Source of the DNA: an uncultured Gammaproteobacteria bacterium | GTDB lineage: Bacteria > Pseudomonadota > Gammaproteobacteria > CAWCPV01 | Reading direction: 5' to 3' | Assembly (NCBI GenBank): GCA_963797555.1 | Contig: CAWCPV010000014.1 | Location: 1-64,000, forward strand | Length of the DNA: 64,000 nucleotides | Shown: positions 1 through 64,000 of the stretch, in pieces | Numbering within the stretch: the first letter of the stretch is position 1 | Layout: the number at the start of each line of letters is the position of its first letter | Notes under the pieces: generated by a model | What the model saw: the letters and a program-made list of their open reading frames with translations, nothing else | Databases searched by the model: none | Told to the model about the DNA's origin: nothing | Made by a program: the position numbers and the translations under genes

Positions 1-163
1 CCGAAGAGTCCGTGGCGGGAGTTCCCGCTTTACGCGCCGAACCGGGCTCGGGCGGGTTTGACACCCGTGCCGTCGGTGTCGGCCCGGGGATACGGGCGCA
101 GCCTGGTAGGAGCGACTTTGGTCGCGATAATGGGCCGTTGCCCGATCGCGATACGTGCCGCGT

Positions 164-1015
164 TCAACGGCGGGCGTGCCGCCAATAGAAGTACAGCAGC
201 ACAGAGGTGATGCCGGCCAGCCAGTGCCACAGGCCGTGTAGCTGAAACGCCGCGTGCGGGTTGCACCAGGGACGCCCGCTCTGGCTCATGGCCCAGAACA
301 GCATGGCGAGACCGAAGATGAGGAAGGCCGGAAGGTAAAAGACGGCGTAGCCGACCCAATCGCTGCGCAGGTCCGGGCGGCCGAAGCCGATATATGCCTC
401 GAGCACCGCGTAGACGAGCACGACGATGCCAATCAGCACGGCCGAGATCGGTACAGCGTCGAGATGGATCGATGCGCCCAGCACCGTGAGCAGTAAGGTC
501 AGCACCCCGTAGCCGACGTAGATGGGCCAGTCCGGCCAGTTGCTGGGGAAGAGCCGCACGATGGTGCATGCCAAGATGAAGCTGACGAAGGTGTACATCG
601 ATATCTGGTCCACGACCCCGCCCCATCGGGTGATGGATGCGTGGAACCACATGCTGCCGAGCCCCAAGAAGATCACCACGCAGATGTAGGCGAGCGGATA
701 GACCTTGCGAGAGCGCATGCGATTGGCGCTTTCGCCCGGAGATCGGGTGCGAGTCCACCACACGCCGAGTCCGACGATGCCCCCGTACAGCAGGGCCATG
801 AGGTTCGACCAAGTGTTGAACGGCTGCCGTACCCCCGGATCCCCGATCTTGGAGACCTGGAAGTCCTCGCACCAGCAGGTATTGCTCCCGCCGGTCGAGG
901 TGTCGTGGATGCACGGGTCAGGGGCGCCGGGCCACCCGGCAGCGACGAAAATCAGGAACAGAAGCAGGACAGCAGCCGCAAAGCTCCCACCGACAGCAAG
1001 CTCCCGCATATGCAT
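164..1015 (-). CDS. Ceramidase-like (CREST superfamily) multi-pass membrane protein
   Basis: About 7 hydrophobic segments. Motifs WCE..QPFNTWSN, GSMWFHAS (SxxxH) and HGLWHWLAG (HxxWH) are typical of alkaline ceramidase/CREST hydrolases. Confidence 0.7.
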   Translation of the reverse strand: MHMRELAVGGSFAAAVLLLFLIFVAAGWPGAPDPCIHDTSTGGSNTCWCEDFQVSKIGDPGVRQPFNTWSNLMALLYGGIVGLGVWWTRTRSPGESANRMRSRKVYPLAYICVVIFLGLGSMWFHASITRWGGVVDQISMYTFVSFILACTIVRLFPSNWPDWPIYVGYGVLTLLLTVLGASIHLDAVPISAVLIGIVVLVYAVLEAYIGFGRPDLRSDWVGYAVFYLPAFLIFGLAMLFWAMSQSGRPWCNPHAAFQLHGLWHWLAGITSVLLYFYWRHARR

Positions 1016-1057
1016 CTCCCGGCGGCCGGCGCCCGCCCCACGTGTCGTAGAGCGATC

Positions 1058-1643
1058 CTACGGGAACTCGATGACGTACTCCATCTTGGGCTTCTCCCGA
1101 GGAAGCACGGGTGGGGGTACCGCCTCCCCGCGCGCGGAAGGGCGGCTGCAAGTGCCGGAGTCCCACAGTCGCCGTGCAATGGGAGAGCGCACCGCCTCGA
1201 AGATGGCGTAGAGCGTGAGCTTGTCTACGTCCACGCTCTTGTCCTTCTCCATCATTGTCTTCATGACTTCCGCGAGCACCGAAGCGGCCTCGTCGAACGT
1301 CGTACTTCTCGTTCCCTGGCAGATGACAGCGCTTCATCTCGAACAACCAGTCGTGGACCACGTAGGCCGGGGCATAGCCCCACGGCGAGTAGTTGCGGAA
1401 CCCCCAGAGCGGGCGGGGAATGGAGCCGCCGTCGGTGTACATCACCCCCGGGGCAATCACGTCCTTGTTGTAGCGAGTGAAGGTGAGCGGCCGCTCGCTG
1501 TCCGGCAGGAAGATGAACTTGTCCGGGTCTACCCATTGCACCACCAGCTTGCCGTGCAGCTCGCCGGGGTTGACCCGGCTATACTGCCACGAGGCGCAGC
1601 CGCTGGATGCGAGCGCGAGGACGAGAACGATGAGCCACGGCAT
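1058..1643 (-). CDS. DUF1353-like lipoprotein, one frameshift near 1295
   Basis: Lipobox-like leader MPWLIVLVLALASSGC and motifs TDGGSIPRPLW and AYVVHDWL. The C-terminus continues in ORF 1058..1279. Confidence 0.6.
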
Positions 1644-2465
1644 GGAACACCCCCCCGTGACGGTGTCTGCGTTGGGCCGGCATCCGCGGGCGCCATCGGC
1701 CCAGGAGCACGGGGCACAGGCCATCCAGCGCGGGCCGGTACGCGATGCGCCGATGGTCGCGGCGGAGTCGTCGCCGAATCGTATCATGACGGGGGAGAGT
1801 GGAGATCATCCGAGGATGCCAATCGGGGCGCGGCTCGTTCCGCGGGGCGGGTGCGAAGGCACTGGTGTTTGTGAGCGACCGCATGGCGGATTCGAAGACC
1901 GTCCAAGGGGGCGCCGCCCCGGCGCTGCTCAGGCTTGGACGGTCAGTTCCTAGCCCTCTTCCGCACTCCGGCGCCGGTTCGGTTCAGACTCAGGCAAGGG
2001 GTTGTCCTGGGTGGCGGGCGACGGGCCGTCAGCCTCAGATCATGGCACTTGGGGCCAATACGCAGCAAAACCTGGCCGCCCGGAGGCGGCGAAAGGAACG
2101 GGGGGAGACAGACGATGACCGCTCACCTATGGGCAGTGTTCGGGCTGATACTGGGTTTGTTCCCCGGCGGCGTGAACAAGCATGGCGGTGCTGGTCGGCT
2201 CTATGGTCGCCGGGCTCATGGCGCGGCCAAGCGGCGGGCTCCATGGCGGCGGCCGGCTACATCCCGGGACTCCTGCCGCGGGCTGCTTTCACCGCGGTGA
2301 GACACGGGGTGGCTCTGGCGGCCGCCCTGGCGGGCCTGGAGGTGACGACGTGCGTGTTGGCCGAGGAGACGGCAGCCCACGGCGCCCCGCTCACGCTCGT
2401 CGCGCAGGCTCCGACAGCGCGGTACCGCGGACGCTGCCGCGGAAGCGGATGAACTGAACCGCGAA

Positions 2466-3140
2466 GTGGTCACACTGTATCGACGCGGACGCTATGCCGA
2501 GGCCATTGTGCTGGCCGAGAAGGTGGTTGCCCTCCGAGAGCAGGCCCTCGGCCCCGAGCATCCGGACACCTCTACGAGCTTCAACTACCTGGCGGAGCTG
2601 TACCGAGCGATGGGCGCCTATGCCAAGGCCGAGCCGCTCTTGCAGCGGGCGCTCGGGATTGTCGCCGGAGGCACTGTGGCACGCCCAGGCGAGTCTCGCG
2701 GCCATCGCCGCCGGCCAGCAGCGCCCCTCCGAGGCCATCTCTATGGCAAGGCGGTCAACACCATCCAGGGCCTGCGCGGTCAGGCCGCCTCACTCGACAA
2801 GGCGTTGCAGAGGTCCTTCCTCGCAGACAAGGCCGCCGTCTATCGCACGGTAGCTGAGCGGTTGTCCTCCCAATCCCGCTACGCCGAAGCCCTGGAGACC
2901 TTGCTCCTGCTCAAGCAAGACGAGCACAGGGAGTATCTGGTGGACCTGGGCGACGCGCTGCGCGACCAGGTCACCTTCACCGGGTCTGAGATCGAATGGA
3001 ACGGAGCATACCAGGACGTGGTGGCGCGCTTGGCCCCGATCCGCGCCGAGGAGAGTCCGAACCTCACTGGTCGGCTCCGGCGGGAAGAGGCTAGCGTTGC
3101 TTGCTCCTGCCTACTCCCTCCGCTTGGTTCTGAGCTATAA
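2466..3140 (+). pseudogene. Remnant of a TPR (kinesin-light-chain-like)/CHAT-associated protein
   Basis: LYRRGRYAEAIVLAEKVVALREQALGPEHPDTSTSFNYLAELYRAMGAYAKAEPLLQRAL is a KLC-type TPR. It is followed by a collapsed pre-CHAT segment, with no catalytic domain. Confidence 0.6.
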
Positions 3141-3310
3141 AGAAACGGTGGAAATCCCGGTTCCATCTGAGGCGAAGCCGCACGATCCGCTGGGCGAGGG
3201 CGGCGCGCATACGGCCTCGTTGTGGTGGTTTGAGAACCCGATAACCCGAGGGGGCGGTCATGAGGGCAGATATCCGGATCACCTGTGCATCTTGCCGTTT
3301 GCGAGCGGAA

Positions 3311-3449
3311 CCTAACCGGTCATGGCGATCTTCGCCGCCCCAGAACATGAAAACGTTTGTCACGCCATGGCCGGTTTCCCTCACCCCCAGCCCTCTCCCG
3401 CCAGCGGGCGAGGGGGACTTTGAGGCGCCTTCGGCGCATTTTCACGTTA
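3311..3449. repeat. About 140-bp dispersed REP/MITE-like element, copy 1
   Basis: Near-identical inverted copy at 42065-42202. Internal palindromic core CCCTCACCCCCAGCCCTCTCCCGCCAGCGGGCGAGGGG. Confidence 0.85.
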
Positions 3450-3454
3450 ACACG

Positions 3455-5530
3455 TTGCGCAATAGACGCGACCAGAAGGCCAAGGGGCTAGCCTTCCGGC
3501 TATGGTTGACGCCGTTGCTGGTCTTCTCGATAGGTTTGCCCGCGGCCGCCGGCGAAGACCCCCACGCCCTGCAGCAGCGAGCGATGGGGCGCATCGACGC
3601 CTACGTCGACCATTTCCGCCGGACGTTCGATTCCACCGCTTTGCAGCACGAGCGCGAGCGCGCCGAGGGCGAACTCAAGGAGAGCATCCGGCTGTTTCGG
3701 GCGCGCGGGCAGCTCGGTCCCGCGGCCTACTCGATGGTCAAGCTAGGTGATCTCTACCAATTCGGCGATCGGTGGGATGCCGCCATCGAAATGTATGGGC
3801 AGGCATTGCAAGCGGCCCGGCAGGGCAAGGACCCCCGTTCGGAGTGCAAGGCCCTGCTCGGGCAAGCGCGTTCCTTTATCTACGGGAAGCGTGAGACAGA
3901 CCGCGCCTTGGCTCCCATTGAGCAGGCCGTCCAGCTCGGCAAGGGGATGGACGAGCAGACTTGTCTCTTCGACGCCCTCGATCTCCAGGCGCAAACCGAG
4001 ATAGCGCAGGGAGACCTGATTGCGGCGGCGGACTCGCTCAACCGCGCCTTCTCGGTTGCCGGCAGGATCCAGGACGACAAGGTCCTGTTCTACGGCTATC
4101 TCGATCGTGCCGACATGTATCAGAAGCTGGCCGAGCGGTGCGACTTCGAGAGGGTTTTTCAACCCTGTTTGGAGGCCCTTGGCCACGCAAGGAAGGACTA
4201 CCAGGCGGCGCTTGCGTTGGCGCAGAAGCTCGGCTGGATCGGGCTTGCCGGGCAGGTGCAGGGCTTTCTCCGTCGCCTGGGGGTGCGCGAGGAAATGATC
4301 CGCTCTCAGCAACGCTTTCACCGAACTCTGACGCAAAGCGGCATTTTCGCGCCGCGACGCGCAGGCGACGTATTGGTGAACGAGCAGTTCGCCACGGGTG
4401 AGAACCCGCAGATGTCGGGCCTATTGGCCTGGATCGAGCGCGAAGGCGGTATTCCGGCGGGGACCGATCCGCGGGGTGCGTATGTGCAGGGTCTGATGCA
4501 CGAGATGGGGGGAGAAAGCGATGAGGCGCTCAAGTGGTACCTTCGTTCGGTGGATCTGCTGGAACACGACCGCAGCTTGTTGCGGGCCGAGCAGGCGCGT
4601 GGGAGCTTTCTGGAGGACAAGGTCGAGTTCTATTACACGGCCATGCTTCATCTGCTGGATCGCGGGCGCGTCGAGGAAGCTTTCGCGCTGATGGAGCAAT
4701 CGCGCGCCAGGGTCATGGCAGACCTGCTCGCGACCAAGAAACTCGCGCTTTCAGACCCTGGGCAGCGCGAGCTTTACGCATCGGCCTTGGCGCTTCGTGC
4801 CCAGATCGCCCAGCAGCAACAGCGCTTATTCAGCCTGCGCAACGCCGCTGGGGCCGGAACCTCCACCGATTCGGCAGCGGGAGCCGATGGCGGCCATGTC
4901 GAGCGGGGGAAGGTCCTATATCTGTCGGGTGCAAGTGCCGCGGAGCTGGAAAGGGATCTCGCGCGGCTGGAAGAGGGTTACCAAAAGGTCATGTCGCGCA
5001 TCCGTGAACAAGCGCCGCAGCTCGCGCACTTGGTCAGCTCGGAGCCGGTGTCCCTCGATCAGGTGCAGAAGATTCTGGCGGCAGATCGCAGCGACCTGCT
5101 CGCCTATCTGACGCTGGAGAGTCAGGTCGTGCTTTGGCACATCGGCCCCCACGGTGTGCATGTGCGTTCCGTCTTTCTGCCCCGTTCGGAGCTACAGCAC
5201 GAGGTCGCTTCGCTTCGCGAGAGTCTGGTCGACCCGACGCGCCCATTCAATCAGCGCCTCGCCCGTGAGCTCTACCTTTATCTGGTGGAGCCCGCGATGA
5301 AATGGGTCGAAAGCGATCACCTCGTGATCGTCCCGCACGAGGACCTCAACTACATACCTTTTCAGGTCCTGCTCACCAGCACGGAGCCGGAGCAGTTTCT
5401 CGGCGAGCGCTACGAGATTACCTACGCGCCGAGCGCGACGGTGCTGACGGCGCTTCCGCCGCCCCGTCCCGTCAAGGCGGAGCGGATGCTGGCGATTGCC
5501 AATCCGTCGGGTTCACTCCTCTGCTCATGA
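3455..5530 (+). CDS. Exported TPR + CHAT-domain protein, C-terminally truncated
   Basis: Signal-like leader (LWLTPLLVFSIGLPAAAG), TPR-like helices, and EAFALMEQSRAR, LYLYLVEP, LVIVPHEDLNYIPFQVL, ITYAPSATVL. The ORF stops at LAIANP, before the CHAT catalytic His/Cys. The TTG start is approximate. Confidence 0.75.
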   Translation: MRNRRDQKAKGLAFRLWLTPLLVFSIGLPAAAGEDPHALQQRAMGRIDAYVDHFRRTFDSTALQHERERAEGELKESIRLFRARGQLGPAAYSMVKLGDLYQFGDRWDAAIEMYGQALQAARQGKDPRSECKALLGQARSFIYGKRETDRALAPIEQAVQLGKGMDEQTCLFDALDLQAQTEIAQGDLIAAADSLNRAFSVAGRIQDDKVLFYGYLDRADMYQKLAERCDFERVFQPCLEALGHARKDYQAALALAQKLGWIGLAGQVQGFLRRLGVREEMIRSQQRFHRTLTQSGIFAPRRAGDVLVNEQFATGENPQMSGLLAWIEREGGIPAGTDPRGAYVQGLMHEMGGESDEALKWYLRSVDLLEHDRSLLRAEQARGSFLEDKVEFYYTAMLHLLDRGRVEEAFALMEQSRARVMADLLATKKLALSDPGQRELYASALALRAQIAQQQQRLFSLRNAAGAGTSTDSAAGADGGHVERGKVLYLSGASAAELERDLARLEEGYQKVMSRIREQAPQLAHLVSSEPVSLDQVQKILAADRSDLLAYLTLESQVVLWHIGPHGVHVRSVFLPRSELQHEVASLRESLVDPTRPFNQRLARELYLYLVEPAMKWVESDHLVIVPHEDLNYIPFQVLLTSTEPEQFLGERYEITYAPSATVLTALPPPRPVKAERMLAIANPSGSLLCS

Positions 5531-5725
5531 GCGTCTCCGCGTTTGAAGGGTATCGAAGGCGTGCGCCAGCGCCGGCTGGAGGCGCACGTGCGCAGGCGAA
5601 GCGTAGTGCTTGAGTGCAGGCCGGTCAAGGTTCGGGGACGCTCGGCGCAGTGGCACAGGTCCGCAGCGCCGATGTCGGCGCCCGAGGCGAAGCGAACCGG
5701 CCGCGCACGGCGAACGCGGAAACCG

Positions 5726-5795
5726 TCCAAGGGGGCTCCGCCCCCTTGGAACCCCCGCAAAGGGTAAGAGCGCAAAGAGCAAAGGCTAAGGGGTC
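5726..5795 (-). promoter_or_regulatory. DGR IMH and downstream hairpin of VR1
   Basis: About 70 bp 3' of VR1, shared with the VR2 flank but absent after TR. Contains the perfect 11-bp stem TCCAAGGGGGC-GGA-GCCCCCTTGGA (5726-5750). Confidence 0.85.
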
Positions 5796-7520
5796 CTCGC
5801 CAGACGGAAGCCGAGGTTGACGTCCCGGTAGCCGGGCGTGGTCCCGGCCCGGCTCGCGGAGCGCACGCCGCGCGGCTCGCCGTCCCATGACCCGCCCCGG
5901 TCCACACGGGGACCGCCGTCCCCTGTGCCGGCGCAACGCTCCTCGCCTCCAGCGTACTTCTCATCGTAGGCGGAGCAGGTCCACTCCCACACGTTGCCCA
6001 GCATGTCGTAGAGTCCGAAGCCGTTGGGCTGGAACCGCCCCACCGGCGCCGCTGCCGCGATGCCGTCATCACAGTCATGGGTCTCCTTGTCGAACTGGAA
6101 GGCCGCTTTCGTCGTGCGGTCGTATACGTTCGCATACCGGCACGCCTGGCTCGGGTCGTCGCTCCAAAAGCGCGCGGTCTGCGTCCCCGCCCGCGCCGCA
6201 TACTCCCACTCGGCTTCCGTGGGCAACCGGAAGCGCTGCCCCGTCTTCCGCGAGAGCCAGTCGGCATAGGCTACGGCATCGTTCCAACTCACCTCGACCA
6301 CCGGCTGGTCGTCGCTGTTCAAGGAGTGGCCCTTGTAATCACCACTGTAGTGGTCCGGCTTGAACTTGCGATACTGCCCGTTCGTCACCTCGTACTTGCC
6401 CATCCACAAGGCATCGACGCAGACCTCGTGTTGCTTCTCGTCGTCGGCCCGCTCGCTCTCCGTGGGCGGGCTGCCCATCTGAAAGCAGCCGCGCGGGACC
6501 CAGACGAATGACATGCCCGTCGTCGGCTCGGTCCAGGTTGCCCCCACCTTTGGAGTAGCGGCAGCGGGCGCGGGGGCGAGGCCGGTCGGCTCGCCCCCGC
6601 GCGGCTGGACAGCCCCGGGGGGTGGCTTCTGCACGGTCCTCGGGATTGGTGCCGCCCCCACCCGGAACACGAAGTCCCCGCGCGCGAGCAGGTAGTCCGC
6701 TATCTTGCCGTACTGAGGGTTCTGCCGCGCATACTGCGGCACCACCCGCTGCAGGTACAGACCCAATTCGGTACCGGTCACGTAGCCGTCCTGGTCGAGG
6801 TCTGCCAGTCCCCGCCCGATGGCATCGACGAAGGCCGGCGCGAACACGCTCTGCGCCGGCACGGTCTGGTTCGCCTTGCCCGCGGTGATGAACTCCCGCA
6901 CCGGCTCGGCCGTGAGATCCGAGATGTGCGGCGGCACCTCCGGCAGATCGCGGGCAGCGAACACGCTCCCGGAGAAGCAGCTATCGAACAGGAACAGCAC
7001 GTGCTTGGCCTCGATTTCCCGCGCCCAGGTGAGCACCTGGTTCATGCTCACGGCCTTGCCGAGGAAACCGTCCCGGTCCTGGCGCGGGTCGGGGGCATCG
7101 GCCGGCACGATGTAGCCCATCTCCTCGCCGTAGCCACGCTCCAGGGTGTGCCCGTGGCCGGAGAAGTAGATGAGGAGCCGGTTGTCCTTGGCAAAGCCGA
7201 AGCGGTTGATGAAGTCCGCAATGGCCTTGCGGAGGTCCTCTGCCTTGAGGTCGCGGCGCTTGGTCACCTGAAAGCCCTGCGCCTGCAGCATCGCTTCGAC
7301 CTTGTCCAGCTCCCGCGGCACGGCGGTGAGGTCCGGCCAGCCGGCGGTGTAGAGGCTTTCCCCGATGAGCAGCGCGTGGCTCTCGCGATACAGCCCGACC
7401 GCTCTGCCCGAGGGGTTCGTGAACAGCACCCGCCCCCGGGAGGCCGCTCGCTGCCGACGCCACGAGCCCCAGCAGCCCTAGACAGAGCAACGCCAGCGCC
7501 CGAGTCCGCCTCCCCTTCAT
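5786..7520 (-). CDS. DGR target 1: signal peptide + caspase-family (C14) protease + FGE-sulfatase/CLec domain; frameshift near 7435
   Basis: Leader MKGRRTRALALLCLGLLGLVASAAS. Caspase dyad YFSGHG / FDSCFSG. FGE motifs FQMGSP, YEVTNGQY, RLPTEAEWEYAARAG, GLYDMLGNVWEW, RGGSW, GFRLAR. VR at the 3' end. Confidence 0.9.
5796..5920 (-). repeat. DGR variable repeat VR1
   Basis: 125-bp ungapped match to TR. By hand count, 16 mismatches fall at TR adenines and 1 at a non-adenine (position 5849). Confidence 0.95.
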
Positions 7521-7622
7521 TGCATTCTCCCTGACTGTTCGGACCGCTGTTCGGACTCGCCCCGTTCCCATCTTACCTTGGCCTGCACCGACCATGCCGC
7601 TGCGGGGACCCGCCGGTCGAGA

Positions 7623-7803
7623 GGGAGCGGGGCCTTCGGTCGCCCTACCAGCCCCGCTCCCGATCGTCCCTGACAGCGCTATTCGGCGCTCCCCTCCGTG
7701 CGAGGCCGGGAAGCGGACGCCATGGACACCCGCGCACCACACCCGACGCGTCCGTGGAGGCGCCGGCTCGGGGCGTGCTGTCGCAAGACAGCGCGCGGGC
7801 GGA
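7623..7803 (-). ncRNA. Putative structured 3' spacer of the DGR template RNA
   Basis: Intergenic region 3' of TR, with hairpins GCTGTC-TTGC-GACAGC (7777-7792) and GGGAGCGGGGC-17nt-GCCCCGCTCCC (7623-7661). Function is inferred from known DGR RNA architecture. Confidence 0.5.
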
Positions 7804-7928
7804 CTCGCCAGACGGAAGCCGAGGTTGTTGTTCCGGTTGTCGGGCGTGTTCCTGTTGCGGTTCGCGGAGCGCACGTTGCGCGGCTCGTTGTTCCATGACC
7901 CGCCCCGGTTCACACGGGGACCGCCGTC
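7804..7928 (-). repeat. DGR template repeat (TR)
   Basis: In the target frame it reads DGGPRVNRGGSWNNEPRNVRSANRNRNTPDNRNNNLGFRLA, with 11 AAC codons. It matches VR1 and VR2 almost entirely except at adenines, and overlaps the RT 3' end. Confidence 0.95.
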
Positions 7929-8996
7929 GGGTCCGCTCCCCGTGTAAAGCATACCTCTGCGAACATAGCTCGACGCAACCCCCAGGTGTCGGCGTGCCGG
8001 GCATGACCGATCCAGCTCTGGACGCGGGGGTCTATGTCTCCCCAGTCCGCACGGCCCCCGGCGTATGCCCGTGCGAGCCGCCGCAGCCGGCGGCGAAATC
8101 GGAAGCCGTTTTGGCTGCGCAGCCGTCGCCGCTCGGGGAGCACGAAATAACCCAACAGGTCGAGCCCGTCACGCACCGCGAGTCATGTGTGCCTTGTTCG
8201 GGTGCAGCTTCAGCCTGTCGCGAGCGAGGTGCTCCGCCACGGCTTCGCGCACCTCCCGCAGGCGCCCCTTGTCGTTGTCCAGGGCCACCATGTCGTCGAC
8301 GTAACGGAGGTATGCGCGGACCCGCAGCACCTCCTTGACTTGGCGGTCCAGGTCGTCCAGGTACAGGTTGGCAAAGAACTGGCTGGTGAGGTTGCCGATG
8401 GGAATGCCGGTGCGGCGCTCGATGGGCGTGAGCAGGTCGTCCCCGGGAAAGTAGACTGTCTCCCCGCCGACCGCTTCAGGACCCGTATCGATGATGCGCG
8501 CGAGCAGATCCAGCACCCGGGCATCCTTGATTCGCCGGGCTAGCTTCTCCTTGAGAAGTGCGTGGTCGATGGAGGCGAAATACTGCTGCACGTCCATCTT
8601 GAGGGCATATACATAGCCGCGCGCCCAGCCCTGGTATCGGTCCACTGCGGCATGCACCCCCTTGCCCTTGCGACAGGCGTAAGAGTCGTGGATGAAGGTG
8701 CGGTCGAGCGCAGGCTCGATGACGTTCATCACCGCATGATGCACGACGCGGTCGCGGAACGGCGCCGCGGCGATGAGCCTCGGCTTGCGCTCGTAGATCG
8801 TGAACAGCCGATACCCGCCCGGCCGGTACTCACCGCTCTCGAGCGCACGCTGCAGGCCGAGCAACTCGTGTTCCAGGTCCAGCGCGAACGCCGCCACCTG
8901 GCCCGATCGCCCCTTGCCGCGCCTCGCCCGGCGGTAGGCCAGCAGCAAATTCTCGAAGCTCACCACCTGCGGCCACAGACCGCCCAGGCGCCTCAT
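7910..8996 (-). CDS. DGR reverse transcriptase; frameshift near 8175
   Basis: Motifs ERKPRLIAAAPFRDRVVHHA, SYACRKGKGVHAA, LKMDVQQYFASIDH, GIPIGNLTSQFFANLYL (DGR-type SQ) and YLRYVDD. The C-terminus (GLDLLGY..SWIGHARHADT) is in ORF 7910..8176. The ATG overlaps the avd stop (ATGA). Confidence 0.92.
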
Positions 8997-9352
8997 GGCT
9001 CTTGTCTCGACCGCAGCCATCCCCCGATTTGCCGCCCCAGGTTTTCCATCAAGCCCGCACCGTGCTCGTAGCGCTTGAGCGGCATCACCTGAAGCTCGTA
9101 CGCGAGCCTCCACAGATGGCGTGTGACCTCGAGCCTGAGGTTCGCGCGCCGCAGGGGGCCTTCCTTCTGGCGGCTGTAGGCGGCTTCCACCAATGCTTCC
9201 AGCACCTCCAGACAGCCCGCTTCGAGCCGCTCGCCCAGCGTAAAGCGCCGCGAGCGCGGCAACTTGTCGAGCTGAGGGATGAGCCATCCCAGCAAGTCAT
9301 GGCAGGCCTGCACGGCATGTGGCGGCGTCGGCGGCGGTGCTCTCTCTCCCAT
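8993..9352 (-). CDS. avd: DGR accessory variability determinant Avd (four-helix bundle)
   Basis: About 119 aa and basic. Motifs KLPRSRRFTLGERL, ANLRLEVTRHLWRLAYEL and LGRQIGGWL. GGAGG RBS, translationally coupled to the RT. Confidence 0.9.
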   Translation of the reverse strand: MGERAPPPTPPHAVQACHDLLGWLIPQLDKLPRSRRFTLGERLEAGCLEVLEALVEAAYSRQKEGPLRRANLRLEVTRHLWRLAYELQVMPLKRYEHGAGLMENLGRQIGGWLRSRQEP

Positions 9353-9423
9353 GTCCGCCTCCATCGATGAGCCTTGCGGGGGGGTCGGCCCATCGCAAGG
9401 GCCCCTCAGCGCGCGGAGAACGA

Positions 9424-9491
9424 CCAAGGGGGCTCCGCCCCCTTGGAACCCCGCAAAGGGTAACAGCACAAAGCACAAAGGCTAAGGGGTC
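9424..9491 (-). promoter_or_regulatory. DGR IMH and downstream hairpin of VR2
   Basis: Near-copy of 5726-5795, with hairpin CCAAGGGGGC-GGA-GCCCCCTTGG at 9424-9446. Confidence 0.85.
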
Positions 9492-11278
9492 CTCGCCAGA
9501 CGGAAGCCGAGGTTGAGTGTACCGGGCGTCGGGCGTGCTCCTGTAGCGGGTCGCGGAGCGCACGAAGCGCGGCTCGTCGCCCCATGACCCGCCCCGGTTC
9601 ACACGGGGACCGCCGTCTCCCTTTCGAACGCAGCGCCGCTCAGCACCAGCGTACTTCGTCTCATACGCCGAGCAGGTCCACTCCCACACGTTGCCCAACA
9701 TGTCGTAGAGCCCGAAGCCGTTCGGCCGGAAGCGCCCCGCCGACGCAGTGTAGACATACCCGTCGGTGCAGTCGTGAATCGCCCAGTCTGGGTACGTCTC
9801 CTTCGCCGTCCGGTCGGCCACGTTGGCGTAGCGGCACGCCTCGCTCGAATCATCGCCCCAAAAGCGCGCAGTCTGCGTCCCCGCCCGCGCCGCATACTCC
9901 CACTGGGCCTCCGTCGGCAGCCGGTAGCCCTTCCCGGTCTCCTTCGACAGCCACTCGGCATAGGCGAGCGCGTCGTTCCAGCTCACACAGGTGACCGGGT
10001 GGTCGTCCCCCTGCGGAAATCCCGGGGAACGCCAGAGCTTGTCCTTGTCGAGCTGCGCTTGCTTGCCATCCCAGTAATAACACCCGCCCCCGGTCTCCGC
10101 CTCGGTGCGGTACCCGGTGGCGTCCACGAAGCGGCGGAATTCGCTCACGGTCACCTCGTAGCGGCCCAGAGCGAAGGCCGCGACCTCGACCTCGTGCACT
10201 GGTCCCTCGTCGTCGTCCCGGCCGGCTTCTCCCGCCGGGCTCCCCATCCGAAAACTCCCCGCCGGAATCATCACCATCTCGGGGCCTTCCGAGCCGTCCT
10301 TCAGCCGGTCGCGAAAGCCGCGGACCGCAGTCTTGGCCGGCTCCCGCGGCGGCGCCTCGGCTGCTCGCCGTTCCTCGAGCGGCGGCGCCGCCTCGGGGGC
10401 CTTAGCCGGGAGCTGCGGAACACCGACCTCGAATACGAAGTCGCCCCTGGACAGCTCGTAGTCGCGGATCTTGCCGAACTGCGGGGTCTGGTCCGCATGC
10501 TGCGGCACCTTGCCCTGCAAGTACACGCCAAGCTCCATGCCGGTGACGAAGCCGTCCCTGTCCAGATCGCCCAGGCGATAACGCAGGGCATCGACGAAGG
10601 CGGGCGTGAAGACGCTGCGCGCCGGCACCGTCTCCCCGGCGCTGCCAGCGGTGATGAACTCGCGCACCGGCTCGGCGGTGAGCCGCGAGATCTGGGGCGG
10701 GCGCTTGGGCAGGTCGCGGGCGGCGAACACGGAGCCCGAGAAGCAGCTATCGAACACGAACAGGGCGTGCTTGGCGTCAATGTCCCGCGCCCACAGCATC
10801 ACCTGCTCCATGCTTACGGCCTTGTCCTTGAAGCCGTTCGGGTCCTTCTCGGGAGAGGGGGCGTCGGCGGGCACGATGTAGCCCATCTCCCGCCCCCACC
10901 CTCGATCGAGCGTGTGCCCGTGGCCTGCGAAGTAGAACAGCAGCCGGTTGTCCGGGGCGCGGCCGTAGCGGTGGATGAACTGCACGAAGGCATCGCGGAG
11001 CTCCTGACCGGTGGGGTTCAGGCGCTTCACCGACCTGGAACCCCTGCTCCTTCAGCGCCGCCTCCAGAAGATCCAGCTCGCGCGGGACGCTCTCGAGGTT
11101 CGGCCAGCCTCGCGTGTAGCGGCTTTCCCCGATGAGCAGCGCGTGACTCTCGCGATAGAGTCCCACCTGCTCGCCCGCGGGGTCTTTGAACAGCACCTGG
11201 CCGCGCGAGGCCGCGGTCAGCCGCTGCGCTGAGGCACCACATGCCGAGCACCGCCGCCCAGCACAACCACCTGTTCAT
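9482..11278 (-). CDS. DGR target 2: signal peptide + caspase-family (C14) protease + FGE-sulfatase/CLec domain; frameshifts near 11200, 11030 and 9516
   Basis: Leader MNRWLCWAAVLGMWCLSAAA with a GGAGGTG RBS. Dyad YFAGHG / FDSCFSG. FGE motifs GPEMVMIPAGSFRMGSP, RLPTEAQWEYAARAG, GLYDMLGNVWEW. Paralog of target 1. Confidence 0.88.
9492..9617 (-). repeat. DGR variable repeat VR2
   Basis: 126 bp against the 125-bp TR. Eleven substitutions, all at TR adenines, plus one AAC codon expanded to ACTC (9515-9518). Confidence 0.95.
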
Positions 11279-11572
11279 TGCCTCACCTCCCGGCCCCGCG
11301 GTTCCGACTTTCGCCCCCGCGTGCAGTGTCTGCCCGGATTCATCCCCTGCTCGAGGACTGCTTTGCCAGCCACGCGGCGAGCGTCGCCACACGCTGCAAC
11401 TCCCGTGCACGGCGACGTCGCCTGCGGCCGGGACTGGCGGTGGCCATCCTCGCCCCGCGGGGGGTGCGCCGACGACCACTAAGGCCGCGGCGCGATGAGC
11501 GTCGATGGCACCGAGCCGCCGGTCGGGGAGGCCTGCGAGCCCAAAACCCGCCTGCATCGGGTCACCACAGGC

Positions 11573-12514
11573 TCAGCGCGGCGTCGTCGACTGCCTGCTG
11601 GTGCCACCGCCGCCGTAGTCGATGGTGGAGTTGGTGGTACCGGTGCTGCTGTTCGCGTTACCATCACCTCCCGTGGTCTGGCCACTGCCCCTGGTCCCGC
11701 CTCCTTCCGTGGGGCTTGGTGGCGGTGGCGCGCTCGGCGGATGTTTGTGTTCTTTGTGTTGCAGCAACTTGTGTATTGCCCATCCTGCGCCCGCTCCTAT
11801 GACCGCCCCGCCAATCCCTTCGAGCACCGGCGTGATGTTGCCGGAAGTGGGACTCGTGTATTTGAACTTGTTTCGCCACGCCGTTCGTTGACTCAACGTC
11901 TGCCACCGAGACGGGGTAGGGTCCGATGATGGTGCTGCGGGTAAGTACCACTTCCTGCATCGGGCCGACAACCACCTGCCTGGAGCCCTGTCTCCCCAGC
12001 CATGCGCTCATCGTGCCCCGAATCACGGTAAGCACGGTATGCTGGGGCAAGGCGCTCGCATGATAGACGCCCTGGGTGTGCTCGCTTGGGCGCCACCTTC
12101 AGGCGTTCCCACCTGTTGCAAGCAACGCTGTGTCTCAGCGTAAAGCCTTCCGGTGCGGAACTCCTCGATGCCGATCCTGCACTGCCCGCCTGGGCCACCC
12201 AGGAAGTCGATGCGCGCGCCGCTCCCTAGACCCGTGCTCACGAGCGCGTTGTTCGGGAGGTCCATGGAGCGCGTGACCCTGTCGCCGTTGACGAACACGT
12301 TATTGCCAGCGACGCGCAGGATGCCAATCGAGCCGGTCCTGTCAGAATAAACGAAGCGCGGTTCCGTGTTCTCGTCCAGTTCCACCAAGCCCCCATCCCG
12401 TACCGCGGGGTCCGGCCGTGGGGGCAGCGGCTCGCACGCGCTGGACAGGGCAGCCAGTAGCGAGAACAGGAGCATCGTGACAAAACCGCGCGAGGCATCA
12501 TCGAGCGCGGTCAT
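11573..12514 (-). CDS. Putative lipoprotein (possibly FecR-like) with a Pro/Gly/Thr-rich tail; multiple frameshifts
   Basis: Lipobox LLAALSSAC. A plausible protein continues across ORFs 12023..12712, 11664..12050 and 11573..11971. Confidence 0.4.
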
Positions 12515-12939
12515 GAGATCCACCCTGCGCTGCCCAGCGGTGGTCCCCTGGGGATAAGGGCTTGGGTCCTGCGTCTCGCGCACTGTTTGATGTCCTGACA
12601 TGTCAGCCTCCCTATCTGCGCCGCCCTGCGTTGGTGTACAGCGTTTGCCACCGTGCTCAAAGGCTCGGATCTCACGCTCAATATGTCGGGATATGCCGGG
12701 CCGGTGGATCATTTTACTCTGGTGCGGACCTCAGACGCTTGACCGCCCGTTTGCACTTCGGGACTGCGGCTCGCTCTCCAGGAGCCCAACAGGAACCCGC
12801 AGGGTATGGACTACCGCCCGTTCGACCTGGCCGCCCCCGATCCCGGGGCGTGCCAGAAGGCATGGGACGGGGAGGCCACAATGCAAGGCGTGGTCGTCGG
12901 ATCGCTGCTCAACGCTGCGGCCGGGCTGCGCTGCCTGCG

Positions 12940-13425
12940 ATGAAACACCGGGTGCGTTCGGTAGCCGGGCTAGTGGGCGTGTTGGTGACGACTCTGGAGC
13001 TGGCCAGGTGTACCACACCCCGGGTTGCGCCGTCCGGCGTGATCGTACAACCCCTGACCGACGACCGGGAGCACCGCCCTGCGGATGCCGTCGCGGAAGC
13101 CGACCAACTGGACCGGAGGGTTGTCGCACTGTACCGAAGCGGACGCTATGCCGAGGCAATCGTGCGGGCGGAGAAGGCCGTTGCACTGCGCGAGGATCTC
13201 GACCTAGTCTGCCTGCTCACCACGACGCTGCGCGATGCACCAATGTATCGGCTGACCATCCAGCGTACTGCAACCAACGGGTTGCACGCTGAGTCTCAGA
13301 TCATGGTCGACAAGGTCTTCGCCTTGCAACGCGACGGATGCGGCCCCGTGTTCGGCCATCTCGATCAGGACATGATGGTGGCGCTCAACCGGACGTTCGC
13401 ACTGGTCATGGGGATGGCGGATTGA
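12940..13425 (+). pseudogene. Chimera of a TPR-protein 5' fragment and a mazF 3' half
   Basis: LYRSGRYAEAIVRAEKAVALRE (similar to ORF 2466) is joined in frame at about 13205 to LVCLLTTTLRDAPMYRL..LVMGMAD (a copy of the mazF at 18830). Confidence 0.75.
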
Positions 13426-13557
13426 CGAAGGGGAACCGGTCGCAGCCTACGCCACAGGCGCCTACAGCTATCGCGAGATCGCCCAGCACTTCGGCCTCCA
13501 CCCGGCGACCGTGGGGCGGATCGTGCGCAGGCGAATGCTTGCAAGCGAGAACTGACC
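13207..13557 (+). repeat. About 350-bp direct repeat, copy 1 (mazF 3' half + transposase C-terminal HTH remnant)
   Basis: Highly similar to 18938-19288. Confidence 0.9.
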
Positions 13558-13719
13558 CCCGTGCTGCTGACCCTTTACTGTACTTCAACCGCGTCAGGCT
13601 GGCGTTACCCCGGCTCGCCAACCCCTTACGGCTGGAGCCGCAGGCTAGGGTGTGCAGGGCGCATATTTTTCTGCCCGGTGCAGCGATCCCATCACAAGGT
13701 CGGGAGGAGTCCGTACGAC

Positions 13720-15993
13720 CTACTCCCTCCCGGGGGTGGCTGCCGCTCCCGAGATGACCTCTGATCTGGAGCTACACGCGGGCACCCAACGTCTGTAATA
13801 GGCGGAGAACTCCGCAGCGGACACCGGCCTGCAGAAGTAATAGCCCTGCACTTGGTCACAGCCTTGGCTCTTCAGGTAATCCCATTGCGCGGAGGTCTCC
13901 ACCCCCTCGGCCACCACCGTGCGGTTCAGGCTCCTGCCCATGGTGATGATGGTGTTGGTGATGGCCTCGTAGTCGCTGTCACCAGGAATGTCCTTTATGA
14001 AGGACCGGTCGATCTTGATGACGTCGATGGGCAACAGCTTCAGTTGGGAAAGCGAGGAGAACCCGGTGCCGAAGTCGTCCAGGGTAATGTGGATGCCAAT
14101 CTCCTTGAGGCCCGAGAGGATCTGGGCTGCCCTTCCCGCATTGTGCATGACGGTGCTCTCCGTGATCTCCAGCTCCAGTAGTGAGGGGGCGATACCGGTC
14201 CGCGTGAGGATCGCGACGATCTCTTTGGAAAGGCGCGCGTCGGAGAAATGGCGAGCGCTGATGTTCACGGCAATGCGGAGGGCCGGGAGTCCTTCACTCC
14301 GCCAGACCGTAGTCTGGTGGCAGGCCTCTTCCAACACCCACTGGGAGAGGGGAATGATGAGGCCGGATTCCTCCGCCAGGGGAATAAAGCGGGCTGGCGG
14401 TACAAGCCCGAGCTGGGGATGCTGCCAGCGAACCAGGGCCTCCACCCCGGTGATCTCCCCCGTCATGGTGTCGAGCTTCGGTTGGTAGTGCAGGGTCAGC
14501 TCACCCCTAGCGAGGGCCGCGCGCAGGCCGCACTCCAGGGCCATGAGGTCGTGGGCGCGCTCGCTCATCTGGGCCAGATAGAACTGATAGTCGTTCTTTC
14601 CCTGCTCCTTGGCGCTGTACATGGCGATGTCGGCGTGCTTCATCAACGTGAACTCGTCCGTGCCGTTTTCCGGATACACACTGATGCCGATGCTCGCGGT
14701 AACGTGCACGGCCTGTCCATGCAAGACCGTCTCTGTGGCAATGGCCGACAGGATCTTGCGCGTCAGGGCGCCAATCTGAGTGTAGGAGGAGAACTCCTCG
14801 ATCAGAACGACGAACTCGTCCCCCCCCAGGCGAGCCACAACGTCCACCTCCCGCAGGCAGGCGGTGAGCCGCTTGGCCATTTCCTGCAACAGGTGGTCCC
14901 CCGCATCGTGGCCAAGGGCGTCGTTGATCTGCTTGAACCGGTCCAGATCGATGAACATGACCGCCAGACTTCGGCGGAAGCGCTTGGCTTGGGCCAGGGC
15001 ATGGTTCAGGGAATGGCTGAACATCGTCCGGTTGGGAAGGCCCGTCAGGGCATCGTGATACGCCAGGTGGTGAATGTGTTCCTGCATCTGCTGGCGTTCC
15101 GTGACGTCCCGGACCAGGGACAACAGATGGTGGCGCCCGTTGATCGTGATCGGCCCGGTACGCAGCTCGACGGGGAAGACGGAGCCATCCTTGCGCCGGA
15201 ATTGGCGTTCCCGGGTCATCGGCAGGCCCTCCGACGGCGGTGGCTCCGCGCCGGGCGGTTTCAGGTCGATCTGCGCCAGGTTCATGCGCAGAAGTTCCTC
15301 GCGCGCGTACAGCAGGCTCTCGCAGGCGCGCTGGTTGACATCGAGGATGCCCCCGTCGGCATCGTGCAAGAAAAAGCTGTCGAAGGCTTGCTCCACCAGT
15401 GCCCGGAAGTGCGCCTCGCTGTCGGCTAGGGCCAATTCCACTTGCTTGCGCTTGGTGATTTCGAGAAAGGTGCCGCGCGCCTGGCCTGCCTCGCCGGGCG
15501 CTCCCGAGGCCGGCTGGCCGATGGCCTGGACCCAGCGGGTCTCCCCGTATGGCGTTTGGATGCGAAATTCGATCTCGAAGCCTTCGCCGCGGTGCAGGAC
15601 CGCACTGAATGCCCCGCTGACCCGCTCCCGGTCGGCCGGGTGTACCCGGGCCAGGAATTCGGGATAGGGTAGCGGGGGCGAGCTGGGATCCATGGCGAAG
15701 ATCCGGTAGCACTCCGGCGACCAGCGCCCGGTGTCCGTGTCCCTGGCGTACGACCAGTTGCCCAGGCCGGCGATGCGTTGCGCTTCCGTCAGGCGGCCGT
15801 AAATCTCCTGAAGTTCCCGGGAAGCCAGTGACTCGGAACGGAGCAGCAGATAACGCTCTTGGTCGGCTTCCGCATAGGCACGGCTGACCCGTTCCAAAAG
15901 TTCCCGCCATTGCCCCGCGTTGGGCAGCAACGTCCCCTCATCGCTTAGACCCAAGCGCTTGAGTTGGCGGAGCAGAAGAGCGTGCAGCGGCAC
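13720..15993 (-). CDS. PAS-PAS-GGDEF-EAL diguanylate cyclase/phosphodiesterase
   Basis: Two PAS/PAC domains. Motifs HDALTGLPNR, DLDRFKQIND, RLGGDEF, EALVRW, DDFGTGFSSL, KIDRSF, EGVET, QGYY. Confidence 0.93.
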   Translation of the reverse strand: MPLHALLLRQLKRLGLSDEGTLLPNAGQWRELLERVSRAYAEADQERYLLLRSESLASRELQEIYGRLTEAQRIAGLGNWSYARDTDTGRWSPECYRIFAMDPSSPPLPYPEFLARVHPADRERVSGAFSAVLHRGEGFEIEFRIQTPYGETRWVQAIGQPASGAPGEAGQARGTFLEITKRKQVELALADSEAHFRALVEQAFDSFFLHDADGGILDVNQRACESLLYAREELLRMNLAQIDLKPPGAEPPPSEGLPMTRERQFRRKDGSVFPVELRTGPITINGRHHLLSLVRDVTERQQMQEHIHHLAYHDALTGLPNRTMFSHSLNHALAQAKRFRRSLAVMFIDLDRFKQINDALGHDAGDHLLQEMAKRLTACLREVDVVARLGGDEFVVLIEEFSSYTQIGALTRKILSAIATETVLHGQAVHVTASIGISVYPENGTDEFTLMKHADIAMYSAKEQGKNDYQFYLAQMSERAHDLMALECGLRAALARGELTLHYQPKLDTMTGEITGVEALVRWQHPQLGLVPPARFIPLAEESGLIIPLSQWVLEEACHQTTVWRSEGLPALRIAVNISARHFSDARLSKEIVAILTRTGIAPSLLELEITESTVMHNAGRAAQILSGLKEIGIHITLDDFGTGFSSLSQLKLLPIDVIKIDRSFIKDIPGDSDYEAITNTIITMGRSLNRTVVAEGVETSAQWDYLKSQGCDQVQGYYFCRPVSAAEFSAYYRRWVPACSSRSEVISGAAATPGRE

Positions 15994-15995
15994 GG

Positions 15996-17132
15996 CTAGC
16001 GCTCCGAAGCGATGGTCAGCATCATCGTCTGATTGTGCAGGTCGCAGGAGCCCGTCGAGTACGGCGAAATGCCCCCGTAGCCGTAGAAACCGAACTGATG
16101 GGTACCCGGCGGAAGGTGGTCTAGCAAGGCCTCCGTCTCGTCCTCCACATGCTCGCCTAGCACCAACCGGCGGCCCACGCAGCTCACCGCCAACGCCGCC
16201 AGGGGACTCGATGCGTGCGCATGCACGCGCGCCAAGGTGGCTGCCTCGACGGCCCCGCCCACCAGCTTATCAAAGGTAGCCCGCATCAACTGGGCGAGGG
16301 AGCCCTGGGGGATGTCGCTGGCAAACAGCATGGACTGGCTGGCTTCGTCGACGCCCAGTATTGCGCGCACCAGATGCTTCGTGTCGCCGTGATGGCGGCG
16401 AATGCACAGGGGATAGAGTAGCCCGGTGGATGGCAGGCCCGATGCCAATTCCCCCAGGTACTCCTTGTAGAGGGCGAGGGCCGGCCTGCTGTCCAGTTCG
16501 TAGAGCACGTTGCCCTCGGACCGTGTGACGATGCGCTCGGGCCCGAAGCTTTCCCAGCCGCCGCGGGCGCCGTGGGAGATCTGGAAGCGGTCGCCGTAGA
16601 ACCCGACTGCCGTTGCTATCTTCGTCCTTGGCTGGCCTTCGTGCAGCACCCAGGTGCGCGTGAAGCGATCGTCGTCCGCGGCCAGCCCGCCCATGACCGG
16701 GATGTGGGTGGGAAAGCGGGAGAGGCCGTCCACGAGCTGGCTGCCGTTGATGTTCAGACCGTCCGCCAGCACGAAAACCCCCCGCAACCCATCGGTCTCG
16801 AACTGCCGGGCCAGGTGCTCGCCGGCAGCGAAGGAGTCGTCTCGACTCGCGACCTGGGTGGCCGCGGCTACGAGCCGGCTGTGCTCCAGGCGGATTACCG
16901 CCACCGAGATGCTGTCGTCGTTCACCCGGGGACCGGCAATCTCCCCGGCGGTCGAGCACCCGAGGATGGTGGACGCCGGGTAGGCGTTGCAAAGCTCGGT
17001 AATGGGGATCGGGTCATCGAAGTACTCCGTGGCGCCGAACGCCAGAACCAGCGTTTGTTCGGAGTCGAGGGCCGGGAATGCGTCCACGGACCAACCCTTG
17101 CCGACCTCATGAGAGAACGTGCTGACTTTCAT
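15996..17132 (-). CDS. FIST N/C-domain signal transduction protein
   Basis: Motifs GCSTAGEI, GGLAADD, GWESFGPERIVTRSEGNVLYELD, SCVGRRLVLG and LHNQTM. GGAGG RBS. Confidence 0.88.
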   Translation of the reverse strand: MKVSTFSHEVGKGWSVDAFPALDSEQTLVLAFGATEYFDDPIPITELCNAYPASTILGCSTAGEIAGPRVNDDSISVAVIRLEHSRLVAAATQVASRDDSFAAGEHLARQFETDGLRGVFVLADGLNINGSQLVDGLSRFPTHIPVMGGLAADDDRFTRTWVLHEGQPRTKIATAVGFYGDRFQISHGARGGWESFGPERIVTRSEGNVLYELDSRPALALYKEYLGELASGLPSTGLLYPLCIRRHHGDTKHLVRAILGVDEASQSMLFASDIPQGSLAQLMRATFDKLVGGAVEAATLARVHAHASSPLAALAVSCVGRRLVLGEHVEDETEALLDHLPPGTHQFGFYGYGGISPYSTGSCDLHNQTMMLTIASER

Positions 17133-17525
17133 CCCGATACCTCCCAAGAAACGGACTCCCTCGGACCCCGGATCCGTCCGGCTGCACACGACCTGCGCGC
17201 CTGTACGAACTGGGGCGACTCCCGACGCCGCCTGTTAAGTGTAACGGTAAACTACTTGTTGCCGCTGCTGCTCGGCCGCCTCCACTGCGGTGGGCGGATC
17301 GATCTCATCGAATATCGACAGCGTTTCCGAGCGGCCCCACCACTGCGCGATGCGCTGCTGGTCCGAGAATGGGAAATTATATAAGCGGCATCTGGCGTAA
17401 AAAGGACATCGTCCCGTGGCGGGTAGTGGTCAAGGTCCCAGGGAGGTTCGCTGTAGGGGGACCAGTTACGGAAGCTGGCCGACGGGCCATGGAAGGCCTC
17501 CATGCATCCCGGGCAGCTTAGGTCT

Positions 17526-18385
17526 TCATTGCTGTTGATCGTCCGCGACGACGACCTGGTACGAGTATCCCTGTTCCGTCAGGAAGAGCTTGCGGTGGTG
17601 GGCAAACTCCTCTTCGCGCGTGTCACGCGAGACGAGGTGAAGAAGTGCGCCGCGCGGCCGTCGCCCTTGGGCCGCAGGATGCGACCAAGCCGCTGGGCCT
17701 CTTCCTGGCGTGAACCGAACATGCCCGACACCTGGATGAGCAGGTCGGCGTCCGGGAGGTCGATGGCGAAGTTCCCCACCTTGGAGAGCACGATGCGGTG
17801 CAACTCGTTGCGGCGAAATCGATCGGTCAGATCTGCTCACGTTCGGCCTGCGGTGTCTTGCCCGTGACCAGTGGCGCGTCGAGCTCCTTCGCGATGGCCT
17901 CGACCTGGGCGAGGTATTCGCCGATGATGAGCACCCGACCGTTAGTGTGCTGCTCCAGCAGTCGACGGAGGCGAGACCTCTTGGCCGGGTTCTCGGCGGC
18001 GATCCGGAACTGCGAGCGCCTGTCCGCGAGGGCGTACTGCATCCGGCGCTCCGCACTCATGGCCACACGCTCCTCGACGCAGGCTGCGCTCGCAATCCAG
18101 GCCTGACGTTCGAGGTCCTTCCAGGGGACGTCGAATCGCTTAGGTCCGATCAGGGCGAATACGTCTGCCTCGCGGCCATCTTCTCTAACCAGCGTGGCCG
18201 TGAGCCCCAGTCGCCGGCGCGCTTGCAAGTCGGCAGTCGCGCGGACACCGGAGCCGGCAGCAAGTGGACCTCATCGTAGACGACGAGTCCCCAGGAGCGT
18301 GCCCGGAACAGCTCGAGGTGAGGGAACTCACCGTCGCGATGGGCGCGCCAGGTCAGGATCTGGTAGGTGGTCAGCGTCACAGTGG
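17526..18385 (-). pseudogene. XPB/Ssl2-like SF2 DNA helicase, 5'-truncated fragment with frameshifts
   Basis: [61 protein letters not shown] and [10 protein letters not shown] are spread over several frames. The N-terminal half is absent. Confidence 0.85.
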
Positions 18386-18605
18386 GACACTGGGACAGAC
18401 CCCGATTGTCTATTATCTTGCAGAGCCGATGGAACGGCGGCGCGGTTCGACGGAGAGCTGATAGCCCACGGTGTGTCTGTCCGGGGCCTGGGACGCGACC
18501 TTCCTCGAGAAAGCGGCGGGCAAGGCGTCGGCATTCCGCCTGCCTTGAAGCCACGTGGACGGTGCGCTAGGCTGTTGTTGCGCGCTACGTTTAGAAAGAT
18601 TTGCC

Positions 18606-18833
18606 ATGCCGCGCCCAGGCACTGATGATGGACTGAACAGGTTCCAGCGATACCGAGCCCGCCGCAAGATGCGGGGGATGAAGCTCATTCGCCTGTGGGT
18701 GCCGGATCCGCTGGCACCCGGCTTCGCCGAGGAAGCGAGCCGTCAAGCGGCACTGCTGCGCGGAGCCCCCGAGGAGAGCGAAGCCCTGGAATTCATCGGG
18801 GCCGCGGGCGACTTCGATGATTGGACGGCGTGA
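18606..18833 (+). CDS. Antitoxin, DUF3018/MazE-like
   Basis: RYRARRKMRGMKLIRLWVPDP..FAEEASRQA. Overlaps the toxin start. Confidence 0.8.
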   Translation: MPRPGTDDGLNRFQRYRARRKMRGMKLIRLWVPDPLAPGFAEEASRQAALLRGAPEESEALEFIGAAGDFDDWTA

Positions 18834-19156
18834 AGCGCGGCGATCTCGTGACCGTCGCTGCACAAGGCGATTATGGGAAGCCGCAGCCGGCTGTGGTCGT
18901 TCAGTCCGACTGGCTTCGAGAGACAGACAGCGTCCTGGTCTGCCTGCTCACCACGACGCTGCGCGATGCACCCATGTATCGGCTGACCGTCCAGCCTACT
19001 GGAACCAACGGGTTGCACGCGGAGTCCCAGATCATGGTCGACAAGATCTTCGCCTTGCGAGGCGACAGATGCGGCCCCGTGTTCGGCCATCTCGATCAGG
19101 ACATGATGTTGGCGCTCAACCGGACGTTGGCACTGGTCATGGGGATGGCGGATTGA
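18830..19156 (+). CDS. mazF: PemK/MazF-family toxin
   Basis: MKRGDLVTVAAQGDYGKPQPAVVVQSD..SQIMVDKI. Confidence 0.88.
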   Translation: MKRGDLVTVAAQGDYGKPQPAVVVQSDWLRETDSVLVCLLTTTLRDAPMYRLTVQPTGTNGLHAESQIMVDKIFALRGDRCGPVFGHLDQDMMLALNRTLALVMGMAD

Positions 19157-19288
19157 CAAAGGGGAACCGGTCGCAGCCTACGCCACAGGGGCGTACAGCT
19201 ATCGCGAGATCGCCCAGCACTTCGGCCTCCACCCGGCGACCGTGGGGCGGATCGTCCGCAGGCGAATGCTCGCAAGCGAGAACTGACC
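18938..19288 (+). repeat. About 350-bp direct repeat, copy 2
   Basis: Matches 13207-13557. The 3' part encodes AYATGAYSYREIAQHFGLHPATVGRIVRRRMLASEN*, an HTH tail resembling Y1/RAYT-type transposases. Confidence 0.85.
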
Positions 19289-19393
19289 TGCCCCCGTGCT
19301 GGCGTGCCAACGTGCTGGGTGAAGCACTCCGACCACGCTCCCCCGGTGGCCAGCGATCAAGTCAGAGAGCTAACACCCTGTTCGGAAACTCAC

Positions 19394-21127
19394 ATGAATA
19401 TGCGAAATCACCTTGCACCGTGCATCCTGACCGCTCTGCTCACCTTCGCCGCGGTCTCACCGGCGTTCGCCCAGCCCGGCGCGGAGGTCTACTACGACGA
19501 CCCCAATGGACCCCGTTACGGGGACCCGGGGGCCAGATATCAAGAACATGCGCCCGACCCATATTCGGACGAGACGGTCAGCGCCTTCTTTGACGATCTC
19601 GCGCCTTACGGCGACTGGATGTACGTAGAGGACCTGGGGTGGGCATGGCGGCCTCAGGGAGTCCCGAGGGGCTGGCAGCCCTACACCGACGGTCGGTGGG
19701 TCTGGACCGACGACGGCTGGACCTGGATTTCGGATTGGGAGTGGGGATGGGCGCCGTTCCACTATGGGCGCTGGACGTCCTACGACGACGATTGGGTGTG
19801 GGTGCCGGGCCTGGAATGGGCACCGGCTTGGGTGAGCTGGCGGCATGGAGACGGGTGGGTTGGCTGGGCCCCCTTGCCGCCCCGGTTCCCGCACTATCGG
19901 GAGGTCCTCGTCGAGCCCTATCTGGTGGAGCGGGAGATCGTCCTGCCGCCCACTGCGTACTGCTTCGTACAGGAACGCGTGTTCATGGAGCCGCAGGTCG
20001 GTCTCTATATGGTTCCGCGCTACCGCAACAACGCCCTGGTGCGCCGGACGGAAAACGTTACCCATTACAGCTTCGCCGGGGGTCGGGTAGCGAACCGCGG
20101 CCTCGACGTAAGGGAAGTCGAACGCTTTACGAGCCGCCCGGTGAGGCAATATCGGATCGTGGACCGAGACAGGCCGGCCAAGCGGGGCGAGTATGTCAAG
20201 GACAACGAGGTCCCCATGTTCCGGCCCTCATTCAAGGGCGAAAAAGGGTCTCGGCCTCGGGACCAGGGCGGTGGGCATTCGTGGGGGGCTAACCCCAGGG
20301 AGACGCGGCCAGGCTTCGCCGGCAGGCCGCCGGAGAAGGGCGTCGATGTAACACGCGAGATCAAGCCAGGTCCCGGTCGACCGTGGGAAGGCGGCCAGGG
20401 CGCAAGCGAAAGCCAGGGGGGATCGCGCGCGTACACCACCGAGCCCCGGACACCGGAGACACGGAAGGGTGCGCCCTTCGCCTACGGATCGCCCGGCCGC
20501 CAAGACTATGGCGGCTCCCAGAAAGCGTTGCGCGGCAACAGCGGCGAGCAGCGGACAACCCCTGCCCCCGCGTCGGAGCCCTACTCCAAGCGCGGGGAAG
20601 ATTGGGGTTCATCCCGAGAGGCGCGCACGCCCGAGCCGCCCGCGGTCATCTACCAGGCGCCCGCGCGCAAGGACAATGCCGTTACGGCTCCGCCACAGTT
20701 TCCCGAGGTGTCCCGCCCACAGCAGCCGTGGGGCCGCGACACCAGGCAGAACGAGGCGAAGCAGTCCTCGCGCAACGTGCCTCCCTACCAACCCCCGGTC
20801 GTACGGGCGCCCCAACCCGCCCGCGAGGAGCGCCAGTTACAGCCGCAGGTACGCGGAGGCACGTGGGGTCCGCCTCCGCAGCAGTCCTTCAGCGGCGTCC
20901 AGAAGTACGATCGCAGGTCGAATCGGGAGAGTAACCCGCCCGCCTATTCTCGCCAGGTCGAACGGCCCGCTCCGGAGTCGTCCCATAAGCAGGAACCACG
21001 CGTCCAGGCGGCCGGGCGTCCTGAGCCGGCCCAGCAGCACGGATCATCCAACCGCTCCCAGGAGCGCAAGACCGAGAGCTCGCGACAGCAGAAGCGCGGC
21101 CCCGGCGGGCAGGATGAGAAGCAGTAG
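19394..21127 (+). CDS. Exported DUF6600-like protein with a Trp-rich domain and a long disordered Pro/Gln/Arg tail
   Basis: Signal peptide, then FFDDLAPYGDW..WQPYTDGRWVWTDDGWTWISDWEWGWAPFHYGRW..WAPAWVSWR..VGWAPLPP. Confidence 0.8.
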   Translation: MNMRNHLAPCILTALLTFAAVSPAFAQPGAEVYYDDPNGPRYGDPGARYQEHAPDPYSDETVSAFFDDLAPYGDWMYVEDLGWAWRPQGVPRGWQPYTDGRWVWTDDGWTWISDWEWGWAPFHYGRWTSYDDDWVWVPGLEWAPAWVSWRHGDGWVGWAPLPPRFPHYREVLVEPYLVEREIVLPPTAYCFVQERVFMEPQVGLYMVPRYRNNALVRRTENVTHYSFAGGRVANRGLDVREVERFTSRPVRQYRIVDRDRPAKRGEYVKDNEVPMFRPSFKGEKGSRPRDQGGGHSWGANPRETRPGFAGRPPEKGVDVTREIKPGPGRPWEGGQGASESQGGSRAYTTEPRTPETRKGAPFAYGSPGRQDYGGSQKALRGNSGEQRTTPAPASEPYSKRGEDWGSSREARTPEPPAVIYQAPARKDNAVTAPPQFPEVSRPQQPWGRDTRQNEAKQSSRNVPPYQPPVVRAPQPAREERQLQPQVRGGTWGPPPQQSFSGVQKYDRRSNRESNPPAYSRQVERPAPESSHKQEPRVQAAGRPEPAQQHGSSNRSQERKTESSRQQKRGPGGQDEKQ

Positions 21128-21387
21128 GAGGGCCGGGCCCGGGGTGCTCCCAAAAGCACTGGACGGGACGACGCGTCGGCTGCGGCGCCCGCCTAAGGCA
21201 GGCGGCTCGGCTCGGCGCTTTGCGCCGTCCCTGCCTCATCGTCCGCACCGAGCGTGGACGCCCGGCAGCCCGATTGCGCGCCGGGCAGAAGAAACGCCAG
21301 GATCATGGCCAGGAGGAACCCGAGGGGCTCCCTCAAGACCGTTGCGGCGGCACGTCCCCAAGGGGTTCCGCCCTACGCGGACTGTTC

Positions 21388-21783
21388 TCACAGCTCCCAA
21401 AGGCGTCGCACACCGTAGCGGTCGAACACGGTTTCGTTGCTGACCAGTATTAGGTTTTCGGCCTGGGCCTGGGCAATCAGCATGCGGTCAAAGGGATCGC
21501 GATGGGGTCCGGGCAGCAGGCCAGCACGGCGGGCGTGGTCGATGCTGATCGCCAATTCAGCGAAACCCTGCATGGCAAGCACCTCCGCCATCCGCTCGGC
21601 CACCTCGATGGCACCTGGCAACTTGCCGAGTCGCACCTTGGTCGCGATCTCCCATGCCGAGGCCGCGCTGACCAGCACCGGGTGAGTCTCATCGCCGATA
21701 GCATCGCGTGCGGCGCGCGAGAGCCGCTCGTCGCCCTCTAACCACCAGAGTAGCGCATGCGTGTCCAGCAGCAGCCTCATCAC
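21388..21783 (-). CDS. vapC: VapC-family PIN toxin
   Basis: LLLDTHALLWW, VSAASAWEIATK, HRDPFDRMLIAQA. Confidence 0.9.
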   Translation of the reverse strand: MMRLLLDTHALLWWLEGDERLSRAARDAIGDETHPVLVSAASAWEIATKVRLGKLPGAIEVAERMAEVLAMQGFAELAISIDHARRAGLLPGPHRDPFDRMLIAQAQAENLILVSNETVFDRYGVRRLWEL

Positions 21784-22013
21784 CGCTGCCAGGCGTCCAG
21801 CTCTTCTGGCGGCAGGGGCTCGAAGAAGGCGTCGTCCACCCGCGCTTTTCCGCGCATGGCGCCGAACACTCGACCCCGGGGCGCCGGGGTGACGGGCACC
21901 AAGCGCACCACCGGCTCGTCGCCACGGGCGATGACGATCTCTTCGCCCTTGCAGGCGCGCTCGATGAGCTTGGAGAGTTGGGTCTTGGCCGCGTGGATAG
22001 TAACCTTGGTCAT
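21780..22013 (-). CDS. Phd/YefM-family antitoxin
   Basis: MTKVTIHAAKTQLSKLIERACKGEEIVIAR. Overlaps the toxin. Confidence 0.9.
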   Translation of the reverse strand: MTKVTIHAAKTQLSKLIERACKGEEIVIARGDEPVVRLVPVTPAPRGRVFGAMRGKARVDDAFFEPLPPEELDAWQR

Positions 22014-22378
22014 GGCTCGGCTCCCGGAGTCTGCGTGGGACACGCGGGGTTAGCTAATGGAGCTTAGCTAATGCTGTTCGCCTGATCAACAGGCACAGGC
22101 GCGGTACTCGTCGATCAGGGACGCGACGCGGAAGCAAGTGCAGCCCGTGCGACCCAGCATCGATGAAGCGCAGCGGAATCGGGGGAAGTCCATGGGCAGC
22201 GGATAATCAATCGGGGGCGGTAATCGGGGATCAGGGTTTCGCACGCGGCGCAGCCAGGGAACGATTTCCCCGGCGCACCGGTATTCCCACGCGGCGGGAG
22301 GCGTGAGATCTTCCCATTCGGCGGAATACGCTTCGCTTTTACGCCCTACGCGGGCTGTCCCTTAGTACGGTAAGGACC

Positions 22379-22666
22379 ATGGCAACGGTTACCAGCAAGC
22401 TGCAAGTGACCATTCCCAAGGCGGTCGCCGAGCGGTTCGACATCCGCCTCGGGGACGAGATCGATTGGGTACCTGCCGGCGATGGCATCCGGGTCGTCCC
22501 GCACGGCGCCGCGCCGGCTGCCCGCGCCGTGCAAGAACGGCTTCAGATATTCGACCAGGCCACCGAGCGTCAGCGTGAGTGCGAAAGGCAGGGACCCGCG
22601 ACACCCGTCGGCGAAGCTCGCGGCTGGACGCGAGACCAGCTCTACCAGCGTGGCGGCGCTGGTTGA
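22379..22666 (+). CDS. AbrB/MazE/SpoVT-family antitoxin
   Basis: MATVTSKLQVTIPKAVAERFDIRLGDEIDW..RGWTRDQLYQRG. Confidence 0.8.
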   Translation: MATVTSKLQVTIPKAVAERFDIRLGDEIDWVPAGDGIRVVPHGAAPAARAVQERLQIFDQATERQRECERQGPATPVGEARGWTRDQLYQRGGAG

Positions 22667-22690
22667 TACGAATATCCTCGTCTACCGCAA
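22650..22690 (+). pseudogene. First codons of a PIN/VapC toxin, rest deleted
   Basis: GTG-AALVDTNILVYR overlaps the antitoxin end, then similarity is lost. Confidence 0.6.
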
Positions 22691-24221
22691 GGTTGGACCT
22701 GACCCTGGGCTTTCGCGCCGTGGCGCGTCTGATCCCACAGGGGCGGTGCATGATCAGATCCGTCTTCGCGGCGCACGCTACGACGCGGCAGGCGCCGCCG
22801 CTCCTTCGGGTTCGGCGCAAGCTCCGGCCTCGACCGCGAGACGCCGGTCGTCTTCGGCCGAGAAGTGCCAATGCAGGCGGCGGCTCTCCGGTTCTGAGAA
22901 TGACCGACCCTGGCGCCTTTTCCCGCTCCTTTTCCCGCTCCATGTTTCACCGCTGTGATCTCCGGTGCATCTGTCCCTCAAACCACTTGCACACTTCGAA
23001 GATCTCGTCGCGGTCAGAAAATAACTGCGCAAGCAGCAGCAAATATCTTTGCTCAATCCTGAGATCAAAGATTTGACAAGAATCATTTATCGCTTGAGCG
23101 TAGTGTTTACGCGCATGGTCTATGAAGGGGGCCAGCGCGGGCCGGCCGAGCACGGTGACGCTCCCCGACGGGCCGTTGAGCTATGCCTACAACCCGACGA
23201 CCGGCAAGCTCACCCAGGTGACCGCTCCCGATGGAGGAACGCTCGCGTTGACCTATGCCGGATCGCTGCTCACCAACGTCGCCTGGTCAGGCACCTTATC
23301 CGGGCAGGTGGGCTACAGCTACGACAATGACTTCAGGCTCAACTCGGTGACGGTGAATGGGGCGAATCCCATCAGCTTCGGCTACGATGCCGACAGCCTG
23401 CTCACCCAGGCCGGGAGCTTGACGCTCAGCCGCGATGCGCAGAATGGACTCCTCACGGGCTCGACGCTGGGCAACGTCACCGATACCTGGAGCTACGACC
23501 TGTTCGGGGAGCCCGCGAGCTACAGCGCGGCCTCCAGTGGCACAGCGCTGTTCTCTACCAGCTTCACCCGCGACCCGCTCGGGCGCATTACCCAAAAGGT
23601 GGAGACCGTGGGTGGCGTTGCGACCACCTTCGACTACGGCTACGACCTCGCCGGGCGCCTCGTTCAAGTCCAGCAGAACGGCACGGTGGCGGCGAGCTAT
23701 AGCTACGACAGCAACGGCAACCGCCTGAGCCGCACCACGCCCGCAGGCACCGAGACCGGCACCTACGACGATCAGGATCGGCTGCTGACCTACGGCGCCG
23801 CCACTTACACCTATACCGCGAACGGCGAGTTGGCGACCAAGACCACGGGTGGGCAGACCACCAGCTACCAGTACGATGTGCTCGGCAACCTCAAGCATGT
23901 GGGGCTGCCGGGCGGGACCAACATCGACTATGTGATCGACGGCAGTAACCGCCGCATCGGCAAGAAAGTGAACGGCACTCTGGTTCAGGGCTTTCTCTAT
24001 CAGGACAAGCTCAAGCCTATTGCCGAGTTGGATAGTGCCGGTAACGTGGCCAGCCGATTTGTCTATGCAACCCGCGTCAATGTGCCGGATTACATGATCA
24101 AGGGTGGGGCGACCTATCGTATCCTCACCGATCATCTTGGAACCCCGCGCCTCGTGGTCGATACGGCTACCGGTATCATCGTGCAGCGAATGGACTACGA
24201 TGAGTTCGGAAGGGTCATTCT

Positions 24222-25672
24222 GGCTCTTCCCGGAATCGTGTGGGTAGCAATGCCTATGCCGCAGCGGCATCTGCCCGAGCTTTGACACCAGCGGGTGTGT
24301 TGAACGGCGAGGCGGGCAGGTGGGCGAGATTGCCGGCGATGAGGTAGGCGATGGTGATGAGCGAGTGCGTGGTGCGGTAGCCCCGGGCGCGAGCCTTGGC
24401 GGCCTGGATGAGGGAGTTGATGCCCTCGGCGCGGCCGTTGGTGAGGCCCGAGTGGAATGCGGCGAGGATGCCGTTCCAGTGCTCTTTCAGGGTAGTGGCG
24501 AGGCGTTTCATGGGCTGCAGGCGGCTACGCCGTGCCCAGCGATACCAGCGCCCGAGGGCGCTCTCGGCCTGCTCGAGGGTGCTGGCCGTGGCGTAGATAT
24601 CGCGCAGCGCCTCCTTGAGGCGCCAGGCGCGGGAGAGCCAATGGAAGTCGGTGAGCTGGTCCCAGGTCCAGTCGTGGGCGACTTTGAGCCAGGTCCAGCG
24701 GGTGCCTCTGAGGGCGGGCTCGGTCTTGATCTCCTGGCGGCGCACCGCGTCGACCGCCTCGTTGGCGAGCTTGATGACGTGGAAGGCATCGAAGCTCACC
24801 GTAGCCTGAGGCAGATGCTTGGCCACCCCGGCGCGGTAGGCGGCGGACATGTCGATGCACACCTGCTCGATGGCCTGCGGGTCGCCGCCGTGCGCCTTGA
24901 GGTCGGCGGCGAAGGCCGCCACGGTGCTCTGGTCGCGGCCCTCGCAGGCGAACAGCAGGCGTTTTCCCGTGAGGTCATGGAACAGGCTGATGTAGTGCTG
25001 TTCACGCCGGGCAGCGGTCTCGTCCAGGCCCACAGCGCTCACCTGCGAGTGGTCCTCCTGAGCGCGGGCACTGCCTACGTAGTGATCGAGCACCCCCCAC
25101 AGGCGCTCATCGCCCACACCCAGGTGCCGAGCCACGGTCGCCACCGGCATGGCCTGGCACAGCGTGACCACCAGCGCCTCCATCAGCGCCGTGAAGCCAC
25201 TGTGGGCGCGCGCCCACGGCGCTTCGACCTGGGTCGTCTTGCCGCAGGCCTCGCAGCGCACTCGCGGCAGATGCGCGTGCAGGTATGCCCGTGACTTAAA
25301 GAAGCTCAGGTGCTGCCAACTGCGCTCCCGGGTGTCGTGCACCGGCTGGCCTTGCACTCCGCAGGCCGGGCAGGCAAAGCGGCTGCCCTTGGCAAACGCC
25401 ACCTCGAGGTCGATGCGCCCAGCCTCGGGGTCGAACCGCACCTCGGTGACCTCCCAAGGCGCTGTCAGGCCCAGTGCCGTGGTAAACAGATGCGTGGGCT
25501 GCACGGTGCTCCCCCCTTGGATGACGGCCTGTGGATTTGTGGACGAGTCCTGCGGAGCGGCCCCACGCGAGGGCCTCTCGCCCACCACCCCAACCACAAG
25601 ATGCTGTGATAAGCGACCGGTCAGAACAGATGCTACTTGACTACCACCACCCACACAATTGCCGAAAGAGCC
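24222..25672 (-). mobile_element. ISL3-family insertion sequence (1451 bp)
   Basis: Imperfect terminal IRs GGCTCTTCCCGGAATCGTGTGGGT / GGCTCTTTCGGCAATTGTGTGGGT. 8-bp TSD GTCATTCT at 24214-24221 and 25673-25680. Confidence 0.95.
24254..25504 (-). CDS. ISL3-family transposase
   Basis: Zn finger CPAC..CEAC, then VGLDET, CIDMSAAY, FDAFHVIK and TNGRAEGINSLIQ. Confidence 0.92.
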   Translation of the reverse strand: MQPTHLFTTALGLTAPWEVTEVRFDPEAGRIDLEVAFAKGSRFACPACGVQGQPVHDTRERSWQHLSFFKSRAYLHAHLPRVRCEACGKTTQVEAPWARAHSGFTALMEALVVTLCQAMPVATVARHLGVGDERLWGVLDHYVGSARAQEDHSQVSAVGLDETAARREQHYISLFHDLTGKRLLFACEGRDQSTVAAFAADLKAHGGDPQAIEQVCIDMSAAYRAGVAKHLPQATVSFDAFHVIKLANEAVDAVRRQEIKTEPALRGTRWTWLKVAHDWTWDQLTDFHWLSRAWRLKEALRDIYATASTLEQAESALGRWYRWARRSRLQPMKRLATTLKEHWNGILAAFHSGLTNGRAEGINSLIQAAKARARGYRTTHSLITIAYLIAGNLAHLPASPFNTPAGVKARADAAAA

Positions 25673-26769
25673 GTCATTCTGGATACCAATCCGGGATTCC
25701 AGCCCTTTGGATTTGCGGGCGGGTTGTATGACCGGGATACCCAACTCGTGCGGTTTGGGGCACGGGATTATGATGCGGATACGGGAAGGTGGCTGGCGAA
25801 GGATGCGATTTTGTTTGGGGGTGGGGGTGTTAATTTGTACAGCTACAACACTAACGATGCTGTGAACTCATTCGATCCTGATGGGCTTAAAGTTGAGCTT
25901 GGATATAGAGTTCTTATCCCGGGCGCTGCATATCACACTCTACTAATATTAACAGATAGTCGGTCTGGAGATGTCAGAGTTCTTGAGGGAATGCCTGAAC
26001 ACATGATAGCTGGGACAATGGGATATCTTGGCCCTGAGCACACGACCAGATATTATGGATATCTAATCAAGAAACAGGTTACTAATCCCAAAGCAATATC
26101 AAGAAACGATATCGTTACTATCCCAATGCCACCAGGAATGACTGATGCCGAGTTGCAACAGAGGCTTAATGAGAATTATGATTCCTACGCGAATAACGTC
26201 AGCTATGACCCGGTACCTTGGGGAAACAGTGGTAACAGCAATAGCATAATAGGAGATACACTAAGACGATCTGGCTCCAATTTTGCCCCAAATAGGTCAG
26301 CTCCCGGCTGGCAACAGAAACTACCCCACTCGCTACCCAGGGCTATTCAACGCTGCTCACAATAAATGCTCACAATAAATAAGCCAGGGTAGCAAGCGCG
26401 GAACCCGTAGCCTCGATGTAGCGCAGCGGAATGAATCAGCGCGAAGAGAAACAATGGAGAGAAACAATGGGGTCAGACTCCATTTATTCATTTATTGTCC
26501 CGGGCATCCCGCCAAGGGCGCCTCACGCGGCAGGTCTTCCAACGGATCCAGGCGTAGATCCAGGCGTGGTTTCCGGCACCGCCACTGCGGCTGTTGCCCC
26601 TTATAAGTCGCAGCCGCTTGCAATGCGCTGACGCAATCTCCAGCAGGTGTGAGTAGCGGAAAATCCGCTCGCCGCGTTACGCAGAACCCGGGGCTAACCG
26701 CCTCTGGCGATGCGGTGCGCGAGCTAAACCTGTCCTTACCCAATTCGGTGCTGGCTGTGCCCTCAAACC

Positions 26770-27012
26770 CTAGACAGAGCCAGGGTTACGCTTGGCGGTG
26801 GCAGGCATCGTCCTAATGAGTGCCCGAAGAACTTCGTTGACCGACTGCGGGGTACGGAATACCTCGGCTACATCTGAGTCCAGCACCACCACAACGCGGT
26901 CTTCTTCCGCCTGACCAGCGAATCGGTTCGGCTTGGCCTTGCGATAGTCAAACCGATACTCGGGCCGCAGCTCGTCCCGGACAGGACCCCTAGGGCTCAC
27001 GGTTTTCTTCAT
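26770..27012 (-). CDS. BrnA-like antitoxin
   Basis: DELRPEYRFDYRKAKPNRFA..VVLDSDVAEVFRTPQSVNEVLRALI. Overlaps brnT. Confidence 0.75.
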   Translation of the reverse strand: MKKTVSPRGPVRDELRPEYRFDYRKAKPNRFAGQAEEDRVVVVLDSDVAEVFRTPQSVNEVLRALIRTMPATAKRNPGSV

Positions 27013-27280
27013 AGTCCTCTCGTTCGTTGTTGGTCGCCATCCGAGCGCTGACGATGCGAACCAAGTTGGCGACCCGCTCTGCGAAGGATACCACGAGCAG
27101 CCTGCCGAGGGCGGAGTGGCCGACAATGATCTCTCGCAGCTCGTCTTCGGAGTGGTCCTCGTCATCGAAAATGCGTGCGAGGGGATCGCGGAACACAGTG
27201 CTTGCTTCGTCGAAGCTTACCCGATGTTTTCGGAGATTTGAGGCGGCCTTTCGTCTATCCCATTCAAAACGTAGAGGCAC
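26990..27280 (-). CDS. brnT: BrnT-family toxin
   Basis: FEWDRRKAASNLRKHRVSFDEASTVFRDP..RIVSARMAT. Confidence 0.88.
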   Translation of the reverse strand: MPLRFEWDRRKAASNLRKHRVSFDEASTVFRDPLARIFDDEDHSEDELREIIVGHSALGRLLVVSFAERVANLVRIVSARMATNNEREDYEENREP

Positions 27281-27413
27281 CGATGATCCTCATTCTTTTT
27301 CATCGTCGTCGAACGTTGGGAGCCAGGCGGCTCTGGGTTCTTCCCTATGGGGCCAGCCGCTGCCCTCACAGCCCAGCATATTGCGGGGCCTGGCGCGTCC
27401 GAGGCGCCGTGCT

Positions 27414-28818
27414 TCAAATAAATACCTGGGCATAGATTCCCACACCCAGGGTGAGTACCGCTGAGGAGGCCAGCACGGCTCCGGTGCCGAAGGACAACCG
27501 CGGGGCAGGGACCACCTCCTCCTCGGCGGGGCTGAAGAAAACCACCAATATCCTCAGGTAGTAATAGAACGACGCCGCGGTGGCTAGGGCCAGCAGGACC
27601 GCGAGGCCCTGCAGGCCGGCTTGGAGGGCGGCGAGGAAGACGAACAGCTTGGCGAAGAAGCCGGCGGTGGGAGGCAGACCGGCAAGCGACAGCACACCGA
27701 TAGCCAGCACCAGGCCGAGCCAGGGGTGACGGCGCCCCAGACCGCGGTAGGCCGCCAGGTCCTCGCGGTCGCCGGTCTGCCTGGCGAAGACGGCCACCAC
27801 GCCGAACACGGCCATGTTCATCACCGCGTAGGCTAGTCCATAGTACAGCGCGGCGTGATAGCCGCTTCGAGTGCCGCTGGCCAGAGCGGCCAGAATGTAG
27901 CCGAAGTGTGCGATGGTCGAATATCCCAATAGACGTTTCAGATTTCGCTGGCGCAGCGCGAGCAGGTTGCCGACCACCATGCCCGCCGCGGCCAGGCCCG
28001 CTATCAGCGGCAGAAATGGTGCCCAGACCGGGATCATCTGTTCGCCGACGAGGCGGCTCAGGAATACCAGCATGGCCACCTTGGCGACTGCGCCGAGCAA
28101 GGCGGTCACGGGCACCGGTCCCCCCTGGTAGATGTCCGCGGTCCACATGTGGAATGGGACTACCGCGAGCTCGAAACCGATGCCCGCCAGCAGCAGGGCA
28201 GTCCCGACGGTGACGAGCGGCGGCAGGCCGCGGGGTCCGGCCATGGCGGCGGCAATCGCCCCCGTCTCCAGAGTGCCGGAACCGGCGTAAATCAGGGACA
28301 TGCCATAGAGGAAGAAGGCGGCCGCCAGCCCGGACAGCACGGCATATTTCAGCCCGCCCTCGATTGCCCCTGGGCGGTGCGGCTGCCAGGCGATCAGACC
28401 GAACAGGGGGACGGAAATCAGCTCGAGCCCGAGGAAGCCCGCCAGGAGATCCGCGGACGCCACCAGAATGAACATCCCGAGGGTTGCGAACAGCACCAGA
28501 CCATAGAATGCCTCGTTGACCTCGGTCATCGTGGGACCGTAGTGCCGCGCCAGCAGCACCGTCGCGAGCGCGCCCGCGGCGGCCAGGATCATGAAGCTCA
28601 AGGACACCGGGTCGATGATGAGCATGTCCTGGATGACGCGTTCATGGCCCCACAGGGCCAGGCCGAGCAGCCCGGATGCGAGCAGCAGCGTCACCGTCAG
28701 AGCGTAAGCCGGGCGCCGGGGCCGAGCGACCGGCAGCACGCCCGACCAGCAGCACCGCCAGCCCCCCGAGGCCGACGATGATGAAAGGCGACAGCAGGAG
28801 GAAGTCAGTGGAGGACAT
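27414..28818 (-). CDS. nuoN: NADH-quinone oxidoreductase subunit N; frameshift near 28740
   Basis: FLGLELISVP, EGGLKY, VPFHMWTADIYQG, LKRLLGYSTIAHFGY, SLAGLPPTAGFFAK. Last gene of the operon. Confidence 0.88.
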
Positions 28819-30290
28819 GCGAGGCGGCGACTCCTAGGCTCACGGGTTTGATGTCGGCAACGGCGCTGGTCGCGGCTTGGATGGGGTCGAGGAAGCTTCC
28901 GGGATACAGGCCCAGCCAGCAGGATCAACGCCACCAACGCGCCCAGCACCAGCGTCTCGCGGGTGCCCAGATCGGGCAGCGCGGCCTCCTCCCTGAGCGC
29001 GCCCAGCATGCTGCGCTCGTACATGCGCAGAAAGTAGGTGACGCTGACGACGAGGCCCGCGGTGGCGACCGCTCCCCACACCAGGTCGGTCTCGACGCTT
29101 CCTGACAGCACCAGGAACTCGCCTACGAAGTTCGCCAGTCCGGGGAGTCCGATGCCGGTGAGCACGAGCACCAGCAGCAGCGCGCCCAGCCTCGGCATGG
29201 GGCGGAACCAGCCGCCCATCGTGTCCAGCGCGGTCGAGCGGCCGCGTTCGGTGACCCAGCCTACCACCGCAAACAGGCCCGCTACCGCGAGCCCATGGGC
29301 CAGCAGCAGGAACACCGCTCCGCTCAGGCTGCGCTGCTGCCAGGCGAACAGCCCCAGCACCACCAGGCTCATGTGGCTGATGCTCGAATAGGCGATCAGC
29401 CGCTTCATGTCGTTCTGCACCAGGGCGAGCAAGCCGGCGTAGATGACCCCCGCCGCACCGAGCGCCATGCCCGCGGGGGCGAACGCGTGTGCGCCTTCAG
29501 GGAACAGGGGCAGGCAGAAGCGCAGGATGCCATAGGCGCCGACGTTGGCCATCGCGCCGGAGAGCAGGATGGTCACCGGCGGCTCGGCCTCGGAGTAGGC
29601 GTCGGGTGCCCAGACGTGCAGCGGCAGCATGGGGATCTTGACCGCGAACGCCGCTAGGAAGCCCAGCAGGAGCCACAAGCTCGTCTGGGGGGACATGGAG
29701 GTCCCCAGGAGCTGGAAGTAATCGAAGGTGTAGGTGCCAGTCTCCTGCCCGTGAACGACGTACACCCCCACGAGAGACACCAGCATCAGCAGCGAGCCCA
29801 CGATGGTGAACAGGAAGAACTTCATGGCCGCGGGCGCCGCCCGTGAGCCGCCGCGCAGGGCGATGAGGAAGTAGATGGGTACGATCATCACCTCCCAGAA
29901 CACGTAGAACAGTACCAAGTCCAGGGCGGTGAGCACGCCCATGATGCCGCCTTCGGCCGCCAGCAGCAGGGCCCCGAACAGCCCCCAGTCCTGGATGCGG
30001 TGCCACGCCACCAGGATGGCGGCCAGGGTCACGACAGCGGTCAGCAGGCACAGCACCAGGCTCACGCCGTCCATGCTCAGCAGGTACTGCACTCCGATGG
30101 CCGGTATCCAATGCGCCCTCTCCTCTGCAAAGAAATCCGGGGTCGCCCGCGACCACAGCTCCAGCCCGACGATCAGCTCCCCAAGGGCCAGGGTGAGGGT
30201 GACCCATCTCGCTTCCTCGCGCTGCCCGCGGAACAGCCACCACAGCAGAAACCCGCCCACCAGGGGCAGAAAAATCAGCAGACTCAGCAT
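28805..30290 (-). CDS. nuoM: NADH-quinone oxidoreductase subunit M; frameshift near 28915
   Basis: DLVLFYVFWEVM, FAVKIPMLPLHVWAPDAY, DMKRLIAYSSISHM, GLPGLANFVGEF. Confidence 0.9.
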
Positions 30291-30300
30291 GTCCGGCCCC

Positions 30301-32168
30301 TCAGCGGATCCACAGGAAATACCCCATCATCAGGACCGCACCCAGCACCATGAGGCTCGCATAGCGGGCGGCGTTGCCGTTCTGGGTAATGCTCAGCAGG
30401 CGGTTGCCCGCGCGCGCGATCCAGACCAGCGAGCCGACCATGGCGCCGTTCAGCGACCAGGACTCGACCACTGCCTGCAGCAGCCGTGCGAAGGCGAAGT
30501 AGGGCTTGACGACGAGCACGTCATAGAGGATGTCCAGGTACCAGCCCTGGGCCAGCACTCCGACCGCGCTGGTTCCGCGTCCCGAGCGTTCGCTGCGCAC
30601 GATGGCGAGCGCGAGGGCGATGCCCACGAGCGGGGCGGCCATCCCCAGCAACTGCAGGAGCATCGCGGTGCCCCCATGGGGCATCTGCGGCGTGCCCAAC
30701 TGGGCGGCCAGCCAGGGAGTCACCAGACGGGGGAGGTGCCATCCCTCGGGGAACTGCACGAATCCCAGGGTCAGGCTCGCCACCGCCAGCAGGGTGAGGG
30801 GAAGGCGCATCGACCGCGGGCATCCGGTATTCGACGGTCGCGCCCTTTTTCGGGCCATGGAAGACCATGAAGTAAAGGCGGAAGGCATACGCGCCGGTCA
30901 GCACCGCCCCCAGGATGGCGAGACCCCACAACAGCCCGCCGTGGGGCGCGGTCCATGCCGATTCGATGATCGGGTCCTTGCTGTAGAAACCCGAAGAAAT
31001 GAACGGCACCGCCGCCAGCGCTAGGGAGCCCGCCAGGAACACGAGGCGCAGGTAAGGTTGCTGGCGGGCCAGGCCCCCCATGTTGCGGATGTCGTGGTCT
31101 CCCTGGTACGCGTTGATGACCACGCCGGCGGACATGAACAGCAGAGCCTTGAAGCAGGCGTGGGTCCCGAGATGGAACAGGGCCAGGCTGTATGCCCCCA
31201 CGCCCAGACCCAGGAACATGTAGCCGATCTGGCTGATGGTGGAAAAGGCGATGACGCGCTTGATGTCGTGCTGGCCCAGGGCCGCGAGGCCGGCATACAC
31301 GAGCGTGATGGCCCCCACCAGGCCCACCAGCCACAAGAACGTCCGGCGCCAGCTCGAACAAAGGGTGCAGCCGCGCGATGAGATACACGCCGGCGGTCAC
31401 CATCGTGGCCGCGTGGATCAGGGCGGAGACCGTGCTGGGTCCGGCCATCGCGTCGGGGAGCCACACCGAGAGCGGCAGTTGCGCCGACTTGCCGGCGGCA
31501 CCGATAAGGGTCAGCAGCGCCACCCAGGTCAACAGGCCGGGGGCTGCGCCCGGGCCGTGAGCGGCCGTGAACAGCGCGTCGAAGTCCAGCGTGTGGTAGT
31601 GGGCGAACAGCAGGAATATGGCCAAGGCCAGTGCCGAGTCGCCGATGCGGGTCACCACGAAGGCCTTGCGCCCGCACCATGCCTTGTGGGCATCCCGGTA
31701 CCAATGGGAGATGAGGGCGTAGGAGCACAGGCCCATCAGCTCCCAGCCAAGGTACAGGAGCAGCAGGTTGTCCGCCATCACGAAGAGGAGCATTCCGGCG
31801 ACGAACAGGTTGAGGTACACGTAGTAGCGCCGCTCCCCATAGTCGTCCGCCATGAAATGCACGGAGAACAGGTGGATCAGGAAACCTACCCAGCCGGCGA
31901 CGCTGACCATGACCAGGCTCACCTTGTCCACCCGGAGGCCGACCGTGGCCCGCCAGTCGCCCACCGACATCCAGGTGTAGAGGGTCTGATGGAAGGTGTG
32001 TGTGGCCCCTCCGGTCAGCCAGAGGGCGCCCACCGCCAACGCGCACACCAGCATCGCCGAGACGGCGAGGCGGGCGGCGGTAGCGGGCCGCAGGTAACCT
32101 CCGAACACGGCCAGCAGGGCGGCTCCGGCCAGCGGGCTGCCGGGTATCAGCCACAGCCAGTGGTTCAT
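30301..32168 (-). CDS. nuoL: NADH-quinone oxidoreductase subunit L; frameshifts near 31335 and 30820
   Basis: GWELMGLCSY, GKSAQLPLSVWLPDAMAGPSTVSALIHAATMVTAGVY, DIKRVIAFSTISQIGYMF, spread over three frames. Confidence 0.9.
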
Positions 32169-32494
32169 GTCGGTGCTTCCTCCGGCAACGGCAGCTCGTC
32201 GCGCAGGCTGTGGATGTCTTCGAGCTGGGTCACCTTCAGCCGCCGGAACGCGAGGTAGACGAGCACCAGGGCCACCGCCAGCTCGGCCCCGGTGATGGTC
32301 ATGAGAAAGAGCACCAGGATCTGACCAACGGCGTCTTGCCAGTACTGTCCGGCCGCCGCGGCAGTCAGGCCCGCCCCGTTGAACATCACCTCGATACCCA
32401 TCAGCACGAACAACAGCTCGCGCCGCAGCAGGACCATCGAAAGCCCGATCAGAAACAGCAGCGCGCCGGTCATCAGGGTCGGGGCGTAGACCAT
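32165..32494 (-). CDS. nuoK: NADH-quinone oxidoreductase subunit K
   Basis: LFLIGLSMVLLRRELLFVLMGIEVMFN..GAELAVAL. Operon position. Confidence 0.88.
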   Translation of the reverse strand: MVYAPTLMTGALLFLIGLSMVLLRRELLFVLMGIEVMFNGAGLTAAAAGQYWQDAVGQILVLFLMTITGAELAVALVLVYLAFRRLKVTQLEDIHSLRDELPLPEEAPT

Positions 32495-32994
32495 CAGGAG
32501 TCCTCCACTTTGCGGCTGAGGTACAGCACGGCCGTCAGCGCCCCGAGAAGCAGCAGCGCCGTCGCCTCCACCATCAGCAGGTAGTGTCCGAACAATTTCT
32601 CGGCCACGATGTCGGGACCGATGGAGACGATTCCCGGGAGTGCGGTACGGCCCTGCGCGGCGAACAGGGTCACGCCCTCGGCGAAAAGCACCATGAGCAG
32701 CAACAGCGGCCACCATAGGCGGCGGCGCATGCGGGGCACGTAGGCCTTCGGGACCGGCCTGTGGAGCATGGTCATCATGAACACCAGCAGTACCGCGATG
32801 GCCCCGACGTATAGGCTGACCTGCAGGGCGGAGACGAAGGGCGCCCCCAGCAGGTAATAGAGCACCGCGATGGCCACCATCGACGTGACCAGATACAGCG
32901 CTCCGTAAATGGCCTGGCGCGCGAACAGGGCCGCCAGCGCCGACACCAGCATGACCGACGAGGTCAGATAGAACATGACGTTCCAGAGCATCAT
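32494..32994 (-). CDS. nuoJ: NADH-quinone oxidoreductase subunit J
   Basis: LGAPFVSALQVSLYVGAIAVLLVFMMTML. Operon position. Confidence 0.88.
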   Translation of the reverse strand: MMLWNVMFYLTSSVMLVSALAALFARQAIYGALYLVTSMVAIAVLYYLLGAPFVSALQVSLYVGAIAVLLVFMMTMLHRPVPKAYVPRMRRRLWWPLLLLMVLFAEGVTLFAAQGRTALPGIVSIGPDIVAEKLFGHYLLMVEATALLLLGALTAVLYLSRKVEDS

Positions 32995-33194
32995 GGGATC
33001 GCCTTAAGGTTTTCTTGGATTCAGTGCGTTGTCCACTTGGTTCTCACGGTCCGCTTCAGCCGACCGCCGGTCCGAGCGAGACAGACCGATGAGCAGAGCC
33101 GAGGGTGAGCAACGCCGCAGACCGCAAGAAACCGCAGGCGTAGACGGGACGGCTGGAAGCACGAGTTCAGTGGGTATTGTCTTGTCTTGCAGTT

Positions 33195-33535
33195 CCCGTA
33201 GGAGTCGCCGAGCATCGCAGCGCGGGGCGGAGAAAGCCCGAAGGGGGTCGGCCAGGAGGGCCGGCATGCGACCGCCGGGGCAGGAAGCCCCGTCGGGCGC
33301 ACCCGCCCCGCGCGAGAAGCGCAGGGTGAGCCGGACAAGGCCAGGGTCCGGTGGACCCTGGCCCCGGCGAACGGGCGGCCCACGGAAGGGCCGCCCCGGC
33401 TTTCGAGCGCAGCAGGACGGCGCAGCGAAGAAAGCCCGCAGGGGCGACTCCTCCGGGCAGCCTTTCTTTTGGGTACTTTTCTTTGGCTGCACAAAGATAA
33501 AGTACCCCGCCCGCGGGGGCGGGACCCCGCACTCA
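33195..33535. repeat. Structured REP/MITE-like element in the nuoI-nuoJ intergenic region
   Basis: Several GC hairpins (GGCCAGGGTCC-GGT-GGACCCTGGCC; GGGCGGCCC..GGGCCGCCC) and a terminal TTTCTTTTGGGTACTTTTCTTTGGCTGCACAAAGATAAAGTACC palindrome. Single copy in this window. Confidence 0.55.
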
Positions 33536-33587
33536 AGCAACCGTGGCGCAGCCACACCTTCGATCATGACAAGCAGACTACTCACCA

Positions 33588-34124
33588 CTAGGGCAGGTTG
33601 GAGTAGGGGTCTAGCGGCGGCGCCTCGTGCTCCGCTTGACCAATCGCTTTGCCCTTGATGGGCACCCCGGAGTGCCGGTAGAAGTTGTAGTACGGATGTT
33701 TGCCAGTGCCGTCGATCAGCAGGTCCTCTTTCTCGTACACCAGCTTTTCACGCCGGTAGACACACATCTCGAAGTCCGGCGTGAGCTGGATGGCGAGCGT
33801 CGGACAGGCTTCCTCGCACATCCCGCAGAATATGCAGCGCGCGAAGTCGATGCGAAACGTCGCGGGGTAGCGCCGCTCGTCCTCGGCGGCCTCTGTCCCC
33901 TGGATGGTGATGCAGTCCACCGGGCACACGGCGGAGCACAGGTAACACGCCACGCACCGCTCCTGGCCGTCCGGGTCGCGGGTGAGCACGATGCGGCCCT
34001 TGTAGCGTGGCGGAAGATTCGGCTTAACGTCCGGGTATTGCACGGTGGGACGCGTCGCCGCCACGTGCTTGATGGTCGCCGCTAGCGAGCCCGCCAATGC
34101 CCACACGGTCTTTGCCACGTTCAT
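33588..34124 (-). CDS. nuoI: NADH-quinone oxidoreductase subunit I
   Basis: [14 protein letters not shown] and [13 protein letters not shown] (two 4Fe-4S motifs). Confidence 0.93.
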
Positions 34125-34272
34125 CGGTTTGCCTGCCTCTCGGAAAGCCCGCGGCTCGACCGCGGGCAGCCGCCACTCGGGCACCGAATCTTTCCCCCGC
34201 GGATGCCGCCGCGCTCTCGGCAACATCGGCCCGCCCTCGAGTGCCGGTCTTTACCGGACAAAGGACGCCCGC

Positions 34273-35256
34273 TCACATCCACAGCATTCCCACCAGAGCC
34301 GTCACCATGATATTGACCAGCGCCAGGGGCAGCAGGAATTTCCAGCCGAAGGACATGAGCTGGTCATAGCGCAGCCTGGGGAGGCTGGTCCGCAGCCAGT
34401 AGAATATCAGCACCACCGCCCCGGTCTTCAGCATGAACCATGGCACCCCTGCCCAAGGCAGGAATGGCCCCCGCCAGCCGCCCAGGAACAAGGTGGTGGT
34501 GAGCGCGGCGATCAGCAGCACGCCCATGTATTCGCCGAGGAAAAACAGGGCGAAGCGCATCCCACCGTATTCCGTGTTGAAGCCGGCCGCCAGCTCGTTC
34601 TCGGCTTCCGGGAGGTCGAACGGCAGCCGATGGGTCTCCGCGACGCCGCAGACCAGGAATGTCAGGAAGCCTATCGGTTGCAGCAAGACGTAAGGGAGGT
34701 GCTGGGCCTCGACGATCCGGTCGAGCCTGAACGAGCCAGCCAGGATCACCACCCCCATCACCGACAGCGCCATCGACAGTTCGTAGCTGATGAGCTGGGC
34801 GATCGCCCGCACCGACCCTATGAGAGGGTACTTGCTGTTCGAGGACCAGCCGCCGAGGAACACCCCGTAAACGTTGATGGAGCCCATGGCGAGCACGAAC
34901 AGGACGGCCACATTCAGGTCCGCCGCCCAGTTGAGGCCGGGGCCGATGGGTACGACGACGAAGCTCACGAGCGCCGAGGTCGCCACCAGGACCGGTGCAA
35001 GGACGTAAAACCGGCGTTCCGCGAACGGTGGGATGAAGGTTTCTTTGCTCAGCAGCTTGAGGGCATCGGCAATAGCCTGCAACAGGCCGAAAGGGCCGAC
35101 CCGGTTGGGGCCGTAACGGTCCTGCAGAAGGCCCAGGATTCGCCGCTCGGCGAAGACCAGCACGGCGGCCATGCCGACGAGGGCGAACACGGTCATCCCG
35201 ATCCCGACGACGACGGCCATCCAGTACACCACGGGACTCACGTGACCCGCTCCCAT
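34273..35256 (-). CDS. nuoH: NADH-quinone oxidoreductase subunit H
   Basis: ERRILGLLQDRYGPNRVGPFG, AQLISYE, AETHRLPFDLPEAENEL, PRLRYDQLMSFGWK. Confidence 0.93.
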   Translation of the reverse strand: MGAGHVSPVVYWMAVVVGIGMTVFALVGMAAVLVFAERRILGLLQDRYGPNRVGPFGLLQAIADALKLLSKETFIPPFAERRFYVLAPVLVATSALVSFVVVPIGPGLNWAADLNVAVLFVLAMGSINVYGVFLGGWSSNSKYPLIGSVRAIAQLISYELSMALSVMGVVILAGSFRLDRIVEAQHLPYVLLQPIGFLTFLVCGVAETHRLPFDLPEAENELAAGFNTEYGGMRFALFFLGEYMGVLLIAALTTTLFLGGWRGPFLPWAGVPWFMLKTGAVVLIFYWLRTSLPRLRYDQLMSFGWKFLLPLALVNIMVTALVGMLWM

Positions 35257-37529
35257 TCAACGTCCTCGCCCTGAGCCGTGCCCAGCACGGCCATCGCCGC
35301 CCGCGCCAGGCCCAGGGTGTCGTGCGCACACTGCGGATCGGCGACGAGCGGAAGGTTGATCTCTCCCATCGGTCCCCGAAGCCTCAGCGCCTCGCCGGCC
35401 ACCAGTCCGCTTTCTCTCGCCTGTTCGGGGGCCATGCGCACACTCGGCGGGGGGGCGAGCTCTTTCAGCTCCGCGGCGAATGCCGCCAGGGGGCCTTCGC
35501 CGTACCAGGTGGTCAACCCCGCCTGCCAGCGGCCGCCGGTGTGCTGGAGGGGCTTGACCTCGGACTCGGCGCTAGCCTGCAGGTGGGTGTATGCCGCAAG
35601 CTCCACCTGGATGCCGGTGCGCCCCGGTTGGGGCGGGCGGTTGAAGTATTTGTAGGCCAGGATCTCGGCGTTGCGGCGTACCCGGCCGAGCCCCATGATA
35701 CGCCCCAGCTCGCAGAGTGCAGTGTAGGCGTCGGGCAACGGGCGCTCCCGGGTGAACACCCGGGCGAAGCCTTGTGCCAGGCCGGCATAGTTGACGAAGG
35801 TGCCCGCGCGTTCGGCCCAGGCGGCCAGCGGTATGAATGCGTCGGCCTGTTGGGCCGTCGCGGTAGGCAGGCAATCCAGCACCAGCAGGAATCGGAGCCG
35901 GTTGCGCAGCGCCCGCCAGCGCCCGGAACCCAATTCGGACCCGAAGGGGTCCGAGCCCACCACGATCAAACGGTCGACCTGGCCGGTTTCCACCGAACGC
36001 AGCACCCGCTCGCTGTCTCCGGGGCGGGACAGCAACGCGGTCCCGAACGCGTTGGCGCCCGGTAGCGCGAATGCCAGCTTGGCCTCCGAAGACTTGGCCA
36101 TAGTCCTGAGGGTGCGGCAGCCAGGAGCACCCAGCGTCTCGGCGACTCCCACGACCACCGGGCGTTTTGCCTGGGCGAGGGTGTCGCAGATGGGCTTCAA
36201 TCCGGCGTCGGTCGGCGCCTGCGGGTCGTCGGCTCGTCTACACAGGGCGGCCAGCGCTTCCGGCAGCTCGCGCGGCGACAGCCGCAGCGTGTGCTGGGCG
36301 TGGGTGGCCAGCGGCGCCGGCACGCTGTGGACCACCATGACCGGGCAGCCGGCGCGCACGACCTGTCGCACCGCCAGGTCCATCATCGGGGCGTGTCCTG
36401 TGAGATCGCCCACCACCAGCACCGCGTCCGCGCGGGCGATATCTTCCAAGGTGGGGGCGTTGCCGCTGGCAGCGGCTGCCTCGGCGATGGACGCTTCCAG
36501 CAGGGGGCTGGCATGGGCACTGTACCACCCCCCCAAAGCGGCCATGAGGGAGCGCAGCGCCGCATTGCCTTCCATGTCCTCGCGTACGGAACCGAGGCCC
36601 GCGATGGCACCTTCGGCGTCGCTGAGACGTTCGGCGACCGCTTCCAGCACTTCCGCCACGTCCCCTCCGCGCGCGTCAATCCGGGCCGTCATCGGACGGT
36701 TGGGATGTTCGGTGTAGCGGTGGCCGTATCGTCCGCGGTCGCAGATGAACCAGTGGTTGACGCGCCGGTTGGGGCGGTGGGTAACCCGCCGCAGGGTTCC
36801 TGCGCGTGCCCCCGGAAGGGTGTTACAGCCGACGCTGCAATGGGGGCACACCGAGGGGGCGGTCTGCAGGTCCCAGACCCGGCTGAAGTGGCGGCGGAAC
36901 ACCTTGTCCGTGAACACCCCGGTGGGACAAACCTCCACCAGGTTGCCGGCGAAGGGACTCTCCAGAGGCCCCTCGTTCGCGCGCCCGAAGTACACCCGGT
37001 TGCGCGAGCCGAAGGCCCCCAGGTCGGCGCCCAGGGCATAATCCTGGTAAAAACGCACGCAGCGGTAGCAGGTGATGCAACGGTCCATGTCGTGCCATAT
37101 CAGCGGACCGAGGAACTGGTTGCGGAAGGTGCGCTTGGCGCCTTCGTAGCGCCGGTAAGGAGGGCCCACCGCCACGGTCATGTTCTGGAGGTGGCACTCG
37201 CCACCCTCATCACACACCGGGCAGTCATGGGGGTGATTGGTCATCACGAACTCGATCACCGCCTGGCGCGCGTCCAGGGCCTTGGGAGCCTCGAGCGCCA
37301 CGTGCATGCCTTCCCGGGCCTGCAGCATGCAGGCGGCCATGACGCGCGGCCGGTCGCCCTCGCGCGCCGGCTTCAGCTCCACCATGCACAGCCGGCAGGC
37401 ACCCACGCTGCCCAGTGCCGGGTGGTAGCAGAAATGCGGAATCTCGATGCCTGCCTCATGGGCCGCTTTGAGCACATTGTCGCCGTCGGTGAACGAGATC
37501 GGCCGATCGTCCACATAGAAGGTGCCCAT
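35238..37529 (-). CDS. nuoG: NADH-quinone oxidoreductase subunit G
   Basis: IPHFCYHPALGSVGACRLC, NHPHDCPVCDEGGECHLQ, RCITCYRCVR, and the N7 motif CPHCSVGC. Confidence 0.93.
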   Translation of the reverse strand: MGTFYVDDRPISFTDGDNVLKAAHEAGIEIPHFCYHPALGSVGACRLCMVELKPAREGDRPRVMAACMLQAREGMHVALEAPKALDARQAVIEFVMTNHPHDCPVCDEGGECHLQNMTVAVGPPYRRYEGAKRTFRNQFLGPLIWHDMDRCITCYRCVRFYQDYALGADLGAFGSRNRVYFGRANEGPLESPFAGNLVEVCPTGVFTDKVFRRHFSRVWDLQTAPSVCPHCSVGCNTLPGARAGTLRRVTHRPNRRVNHWFICDRGRYGHRYTEHPNRPMTARIDARGGDVAEVLEAVAERLSDAEGAIAGLGSVREDMEGNAALRSLMAALGGWYSAHASPLLEASIAEAAAASGNAPTLEDIARADAVLVVGDLTGHAPMMDLAVRQVVRAGCPVMVVHSVPAPLATHAQHTLRLSPRELPEALAALCRRADDPQAPTDAGLKPICDTLAQAKRPVVVGVAETLGAPGCRTLRTMAKSSEAKLAFALPGANAFGTALLSRPGDSERVLRSVETGQVDRLIVVGSDPFGSELGSGRWRALRNRLRFLLVLDCLPTATAQQADAFIPLAAWAERAGTFVNYAGLAQGFARVFTRERPLPDAYTALCELGRIMGLGRVRRNAEILAYKYFNRPPQPGRTGIQVELAAYTHLQASAESEVKPLQHTGGRWQAGLTTWYGEGPLAAFAAELKELAPPPSVRMAPEQARESGLVAGEALRLRGPMGEINLPLVADPQCAHDTLGLARAAMAVLGTAQGEDVEWERVT

Positions 37530-38801
37530 TCAGTGGCCCCCCCCGCGGTAGGGGCATGCGCCTCGGCGGATGTGGTCCTGAATCACGTCCCGGAACGCAT
37601 TGAGCCCGGACTCCATCGGCATGATGGCCCCAGGGGCGAACGGACAGAACGAGTTCGGGGCGATCTTGGCGCACAGATCGAGCAGCAGATCCAGGTCACC
37701 CGGCTTGCCTCGGCCGGCCTCGATGCGCTCCAGCAGACTGTGCGTGTAAGGCAGACCGTCGCGGCAAGGGGTGCAGAATCCGCAGGACTCGCGCACGAAG
37801 AACTTGTTGATCCCGATCATGAAGTCGAGCGGGCAGGTGCCGTCCTCCAGCACGATGATGCCGCAGGTGCCGAAGCGCGAGCCGACCTTGGCCACTGCAT
37901 CGAAGTCCATCGGGGTGTCCAGGTGCTCCGGGAACAGAAAGGAGGTGGAGGCGCCACCGGGCAGGAATGCCACCAGCTTGCGTCCGTCCAGCGGACCGCC
38001 GGCATGGTCGAAAATCAGCTCCCGCGCCGTCGTGCCCATGGGCAGCTCCCAGAAGCCGGGCTGCTTCACCTGCCCACAGACGCTGTACAGCTTGGTGCCA
38101 TGGCCGCCGTTGATACCCTGACCGTTGAACCAGTCCGGCCCGCGCGAGACGATGTGCGGCACGTGGCACAGGGTCTCGATGTTGTGCACCAGGGTGGGCG
38201 CTCCCCACAGGCCTTTCTCGAACGGCATCGGCGGCTTGGCGCGGGGGTTGCCCCGGCGGCCTTCCAGGGCGTTGATCAGGGCCGTCTCCTCCCCGCAGAT
38301 GTAGCGGCCGGCGGAAAGATGTACCTCGATATCCAGGTCGAAGCCCGAGCCCAGGATGTTGCGGCCCACGAGTCCTCCTTCCCGTGCCTGCGCAATGGCC
38401 TCTTCCAGGCGCCTGGCGCCCGCGGCGTACTCTCCGCGCACGAACACGTAGGCGTGGTCGGCCTGCTCGATGAAACCCGTCACCAGAACCGCCTCGATCA
38501 CCTGGTGGGGGTCGCGGTACAGGAGCTGGCGATCCTTGAACGAGCCGGGCTCCGTCTCGTCCACGTTCATCACCAGGTAGCGTGGATGAGGGGCATCCGG
38601 GCCGCGCGCCTTCCACTTGAGCGCGATGGGAAAGCCCGCCCCACCGTAGCCGCGCAGCTTGGTCTTCTCCACCATCTCGATCATGTCTTCGGGGCGCTGG
38701 CCCAGCGCCGCCTGAAGGCCCTGATAACCTCCGTTGGCACGGTATTGGGAGAGGTCCGGAGGGTCCGCCAGGTGGAAGTTACGGCTCAGCACCCGTTCCA
38801 C
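37530..38801 (-). CDS. nuoF: NADH-quinone oxidoreductase subunit F
   Basis: GYGGAGFP, DETEPGSFKDR, AGRYICGEETALINALEG, RESCGFCTPCRDG, SFCPFA. Confidence 0.93.
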   Translation of the reverse strand: MERVLSRNFHLADPPDLSQYRANGGYQGLQAALGQRPEDMIEMVEKTKLRGYGGAGFPIALKWKARGPDAPHPRYLVMNVDETEPGSFKDRQLLYRDPHQVIEAVLVTGFIEQADHAYVFVRGEYAAGARRLEEAIAQAREGGLVGRNILGSGFDLDIEVHLSAGRYICGEETALINALEGRRGNPRAKPPMPFEKGLWGAPTLVHNIETLCHVPHIVSRGPDWFNGQGINGGHGTKLYSVCGQVKQPGFWELPMGTTARELIFDHAGGPLDGRKLVAFLPGGASTSFLFPEHLDTPMDFDAVAKVGSRFGTCGIIVLEDGTCPLDFMIGINKFFVRESCGFCTPCRDGLPYTHSLLERIEAGRGKPGDLDLLLDLCAKIAPNSFCPFAPGAIMPMESGLNAFRDVIQDHIRRGACPYRGGGH

Positions 38802-38803
38802 GA

Positions 38804-39283
38804 TCAGCCCTCCGCGCCCGCCTTGAGTTCTGCGATCAGCCGACCCAAGGCGGCCTTGTCCAGGGGGCCGGTCTCGTGCTGGCCCACCAGGGCCGCCGGC
38901 GCACGCTCGCACAAACCCAGGCAGACGTGGGGCATGACCGTGACGGCGCCGTCGTCGCTGACCGAGCCGAGGGGTACCCCGGTCAGGCGTTCGGCCTCGG
39001 ACAGCAAGGTGGGTGCGCCCGCCAGATGGCAGGCGATGCTGTCGCAAATCCGGACAATGGTCTTGCCCGTAGGCCGGCGCAGCAGCAGAGAGTAAAAGGT
39101 CACCAGCTCGTCCAACTGAGTCACGGACAGGTCGCACAGGCGGCTGGCCTCCTCCAGGGCTTGGTCGTGGAGGTATCCGTACTTTTCCTGCAGGAACTGC
39201 AAGACATAGATGGCTCCCGCACGCTTTTGCGGATAGCGCCCGACGTGGTCCTGCAGATGCCTGCGTTCGCCTTCGGTCAACAT
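38804..39283 (-). CDS. nuoE: NADH-quinone oxidoreductase subunit E
   Basis: CDSIAC..CLGLC 2Fe-2S motif. Operon position. Confidence 0.92.
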   Translation of the reverse strand: MLTEGERRHLQDHVGRYPQKRAGAIYVLQFLQEKYGYLHDQALEEASRLCDLSVTQLDELVTFYSLLLRRPTGKTIVRICDSIACHLAGAPTLLSEAERLTGVPLGSVSDDGAVTVMPHVCLGLCERAPAALVGQHETGPLDKAALGRLIAELKAGAEG

Positions 39284-39348
39284 GTCGTCTTGGTGTTTCG
39301 GGGCGGGCTCCAGGGTCCCACGGAATCAGGCGGGCATCGCTTGCGCAG

Positions 39349-41043
39349 TCATCTGTCCAGGTCGGCGAGCACGTAGTCCATAGAGCCGATCGTGGCGATC
39401 AGGTCCGACAGCAATCCGCCTTCGGCGAGCCAGGAGAATGCCTGCACGTGGGGGAAGGACGGAGTGCGAATACGCACCCGGTAGGGATGATGGGAGCCGT
39501 CCGAGATGACGTAATAACCCATCATGCCCTTGGGGGCCTCGGTGCGGTAGAAGCTCTCGCCTGGCGGGAAGTCCATGCCCCGCCCGGTGCCTATGAAGTG
39601 GTGAATGAGGGTCTCGATATCCTCGAGAGTGCGCTCCTTGCGTGCGAATGCGTAACGCGCCTGCTCGGAGAGCACGGGGCCGCCCGGCATGCGCGCGGCG
39701 GCCTGACGGATGATGCGCAAGGTCTGGCGGATCTCCTCGATGCGCAGCCGCGTGCGGGCCAACGCGTCGCCCTCCGTGGCGGTGGGGACCTCGAAGTCAT
39801 AGTCCTCGTAGCCGCAGTAAGGACGGGTCTTGCGCAGGTCCCAGGCGTAGCCGGTGCAGCGCAGGTTGGGGCCGGAGAAACCCCACTCGATGGCTTTCTC
39901 ACGGGTGTACTGGGCGTTGCCGCGGGTGCGGGCCTGAAAGATGGGGTTGTTGACCGTCAGCGCTTCGAATTCCGGCAGCGCCTTCTCCAGACTGTCCGCC
40001 ATCTTGTCCAGCGCCTCGCGCCAGCCCTCGGGCAGATCCAGGGATACGCCGCCGATGCGGAAGAACGAGGGGTGCATGCGTCCGCCGGTGATGAGCTGGA
40101 CCACGTCGAACAGCAGCTCGCGCTCCCGGAAGCAGTAGAAGGCCGGGGCCATCACCCCCAGGTCGTGGCCGTAGCTGCCCAGCCACACCAAGTGGGCGCT
40201 GATGCGGAACATCTCCGACAGCAGGACCCGCATCACCACCGCCCGCTCCGGTACCTCGATGCCGGCCAGGCGTTCTACCGCCATCACGTAAGGCAGCTCG
40301 TTGGCTACCCCGGCGAGGTAGTCGATGCGGTCGCAATAGGGGATGTAGTTGTGAAAGGTGTGCCGCTCGGCAATCTTCTCCGCGCCCCGGTGGTGGAAGC
40401 CGATGTCCGGTTCCAGCCCGACCACCGTCTCCCCCTGCAGGCGGGCGATCAGGCGCAGGATACCGTGGGTGCCGGGGTGGTTCGGCCCGATGTTCAGGAT
40501 GAGCTCGTCCTCGCGTTCCCCAGGCAGACGGGTATCCTCGACGCGGTAGGTCTCCATCAGTTGACGGTAACGTTCCGGCGGCAGGCGGTAAGGCGGATGC
40601 TCTGTGGCCCGGCCGGGATAGGACTTGCGCAGCGGATGGCCCTCCCAATAGACCGGCAGCAGAATCCGCCGAAGATTGGGGTGCCCGTCGAACTTCAGTC
40701 CGAAAAGATCCCACACCTCGCGCTCGTACCAATTGGCGCTCGGCCACAGCGGGGTAATGCTGGGCAGAGCGGTCGCATCGTCGTCGAGGTGGACCTTGAG
40801 CCGCAGGTCGCAATTTCCCGACAGCGAGGTGAGGTGATAGAACACCGTGCACCCTCCGCCGCGCCCGGACTCGTCGATGGCGGAGAGGTCATAGAGCATC
40901 TCGTAACGGGGCTGGGCGTGGTTCTTGAGGTGGGTCAGGACCGCGAGCAGATCATGGGGCGCAACGTGCCGCACCGGGACATCGGCCGGCCAGGACTGTT
41001 GCGGCGCCTGCGCGAGGGCGTCGATGGCGGCGGCCTCGTTCAT
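39349..41043 (-). CDS. nuoC: NADH-quinone oxidoreductase subunit C/D (fused)
   Basis: [18 protein letters not shown] is followed in frame by [23 protein letters not shown] and [12 protein letters not shown]. Confidence 0.93.
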
Positions 41044-41591
41044 TGCGGCGGCAGCCAGATGCCCAAGGGCTTGCGCTCGCTCGCGCGCAGCGGAATCGGG
41101 TTCTCTGCGATCTTCTGCTGCAAGAGCAGGATTCCCTGCATGAGCGCTTCCGGGCGCGGCGGGCAGCCGGGCACGTATACGTCCACCGGCAGGATCTGGT
41201 CCACACCCTGGACCACGCTGTAGACGTCGTACATGCCGCCGGAGTTGGAGCAAGAGCCCATGGAGATCACCCACTTGGGCTCCAGCATCTGACTGTAAAG
41301 GCGCACGATCATGGGCGCCATCTTCGCGAAGATAGTGCCCGCAGTGACCATCAGGTCGCTCTGACGCGGCGAGCCGCGCAACACCTCGGCCCCGAAGCGG
41401 GCGATATCGAAGCGCGGAGTCAGGGCGGTGACCATCTCCACGAAGCAGCAGGAGGTGCCGAAATTGTAGGGCCAGAGCGAAGACTTGCGGCCCCAGGCCA
41501 GGAGGTCCTCCAGCTTGGCGAACAGGGCGTTGAGCGGCCCGCCGGCCGCCGGCGGCTCGGCTTGGTAGTTCAGGGGATGCTCCACGCTCAC
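41040..41591 (-). CDS. nuoB: NADH-quinone oxidoreductase subunit B
   Basis: [43 protein letters not shown]. Confidence 0.93.
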
Positions 41592-41944
41592 GACAGCCCC
41601 CCCTTGCGCCACTCGTACACCAGCCCCAGCAGCAGGATCAGGATGAACGCCAGTGCCCCCACGGTAGCGGGTATGCCCAGTCTCCAGTAGTCGACCGCCC
41701 AGGCGAACAGAAAGGCCGCTTCCAGCTCGAAGATCAGAAAGGAAACCGCCACCAGGTAGTAACGCATGGGGAAGGGCACCCGGGCGTCTCCCGTGGGCGG
41801 GATGCCGCACTCGAAGGGCGTGTCCCTCTCGGGGTCCGATCGGTGGCCGCCGAGCAGCCAGTTCAGCACCAGCATGAAAACCACCACCCCAAGGGCGATG
41901 AGGGCGTAGAGCCAGATGATGATGCCGGTTGTCAGGTCGGACAT
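41588..41944 (-). CDS. nuoA: NADH-quinone oxidoreductase subunit A
   Basis: [32 protein letters not shown]. Confidence 0.92.
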
Positions 41945-42064
41945 GAGGTCCCTTCAAGCAGCCACGCGCCGCACTTGCGGCCACGCAGCCCGATCCGGGG
42001 CGCGCGAGCCCGCCCTGCGGCGCCAGGAAATCCGGCCTGTGGACTCACAGAAATGCCGCCATGG

Positions 42065-42202
42065 TAACGTGAAAATGCGCCGAAGGCGCCTCAAAGTCCC
42101 CTCGCCCGCTGGCGGGAGAGGGCTTGGGGTGAGGGAAACCGGCCCTGGCGTGACAAACGTTTTCATGTTCTGGGGCGGCGAAGCTCGCCATGACCGGTTA
42201 GG
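42065..42202. repeat. About 140-bp dispersed REP/MITE-like element, copy 2 (inverted)
   Basis: Reverse complement of 3311-3449 with few mismatches. Lies about 120 bp upstream of nuoA. Confidence 0.85.
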
Positions 42203-42987
42203 CTGACACTCGCCTTGGCTAGGGTAGGGGAGGGCACAAACGCATGCAAGGTCCAACGCCACTAACCCCTCTCTCAAGTCAATCACCCTAACACCTGATT
42301 GTTCAGATTGCTTGTCTGGCGTCTCGCCCCCTCTCCAGCTCTGCCCCTGCCAGGGGGACGGACGGGGTGCGGCGATCGACTTGTCCGCGCCTGCCTCGCA
42401 TTGGCAGGTTATCGCGCTAGCCCGCGAGAATGGTCGCCGGAACAGCCGGGGCTGTCAACCTTTGGTGCGGGGGGCCAGCAGAGCTGGAATAAAGGGGAAT
42501 GCTCAGAAGACGGGATGAGAGACGATGGCGTTTCAAGCCACAGGAGCCTCGCGCCAGGGCGGCGCGGGCCTCCTTACCGTCTGTCCTGCAAGCTCGGCCT
42601 GCGAAAACAGCGGGGTTGCGGATTGACCTCGAGGGATCTGGTTAGGCGGCGGCGAGAAGCCACCATTGGTTCAGCGACCTCTGCGCCGACCGCGAGCCCG
42701 AAAGCCTCTGGCGTGCATGGCACGATAGGAATTGGGAGACGACGCCCAAGGTCCCGCAAGGTCCCGGTGTGGCCTCGCATCCGGGATCCTGGCACCCTGC
42801 CCGAGTCCTGGCGGCGCCCTGTGCGTTCGTGGGGGAAAGCCGCCACGGCTCAGCCCGAGGGTGTCATCCCGCGGACCGCTCGACCAGGCGGCTGGTCCCC
42901 CGCCTGCCCCCCTCTCGGCGTCAGCAGGCTTTCGTCAGCGCCGGTGCTGGGACGGCCGTGGCCGGGCTGTGACGGCGACCGGTGCCC

Positions 42988-44259
42988 TCAGCGGGCGCTG
43001 GTGCCGAGGCTGCGCTCGCTGCGTCCGCCGAAGCTCGCTCGGGGGCGCGCCGCGACGGTTTGGCGATCGCGACGCTGGGTGCCCGTTGCGCTTGGCCTGT
43101 GGGGCTGCGGCGCACGCGCCCGATTGTGCACGGGCTCGAAGCCGCTTAGCACTTGCGTGTGGATGTCGACCTTCACGAGCTTCTTGATCGCGGCGAACTG
43201 CTCGCGCTCCTCGGCGCACACGAGGGAGGTTGCCACCCCGCTGCGCCCGGCGCGGCCGGTCCGCCCGATGCGGTGCACGTAGTCCTCCGGGTTGTGGGGC
43301 AAATCGAAGTTCACCACGTGTGGGAGCTGGTCGATGTCCAGACCACGGGCCGCCACGTCGGTGGCCACCAACGCACGCACAGACTGGCGCTTGAAGTCGG
43401 CAAGCGCTCGGCTGCGCGCTCCTTGGCTCTTATTGCCGTGAATCGCCGTGGCGTCGATTCCGTCCCGCGCGAGCTGCTTGGCCAGCCGGTCGGCCCCGTG
43501 CTTGGTGCGGGTGAAGATGAGCACTTGACGCCAGTCCTGCGAGCCGATGAGGTGGGCGAGGAGTTCCCGCTTGCGTTCGGCATCGACCAGGTAAGCCGAC
43601 TGCCGCACCGCATCGGGTGCGACATTGGGCGGCGCCACGTCGATCACATGGGGCGCCTGGAGCAGCCCATGGGCGAGCTTGCGGATGGGAGCCGAGAAGG
43701 TCGCCGAGAACAGAAGCGTCTGACGCTTGGCCGGCAGCGCTCGGAGGACGCGCTCGATGGCGGGCAGAAAGCCCATGTCAAGCATGCGATCCGCCTCGTC
43801 GAGCACCAGCATCTGCACACTGGAGAGGTCCGCAGTGCGGCGCACGAGATGATCGATCAGCCGCCCGGGTGTGGCTACCAGCACGTCCACGCCCTGACGC
43901 AGTGCGCTGATCTGGGGGTTGATGTTTACGCCGCCGTAGACCTCCGTGCAACGCAGCGGCATATGGCGGCCGTAGCCGCGCACGCTGTCGCTCACCTGGG
44001 CGGCCAGCTCGCGCGTCGGGGCGAGTACGAGCCCCCGCACACGGCGCCTGGCGGGGCTGGCGGTGCTCGTCAAGCTCTGCAGCAGCGGCAGGGTGAACGC
44101 CGCGGTCTTTCCGGTGCCGGTCTGGGCGCTGGCCATCAGGTCGCGGCCGGCAAGAATGGCAGGGATGGCTTGCGACTGCACCGGGGTGGGGGCGTCGTAG
44201 CCGCGCTCCCTGAGGGCGCGTAGCAGCTCGGCGGACAGGCCGAGGGACGGGAAAGTCAT
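42988..44259 (-). CDS. rhlE: DEAD-box ATP-dependent RNA helicase RhlE
   Basis: Q motif, [41 protein letters not shown], and [11 protein letters not shown]. Confidence 0.88.
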
Positions 44260-44493
44260 GGAATCGCTCCTGTTGCAACTGCCAAGGCGGATACAGTCCT
44301 CGAGGCCCGGGAGTCTGAGGGTCTAAGGGCTATCGAGGAATGGCCTTGGCAGGGAACAGTCCGCGACCGGTTTGCGGGTACCGGCCTGGGAACGCGGAAC
44401 GCGTCTTGCGGGTACACTGGGCGCCTGCTGAGGGGCGCTCTGACAAACTTGGCGCGAAGAATATCACAGAATCGGCCGGATGCCTAAACTTTC

Positions 44494-45820
44494 GGTTCAT
44501 CCGGCAAATGAGTACCTCACAGGGTGGGCTCAGGGTTGCGGGGTCGTCGCCAGGGTGTGGACCCTCTGTCTGGCTTGGAGTCTGGACGGAGGAGGCGACC
44601 ATGGCGACGACGAGTTTTGTGTACCACACGCTGGGGCTTCGTGGCTACCGGCATCTTGCCACGGAGTACCGGGAAGGTCGGGTCTACCATCATGTGGAAC
44701 TCGATCGGCACCGCAAACGGTGTGGAGCCTGTGGAGCGAGGTGGCATGAACTCGTCCACCGTGGCAGCTTCGAGCGTTCGCTTCTCGCCCTTCCGGTTGG
44801 CCGACGCTAGCAGGTGGTGGTGCTGCACGGTCATCGCTTTAGCTGCCAACGCTGCGGATAGGTGGCCCGCGAGCCCATCGAGTTTGCTCGCGGCAAGGCG
44901 AGGCATCTCCAGTCCTTTGCCCGGTATGGGGTGGAGTCTGCCAGCTCGCCCCCATCAAGCATGTAGCGGCTCTGCTCGGGGTGGGCTGGGATTTGGTCAA
45001 GGACCTCTACAAGACCCACCTGCGAACCCGGCTCAAGAAGCGAAAGCTCTCCAAAGTGCTACATCGCCGTCGACGAGTTCGCGTTGCGCAAGGGTCATGT
45101 CTACATGACGGTGGTGCTCGATCTGGGCAGCGGTGCCCTGCTGCATGCCCAGCAGGGCAAGGATGCCTGGGCGCTCATTGGGTTTCTGGAGAAGCTCAAG
45201 CGCTCCCGCGCGCCGCTTGAGGCCATCGCCATCGACCTGTCCGGGGCGTACCTGAGCGCCGTGCGGCGGGTCTTTGGGGAGACGCTCGAACGTCGCGCAC
45301 GATCCCTACCACGTGGTGGCGCTTGCCAATCAGGCCATCGACGAGACCCGCCGAGTTCTCGCCCATACCCTGCAACACGATGACGCCCGGATTCTTGAAG
45401 GGCAGCCGTTTTCTGCTGCTGCGCGGCTTCGAGCACCTCGCCGACGGGGGCCGCGAGGCGCTGCGCGTTCTGATGAAACTCAACCGCCCGCTCTACGAGG
45501 TCTACATTCTGAAAGAGCAGCTTCGGCTGTTCTGGCACTTGCCCAACATGGCTACCGCCGAGACCTTCCTCGAGCACTGGACCGCCCAGGCCAAGGACTG
45601 TGCCAGCCGACCCTTCCGCCGCCTCGCCAAAACGCTCGAGCGTCACCGCCGAGGCCTGCTCGCCTACTTCCGCCACCGCATCTCCACCGGCCCCCTGGAA
45701 GGGCTCAACAACAAGATCAAGGTGCTCAAACGCCAGGCCTACGGCTTTCGGGACATGGAGTACTTCAATCTCCGGCTGATGTTCATCCACGAGGCCGCGT
45801 ACTCATTTGCCGGATGAACC
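44494..45820 (+). mobile_element. ISL3-family insertion sequence, decayed (1327 bp)
   Basis: Perfect 22-bp IRs GGTTCATCCGGCAAATGAGTAC at 44494-44515 and 45799-45820. No TSD is visible. Confidence 0.9.
44601..45817 (+). pseudogene. ISL3 transposase pseudogene
   Basis: CGAC..CQRC, IAVDEF, IAIDLS, DPYHVV and STGPLEGLNNKIKVLKRQAYGFRD. Has in-frame TAG stops and frameshifts. Confidence 0.88.
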
Positions 45821-45832
45821 AATTATGAGGCG

Positions 45833-46129
45833 GTGCGCTTCAACGCCCTGACACACGGCATCCTGAGCCGTTACACGGTGCTGGCCCATGAGGATGCCGA
45901 CGAATACCGGGCCTTGCTGGCGGCACTGTCGAAGAGCACCAAGCGGCGGGGGCGACCGAAGCGCATTTGGTGTAGGAGCTGGCAGGGATCGTCTGGCGTA
46001 AGCGGCGCGTCATTCCAAGCGGAAGGCGCGGCGATCAATCGCGGGCTGCATTCGGTGGCCACGAGCACCCACGATAACCCTATTCCGGCAGCGGCACCGT
46101 TCGAGCCTGGCCTATCGGGCGACAGATAA
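45833..46129 (+). pseudogene. Fragment of a conserved hypothetical gene
   Basis: The N-terminus RFNALTHGILSRYTVLAHEDADEYRALL is recognisable, then the frame breaks. Confidence 0.35.
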
Positions 46130-46337
46130 AAAGACCAAGGGGCACCCACCGACGCACCACCCGCCTCTCCACGCGTCGCGCCAGCCGTGATGAAGTGGAC
46201 CTTGCGGGCGTCAGGGCTATATTACATTGTAAGCTTGTCTTTGACTGCGACGATATCGCAGGCATGGTGCCAGCCGCTGGAGGGCAGATAAAACGGTCGG
46301 TCGTTATCTCTGCGCTGATTGGCAAAGTAAAAAGAGC

Positions 46338-47507
46338 ATGGATGAGTTCTTTCGGACCGAAGGCTGGAGTAGCCACGAGGGTGTAAGTCACGTCGCGATC
46401 TCCGGACCCGTTGACGGCGTGGTCGCTGATCTGCCGGAGAGAATGGTCGTGTTCTGGTGGAGTGACCGCCCGGTGGGCCATTCGATCCTCAGATGCGGAG
46501 CTCCGGCATCGCCTGCGTGCATCGATGCGGGCTTGCTCGAGAGAATCGCGGCCGAGGAACGGACCAAACAAGCGCCTGTACTCTCGGCGAGCGTCGTGAT
46601 CTGCACCCGGGACCGCCCCGGGGAACTGCAGCGGTGTTTGTCATCACTGCCGGGGCAGACCTATCCGCCCCGCGAGGTCATCGTCGTCGACAACGCATCG
46701 CGGGACCAGCGTACCCGGGAGGTCGCACAAGCCGCTGGGGCGATCTACCTTCGGGAAGACCGCCCCGGGCTTGATATGGCCCGCAACAAGGGCGCGCGCC
46801 GCGCCACGTCTGATATTGTGGCCTACATGGATGACGACGTGATGCTCCATCGGCGGTGGCTAGAGTGTCTGGTTGGGGCCTTCGATCATCCGAAGGTCAT
46901 GGCGGCGACCGGACTCGTACTGCCCGGAGAGCTGGCGACCGAGGCCCAGCGTCATTTCGAAACCTTCTGGGGCTTCGGGCGGGGATATCATCGCCAAGAT
47001 TTCGACGCCACATCCTTCGCCGCCCATAGAAACGGCGTCTTCCCCGCCTGGAACCTGGGTGCGGGGGCTAGTATGGCCTTCCGGCGCGAGCTATTCGATC
47101 GGATCGGTTTCTTCGATGAGCGCCTGGACATCGGCCAGGCAGGATGTTCGGGTGATTCCGAGTTCTGGTATCGGCTGCTCGCCAAGGGCTATTGCTGCCG
47201 ATACGAACCGAGCTCCGTGGCCTTTCACTTCCATCGGCGAACCGTCGAAGGTCTGTCCAGCCAGATCTTCTATTACATGCGAGGCCATGCTGCGGCGTTG
47301 CTCGTGCAACACGAGCGCACCGGTATCGCCGCCAACCTCACCGAGGCCTTCTACCGAAAGCCGCGCTGGTACGGCGGCCGGTTATGGGCTCGGCTTCGCG
47401 GTGCAAAATCACCTAAGGATCGCTTTCTGAAGGAAGAAATCTTGGGCTACCTGGCCGGCCTCCTTTTCTATTATCGGAACAGGCGCAGAGGCCATGAGCC
47501 CCTGTAA
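46338..47507 (+). CDS. Glycosyltransferase family 2
   Basis: SVVICTRDRP, IVVDNAS, ARNKGAR, AYMDDD, GAGASMAFRR. Confidence 0.88.
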   Translation: MDEFFRTEGWSSHEGVSHVAISGPVDGVVADLPERMVVFWWSDRPVGHSILRCGAPASPACIDAGLLERIAAEERTKQAPVLSASVVICTRDRPGELQRCLSSLPGQTYPPREVIVVDNASRDQRTREVAQAAGAIYLREDRPGLDMARNKGARRATSDIVAYMDDDVMLHRRWLECLVGAFDHPKVMAATGLVLPGELATEAQRHFETFWGFGRGYHRQDFDATSFAAHRNGVFPAWNLGAGASMAFRRELFDRIGFFDERLDIGQAGCSGDSEFWYRLLAKGYCCRYEPSSVAFHFHRRTVEGLSSQIFYYMRGHAAALLVQHERTGIAANLTEAFYRKPRWYGGRLWARLRGAKSPKDRFLKEEILGYLAGLLFYYRNRRRGHEPL

Positions 47508-50500
47508 TCATCCCCGAACCTCCGTGGTCATACCGGCAAGGAATGCCGGCAAGACCCTCACCGAGACCCTGGACAGCCTGCTCGCCCAGAGCGATCCCGA
47601 CTGGGAGGCGCTGATCATCGATGACGGCTCCACCGACGAAACGGGGGATCTCATCAAGTCTTACACGAGGCGGGATGAACGGTTCGTCGGCCTTCAGGGA
47701 CAAGGCAGGGGGGCCTCGGCCGCGCGTAACATCGGCCTCTCCCGGGCAGTCGGGCGCCGGGTCCTTTTTCTGGACAGCGACGACTGGATCGACGATCGCT
47801 TCCTCGAGCTCATGAACAGGGCACTGGACGCCGCACCAGACGCCGTGGCCGCCTATTGCGGTTATCGCCGCGTCATGCCGGATGGCCGGCAGACTCCAGC
47901 GTGCAGCGATGCGCGAATCGCGGGGGCGCCCTTTGAGACATTCGCCCGGTCTTGCGCCGCGGCGATCCACGCCGTGCTGGTAGAATGCAAAATTCTGCGT
48001 CGCGTCGGCGGCTTCGATACGACTCTGCGGACTTGTGAGGACTGGGATCTGTGGCAGCGCGTGGCCCGCATCGGCGGGCCTTGGGTACACGTCGACGCCC
48101 CGCTTAGCTATTACAGGACGAGCGAGCATTCGCTGTCGGGAGACATCGACCAGATGTTAGCCGATGCGGCGATTGTGATCGGGCGGGGCTTCTCGGCGGA
48201 CGACCGCCTATCCGGGGCCAATCCCGCCCATCCGGGCCCCGCCTCCACCACGGGGGGCAGGACGGCCGAGTTCGCCTACGCCTATTTCGCGCTCTGGTGC
48301 GGAGCCTTCGACTGCGGACGCGGCGGGACTGGCGCCAGCGCGTTCGGGCACCTCGGTGATCTGCCGCCGTCCCCCGATCTTGCGCGCTCGATCGTCGAAG
48401 TGCTGCTCGACGGCGTGACGGCGGGCCTGCGTGCCGTCCCCGCCCAGCTCGCGGCGCGCTGGCCTGAATTCGACCCCCATCTGACGGCATTGGTCGCCGA
48501 GATCGGCGAGATCTGGCAGGACCCGGTGGCCGCGCGCCGCATCCAATACGGATTCGAGCGACTCGTGCTCGATTACGACGACCTTGCCGCGCAGCGTCAT
48601 CTGTCCCTCACCCTCGGCCTGCGCGTGGACCTGCGCGACCCACGACCCATCACGCCGCCATCAGGTGTCGACCGTCTGTATGTCTACCTCTGCGACGGCC
48701 CCAGCGTGCTTGCACTCGCGGATCTCGGGGCGCTCGGCACCATCACGACCCGCGATTGGCTCTCGCTTGCCGTCTCACGCTTGGGCTACCCCGACGTATC
48801 AACGATCGCCGGCGCGTCGCTGCGGGCGGTCGCTGAGATTGCACCAACTGGGGCATGCCCTGCGCGAGGTAGCCCGTAGGCCGCGGTGGGCCCTCACCCG
48901 TCCCGGTTGGCAGCGCCTTCGGGCGACAGCCGCCCGGAAGGGATTCTTCAGCGCCGCAGGCCCCTCCCGACCAGCGCAGAGCCATGTGGAGCATCTCTAT
49001 CGTCTCCAGATGGAGGCAGACACATCCGCCAAGCGGCTGCTTTCCAGTTGGCAGCCGCCTGTGACAGAGGCGCCCAGGAAAACACGGCAGCGGCGCTATG
49101 GCGATCGCCGCACCTTCTTCGAGGATCTGTTCCAGGAGCCGGACCCTTGGAATTATGGCTCTCCTTACGAGCAGGAAAAATACGCGCGTCAGCTCGAGCT
49201 GCTGCCCGACCGCCCCATCGGGAGGGCGTTGGAGCTGGCCTGCGCCGAAGGTCGCTTCACCGAGAAGCTCGCGCCCTGTGTCGAGCAGTTGATCGCAGCC
49301 GACATTTCCAGGGTAGCGCTCGGACGTGCACGCGATCGTTGCCGCGCACTGGGAAACATCGAGTTCCGTCAGCTCGATCTTGCCGTGGATCCCCTGCCCG
49401 GCGACCTCGATCTGATCGTCTGTTCGGAGGTCCTATACTATTTGCACGATGAGGCCGAGCTGGGGCGGGTAGCGCAACGGCTCACGGCCGCCCTGAAGCC
49501 AGGAGGCCACATCCTGACCGCGCACGTCTTCGTGCTCAAGGAGGATCTCTCGCGGAGCGGTTTCGACTGGGAAAACCCCTGGGGCGCCACGACCATTAAG
49601 CGTGTCTTCAGCGCGGTACCCGGCCTCGCGCTCGATCGCTCGGTCTGCACCGAGCTCTATCGCATCGATCGATTTGTGCGTCTCCATGACGGGCAGGCGA
49701 GCGGCGACCCGACGATCGAAACCCTGCCCATCACCGCCGAGGTCGAGCCCCAAGTCGCGCGCCATATCGTGTGGGGCGGCGCTGTGGCGAGGCGTGCGGA
49801 CTTGGCCGCGACAGAGCGGCACGAGCAGGTCCCGGTGCTCTTGTATCATCGAATCGCCGACGATGGGCCGGCGGGGCTGGCACCCTATCGCGTGTCCCCA
49901 GAGATGTTCCGGGTACAGATGACATGGCTGCGCCGGAACGGCTATCATGCGATCGTTTCCGGGGATCTCGCCTGGTTTCTGGCGAACAAGCATCCCTTCG
50001 TGGGCCGACCAGTGCTGATCTCGTTCGACGATGGATTCCAGGATTTCGCCGATCTGGCTTGGCCAATCCTGCGCACCCACGATTTTAAGGCCGAGGTATT
50101 CATCGTAACCGATCTCGTCGGCCAGCGAGCCGAATGGGACCGGCGCATGGGTGAGCCGGCGCCATTGATGGACGCGCCGACGATCGTCAGGCTGGCAGGG
50201 GAGGGGGTGTCGTTCGGGAGCCACCTGGCCAGCCATCGCGGCGCCGACGGGCTGTCCACCCGCGAGCTGGCCGAGGAGCTGACGCGATCTCGGGCGACGC
50301 TCCAGCAATGGCTGGGCCTTCAGGCCGACTCCTTCGCGGCGCCTTTCGGCCTCACCGACGAGCGACTGCGTATCCTCGCGGCGGAATGCGGTTTCCGCAT
50401 CGGTTTCGGCACGGAGCTTGGCGCAGCGCACCTAACCAGCGACCCGCTCAACCTGCCGCGTATTGCGGTCCCAGGTGACTTGACGCTCGAAGGGTTCATC

Positions 50501-50563
50501 AGCCAGATGGAGGCTGCCGATGACCGACGAGCAGCTCGTCAGCGTCGTTATCCCCGCCTATAA
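47494..50563 (+). CDS. Trifunctional GT2 / NodS-like SAM methyltransferase / polysaccharide deacetylase; frameshift near 48830
   Basis: GT2 (VVIPARNA, DDGSTD, FLDSDD, EDWDLW), then DPWNYGSPYEQEKY..ALELACAEG..CSEVLYY, then VLLYHRI..SFDDG..GSHLASH..FAAPFG. It could also be two genes. Confidence 0.75.
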
Positions 50564-51584
50564 CGCCGCCGCCACTCTGGACGAGACGCTGCGTAGCGTC
50601 CGATCGCAGACGCACCATGCGCTCGAGATCATCGTCGTCGACGATGGATCCACCGACCATACCCGCGCAATCGCGGAGCGGCATGCAGCAGCCGACGACC
50701 GTGTTCAGGTTGTCACCCAAGAAAATGCCGGTCTCGCCGTGGCCCGCAATGAGGGTTGGCACCGCGCGCAATCCGACCTGATCGCCTTCGTGGATGCCGA
50801 CGACCTGTGGGCGCCTGCAAAGATCGAGCGGCAGCTCCAGGCCTTGCAGGTAGGAGGAGAGGAGGTCGGACTGGTTTATTGCTGGTTTGTACGGATCGAT
50901 AGCCAGGGCCTGGTTACCGGCCTTTGCGGGGGAAGCCGGTGGGAAGGCGACGTGCTCGATCGGATCTTGGCTGGCAACTTCGTCGGGAACGGAAGCTCGG
51001 CCTTGGTTCATCGAAAAGCACTCATGAGTGCTAACGGGTTCGACAGCCGGCTAAGAGCCGCCGGTGCAGAGGGATGCGAAGACTATCTTCTCTATTGCAG
51101 GATAGCGGAACGCTATCACTACGCGGTCGTACCCGATCATCTGGTTGGGTACCGCTATATGCCCCACAACATGTCCAGCAACCGACGGCGCATGTTGCGC
51201 TCGTGGCTACTAGTAGCGGATGAGATGCTTGGACGTCATTCTGACCATAGTGGCGCGCTGCGCAGCGGCATTCGCAACTACAGCGGCTGGCTCGTCTGCG
51301 ATGCGTTGTCCGCTAACGGCTTTAGGCAGGTCCCGGCCCTGCTGCTGTTGTTGCTCCGCTGGTACCCCACGATAGCGACGAAGGTGTTGCTGAAGGATGT
51401 GCCCCTCACGCTGCTCCGGAAGGCGCGTGACCGGCTACGCGAGCCACGCCGTGAGGACGTGAAGCCGATGACGGGACAAATCGGCCTGCCGTTTCCTGTC
51501 GGCGAGATTGACCAATGGCGTTGCTCGCCGAGGCGAGCCCAGAAGAGCAAGGGTCAGTGGGTGCCCATGCAGGATTCGCCTTGA
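50520..51584 (+). CDS. Glycosyltransferase family 2
   Basis: VSVVIPAYNA, DDGSTD, AFVDADDLW, CEDY. Confidence 0.9.
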   Translation: MTDEQLVSVVIPAYNAAATLDETLRSVRSQTHHALEIIVVDDGSTDHTRAIAERHAAADDRVQVVTQENAGLAVARNEGWHRAQSDLIAFVDADDLWAPAKIERQLQALQVGGEEVGLVYCWFVRIDSQGLVTGLCGGSRWEGDVLDRILAGNFVGNGSSALVHRKALMSANGFDSRLRAAGAEGCEDYLLYCRIAERYHYAVVPDHLVGYRYMPHNMSSNRRRMLRSWLLVADEMLGRHSDHSGALRSGIRNYSGWLVCDALSANGFRQVPALLLLLLRWYPTIATKVLLKDVPLTLLRKARDRLREPRREDVKPMTGQIGLPFPVGEIDQWRCSPRRAQKSKGQWVPMQDSP

Positions 51585-52529
51585 CCGATATCTCCGTCAT
51601 CATCTGCACGCACAATCCTCGCCCGGACTACCTGGGTCGGGTCTTGGATGCGCTCCGTGCCCAAACGCTTCCCAATGGGCGTTGGGAGCTCCTGCTCATC
51701 GACAATGCGAGCGATGACCCATTGGCCAAGACGTGGGACCTGTCTTGGCATCCTCGTGCCAGACACATCCGTGAGGACGAGCTTGGGCTGACGTTGGCAC
51801 GTCTGCGCGGGATCCGAGAAGCATGCGGTGACACCCTCGTGTACGCCGACGATGACAACCTGCTCGCCTCAGATTATCTGCAAACGGCCGATGCCTTGTT
51901 GAGGGAGCATCCCCATCTGGGTGTCGTCGGCGCCGGGATTCTGGAACCCGAGTTTGCGGTGCAGCCTTCGCCCGAATTGCTTCCCCACTTGGGGTATCTC
52001 GCGTTGCGGCGCCTGTCGGAGGCGCGCTGGAGCAACAACACAAGCGACCTGTCATGCGTGCCGTGGGGGGCCGGACTATGCGTCACGCGACGCGTGGCCC
52101 AGTCGTATGCGCAGCTCTTGCAACAGCTCGGTATCAACGATCTCCTCGACCGTCGAGGCGAGCGATGTTTCGGCAACGGAGAACGTCGCCTTTTCCTGGA
52201 GCGCGGTATTGTTGGGCCAGGGCTTCGGTGTCTTTCCAAGTCTGCGGGTCGTTCATCTGATTCGGGCGGAGAGACTGACCCAGCGCTACTTTCTCGCGCT
52301 GGTTCATGACAGCAGCTACTCTGGCGGAGTCTGCGGCTACTTGTGGACGGGAACAATGCCTGGTGGTGACATGAGCCGTGGCGAGCAATACTCGCGTCTA
52401 TGCCTGCGCCGTATCCGCAGAGGGCCATTCGCCATGCGCCTGCAATGGGCGGCCCTTCGCGGGGCGGATCGAGCCAAGGCATTCATCAGCGCGCGGCGTT
52501 TGCAGCCCTTGGCTCACCGGCATCTTTAG
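51515..52529 (+). CDS. Glycosyltransferase family 2; frameshift near 52175
   Basis: ISVIICTHNPRPDYL, LIDNAS, YADDDNLL, PWGAGLCV. The C-terminus is in ORF 51921..52529. Confidence 0.8.
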
Positions 52530-54379
52530 TGTCAGTGAGCGACCAAGGGACGGCCACGGAGGAACCTGTGGCTTCGGGGCAAGCTCGGCGCGCCGCCTTC
52601 GATCACCTGTCCCAACTACTCAAGATCGCCCCGAAGCCGCGTTGGGCGACGCCAGCGCTGATCGTTCTGGGGCTCAGCTCGTCGTTTGCCGAGACAGTCG
52701 GCATCACGCTGATCATCCTCTTTTTCTATTCAGCAACGGGGCAGGTCGACGCCGCCGTGTCCCTAAGCGGCGTTCTCGGTCAGGCGCTGAATTACGTGAG
52801 CGGTTGGTTCGACAACTCCATACAGATGGCTGCCGTGATCCTGCTGCTGATTATCGTCCGTGGGGGGCTGGCCTTTGCCAACAACCTCATCAGCGCCTAC
52901 GTCAGCGAGCTGATCAATGAGAAGGCCAGGAATCAGATCCATGAACAATACCTTACCGTCGCCTACAGCTTCATTCAGCGCCACGAGCAGGCGCAGCTCA
53001 TGGAGGTGCTCGGCACCGAATCCTGGTTCATCTCCAATGCGTACGGTAGCCTGACACGAATTGTCATAAGCGGCTGCTCCATCCTGGTCTTCGCGCTCTT
53101 TCTCTTTGCCCTGTCCTGGCAGATTATGCTGACGGCCATCATCGGATCACTGCTCCTTTCCATGGGGCTGCGTCGTCTTTCCGGACCGGCGCAGGCGCTG
53201 GGCAAACGCGTCAAGCGTGTTCACCAACAGTTGGGCGAGCACATGCTAATGACGCTGGAAGGGTTACGCACGATTCGCGCCTATGGGCAGGAAGAGGTCC
53301 ACCAGCGGCGCTTCAGTCGTTCTTCCGCCGAGGCTCGCCAGACGTCCATTGCGCTCACGCGTCTCTCGTCGTTGCTCAATCCTCTGACAGAGGTCGGCTA
53401 TCTAGGCATCTTATGCGTGATTATTGCGGCTTCCCAAATTTGGAACACGAGCTTCGCGACTACCCTGGCGGCCGTCGCGTTACTGTACCGGTTGCAGCCC
53501 TATACCAGGGAGTTGGAAAGCAATCTGCTCTATATGGCCCAAATCGAGCCGCAGTTGCGCTCCGTGCGTATGATGATGCAGAAAGAGGACAAGGAGTATC
53601 CCGCGCCTGGATATCAACCCATCCGTTCCCTGCAAAAGGGTATCCGCTTCGATCATGTCACTTTCCAGTATCAGCCCGGAGCCGAGCCGGCCCTGAAGGA
53701 TGTGACGTTTGAGATTCCCGCCGGCGTCACAACGGCATTGGTAGGGGCCAGCGGCGCCGGCAAGACGACGGTCATCAACTTGCTCCTGCGCCTGTACCAA
53801 CCGTCTTCCGGTACGATCTGGGTCGATGACATGCCGTTGGAGGAGGTGCGGCGAACCGACTGGCTCAGGCTGTTAGGGGTTGCTGGCCAAGACGTTGACC
53901 TGATCGAGGGGACCGTGATCGACAATCTCCGGATGGCCGACAACAAGGCCACGGACGATGAAGTCCTCGCGGCATCGCGGATCGCGGGCGTTTCTGAATT
54001 CATCGAGCCGCTCCCAGAGGGCTATGGCACTTGGATCGGCCAGCAGGGACTGCGCTTTTCCGGCGGTCAGCGGCAGCGAATAGGCCTGGCCCGGGCCATC
54101 CTGCGCAATCCAGAATTCATGATGCTCGATGAGGCCATGAACTCCCTTGATCGCGGACTGGAGGGCCGGATCAGGCGCGCGATCGACGATCGATTTGCTG
54201 GGCGCACGATCCTAATCATCACCCATCGGCTCGAGACCGTGCTCAACGCCGACAATATCGTACGACTCGATGATGGAATGGTCCTGGCCGCCCAGGTAGG
54301 CGCCAAGGGGAATCCAATTAATCCGCTCCAGGCAGAGCGGCACGAATCAGCGGTGTTGGATCGACCGAAAGAGATTTAA
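52529..54379 (+). CDS. ABC exporter, fused permease/ATPase (MsbA-like)
   Basis: Transmembrane domain, Walker A GASGAGKT, signature FSGGQRQR, Walker B MMLDEA, H-loop ITHR. Start is approximate. Confidence 0.9.
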   Translation: MSVSDQGTATEEPVASGQARRAAFDHLSQLLKIAPKPRWATPALIVLGLSSSFAETVGITLIILFFYSATGQVDAAVSLSGVLGQALNYVSGWFDNSIQMAAVILLLIIVRGGLAFANNLISAYVSELINEKARNQIHEQYLTVAYSFIQRHEQAQLMEVLGTESWFISNAYGSLTRIVISGCSILVFALFLFALSWQIMLTAIIGSLLLSMGLRRLSGPAQALGKRVKRVHQQLGEHMLMTLEGLRTIRAYGQEEVHQRRFSRSSAEARQTSIALTRLSSLLNPLTEVGYLGILCVIIAASQIWNTSFATTLAAVALLYRLQPYTRELESNLLYMAQIEPQLRSVRMMMQKEDKEYPAPGYQPIRSLQKGIRFDHVTFQYQPGAEPALKDVTFEIPAGVTTALVGASGAGKTTVINLLLRLYQPSSGTIWVDDMPLEEVRRTDWLRLLGVAGQDVDLIEGTVIDNLRMADNKATDDEVLAASRIAGVSEFIEPLPEGYGTWIGQQGLRFSGGQRQRIGLARAILRNPEFMMLDEAMNSLDRGLEGRIRRAIDDRFAGRTILIITHRLETVLNADNIVRLDDGMVLAAQVGAKGNPINPLQAERHESAVLDRPKEI

Positions 54380-54627
54380 CCGTTTCACAAGAAATAAACA
54401 ATTTAGATCAAGCTAGGGAAACTCTGAACAAGTGGCTGCCGTGACAGTTCATCGGCGATAATGGAGCGACTGTTGCAGCGTCGTGAGAACGATGAAAGCG
54501 ATGAAGCCACTGAACCTGGCCGAGACCTGCGGGTCACGTCCATCCCGTTCCACCACGGGCGTAACACCTCTCGATTGGGCTTGCCGGTCGGATTGGGCTG
54601 GGCCAGCCAGGACCGAGCTACCCGGAG

Positions 54628-54900
54628 GTGCTTCCCGGCTACCCGGACCGGCTGCTGCCGAAGAGCGCAGAGGCTGCGGAGAAGATCAAGAAGCGGACCC
54701 TGACGAACCTGTACAACGAACGGCCCGAGTGGCTTCGCAACGCACATCGGGCGCTAGACGAGGCTGTGGCCGCGGCGTATGACTGCGATGCAGAGCTGTC
54801 GGATAACGAGGTGCTGAAGCGGCTCTTGGACCTGAACCTGGAGCGGTCGGGCCGACAGGTTTCGGTTACCCGCCTCGATACTGTTCCCGTCGAGGAGTGA
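54628..54900 (+). pseudogene. C-terminal remnant of an MmeI-like (type IIL/IIG) restriction-modification enzyme
   Basis: GYPDRLLP..KKRTLTNLYNERPEWLRNAHRALDEAVAAAY..LKRLLDLNLER. Confidence 0.75.
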
Positions 54901-55007
54901 GAGGGTCCAAGACTTTGCCGCAGTTGGCCTGCAGAACGACCGCTGAGCCGCGGCGGGCATTCGACTATCATGGCGCAACGGTTTGACCGTGGCCCGTTAG
55001 CTTCCAA

Positions 55008-55036
55008 GCGGTTCCCTTCGTTCCCCGCATCCTACG
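55008..55036 (-). repeat. GTAG-type REP, copy 1
   Basis: Reverse complement of 55600-55628 with one mismatch. Confidence 0.75.
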
Positions 55037-55042
55037 CGGGCT

Positions 55043-55329
55043 TCACCTACGGGCAGCCCAGTAGTCAGGCTTACGCCGGTGATGGGCAAGTGCGATAACA
55101 CGGAGCTCTTCGCCCCTGAATGTAGTAGATGATGCTGTACGGAAACCGGCGTAGCGGGAAGCGGCGTGTGTCTCTGTGCCAAGGCACGCCAAGCTCGGGA
55201 TGTGTTCAAACAAGACCGAGAGCACGCTCGAATTCGGCGATGAAAGCAAGCCCGAGATCGGCGTTGGCCTCCCTGGCGTAGTAGACAGCTCCGTCGGTTA
55301 GCTCCCGCTCGGCCTCCCGACGCGATCAT
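55043..55329 (-). pseudogene. RelE/ParE-family toxin, frameshifted
   Basis: EAERELTDGAVYYARE..LGLAFIAEF..RRFPYSIIY..LRVIALAHHRRKPDYW, read across frames. Confidence 0.7.
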
Positions 55330-55550
55330 TTAATCGCGGCACGCGCGCGGGCGATAGCATCGGCGGCGGGAGCGAGCTGAACCCTGCCGCTCTCGATCTC
55401 TTCAATGCGCCGCTCGACCTCCGCTGCCCAGGCTTCCTCGACCTCGTGATCCTCGAAGAGGCTGGCAAGCAACCGGTCCGCGAGCTGTACCCGCTCTTCC
55501 GCGGTGAGTTTAAGCGCTTGAGCTTCGACGATTTCGAATTGGCTTGACAT
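55326..55550 (-). CDS. Putative addiction-module antitoxin (TIGR02574-like)
   Basis: ALKLTAEERVQLADRLLASL..EEAWAAEVERRIEEIESG. Confidence 0.85.
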   Translation of the reverse strand: MSSQFEIVEAQALKLTAEERVQLADRLLASLFEDHEVEEAWAAEVERRIEEIESGRVQLAPAADAIARARAAIK

Positions 55551-55599
55551 AGGCAACCCCAAACTGTCACTCACCTGCCTATTATACTTGCACCGAGCG

Positions 55600-55628
55600 C
55601 GTAGGATGCGGTGAACGAAGGGAACCGC
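55600..55628 (+). repeat. GTAG-type REP, copy 2
   Basis: CGTAGGATGCGGTGAACGAAGGGAACCGC, a GTAG foot plus palindrome, just beyond the RAYT fragment stop. Confidence 0.75.
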
Positions 55629-55638
55629 ATCGCTCGCG

Positions 55639-55805
55639 TTACTCCCCTGCCGCAATACTTGGGACGCCCTCGCCACCCCAATCCTCCGAATAGACTCCTC
55701 GTCGCTTGAACGCATGAAAACTGGAATGAGGCCAGTCGGCTACCCGCCGAACCCATCCGTGTTTTACCGGGTTCCAATGGACATAGTCCACGTGCCGGTT
55801 GAAGC
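55639..55805 (-). pseudogene. REP-associated tyrosine transposase (RAYT) 3' fragment
   Basis: FNRHVDYVHWNPVKHGWVRRVADWPHSSFH..GVYSEDWGG. Confidence 0.85.
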
Positions 55806-57280
55806 TCGTGCGCCCTCTAAGGGTCTCGAGATCTCCGACTTCGAAGCTCCGAGTTCCGGCGTCAAGGCTCTGAACTCCGCTGTCGAAGCTCGGATCTCCG
55901 ACGTTGCCCCTTCGACCGACAATTGTGTTGCTCAGAGCTCCGACGTTGCCGCTCCGAGGAGCAAATTGCTGCTCCGAACTCCGAACACCAATTTTCCTGC
56001 TCCGCACCCCGACAGTCCCGCTCGGAGCATCAATTTTTTGGAATCCCGATCTCCGATGTTGCTACTCCGAGCACCAATTTTGCCTCTGCGAGCTCCTGCT
56101 GCTCGCGGATGGAAAATGGGCCGTCCGGAAAGGAACGGCCCATTAGCGTCAACCCCCTCCCGGGGGAGGTGCTCAAGCCGGGGCTTCGCCGCCGCGGGCG
56201 CGGGGGCGGCCGGGGAAGCGCTCCCGCAGGTCGTTGGCGATGGCTTCGGCCCCCTGCACCCGCGCACGGGCGGCGCCCTTGACCGCCTGATAGTAGGCGA
56301 GGGCGGCGCCGTAGACCTCGCTGCCGGCGGCCAGCATCGAGTCCTCGATACCTGCCAGCACAGAATGGACCCTAAAATGGCGTGCTTAAACATTGTGCGT
56401 CAGAACAAGGGTTCCCGAAGGGGAGAGGAACATATAATTCAGCTCCCTTAACCGGACTGCGCGACCCACAGATCGGGTGGGAGCCCTTTATCGACTCGAT
56501 CGCTGCGTAGCTGGTCCTTTGTCTGGGCCAGCCGGCCGACCGTCTGCTTGAGCAGCGCCAGGGAGGCTTCCGGGAAGGCCAGAAGAAAGCGCGTAAAGCG
56601 TGGGTAGTCCAGGCTGAGGATGGTGGCTGCATCTTGCGCAACCAGCGTGGCCGTCCGCTTCGCGTCGTCTCGGACCATGCCGAGTTCGCCCACCACGGAG
56701 CCTGGGCCGAGGGAGGCCAACAGGTCACCCCCGGTGCGCGAACAGACCTCGATCGTTCCTTCCGCGACCACGAACACCTCCCTCGCCTCGTCTCCGGCGC
56801 GGCACAGCACCTCACCGCCCTGCAGTGACCGTTTGTCGAACATCTTCGCCAACAGGCGCAGGTCCGATTCCTCCAGCGAGCCGAACACCGCGCTGGTCTC
56901 CAGCACCCGTACACGGCTCTCGGTCTCCGTGGGATCGGCCGTGTGAACCCGCAGGTTGAAGAAGCGTGCGGCCCGCAGCATCGCCTCGCGCCAGCGGCGG
57001 TCCTCGGTGATGGGGTGCGGCGGCAGGATGCTGGGGTCACCGGCTACGCGCGCCGCCTCGCGCAGGCCCGAGACGTAGGCTCCATGCACGCACGCCCAGT
57101 GGTGGCGGTTAGTTGCCTCCCCGGCGAAAAACAAGTTGCCTGCGACCGGTTCGGCGAGGCGTTCCAGATCCCCAGGTGTGGCTCCGACCCGGATATACGA
57201 GTACGCGCCGAGCGCAAACGGGTCGAGGGTCCACGAGGTACGCAGCATCCTGGTCGGGACGGGGATGCTCGAGCCGAACG
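55805..57280. repeat. Direct segmental duplication, copy 1
   Basis: Matches 58329-59675. The coding part is near identical and the 7-nt periodic part differs in length. Confidence 0.92.
56448..57280 (-). pseudogene. 5'-truncated duplicate of the amine oxidase-cNMP gene
   Basis: Near-identical to the last approximately 270 codons of 58882..60750. Lacks the FAD-binding N-terminus. Confidence 0.85.
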
Positions 57281-57305
57281 AGAGATTAAAGGGGCCAGGA
57301 TCGAA

Positions 57306-57374
57306 TTATTTTGCACGGTGCCACACAGTCGTGCCGTCCGGACGGTCCTCGAGCACAATGCCTTGAGATTTCAG
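57306..57374 (-). pseudogene. Possible last 22 codons of cysteinyl-tRNA synthetase
   Basis: LKSQGIVLEDRPDGTTVWHRAK* resembles the CysRS C-terminal GIxLED..GT.W motif. Short match, judged by eye. Confidence 0.5.
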
Positions 57375-57539
57375 CCCGTAGGATGACGCCATGCGGCGGA
57401 TCGCCCTCGCGGGCATCCGCCCTACGCGCACTCGAATATTTCTGCGCCAGTTTCCGCTTTCAGCTCCTCCGCATGATGCGTCTTGCCAAAACCAGCCAAG
57501 CCGAGAAAAAGCGTAACCTTCGCCACCATGAACCTCGCT

Positions 57540-57633
57540 TTCCAACCGCCTAAGCCAGCATGAGGGGAGACCACTGCGACAGCGGTGGGGCGTCCCAGCG
57601 AACGAAGCGACCGAGTTGAGGCTGTTGTTACGC
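57540..57633 (-). other. Degenerate attC-like site downstream of hicA
   Basis: R'' GCGTAAC overlaps the hicA stop, followed by AACAGCCTCAAC..CTTAGGCGGTT. The complementary GTTACGC lies upstream of hicB (58050-58056). Confidence 0.5.
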
Positions 57634-57813
57634 ATCGTCATGACTGAGCATCTTGATGATGTGTTTTGCAAGTGGCTCCTTGGTCTCACGATGCCTCGGT
57701 ACAGGTTGAGACACTTTAGTCCTCGGGTTTTGATACCAATCATGCTTGCCACCATGACGGATAAGAACACAGCCCATACTCTCAAGCTTTTTTATCAGGT
57801 CTATCCGCTTCAC
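57628..57813 (-). CDS. hicA: HicA-family toxin
   Basis: MKRIDLIKKLESMGCVLIRHGGKHDWYQNP..QPVPRH. Confidence 0.88.
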   Translation of the reverse strand: MKRIDLIKKLESMGCVLIRHGGKHDWYQNPRTKVSQPVPRHRETKEPLAKHIIKMLSHDDA

Positions 57814-58001
57814 GCTATGGCAAGCTCTGCCATCTTGCGAACGTTCGGGATAGTGCCACTAGTCAATTCTTTATAGAGATCAACCAGATGTTCTTTCAGT
57901 TCGTCCTCAGTTTCTCCTTGAGTCCAATAATCAGGGAATTCTTCAAGATACCCCAACCAAGTATCGTCATCTTTCCAGTAAACATACTTTTGCTTGATCA
58001 T
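57810..58001 (-). CDS. hicB: HicB-family antitoxin (short form)
   Basis: YVYWKDDDTWLGYLEEFPDYWTQGETEDELKEHL. Low GC, ATGA overlap with hicA. Confidence 0.85.
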   Translation of the reverse strand: MIKQKYVYWKDDDTWLGYLEEFPDYWTQGETEDELKEHLVDLYKELTSGTIPNVRKMAELAIA

Positions 58002-58328
58002 CGCTAAGAACTCCGCGTATCACCTTCCCGAAATCCAACAGATGCCGATGCGTAACCTCGCAAAAGCAGGGCCTCCCACGGCAGCCTGAAGTCCACTGCG
58101 CGCCAGCGCCCGGAACTCTGCCCATGCGTTCCATATGCCTCCCGGTGGTCTTGTCCGCTTGTCCGTCACCCTCTTGAACCCCGCCCCACGATGGGCCGGC
58201 TTCCCTCATGCAGACCCGCGCCGCAAACTTCACTAAGTCTGCTAGGCGCTAGCTGGACTGTCAAGGGCGCGCCGCGGTCGCCGGAGATCGGAGAGACGAA
58301 ATCCGAGCCGGGCGGTACCCTATCGGAT

Positions 58329-59675
58329 CTCGTGCGCCCTCTAAGGGTCTCGAGATCTCCGACTTCGGATCTCCGAGTTCCGACGGCAAGGCTCTGAACT
58401 CCGATGTCCAATTTTCCCCCTCGGAGCTCCATGATTGCCGTTCCGAGCACCAATTGGCGCTCCGCACCCCTCGATTGCTGCTCGCAGATGGAAAATGGGC
58501 CGTCCGGAAGGGAACGGCCCACGGCGTCGGCACCCTCCGGAAGCGGCGCTCAGGCCGGGGCTGCCCCGCCGCGGGCGCGGGGGCGGCCGGGGAAGCGCTC
58601 GCCCAGGTCGTTGGCGATGGCCTCGGCCCCTGCACCCGCGCCCGGGCGGCGCCCTTGACCGCCTGATAGTAGGCGAGGGCGGCGCCGTAGGCCTCGCTGC
58701 CGGCGGCCAGCATCGAGTCCTCGATACCTGCCAGCACATAACGGACCTTGCAATGGCGTGCTTGAACATTGTGCGTCAGAACGTCAGAACAAGGCTTCCC
58801 GAGGGGGGCGAGGTCATAATTCAGCTCCCTTAACCGGACTGCGCGAGCCACAGATCGGGTGAGAGCCTGGGTGAGAGCCCTTTATCGACTCGGATCGCTG
58901 CGTAGCTGGTCCTTTGTCTGGGCCAGCCGGCCGACCGTCTGCTTGAGCAGCGCCAGGGAGGCTTCCGGGAAGGCCAGAAGAAAGCGCGTAAAGCGTGGGT
59001 AGTCCAGGCTGAGGATGGTGGCTGCATCGTGCGCAACCAGCGTGGCCGTCCGCTTCGCGTCGTCTCGGACCATGCCGAGTTCGCCCACCACGGACCCTGG
59101 GCCAAGGGAGGCCAACAGGTCACCCCCGGTGCGCGAACGGACCTCGATCGTTCCTTCCGCGACCACGAACACCTCCCTCGCCTCGTCTCCGGCGCGGCAC
59201 AGCACCTCGCCGCCCTGCAATGACCGTTTGTCGAACATCTTCGCCAACAGGCGCAGGTCCGATTCCTCCAGCGAGCCGAACACCGCGCTCGTCTCCAGCA
59301 CCCGCACACGGCTCTCGGTCTCCGTGGGATCGGCCGTGTGAGCCCGCAGGTTGAAGAAGCGTGCGGCCCGCAGCATCGCCTCGCGCCAGCGGCGGTCCTC
59401 GGTGATGGGGTGCGGCGGCAGGATGCTGGGGTCACCGGCTACGCGCGCCGCCTCGCGCAGGCCCGAGACATAGGCTCCGTGCACGCACGCCCAGTGGTGG
59501 CGGTTGGTCGCCTCCCCGGCGAAAAACAAGTTGCCTGCGACCGGCTCGGCGAGGCGTTCCAGATCCCCAGGTGTGGCTCCGACCCGGATATACGAGTACG
59601 CGCCGAGCGCAAACGGGTCGAGGGTCCACGAGGTACGCAGCATCCTCGTCGGGACAGGGATGCTCGGGCCGAACG
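58329..59675. repeat. Direct segmental duplication, copy 2
   Basis: Matches 55805-57280. Confidence 0.92.
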
Positions 59676-60750
59676 GGCCGCGCAGCACTTCCATGGCCCA
59701 ATCCATGGCCTCGTCCTGCGGCCATTGCTCGATGCGCCGGCCCAGCGCCCCGCCGACCGGCAGCACCAGACAGGGGATGCCATGGGTGGGCCACAGGTTC
59801 ACCGCCAGGGTGGGAAAGCGCTCGGCCGCGCCGCGGATACAGCCGAGGGTGTAGGGCTCCGCAGGCCAGAACGGTTTCTCGAAGAACAACGCCAGCTTGG
59901 CCAGACAGCCCACTCCCAGGCGATCGATGGCGGCGAGTTTCTCCTGAGGCAGGGGCGGATCGAACTCCACCGTCTTCGCCTGCAGCACTCCGAGGGGCAG
60001 GGTGATGATCGCGGCGTCGCCGGTGAACTCGCCCTGACTGGTGGAGACCCGCACGCCCGGTCCGTCGTATCGAATTCTCTCGACCCTGCAGTTCAACCGG
60101 ATAGTCAAGCCTTCGGCCAGCTTGGTCGTCAGCGACTGAAAACCGAGGGGAAACGTGCTGTCGCCGTACTCGTAGACCTGGTAGCCATCGTCCCACCACA
60201 GCGCCGACACCGAGTCTGCGTCCCCGGCGCAGTCGTCGCGGGCGAACAGCTCCATGTGCCACAGCACGTCCTTCAGCTCATGTCGCGCGGCACTGGGATC
60301 TTCCCGGAAGATGCGGGTGAACGCCTCTCGGACCGAGGTGTCCCGCAACTCGCCCCGTGCTCGGGCGGCCCGCCACTCCTCGTAGATCTCGCGGATCTCG
60401 TCGGCGGCGATGATGCTTTGCAGCTTTTCCTGCGCGGAGAGGACGCCCCCTTCGGGGTGCAGCAGCACGGTATCCTCCCAGCCGCCGACATAGGTGCTGT
60501 CCCCGCCGGTGTAGATGATCGGGATCCCCAGTCGCCGGACCAGGCGGGTGATGGGATTGCCTTCGGTGCTATGGATCCACTGCGCCCCGAGATCCAGCCG
60601 CTCGACCGTCCAGATGCGTCCGCCGGTCCGCTCCCTGGCCTCGAGGATCTCCACGCAGTAGCCGCGGTCGTGGAGCGCCCGTGCCGCTGCCAGCCCGGAG
60701 ATCCCAGCCCCCACGACGAGGATCCTGCCGTGATCGCCTATGCCGCCCAT
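58882..60750 (-). CDS. Flavin-dependent amine oxidase fused to a C-terminal cyclic-nucleotide-binding domain
   Basis: VGAGISGLAAA, EARERTGGRIWT, DLGAQWIH, GAYSY and LFFAGEAT..VHGAYVSGLREA, then a cNMP domain with VGELGMV..RTAT. The true end may be 58830, judging from the duplicate. Confidence 0.85.
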   Translation of the reverse strand: MGGIGDHGRILVVGAGISGLAAARALHDRGYCVEILEARERTGGRIWTVERLDLGAQWIHSTEGNPITRLVRRLGIPIIYTGGDSTYVGGWEDTVLLHPEGGVLSAQEKLQSIIAADEIREIYEEWRAARARGELRDTSVREAFTRIFREDPSAARHELKDVLWHMELFARDDCAGDADSVSALWWDDGYQVYEYGDSTFPLGFQSLTTKLAEGLTIRLNCRVERIRYDGPGVRVSTSQGEFTGDAAIITLPLGVLQAKTVEFDPPLPQEKLAAIDRLGVGCLAKLALFFEKPFWPAEPYTLGCIRGAAERFPTLAVNLWPTHGIPCLVLPVGGALGRRIEQWPQDEAMDWAMEVLRGPFGPSIPVPTRMLRTSWTLDPFALGAYSYIRVGATPGDLERLAEPVAGNLFFAGEATNRHHWACVHGAYVSGLREAARVAGDPSILPPHPITEDRRWREAMLRAARFFNLRAHTADPTETESRVRVLETSAVFGSLEESDLRLLAKMFDKRSLQGGEVLCRAGDEAREVFVVAEGTIEVRSRTGGDLLASLGPGSVVGELGMVRDDAKRTATLVAHDAATILSLDYPRFTRFLLAFPEASLALLKQTVGRLAQTKDQLRSDPSR

Positions 60751-60772
60751 GCCACGGGTTCTCCCTGTCCTG

Positions 60773-61261
60773 CTACTGGACCGGCTCTGCGGCCTTCTGC
60801 CGAAACCACTTCTTGCGCAGCTCGTAAAAAGCGATGGCCGGGACGTAGAAGGTCACATCGGCGATCAGCTTGCCGACCACTACCCCCAACCCTGCCCCGA
60901 GATAGTGAGTGCAGAGCCCGAAGGCCAAAGGCCGCAGCAGGACGCTGTCCAGGATCTCCGCCAGACCGAACTCGACGAACAGGTTGCGGAAGGTTGCGAG
61001 CACCCCCCGCCAGCGGTAAGGCTGGCCGGTCCGTCGCGCCGTGAGGGCATCGCCGTGCAACTCCCGGGTCACGATCACGCCGTAATAGCCGACGTTCTCG
61101 CCGAGAGCCCCGCCGTAGGAGGCGGCCACCAGGCTGGAGGTCGCCGCGTGGGTGAGGAGGTAGCCCGCGTATGCCGTCGTGATGCCGGCGGCTTCCGGCA
61201 GACCATAGCGCTTGAGCCACTCGAGAAGCTTACCGTGCCACTTGGAACTGCCCTCCACCAT
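60773..61261 (-). CDS. Conserved hypothetical membrane protein
   Basis: EWLKRYGLPE..GENVGYYG..EFGLAEILDSVLLRP..GKLIADVTFY. Ends about 20 bp before the oxidase start, so probably co-transcribed. Confidence 0.6.
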   Translation of the reverse strand: MVEGSSKWHGKLLEWLKRYGLPEAAGITTAYAGYLLTHAATSSLVAASYGGALGENVGYYGVIVTRELHGDALTARRTGQPYRWRGVLATFRNLFVEFGLAEILDSVLLRPLAFGLCTHYLGAGLGVVVGKLIADVTFYVPAIAFYELRKKWFRQKAAEPVQ

Positions 61262-61646
61262 ACTGTCGCCCCGGCGGACGGTCGTTGTAAGAGTCCCGCG
61301 CGGCTGGACCGTCCGGGGTCCGCGCGCGCCGTCACACGTGTGCTCCCGGCGCCGGCGCTGCCTCGCCGGGCTTGTCCGAGATGGCGAACAGGATACTCCA
61401 ACCATCGGTCCGTTGGGGCCCGGAGCCGCCTCCGCTACGCTGGTCTTTCGCAGTTGCTTCACGGAGCTACGAGTTTGAGCAAGCCACATTTTCGCCGAGG
61501 GGCCTCGGCCGGGTGCCGTCGGACTTCTGCGCCCAAGTGCGGTTCAGAGGTCGCGGCACGTACCGTGGATAGCGAGACCGCAGGCCGGATCTCCCCGGAG
61601 TGGGGAGGACACGCCGCGCGATCGAAGGGGCGCCGAGACGAGTGCG

Positions 61647-62504
61647 CTAGCACAGGTGGCTGAAGCGCTGTGGGGTGATTCCCAATCCGTCCAGGGCAGC
61701 CTGGACGCGCGGGCTGGTCAGGGCGTGCAGCTCCGGGTCGTCGACGGGTGCGCACCCGCCTGGCGCAGTGTTGGGATACTCCGCTGCTCCCGGGTGGAAA
61801 TAGATTTCGCTGACCCCATCGGGCAGGCACCGCAGGATGCGCAGCACGGTCTCCTCCGTCATCGCACCGGTGGCGCTGAGGCCGAAGACGAAGTCGTTGC
61901 AGAGCACGCCCGCGCGGCGCAGCCTGCGGCGCAGCAGGGCCATCCAGGGGGCGATGAACAGCGACCAGCCCAGCCTGCGAATCGTGTCGCCGCTGCGCAG
62001 GCAGAGGGCGGCGCCCAGAGGTTCATGGGGCAGGCGCACGGCGCGCAGCCCATGGGCGCGACCGATGCGCAGGATCATCCCGAGCACGGTCGGATGCAGG
62101 TGCATGTGCTTGTGGGCGTTGACGTGGTCCAGGGGCAGCCCGGTGGCCCGGAAGGCCTCGAATTGGGCCTCGATCTCCGCGGCCAACTGGCGGCGCACCC
62201 GCGGCAGGAAGAAGAAACGCACACCCGCGCGCACCATCCGCCGGCCGAAGTTCCCGTCGGCGTCCACGAGATCGGGAACCGCGTCTCTCGGAAGAAGAGG
62301 GCGGCCGTCCACCAGCACCACGTGCAGCCCGACACCCAGGCCGGGCAGGCGCTTTGCTCTGAGCACCGCGTCCGCAGCCGCTTCCGCGCCGACCATGAGG
62401 CTCGCGCAGCGCAGGATGCCTTGGCTATGGGCCAGCTCTACTGCTTCATTTACTGCCGGCGCAAGTCCAAAGTCGTCGGCGGTGACGATGATGTGGCGTG
62501 TCAA
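61647..62504 (-). CDS. hpnK: Hopanoid biosynthesis-associated deacetylase HpnK (YdjC/ChbG family)
   Basis: IVTADDFG, VGLHVVLVDG, LDHVNAHKHMHLHP, EIYFHP. Adjacent to hpnI. Confidence 0.85.
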   Translation of the reverse strand: MTRHIIVTADDFGLAPAVNEAVELAHSQGILRCASLMVGAEAAADAVLRAKRLPGLGVGLHVVLVDGRPLLPRDAVPDLVDADGNFGRRMVRAGVRFFFLPRVRRQLAAEIEAQFEAFRATGLPLDHVNAHKHMHLHPTVLGMILRIGRAHGLRAVRLPHEPLGAALCLRSGDTIRRLGWSLFIAPWMALLRRRLRRAGVLCNDFVFGLSATGAMTEETVLRILRCLPDGVSEIYFHPGAAEYPNTAPGGCAPVDDPELHALTSPRVQAALDGLGITPQRFSHLC

Positions 62505-62545
62505 AGCCGCTTCCGTTACCCGAGCCCGGTCCGTACTGGGATTGA

Positions 62546-63685
62546 TCAGCCCATATGTCCGTCAGGCTGCACCGAAAGGATTCGGCTCCGCCAGACCACG
62601 CGGCGGCTGACGTAGCTGGCGCACCACAGAGCGAAGGACATCACGTCCCGTAAGGGGATCAGCAAGCCCGTGCGGCCAGTATCGAGCCCTAGACTGACCC
62701 GCGCCGCTCCGTGGATGGCGTAACGCAATAGGAGAGCGACGACCGGCAGCCCGGCGGCCCAGGGAAGCCCATGCAGGGCGACGCTCGCGAGGAGGCTGAC
62801 GGGAAGCGCGTAGGTGAGGAACGAAAAAGCATGACCAAGAGGCTGCACGGTGCGGATGGTGCGCATCCAGCGCAGCTCGCGCGAAGCCAACGAGCGCAGG
62901 CTGCTCTCGTGGACGACGGTATCCACAAGGTGGTGGGATAGCACCGTCTGCAGACCCTGCCGTCTCGTCAGCTCGCCGAGCACATAATCGTCGGCGAGGT
63001 GCGACGCGAGGGCTTGAAATCCGCCGATCGATTCGAGCACGGAGCGGCGCAGCGCCAGTGTGGCGCCGAAGGCGAAGGCGGTGGATCCCAGGGCGTGCGC
63101 TACCAGCACCGAGGGAAGGAACCACTCGTTGACGTACAGGGCTCCGAGACGCGCCCAGAAAGTGCCGAGAGGTCGGCCCCGGTAGAGGCACGTGACCACC
63201 CCGACCCGCTCGTCCAGAAGCGGCCCCACTATGGAACGCAGGTAAGTGCGGTCCACGCGGATGTCGCTGTCCGCGATCACCAGGTAGGGGTGACGGGCCG
63301 CCGGCAGCATGTTGGCGAGGTTGCTCACCTTGTGGTTGGTCCCGAGCACGCGGTCGTCCACCACCACCTGGATGTCCCGCTCCGGGAACTCGGAGGCCAC
63401 GCGTCGCGCGACGGGTACTGCCGCGTCGGTGCTGTCCCGCAGGCCGAAGATCACCTGGAGCTGCGGATAATCCTGGTTGCAGAAGGATCGCAGGTTCTCA
63501 TACAGCTCGGGCTCGCAGCCACATAAAGGTTTGAGGACGGTCACGGGGGGCAGCGCGCCTGCCGCCGGCGCCCTGCGCCGCCCCCAGGCGAGCAGTGCCA
63601 GGAGCGCGCCCGCGGCATATGTGAGCGAGGCCGCTGTGATCGCGAGGACCCCCGCTGTCGCTGCCTGCGCCCACAGGTGCGTCAC
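62546..63685 (-). CDS. hpnI: Bacteriohopanetetrol glucosamine biosynthesis glycosyltransferase HpnI
   Basis: PPVTVLKPLCG..LYENLRSFCNQDYP, NHKVSNLANM, IADSDIRV, LADDYVLG, RELRWMRTIR. Confidence 0.85.
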   Translation of the reverse strand: MTHLWAQAATAGVLAITAASLTYAAGALLALLAWGRRRAPAAGALPPVTVLKPLCGCEPELYENLRSFCNQDYPQLQVIFGLRDSTDAAVPVARRVASEFPERDIQVVVDDRVLGTNHKVSNLANMLPAARHPYLVIADSDIRVDRTYLRSIVGPLLDERVGVVTCLYRGRPLGTFWARLGALYVNEWFLPSVLVAHALGSTAFAFGATLALRRSVLESIGGFQALASHLADDYVLGELTRRQGLQTVLSHHLVDTVVHESSLRSLASRELRWMRTIRTVQPLGHAFSFLTYALPVSLLASVALHGLPWAAGLPVVALLLRYAIHGAARVSLGLDTGRTGLLIPLRDVMSFALWCASYVSRRVVWRSRILSVQPDGHMG

Positions 63686-64000
63686 CCGCCGTCCTCAATC
63701 CAGAGCGGCGATGGCAAGATGTGCGGAGCGGGCGGAACAGGCGGTGCCTGGGTGTCTGGCTCGATGAAGATGCAGCAGCATCTCGTAGAACCCGCGAATG
63801 CGCTCGACCTAACGCATGCCTGATGGCCCTGAGTGCAGCCGGTCCGGACCGTTGAATACCACCGGCGCTGGGCGGCTCCCAACAGCAGGTCCTAGGACGG
63901 CGCTCGCGAACAGGCGCAGGGGGCGATACCTTTCATGCTAAGATAAAACGCCTGCGGCGACAGCAGCGCGACGGGTGTCCCAATTCGGAGAGGTACCGAA

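What the first reader, a model, noticed from the sequence alone, without database searches (positions are those of the whole stretch)
5726..11278. Complete DGR diversifying two exported caspase-CLec fusion proteins
Seen: avd, a DGR-type RT (SQ and YVDD motifs), a 125-bp TR with 11 AAC codons, and two VRs. VR1 has 16 adenine-site mismatches and 1 non-adenine mismatch; VR2 has 11 adenine-site mismatches plus one expanded AAC. The two patterns differ, so they are independent mutagenic homing outcomes. Both targets combine a signal-peptide-like leader, an intact caspase His/Cys dyad (GHG, DSC), a Pro-rich linker and an FGE-type CLec domain carrying the VR. Known: DGRs mutate TR adenines into VRs on CLec folds; 11 AAC codons allow about 15^11 (roughly 10^13) protein variants. 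Inference: a hypervariable ligand-binding domain is wired to an extracytoplasmic caspase-like protease, making a diversifiable recognise-and-cleave receptor for immunity, self/non-self recognition or prey/host attack. DGR-targeted CLec sensors are reported in multicellular bacteria, but I am not aware of an exported caspase-CLec pair being characterised.
Basis: partly seen in the sequence, partly recalled or inferred. Interest (0 to 1): 0.92.

Follow-up and report, generated by a model that had tools for sequence, protein, structure and literature searches.

The report
DGR diversifying two exported caspase-lectin proteins
This is a genuine diversity-generating retroelement that rewrites the binding tips of two secreted caspase-like proteases, a target type already reported in cyanobacteria, and the gene breaks seen here are probably assembly errors.

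Summary
On the minus strand lie target 2 (T2), avd, a bRT-like reverse transcriptase, a 125-nt TR (29 A, 11 AAC) and target 1 (T1).

- **Variable regions:** VR1 differs from TR at 16 A sites and 1 non-A site. VR2 differs at 12 A sites and has one inserted base. No other cognate VR, and no other copy of the VR-flanking hairpin, occurs in the 5.35-Mb genome.
- **Targets:** Both are Peptidase_C14 + FGE-type C-type lectin (CLec) proteins. Their leaders are in frame only in orthologues.
- **Frame breaks:** As assembled there are five +1 breaks: two in T2's N-terminal part, one in VR2, one in the RT and one in T1. nuoL and other loci carry the same kind of break. Short-read contigs of relatives lack the extra base where they could be checked. 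I read the breaks as assembly errors (about 0.7), not decay.
- **Novelty is modest:** The caspase-FGE architecture is widespread (117 of 120 listed homologues; mostly signal-peptide-bearing). DGR-diversified caspase-FGE targets were published in 2014 and 2020.
- **What is unusual:** The closest RT relatives diversify TIR/STAND-CLec conflict-system proteins, not caspase fusions (2 of 80 loci had any caspase hit, none fused). Eight other caspase-FGE loci had no Avd or RT in the DNA held.

Verdict: a new member of a known kind. The protease mechanism is inferred, not shown.

The parts
9482..11278 (-). Target 2 (T2): signal-peptide-like leader, C14 caspase-like domain, linker, FGE-type CLec domain. 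It has three +1 frame breaks as assembled, near 11203-11217, 11031-11033 and 9517.
   Evidence: Pfam. Three-frame reading. tblastn with orthologue P0008 gives 87-92% identity in three frames. A GGAGGTGA Shine-Dalgarno-like sequence precedes ATG 11278 (sequence).
9492..9617 (-). VR2: 126 nt, with 12 mismatches to TR, all at TR adenines, plus one inserted base that shifts the last ~10 codons.
9424..9446 (-). Hairpin about 46 nt downstream of VR2: 10-bp GC-rich stem with a 3-nt loop.
   Evidence: z -2.71. The motif occurs only at the two VRs in the whole genome.
8993..9364 (-). avd, the accessory variability determinant. Its stop overlaps the RT start (ATGA).
   Evidence: bAvd PF22296 at 1.2e-16. 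Sequence.
7910..8996 (-). DGR reverse transcriptase, about 361 aa if read through, with one +1 break within 8171-8180. Its 3' end overlaps the first 19 nt of TR.
   Evidence: RVT_1. Best solved match is 8ub7 at 8.8e-41 with IGNLTSQ/YVDD aligned. Intact relative L013 aligns at residues 1-271 and 275-360 in two frames.
7804..7928 (-). Template repeat (TR): 125 nt, 29 A, 11 AAC codons. It lies in no long coding frame of its own.
5786..7520 (-). Target 1 (T1): signal-peptide-like leader (ATG 7520), C14 caspase-like domain, Pro/Ala-rich linker, FGE-type CLec domain. It has one +1 break near 7449.
   Evidence: Pfam. Orthologue P0002 (87% identical) has the leader in frame. Short-read contigs of two runs lack one base at 7449.
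5796..5920 (-). VR1: 125 nt, with 16 mismatches at TR adenines and 1 at a non-A.
5727..5749 (-). Hairpin about 46 nt downstream of VR1, the same sequence as at VR2.
   Evidence: z -2.84. The corresponding TR flank shows no such fold (z -0.18).

Best explanation
A chromosomal diversity-generating retroelement of an uncultured gammaproteobacterium, arranged T2-VR2 / avd / RT / TR / T1-VR1. Mechanism of the DGR (established knowledge for the class, not tested here): the TR transcript is reverse-transcribed by the RT-Avd complex with misincorporation opposite adenines. The cDNA then replaces the VR, guided by the conserved 3' end of the VR and the downstream hairpin. This rewrites up to 16 codons (11 of them AAC) on the ligand-binding face of a C-type-lectin fold. 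The two targets are paralogues (about 58% identical) of a large family of Sec-exported proteins. In this family a C14 caspase-like protease with an intact His/Cys dyad is tethered by a Pro/Ala-rich linker to an FGE-type CLec domain that lacks the FGE catalytic cysteines. Inferred function: an extracytoplasmic protease whose binding specificity is reprogrammed by the DGR. Ligand binding by the variable CLec either brings a substrate to the protease or, as I think slightly more likely by analogy with the TIR/STAND-CLec targets of the nearest RT relatives, clusters and so activates the caspase-like domain. The five single-base (+1) frame breaks are most likely consensus errors of the assembly, so the element is probably intact in the organism.
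For: DGR identity: bAvd, RVT_1 and FGE-sulfatase hits. The best solved relative of the RT is 8ub7, with the SQ motif aligned. Mismatches sit almost only at adenines: 16 of 17 in VR1 and 12 of 12 in VR2, p 1.6e-11 and 2.9e-9. Seven other TR-like hits in the genome have 20-30 non-A mismatches each, so they are not cognate VRs. The hairpin is found only at the two VRs. Of the 80 best RT-relative loci, 76 have an Avd hit and 68 an FGE hit, mostly in the same target-avd-RT order. Past activity: T1 and its 87% orthologue P0002 differ at 11 of the 41 VR codons. All 11 lie at the 16 TR codons with A in position 1 or 2, and none at the other 25. Targets: Peptidase_C14 plus FGE-sulfatase in both. 116 of 119 homologues keep [SAG]GHG and 118 of 119 keep D[SAT]C. 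In the alignment to human FGE the catalytic-loop cysteines have no counterpart, and TvpA (2y3c) matches at 2.7e-14. Export: strong Shine-Dalgarno-like sequences precede the leader ATGs. Leaders are in frame in P0002, P0003, P0006, P0007 and P0008. 98 of 113 homologues are signal-like. Breaks as artefact: all 5 are +1, and so are both breaks in nuoL of the same window. Frameshift-like junctions run at 6.5-8.0 per 100 kb on four contigs, against 1.0 in a finished control genome, with a +1 excess of 327 to 176. Other DGR loci of this genome are also split. Completeness is 84.6% for a 20-contig assembly. Short-read contigs of relatives omit one base at 7449 in 2 of 2 covering runs. Contigs across 8059-8396, 10947-11199 and 10933-11235 are shorter than the window by net 1, 1 and 2 letters.
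Against: As assembled, the RT and both targets are broken, and T2's VR carries a frameshifting insertion. That is the pattern a fossil DGR would show. The locus has 5 breaks in 5.8 kb. About 37 kb of domain-complete genes elsewhere in the window show only the two in nuoL, so the locus is enriched for breaks well above its neighbours. The short-read contigs are 93-97.5% identical relatives, not demonstrably the same strain. The exact gap positions at three of the four sites were not listed, and VR2's insertion was not covered. gyrA, uvrA and dnaE on other contigs are intact. My control genome has 54% GC against 65%, which lowers its false-positive rate. No read-level VR polymorphism could be examined, because only contigs were available. 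No signal-peptide predictor was available. Protease activity, ligand and cellular role are untested. Caspase-FGE loci elsewhere showed no Avd or RT in the DNA held (0 of 8). The general function of the family therefore does not need a DGR.
Confidence: 0.75

Rival explanations
1. Fossil DGR: the frame breaks are real. The RT is inactive, T2 is a pseudogene, and T1 has lost its export signal or is translated from GTG 7429. The VRs are frozen records of past homing.
For: Five breaks lie in 5.8 kb, against two in about 37 kb of domain-complete neighbouring genes. The surrounding region is rich in true gene remnants: a truncated CHAT gene, PemK and XPB fragments, a broken ISL3 and a partial amine-oxidase duplicate. 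A Trichodesmium DGR was reported as apparently inactivated (PMC4143802, passage read).
Against: All five breaks are single-base insertions, the same error type seen twice in nuoL and in excess genome-wide. Natural decay would be expected to include deletions and longer indels (general knowledge). No premature stops or substitutions of catalytic motifs are seen. Identity to intact orthologues stays at 87-92% on both sides of each break. Relatives in short-read data lack the extra bases.
Confidence: 0.22
2. Programmed +1 frameshifting or a phase switch: both paralogues place the leader one frame away from the caspase domain at nearly the same codon. Export versus cytoplasmic retention would then be regulated by recoding.
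For: The leader/caspase breaks in T1 (~7449) and T2 (~11203-11217) fall within one or two codons of each other, in front of the shared AASRG motif.
Against: Orthologues P0002 and P0008 are in frame there. Short-read contigs drop the base at 7449. There is no homopolymer or known slippery motif at either site. The same +1 defect also hits the RT, the VR and nuoL.
Confidence: 0.03
3. The C-terminal domain is a working formylglycine-generating enzyme and the protein is a sulfatase-maturation factor, not a binding module.
For: Strong PF03781 match, with human FGE structures as the best solved hits (1.7e-30).
Against: In the HMMER alignment to human FGE, the loop that carries the catalytic cysteine pair (identity of the residues recalled, not from a call) is replaced by GEPR, and the VR contains no cysteine. 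That loop is the part the DGR randomises. The DGR variable protein TvpA also matches (2y3c, 2.7e-14).
Confidence: 0.02

Closest known systems
Trichodesmium erythraeum DGR target Tery_2077 (Pfreundt et al. 2014, PMC4143802; passage read) and orthocaspase-CLec variable proteins of cyanobacterial DGRs (Vallota-Eastman et al. 2020, PMC7517822; passages read)
   Same: A C14 caspase-like N-terminal domain is fused to a C-terminal FGE/DUF323 CLec domain that carries the DGR variable region.
   Different: Those are cyanobacterial, and most are predicted cytosolic (PMC7517822). Here the host is a gammaproteobacterium, both targets of one cassette have this architecture, and the family carries Sec-type leaders. 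None has been characterised biochemically in either case, as far as the passages I read say.
DGRs that diversify putative antigen sensors of conflict systems (Dore et al. 2024, PMC10907252; Kaur et al. 2020, PMC7159879; passages read)
   Same: The nearest RT relatives examined (L009, L013; 74-75% identical RT) have two targets around avd-RT, each an effector or NTPase fused to CLec: TIR-FGE, AAA_35-FGE and nSTAND1-FGE. The same genome holds at least four more such loci. Caspase-like peptidases are named effectors in these systems.
   Different: Here the effector fused to CLec is a caspase-like protease with an export signal and no NTPase. Only 2 of 80 RT-relative loci had any caspase hit, and none was fused to the target. 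Placement in the published RT clades was not tested.
Bordetella phage BPP-1 DGR (Mtd / bAvd / bRT)
   Same: Shared features are a bAvd-like protein, a bRT-like RT (8ub7 E 8.8e-41), adenine-specific TR-to-VR changes, a VR at the C-terminus of a CLec fold, and a GC-rich hairpin downstream of the VR.
   Different: This element is chromosomal, not phage-borne. TR lies downstream of the RT rather than between avd and RT. There are two targets. The CLec is FGE-type (like TvpA, 2y3c) rather than Mtd-type.
Bacterial metacaspase-FGE-sulfatase proteins (Asplund-Samuelsson et al. 2012, PMC3501461; passages read)
   Same: Same two-domain architecture. 117 of the 120 listed homologues carry PF00656 + PF03781.
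   Different: Family members sampled elsewhere showed no Avd or RT in the DNA held (0 of 8 caspase+FGE loci). The 2012 paper interpreted the FGE domain as enzymatic.

Membership tests
Diversity-generating retroelement (DGR) | Reverse transcriptase of the DGR clade (bRT-like, motif-4 SQ) | tested here: met
   RVT_1 at 1.2e-19. Best solved match is 8ub7 at 8.8e-41, with IGNLTSQ aligned to IGSLTSQ and YVDD to YMDD.
Diversity-generating retroelement (DGR) | Accessory Avd gene next to the RT | tested here: met
   PF22296 bAvd at 1.2e-16, 61.5 bits against a cut-off of 40. Its stop overlaps the RT start.
Diversity-generating retroelement (DGR) | TR/VR pair differing almost only at TR adenines | tested here: met
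   VR1 has 16 A and 1 non-A mismatches. VR2 has 12 A and 0 non-A. p = 1.6e-11 and 2.9e-9.
Diversity-generating retroelement (DGR) | VR at the 3' end of a target gene in a CLec fold, followed by a recognition hairpin that is absent from TR | tested here: met
   The VRs are the last 41 codons of FGE-sulfatase domains. A 10-bp hairpin lies 46 nt downstream of both VRs, only there in the genome and not after TR.
Diversity-generating retroelement (DGR) | Open RT and target reading frames (functional element) | tested here: not met
   As assembled there is one +1 break in the RT, one in T1 and three in T2. They are probably assembly errors, but this is not proven for this strain.
Diversity-generating retroelement (DGR) | Ongoing mutagenic homing (adenine-specific VR heterogeneity in reads) | tested here: inconclusive
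   Only assembled contigs of relatives could be laid, and VR positions were not among the rows shown. Indirect support comes from orthologue P0002, which differs from T1 at 11 VR codons, all TR-adenine codons.
Peptidase C14 (caspase / metacaspase / orthocaspase) | Domain match above Pfam's gathering score | tested here: met
   T1 scores 52.3 bits and T2 25.8 bits, against a cut-off of 21.4. There is also a weak match to the MALT1 paracaspase domain, about 1e-4.
Peptidase C14 (caspase / metacaspase / orthocaspase) | Catalytic His and Cys present | tested here: met
   SGHGH / AGHGH and DSCFSG are present in T1 and T2. The same motifs are in 116 and 118 of 119 homologues. That these are the catalytic residues rests on their position in the Pfam match and on recall.
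Peptidase C14 (caspase / metacaspase / orthocaspase) | Proteolytic activity | not testable with these tools
   Needs an enzyme assay.
Formylglycine-generating enzyme (true FGE) | Catalytic cysteine pair in the active-site loop | tested here: not met
   In the alignment to human FGE, the loop ...S/C-H-R-S-Y-C... has no counterpart and the VR has no Cys. The domain is therefore filed as an FGE-type CLec binding domain, not as an enzyme.
Sec-exported protein | N-terminal signal peptide in frame with the mature protein | tested here: inconclusive
   The leaders MKGRRTRALALLCLGLLGLVASAA and MNRWLCWAAVLGMWCLSAAA are out of frame here but in frame in orthologues. 98 of 113 homologues are signal-like by a crude rule. 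SignalP was not available.
Conflict-system DGRs of multicellular bacteria (Dore et al. 2024) | RT clade whose targets are effector/NTPase-CLec sensors | tested here: inconclusive
   2 of 2 close RT-relative loci examined by Pfam (of 80 fetched) have TIR/STAND-FGE targets. No tree was built against the published clades. Multicellularity of this organism is unknown. Its nearest named GyrA relatives are unicellular-type sulfur Gammaproteobacteria at 72-73%.

The most novel reading that the evidence does not exclude
A DGR-reprogrammable protease working outside the cytoplasm. A DGR clade that normally diversifies cytoplasmic TIR/STAND immune sensors would have captured a widespread exported caspase-lectin family. 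This would give the cell a periplasmic or secreted caspase-like enzyme whose trigger or substrate specificity is rewritten by mutagenic retrohoming (about 10^13 variants per target, two targets). It would act as an anticipatory surveillance or attack protease against phage parts, competitors or prey before they reach the cytoplasm.
Probability: 0.3. Interest if true: 0.75.

Novelty: new member of a known kind. Interest (0 to 1): 0.4.

Why it matters
DGR targets that join a hypervariable binding domain directly to an enzyme are natural examples of programmable recognition coupled to catalysis. None of the caspase-CLec type has been studied at the bench, as far as the passages I read show.

This locus, and its intact orthologues P0002 and P0008, offer a compact two-domain exported version that could be expressed and assayed. 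It also shows that an RT lineage otherwise tied to TIR/STAND-CLec conflict systems can serve a protease-CLec family that is usually not DGR-linked. That bears on how DGRs acquire new targets.

The practical lesson for the scan is that frame breaks in this assembly cannot be read as biology without reads.

Tried and rejected
- **Remote VRs:** Seven further TR-like hits in the genome were checked and rejected as cognate VRs, with 20-30 non-A mismatches each. They belong to other DGR loci or FGE paralogues.
- **rpoB and rpoC as frame-integrity probes:** Neither was found in this incomplete genome, so they were uninformative.
- **Close relatives for a gene-by-gene frameshift census:** None exist in the species set; all 20 'relatives' are from other families. 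I used a codon-bias junction scan instead. It caught only 2 of the 7 breaks I knew of in the window, so its counts are relative measures only.
- **Sequencing runs:** The best holders had only 0.26 and 0.23 of the sampled words and are contigs, not reads. They show relatives, not this strain. VR polymorphism, depth and expression cannot be read from them, and I draw no habitat conclusion from the small shares.
- **Metagenome scan with T1:** It returned mostly distant FGE proteins and did not recover the contigs of the close orthologues P0002 and P0008.
- **CHAT gene:** It does not continue past 5530 in any frame.
- **Rfam:** No family matched in the window.
- **Not done:** No structure prediction or complex prediction was run. 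I judged that they would not change the verdict.

Full report
**What is there**

All parts lie on the minus strand of 5727-11278. ORF listing and raw sequence, with Pfam, give this order:
- **T2:** leader ATG at 11278, would-be stop TAG at 9484-9482
- **avd:** 9364-8993, bAvd 1.2e-16
- **Reverse transcriptase:** ATG at 8996, stop at 7910, RVT_1 1.2e-19
- **TR:** 7928-7804
- **T1:** leader ATG at 7520, stop at 5786

The avd stop overlaps the RT start (ATGA), and the RT's last 19 nt overlap the start of TR. The RT's best solved relative is 8ub7 (E 8.8e-41), with IGNLTSQ and YVDD aligned to the corresponding motifs.

T1 matches FGE-sulfatase at 1.1e-53 and Peptidase_C14 at 8.2e-14. T2 matches them at 8.9e-64 and 9.9e-06. 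The two targets are about 58% identical.

**TR and VRs**

TR is 125 nt with 29 adenines and encodes DGGPRVNRGGSWNNEPRNVRSANRNRNTPDNRNNNLGFRLA, with 11 Asn.
- **VR1 (5920-5796):** 17 mismatches to TR, 16 of them at TR adenines.
- **VR2 (9617-9492):** 12 mismatches, all at adenines, plus one inserted base near 9517.

With 29 of 125 positions being A, the chance of such a bias is 1.6e-11 for VR1 and 2.9e-9 for VR2.

Both VRs are followed, 46 nt downstream, by the same 10-bp GC-rich hairpin. It sits inside a ~105-nt flank that is 90-93% conserved between the two targets (z -2.84 and -2.71). The flank of TR has no such fold (z -0.18). The hairpin motif occurs nowhere else in the 5.35-Mb genome.

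Seven other TR-like stretches in the genome have 20-30 non-adenine mismatches and are not targets of this TR. The parts list of a DGR is therefore complete, and this TR has exactly two cognate VRs in the assembly.

**Evidence of past activity**

The closest database homologue of T1, P0002 (87% identical), differs from T1 at 70 of 547 positions. Eleven of these fall in the 41 VR codons. All 11 are at the 16 TR codons with adenine in the first or second position, and none at the other 25. P0008, the T2 orthologue (87-92% identical), likewise differs in the Asn-templated positions. The lineage's DGR has therefore been rewriting these codons since the strains diverged.

**The frame breaks**

As assembled, five single-base (+1) breaks interrupt the element:
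- between leader and caspase domain of T1 (near 7449)
- the same junction of T2 (11203-11217)
- a second break in T2 (near 11032)
- inside VR2 (near 9517)
- in the RT (within 8171-8180)

*For decay.* This is 5 breaks in 5.8 kb. About 37 kb of domain-complete genes elsewhere in the window show only two. The neighbourhood also holds many true remnants.

*For artefact.*
- Every break is a one-base insertion, and both breaks in the complex I gene nuoL of the same window are of that same type.
- A codon-bias scan finds 503 frameshift-like junctions genome-wide, 327 of them +1 and 176 +2.
- That scan gives 6.5-8.0 junctions per 100 kb on four contigs, against 1.0 per 100 kb in 400 kb of a single-contig control genome. 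Two caveats apply: the control has 54% GC, and the scan caught only 2 of 7 known breaks.
- Other DGR loci of the genome are also split.
- The assembly is 84.6% complete in only 20 contigs.
- Identity to intact orthologues is undiminished on both sides of each break.
- Strong Shine-Dalgarno-like sequences sit in front of the leader ATGs, not in front of the internal GTG.

*Short-read contigs of relatives.* I laid contigs from four public runs, 93-97.5% identical to the window.
- One base is left out at 7449 in both runs that cover it.
- The pieces across 8059-8396, 10947-11199 and 10933-11235 are shorter than the window by net 1, 1 and 2 letters. That is what is expected if each extra base is absent. 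The exact gap positions of these three were not listed.
- VR2's insertion was not covered.
- These contigs are relatives, not proven to be the same strain.

gyrA, uvrA and dnaE on other contigs are intact, so errors are not everywhere. On balance I give artefact about 0.7-0.75 and real decay about 0.22.

**What the targets are**

Export signal:
- Homologues P0002, P0003, P0006, P0007, P0008, P0025 and P0037 begin with a hydrophobic leader that runs in frame into ...AASRG-VLF....
- Among the 119 listed homologues, 113 start with M. Of these, 98 pass a crude signal-peptide rule, and several have lipobox-like cysteines.

Protease domain: [SAG]GHG is kept in 116 of 119 homologues and D[SAT]C in 118 of 119.

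Lectin domain:
- It aligns to human FGE (1.7e-30) and to the DGR variable protein TvpA (2y3c, 2.7e-14).
- The FGE loop that carries the catalytic cysteines (identity recalled, not from a call) has no counterpart, and the VR holds no cysteine.
- The domain is therefore a binding module, not an enzyme.

How common the architecture is:
- 7,980 of 7,999 scored candidates matched T1.
- 117 of the 120 listed carry both PF00656 and PF03781.
- Named sources include Parabeggiatoa, Marithrix, Desulfobacterales, Magnetococcales and KSB3.

**Context**

GyrA places the organism among Gammaproteobacteria; the nearest named relatives are 72-73% identical (Thiohalobacter, Thioalkalivibrio, Chromatiales). No genus- or family-level relative exists in the species set.

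The genome holds at least four more DGR-type RT loci. Their targets are TPR-FGE, NACHT-FGE (with a stand-alone C14 gene nearby), nSTAND1-FGE and TIR-nSTAND1-FGE.

The 80 best RT-relative loci (49-77% identical, mostly Nitrospira and Gammaproteobacteria MAGs) show this pattern:
- 76 have an Avd hit and 68 an FGE hit, mostly in the order target-avd-RT, and often with a second FGE gene after the RT.
- Only 2 of 80 have any caspase hit, and neither is fused to a target.
- The two closest loci that I annotated carry AAA_35-FGE, TIR-FGE and nSTAND1-FGE targets.

Conversely, caspase+FGE genes found elsewhere had no Avd or RT in the DNA held:
- 4 of 80 metagenome loci
- 4 of 29 loci from 400 sampled genomes of the class, with flanks of only 1.5 kb

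That is 0 of 8. The tally (35 of 401 genomes with a match) includes two genomes flagged as unpublished, G307 and G140. None of the caspase+FGE loci comes from them.

**How it most likely works**

*Shown.* The anatomy of a DGR, adenine-specific divergence of two VRs, and divergence of orthologues at the templated codons.

*From established knowledge of DGRs.* RT-Avd copies the TR RNA with adenine mutagenesis, and the cDNA replaces the VR using the conserved VR 3' end and the hairpin.

*Inferred.* The exported proteins use the variable CLec face to bind a ligand outside the cytoplasm, and this is coupled to the tethered caspase-like protease.
- **Ligand-induced clustering:** Caspase-type proteases are typically activated by proximity (general knowledge), and this RT lineage otherwise serves TIR/STAND-CLec sensors. 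I therefore favour ligand-induced clustering and activation (about 0.45).
- **Tethered recognise-and-cleave:** about 0.3.
- **Other roles:** the remainder.

Nothing here tests the protease, the ligand or the biological role.

**Comparison with what is known, and novelty**

- Metacaspase-FGE fusions were catalogued in 2012 (33 sequences; PMC3501461, passages).
- A caspase-domain DGR target, Tery_2077, was described in Trichodesmium in 2014 (PMC4143802, passage).
- Orthocaspase-like N-termini in many cyanobacterial variable proteins were described in 2020 (PMC7517822, passages).
- DGR-diversified CLec sensors with fused or adjacent effectors, including caspase-like peptidases and a CHAT+TIR target, and some targets with signal peptides, were described in 2020 and 2024 (PMC7159879 and PMC10907252, passages).
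- My two literature searches found no bench study of such a protein. Supplements of these papers were not read and may list further examples.

This locus is therefore a new member of a known kind. Three features stand out: both targets are exported caspase-CLec paralogues, this target type is rare among the RT's relatives, and the genome is rich in DGRs.

**Verdict**

The 'complete' status depends on reads that I could not see. Interest 0.4.

Noticed in passing
window 30300-32450 (-): The complex I gene nuoL is read in three successive frames, with two +1 breaks near 31396 and 30805. The rest of the nuo operon (27417-41953) gives full-length domain matches. A second nuoG-like gene lies on C4:429655-431949, so this operon may not be the only one.
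   Followed up: partly
G000 C6:61.5-63.7k (L193), C3:47.7-52.4k (L194), C4:372.5-380k (L195), C14:226-230k (L196): There are at least four further DGR-type RT loci in the same 5.35-Mb genome. Their FGE-domain targets are fused to TPR, NACHT, nSTAND1 or TIR-nSTAND1, and a stand-alone Peptidase_C14 gene lies beside the C3 locus. Several of these genes are also split between frames. Avd-like hits next to FGE genes also occur on C7:535k and C20:87k.
   Followed up: partly
window 3260-5530 (+): A TPR-CHAT gene, convergent with T1, ends at CHAT profile position 89 of 289. No frame continues the domain. It stops about 200 nt from the hairpin at the end of the DGR cassette.
   Followed up: partly
window 2411-2540 and 13065-13194: TPR-gene 5' segments, 76% identical, flank the DGR region as direct repeats 10.6 kb apart. 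The second is fused in frame to the C-terminal two-thirds of a PemK/MazF toxin domain (12562-13425). That stretch, 13200-13499, is 94% identical to the intact mazF at 18821-19153.
   Followed up: no
window 17582-18270 (-): A remnant of an ERCC3/XPB-type helicase C-terminal domain is split between two frames (profile 1-97 and 99-164 of 248), with no N-terminal half nearby.
   Followed up: no
window 23104-25867 and 44967-45814: An intact ISL3 transposase (24257-25867, -) abuts and apparently truncates an RHS/YD-repeat gene (23104-24282, +). A second ISL3 transposase is broken into two frames.
   Followed up: no
window 56451-57305 and 58885-60852 (-): There is a partial duplicate of an amine oxidase + cNMP-binding gene. 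The copy has only the last 78 profile positions of the oxidase plus the cNMP domain.
   Followed up: no
window 27417-30326 (-): A 970-codon open frame holds two Proton_antipo_M stretches (nuoM and nuoN?) without an intervening stop. This is either a fusion or another frame artefact.
   Followed up: no
whole genome G000: All 20 'relatives' offered from the species set belong to other families of the same class. rpoB and rpoC were not found in the assembly.
   Followed up: partly
L046, L050, L058 (RT-relative loci from other MAGs): FGE or Avd hits are split into adjacent pieces in different frames. This suggests that similar indel errors are common in some other MAG assemblies that hold this DGR type.
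   Followed up: no
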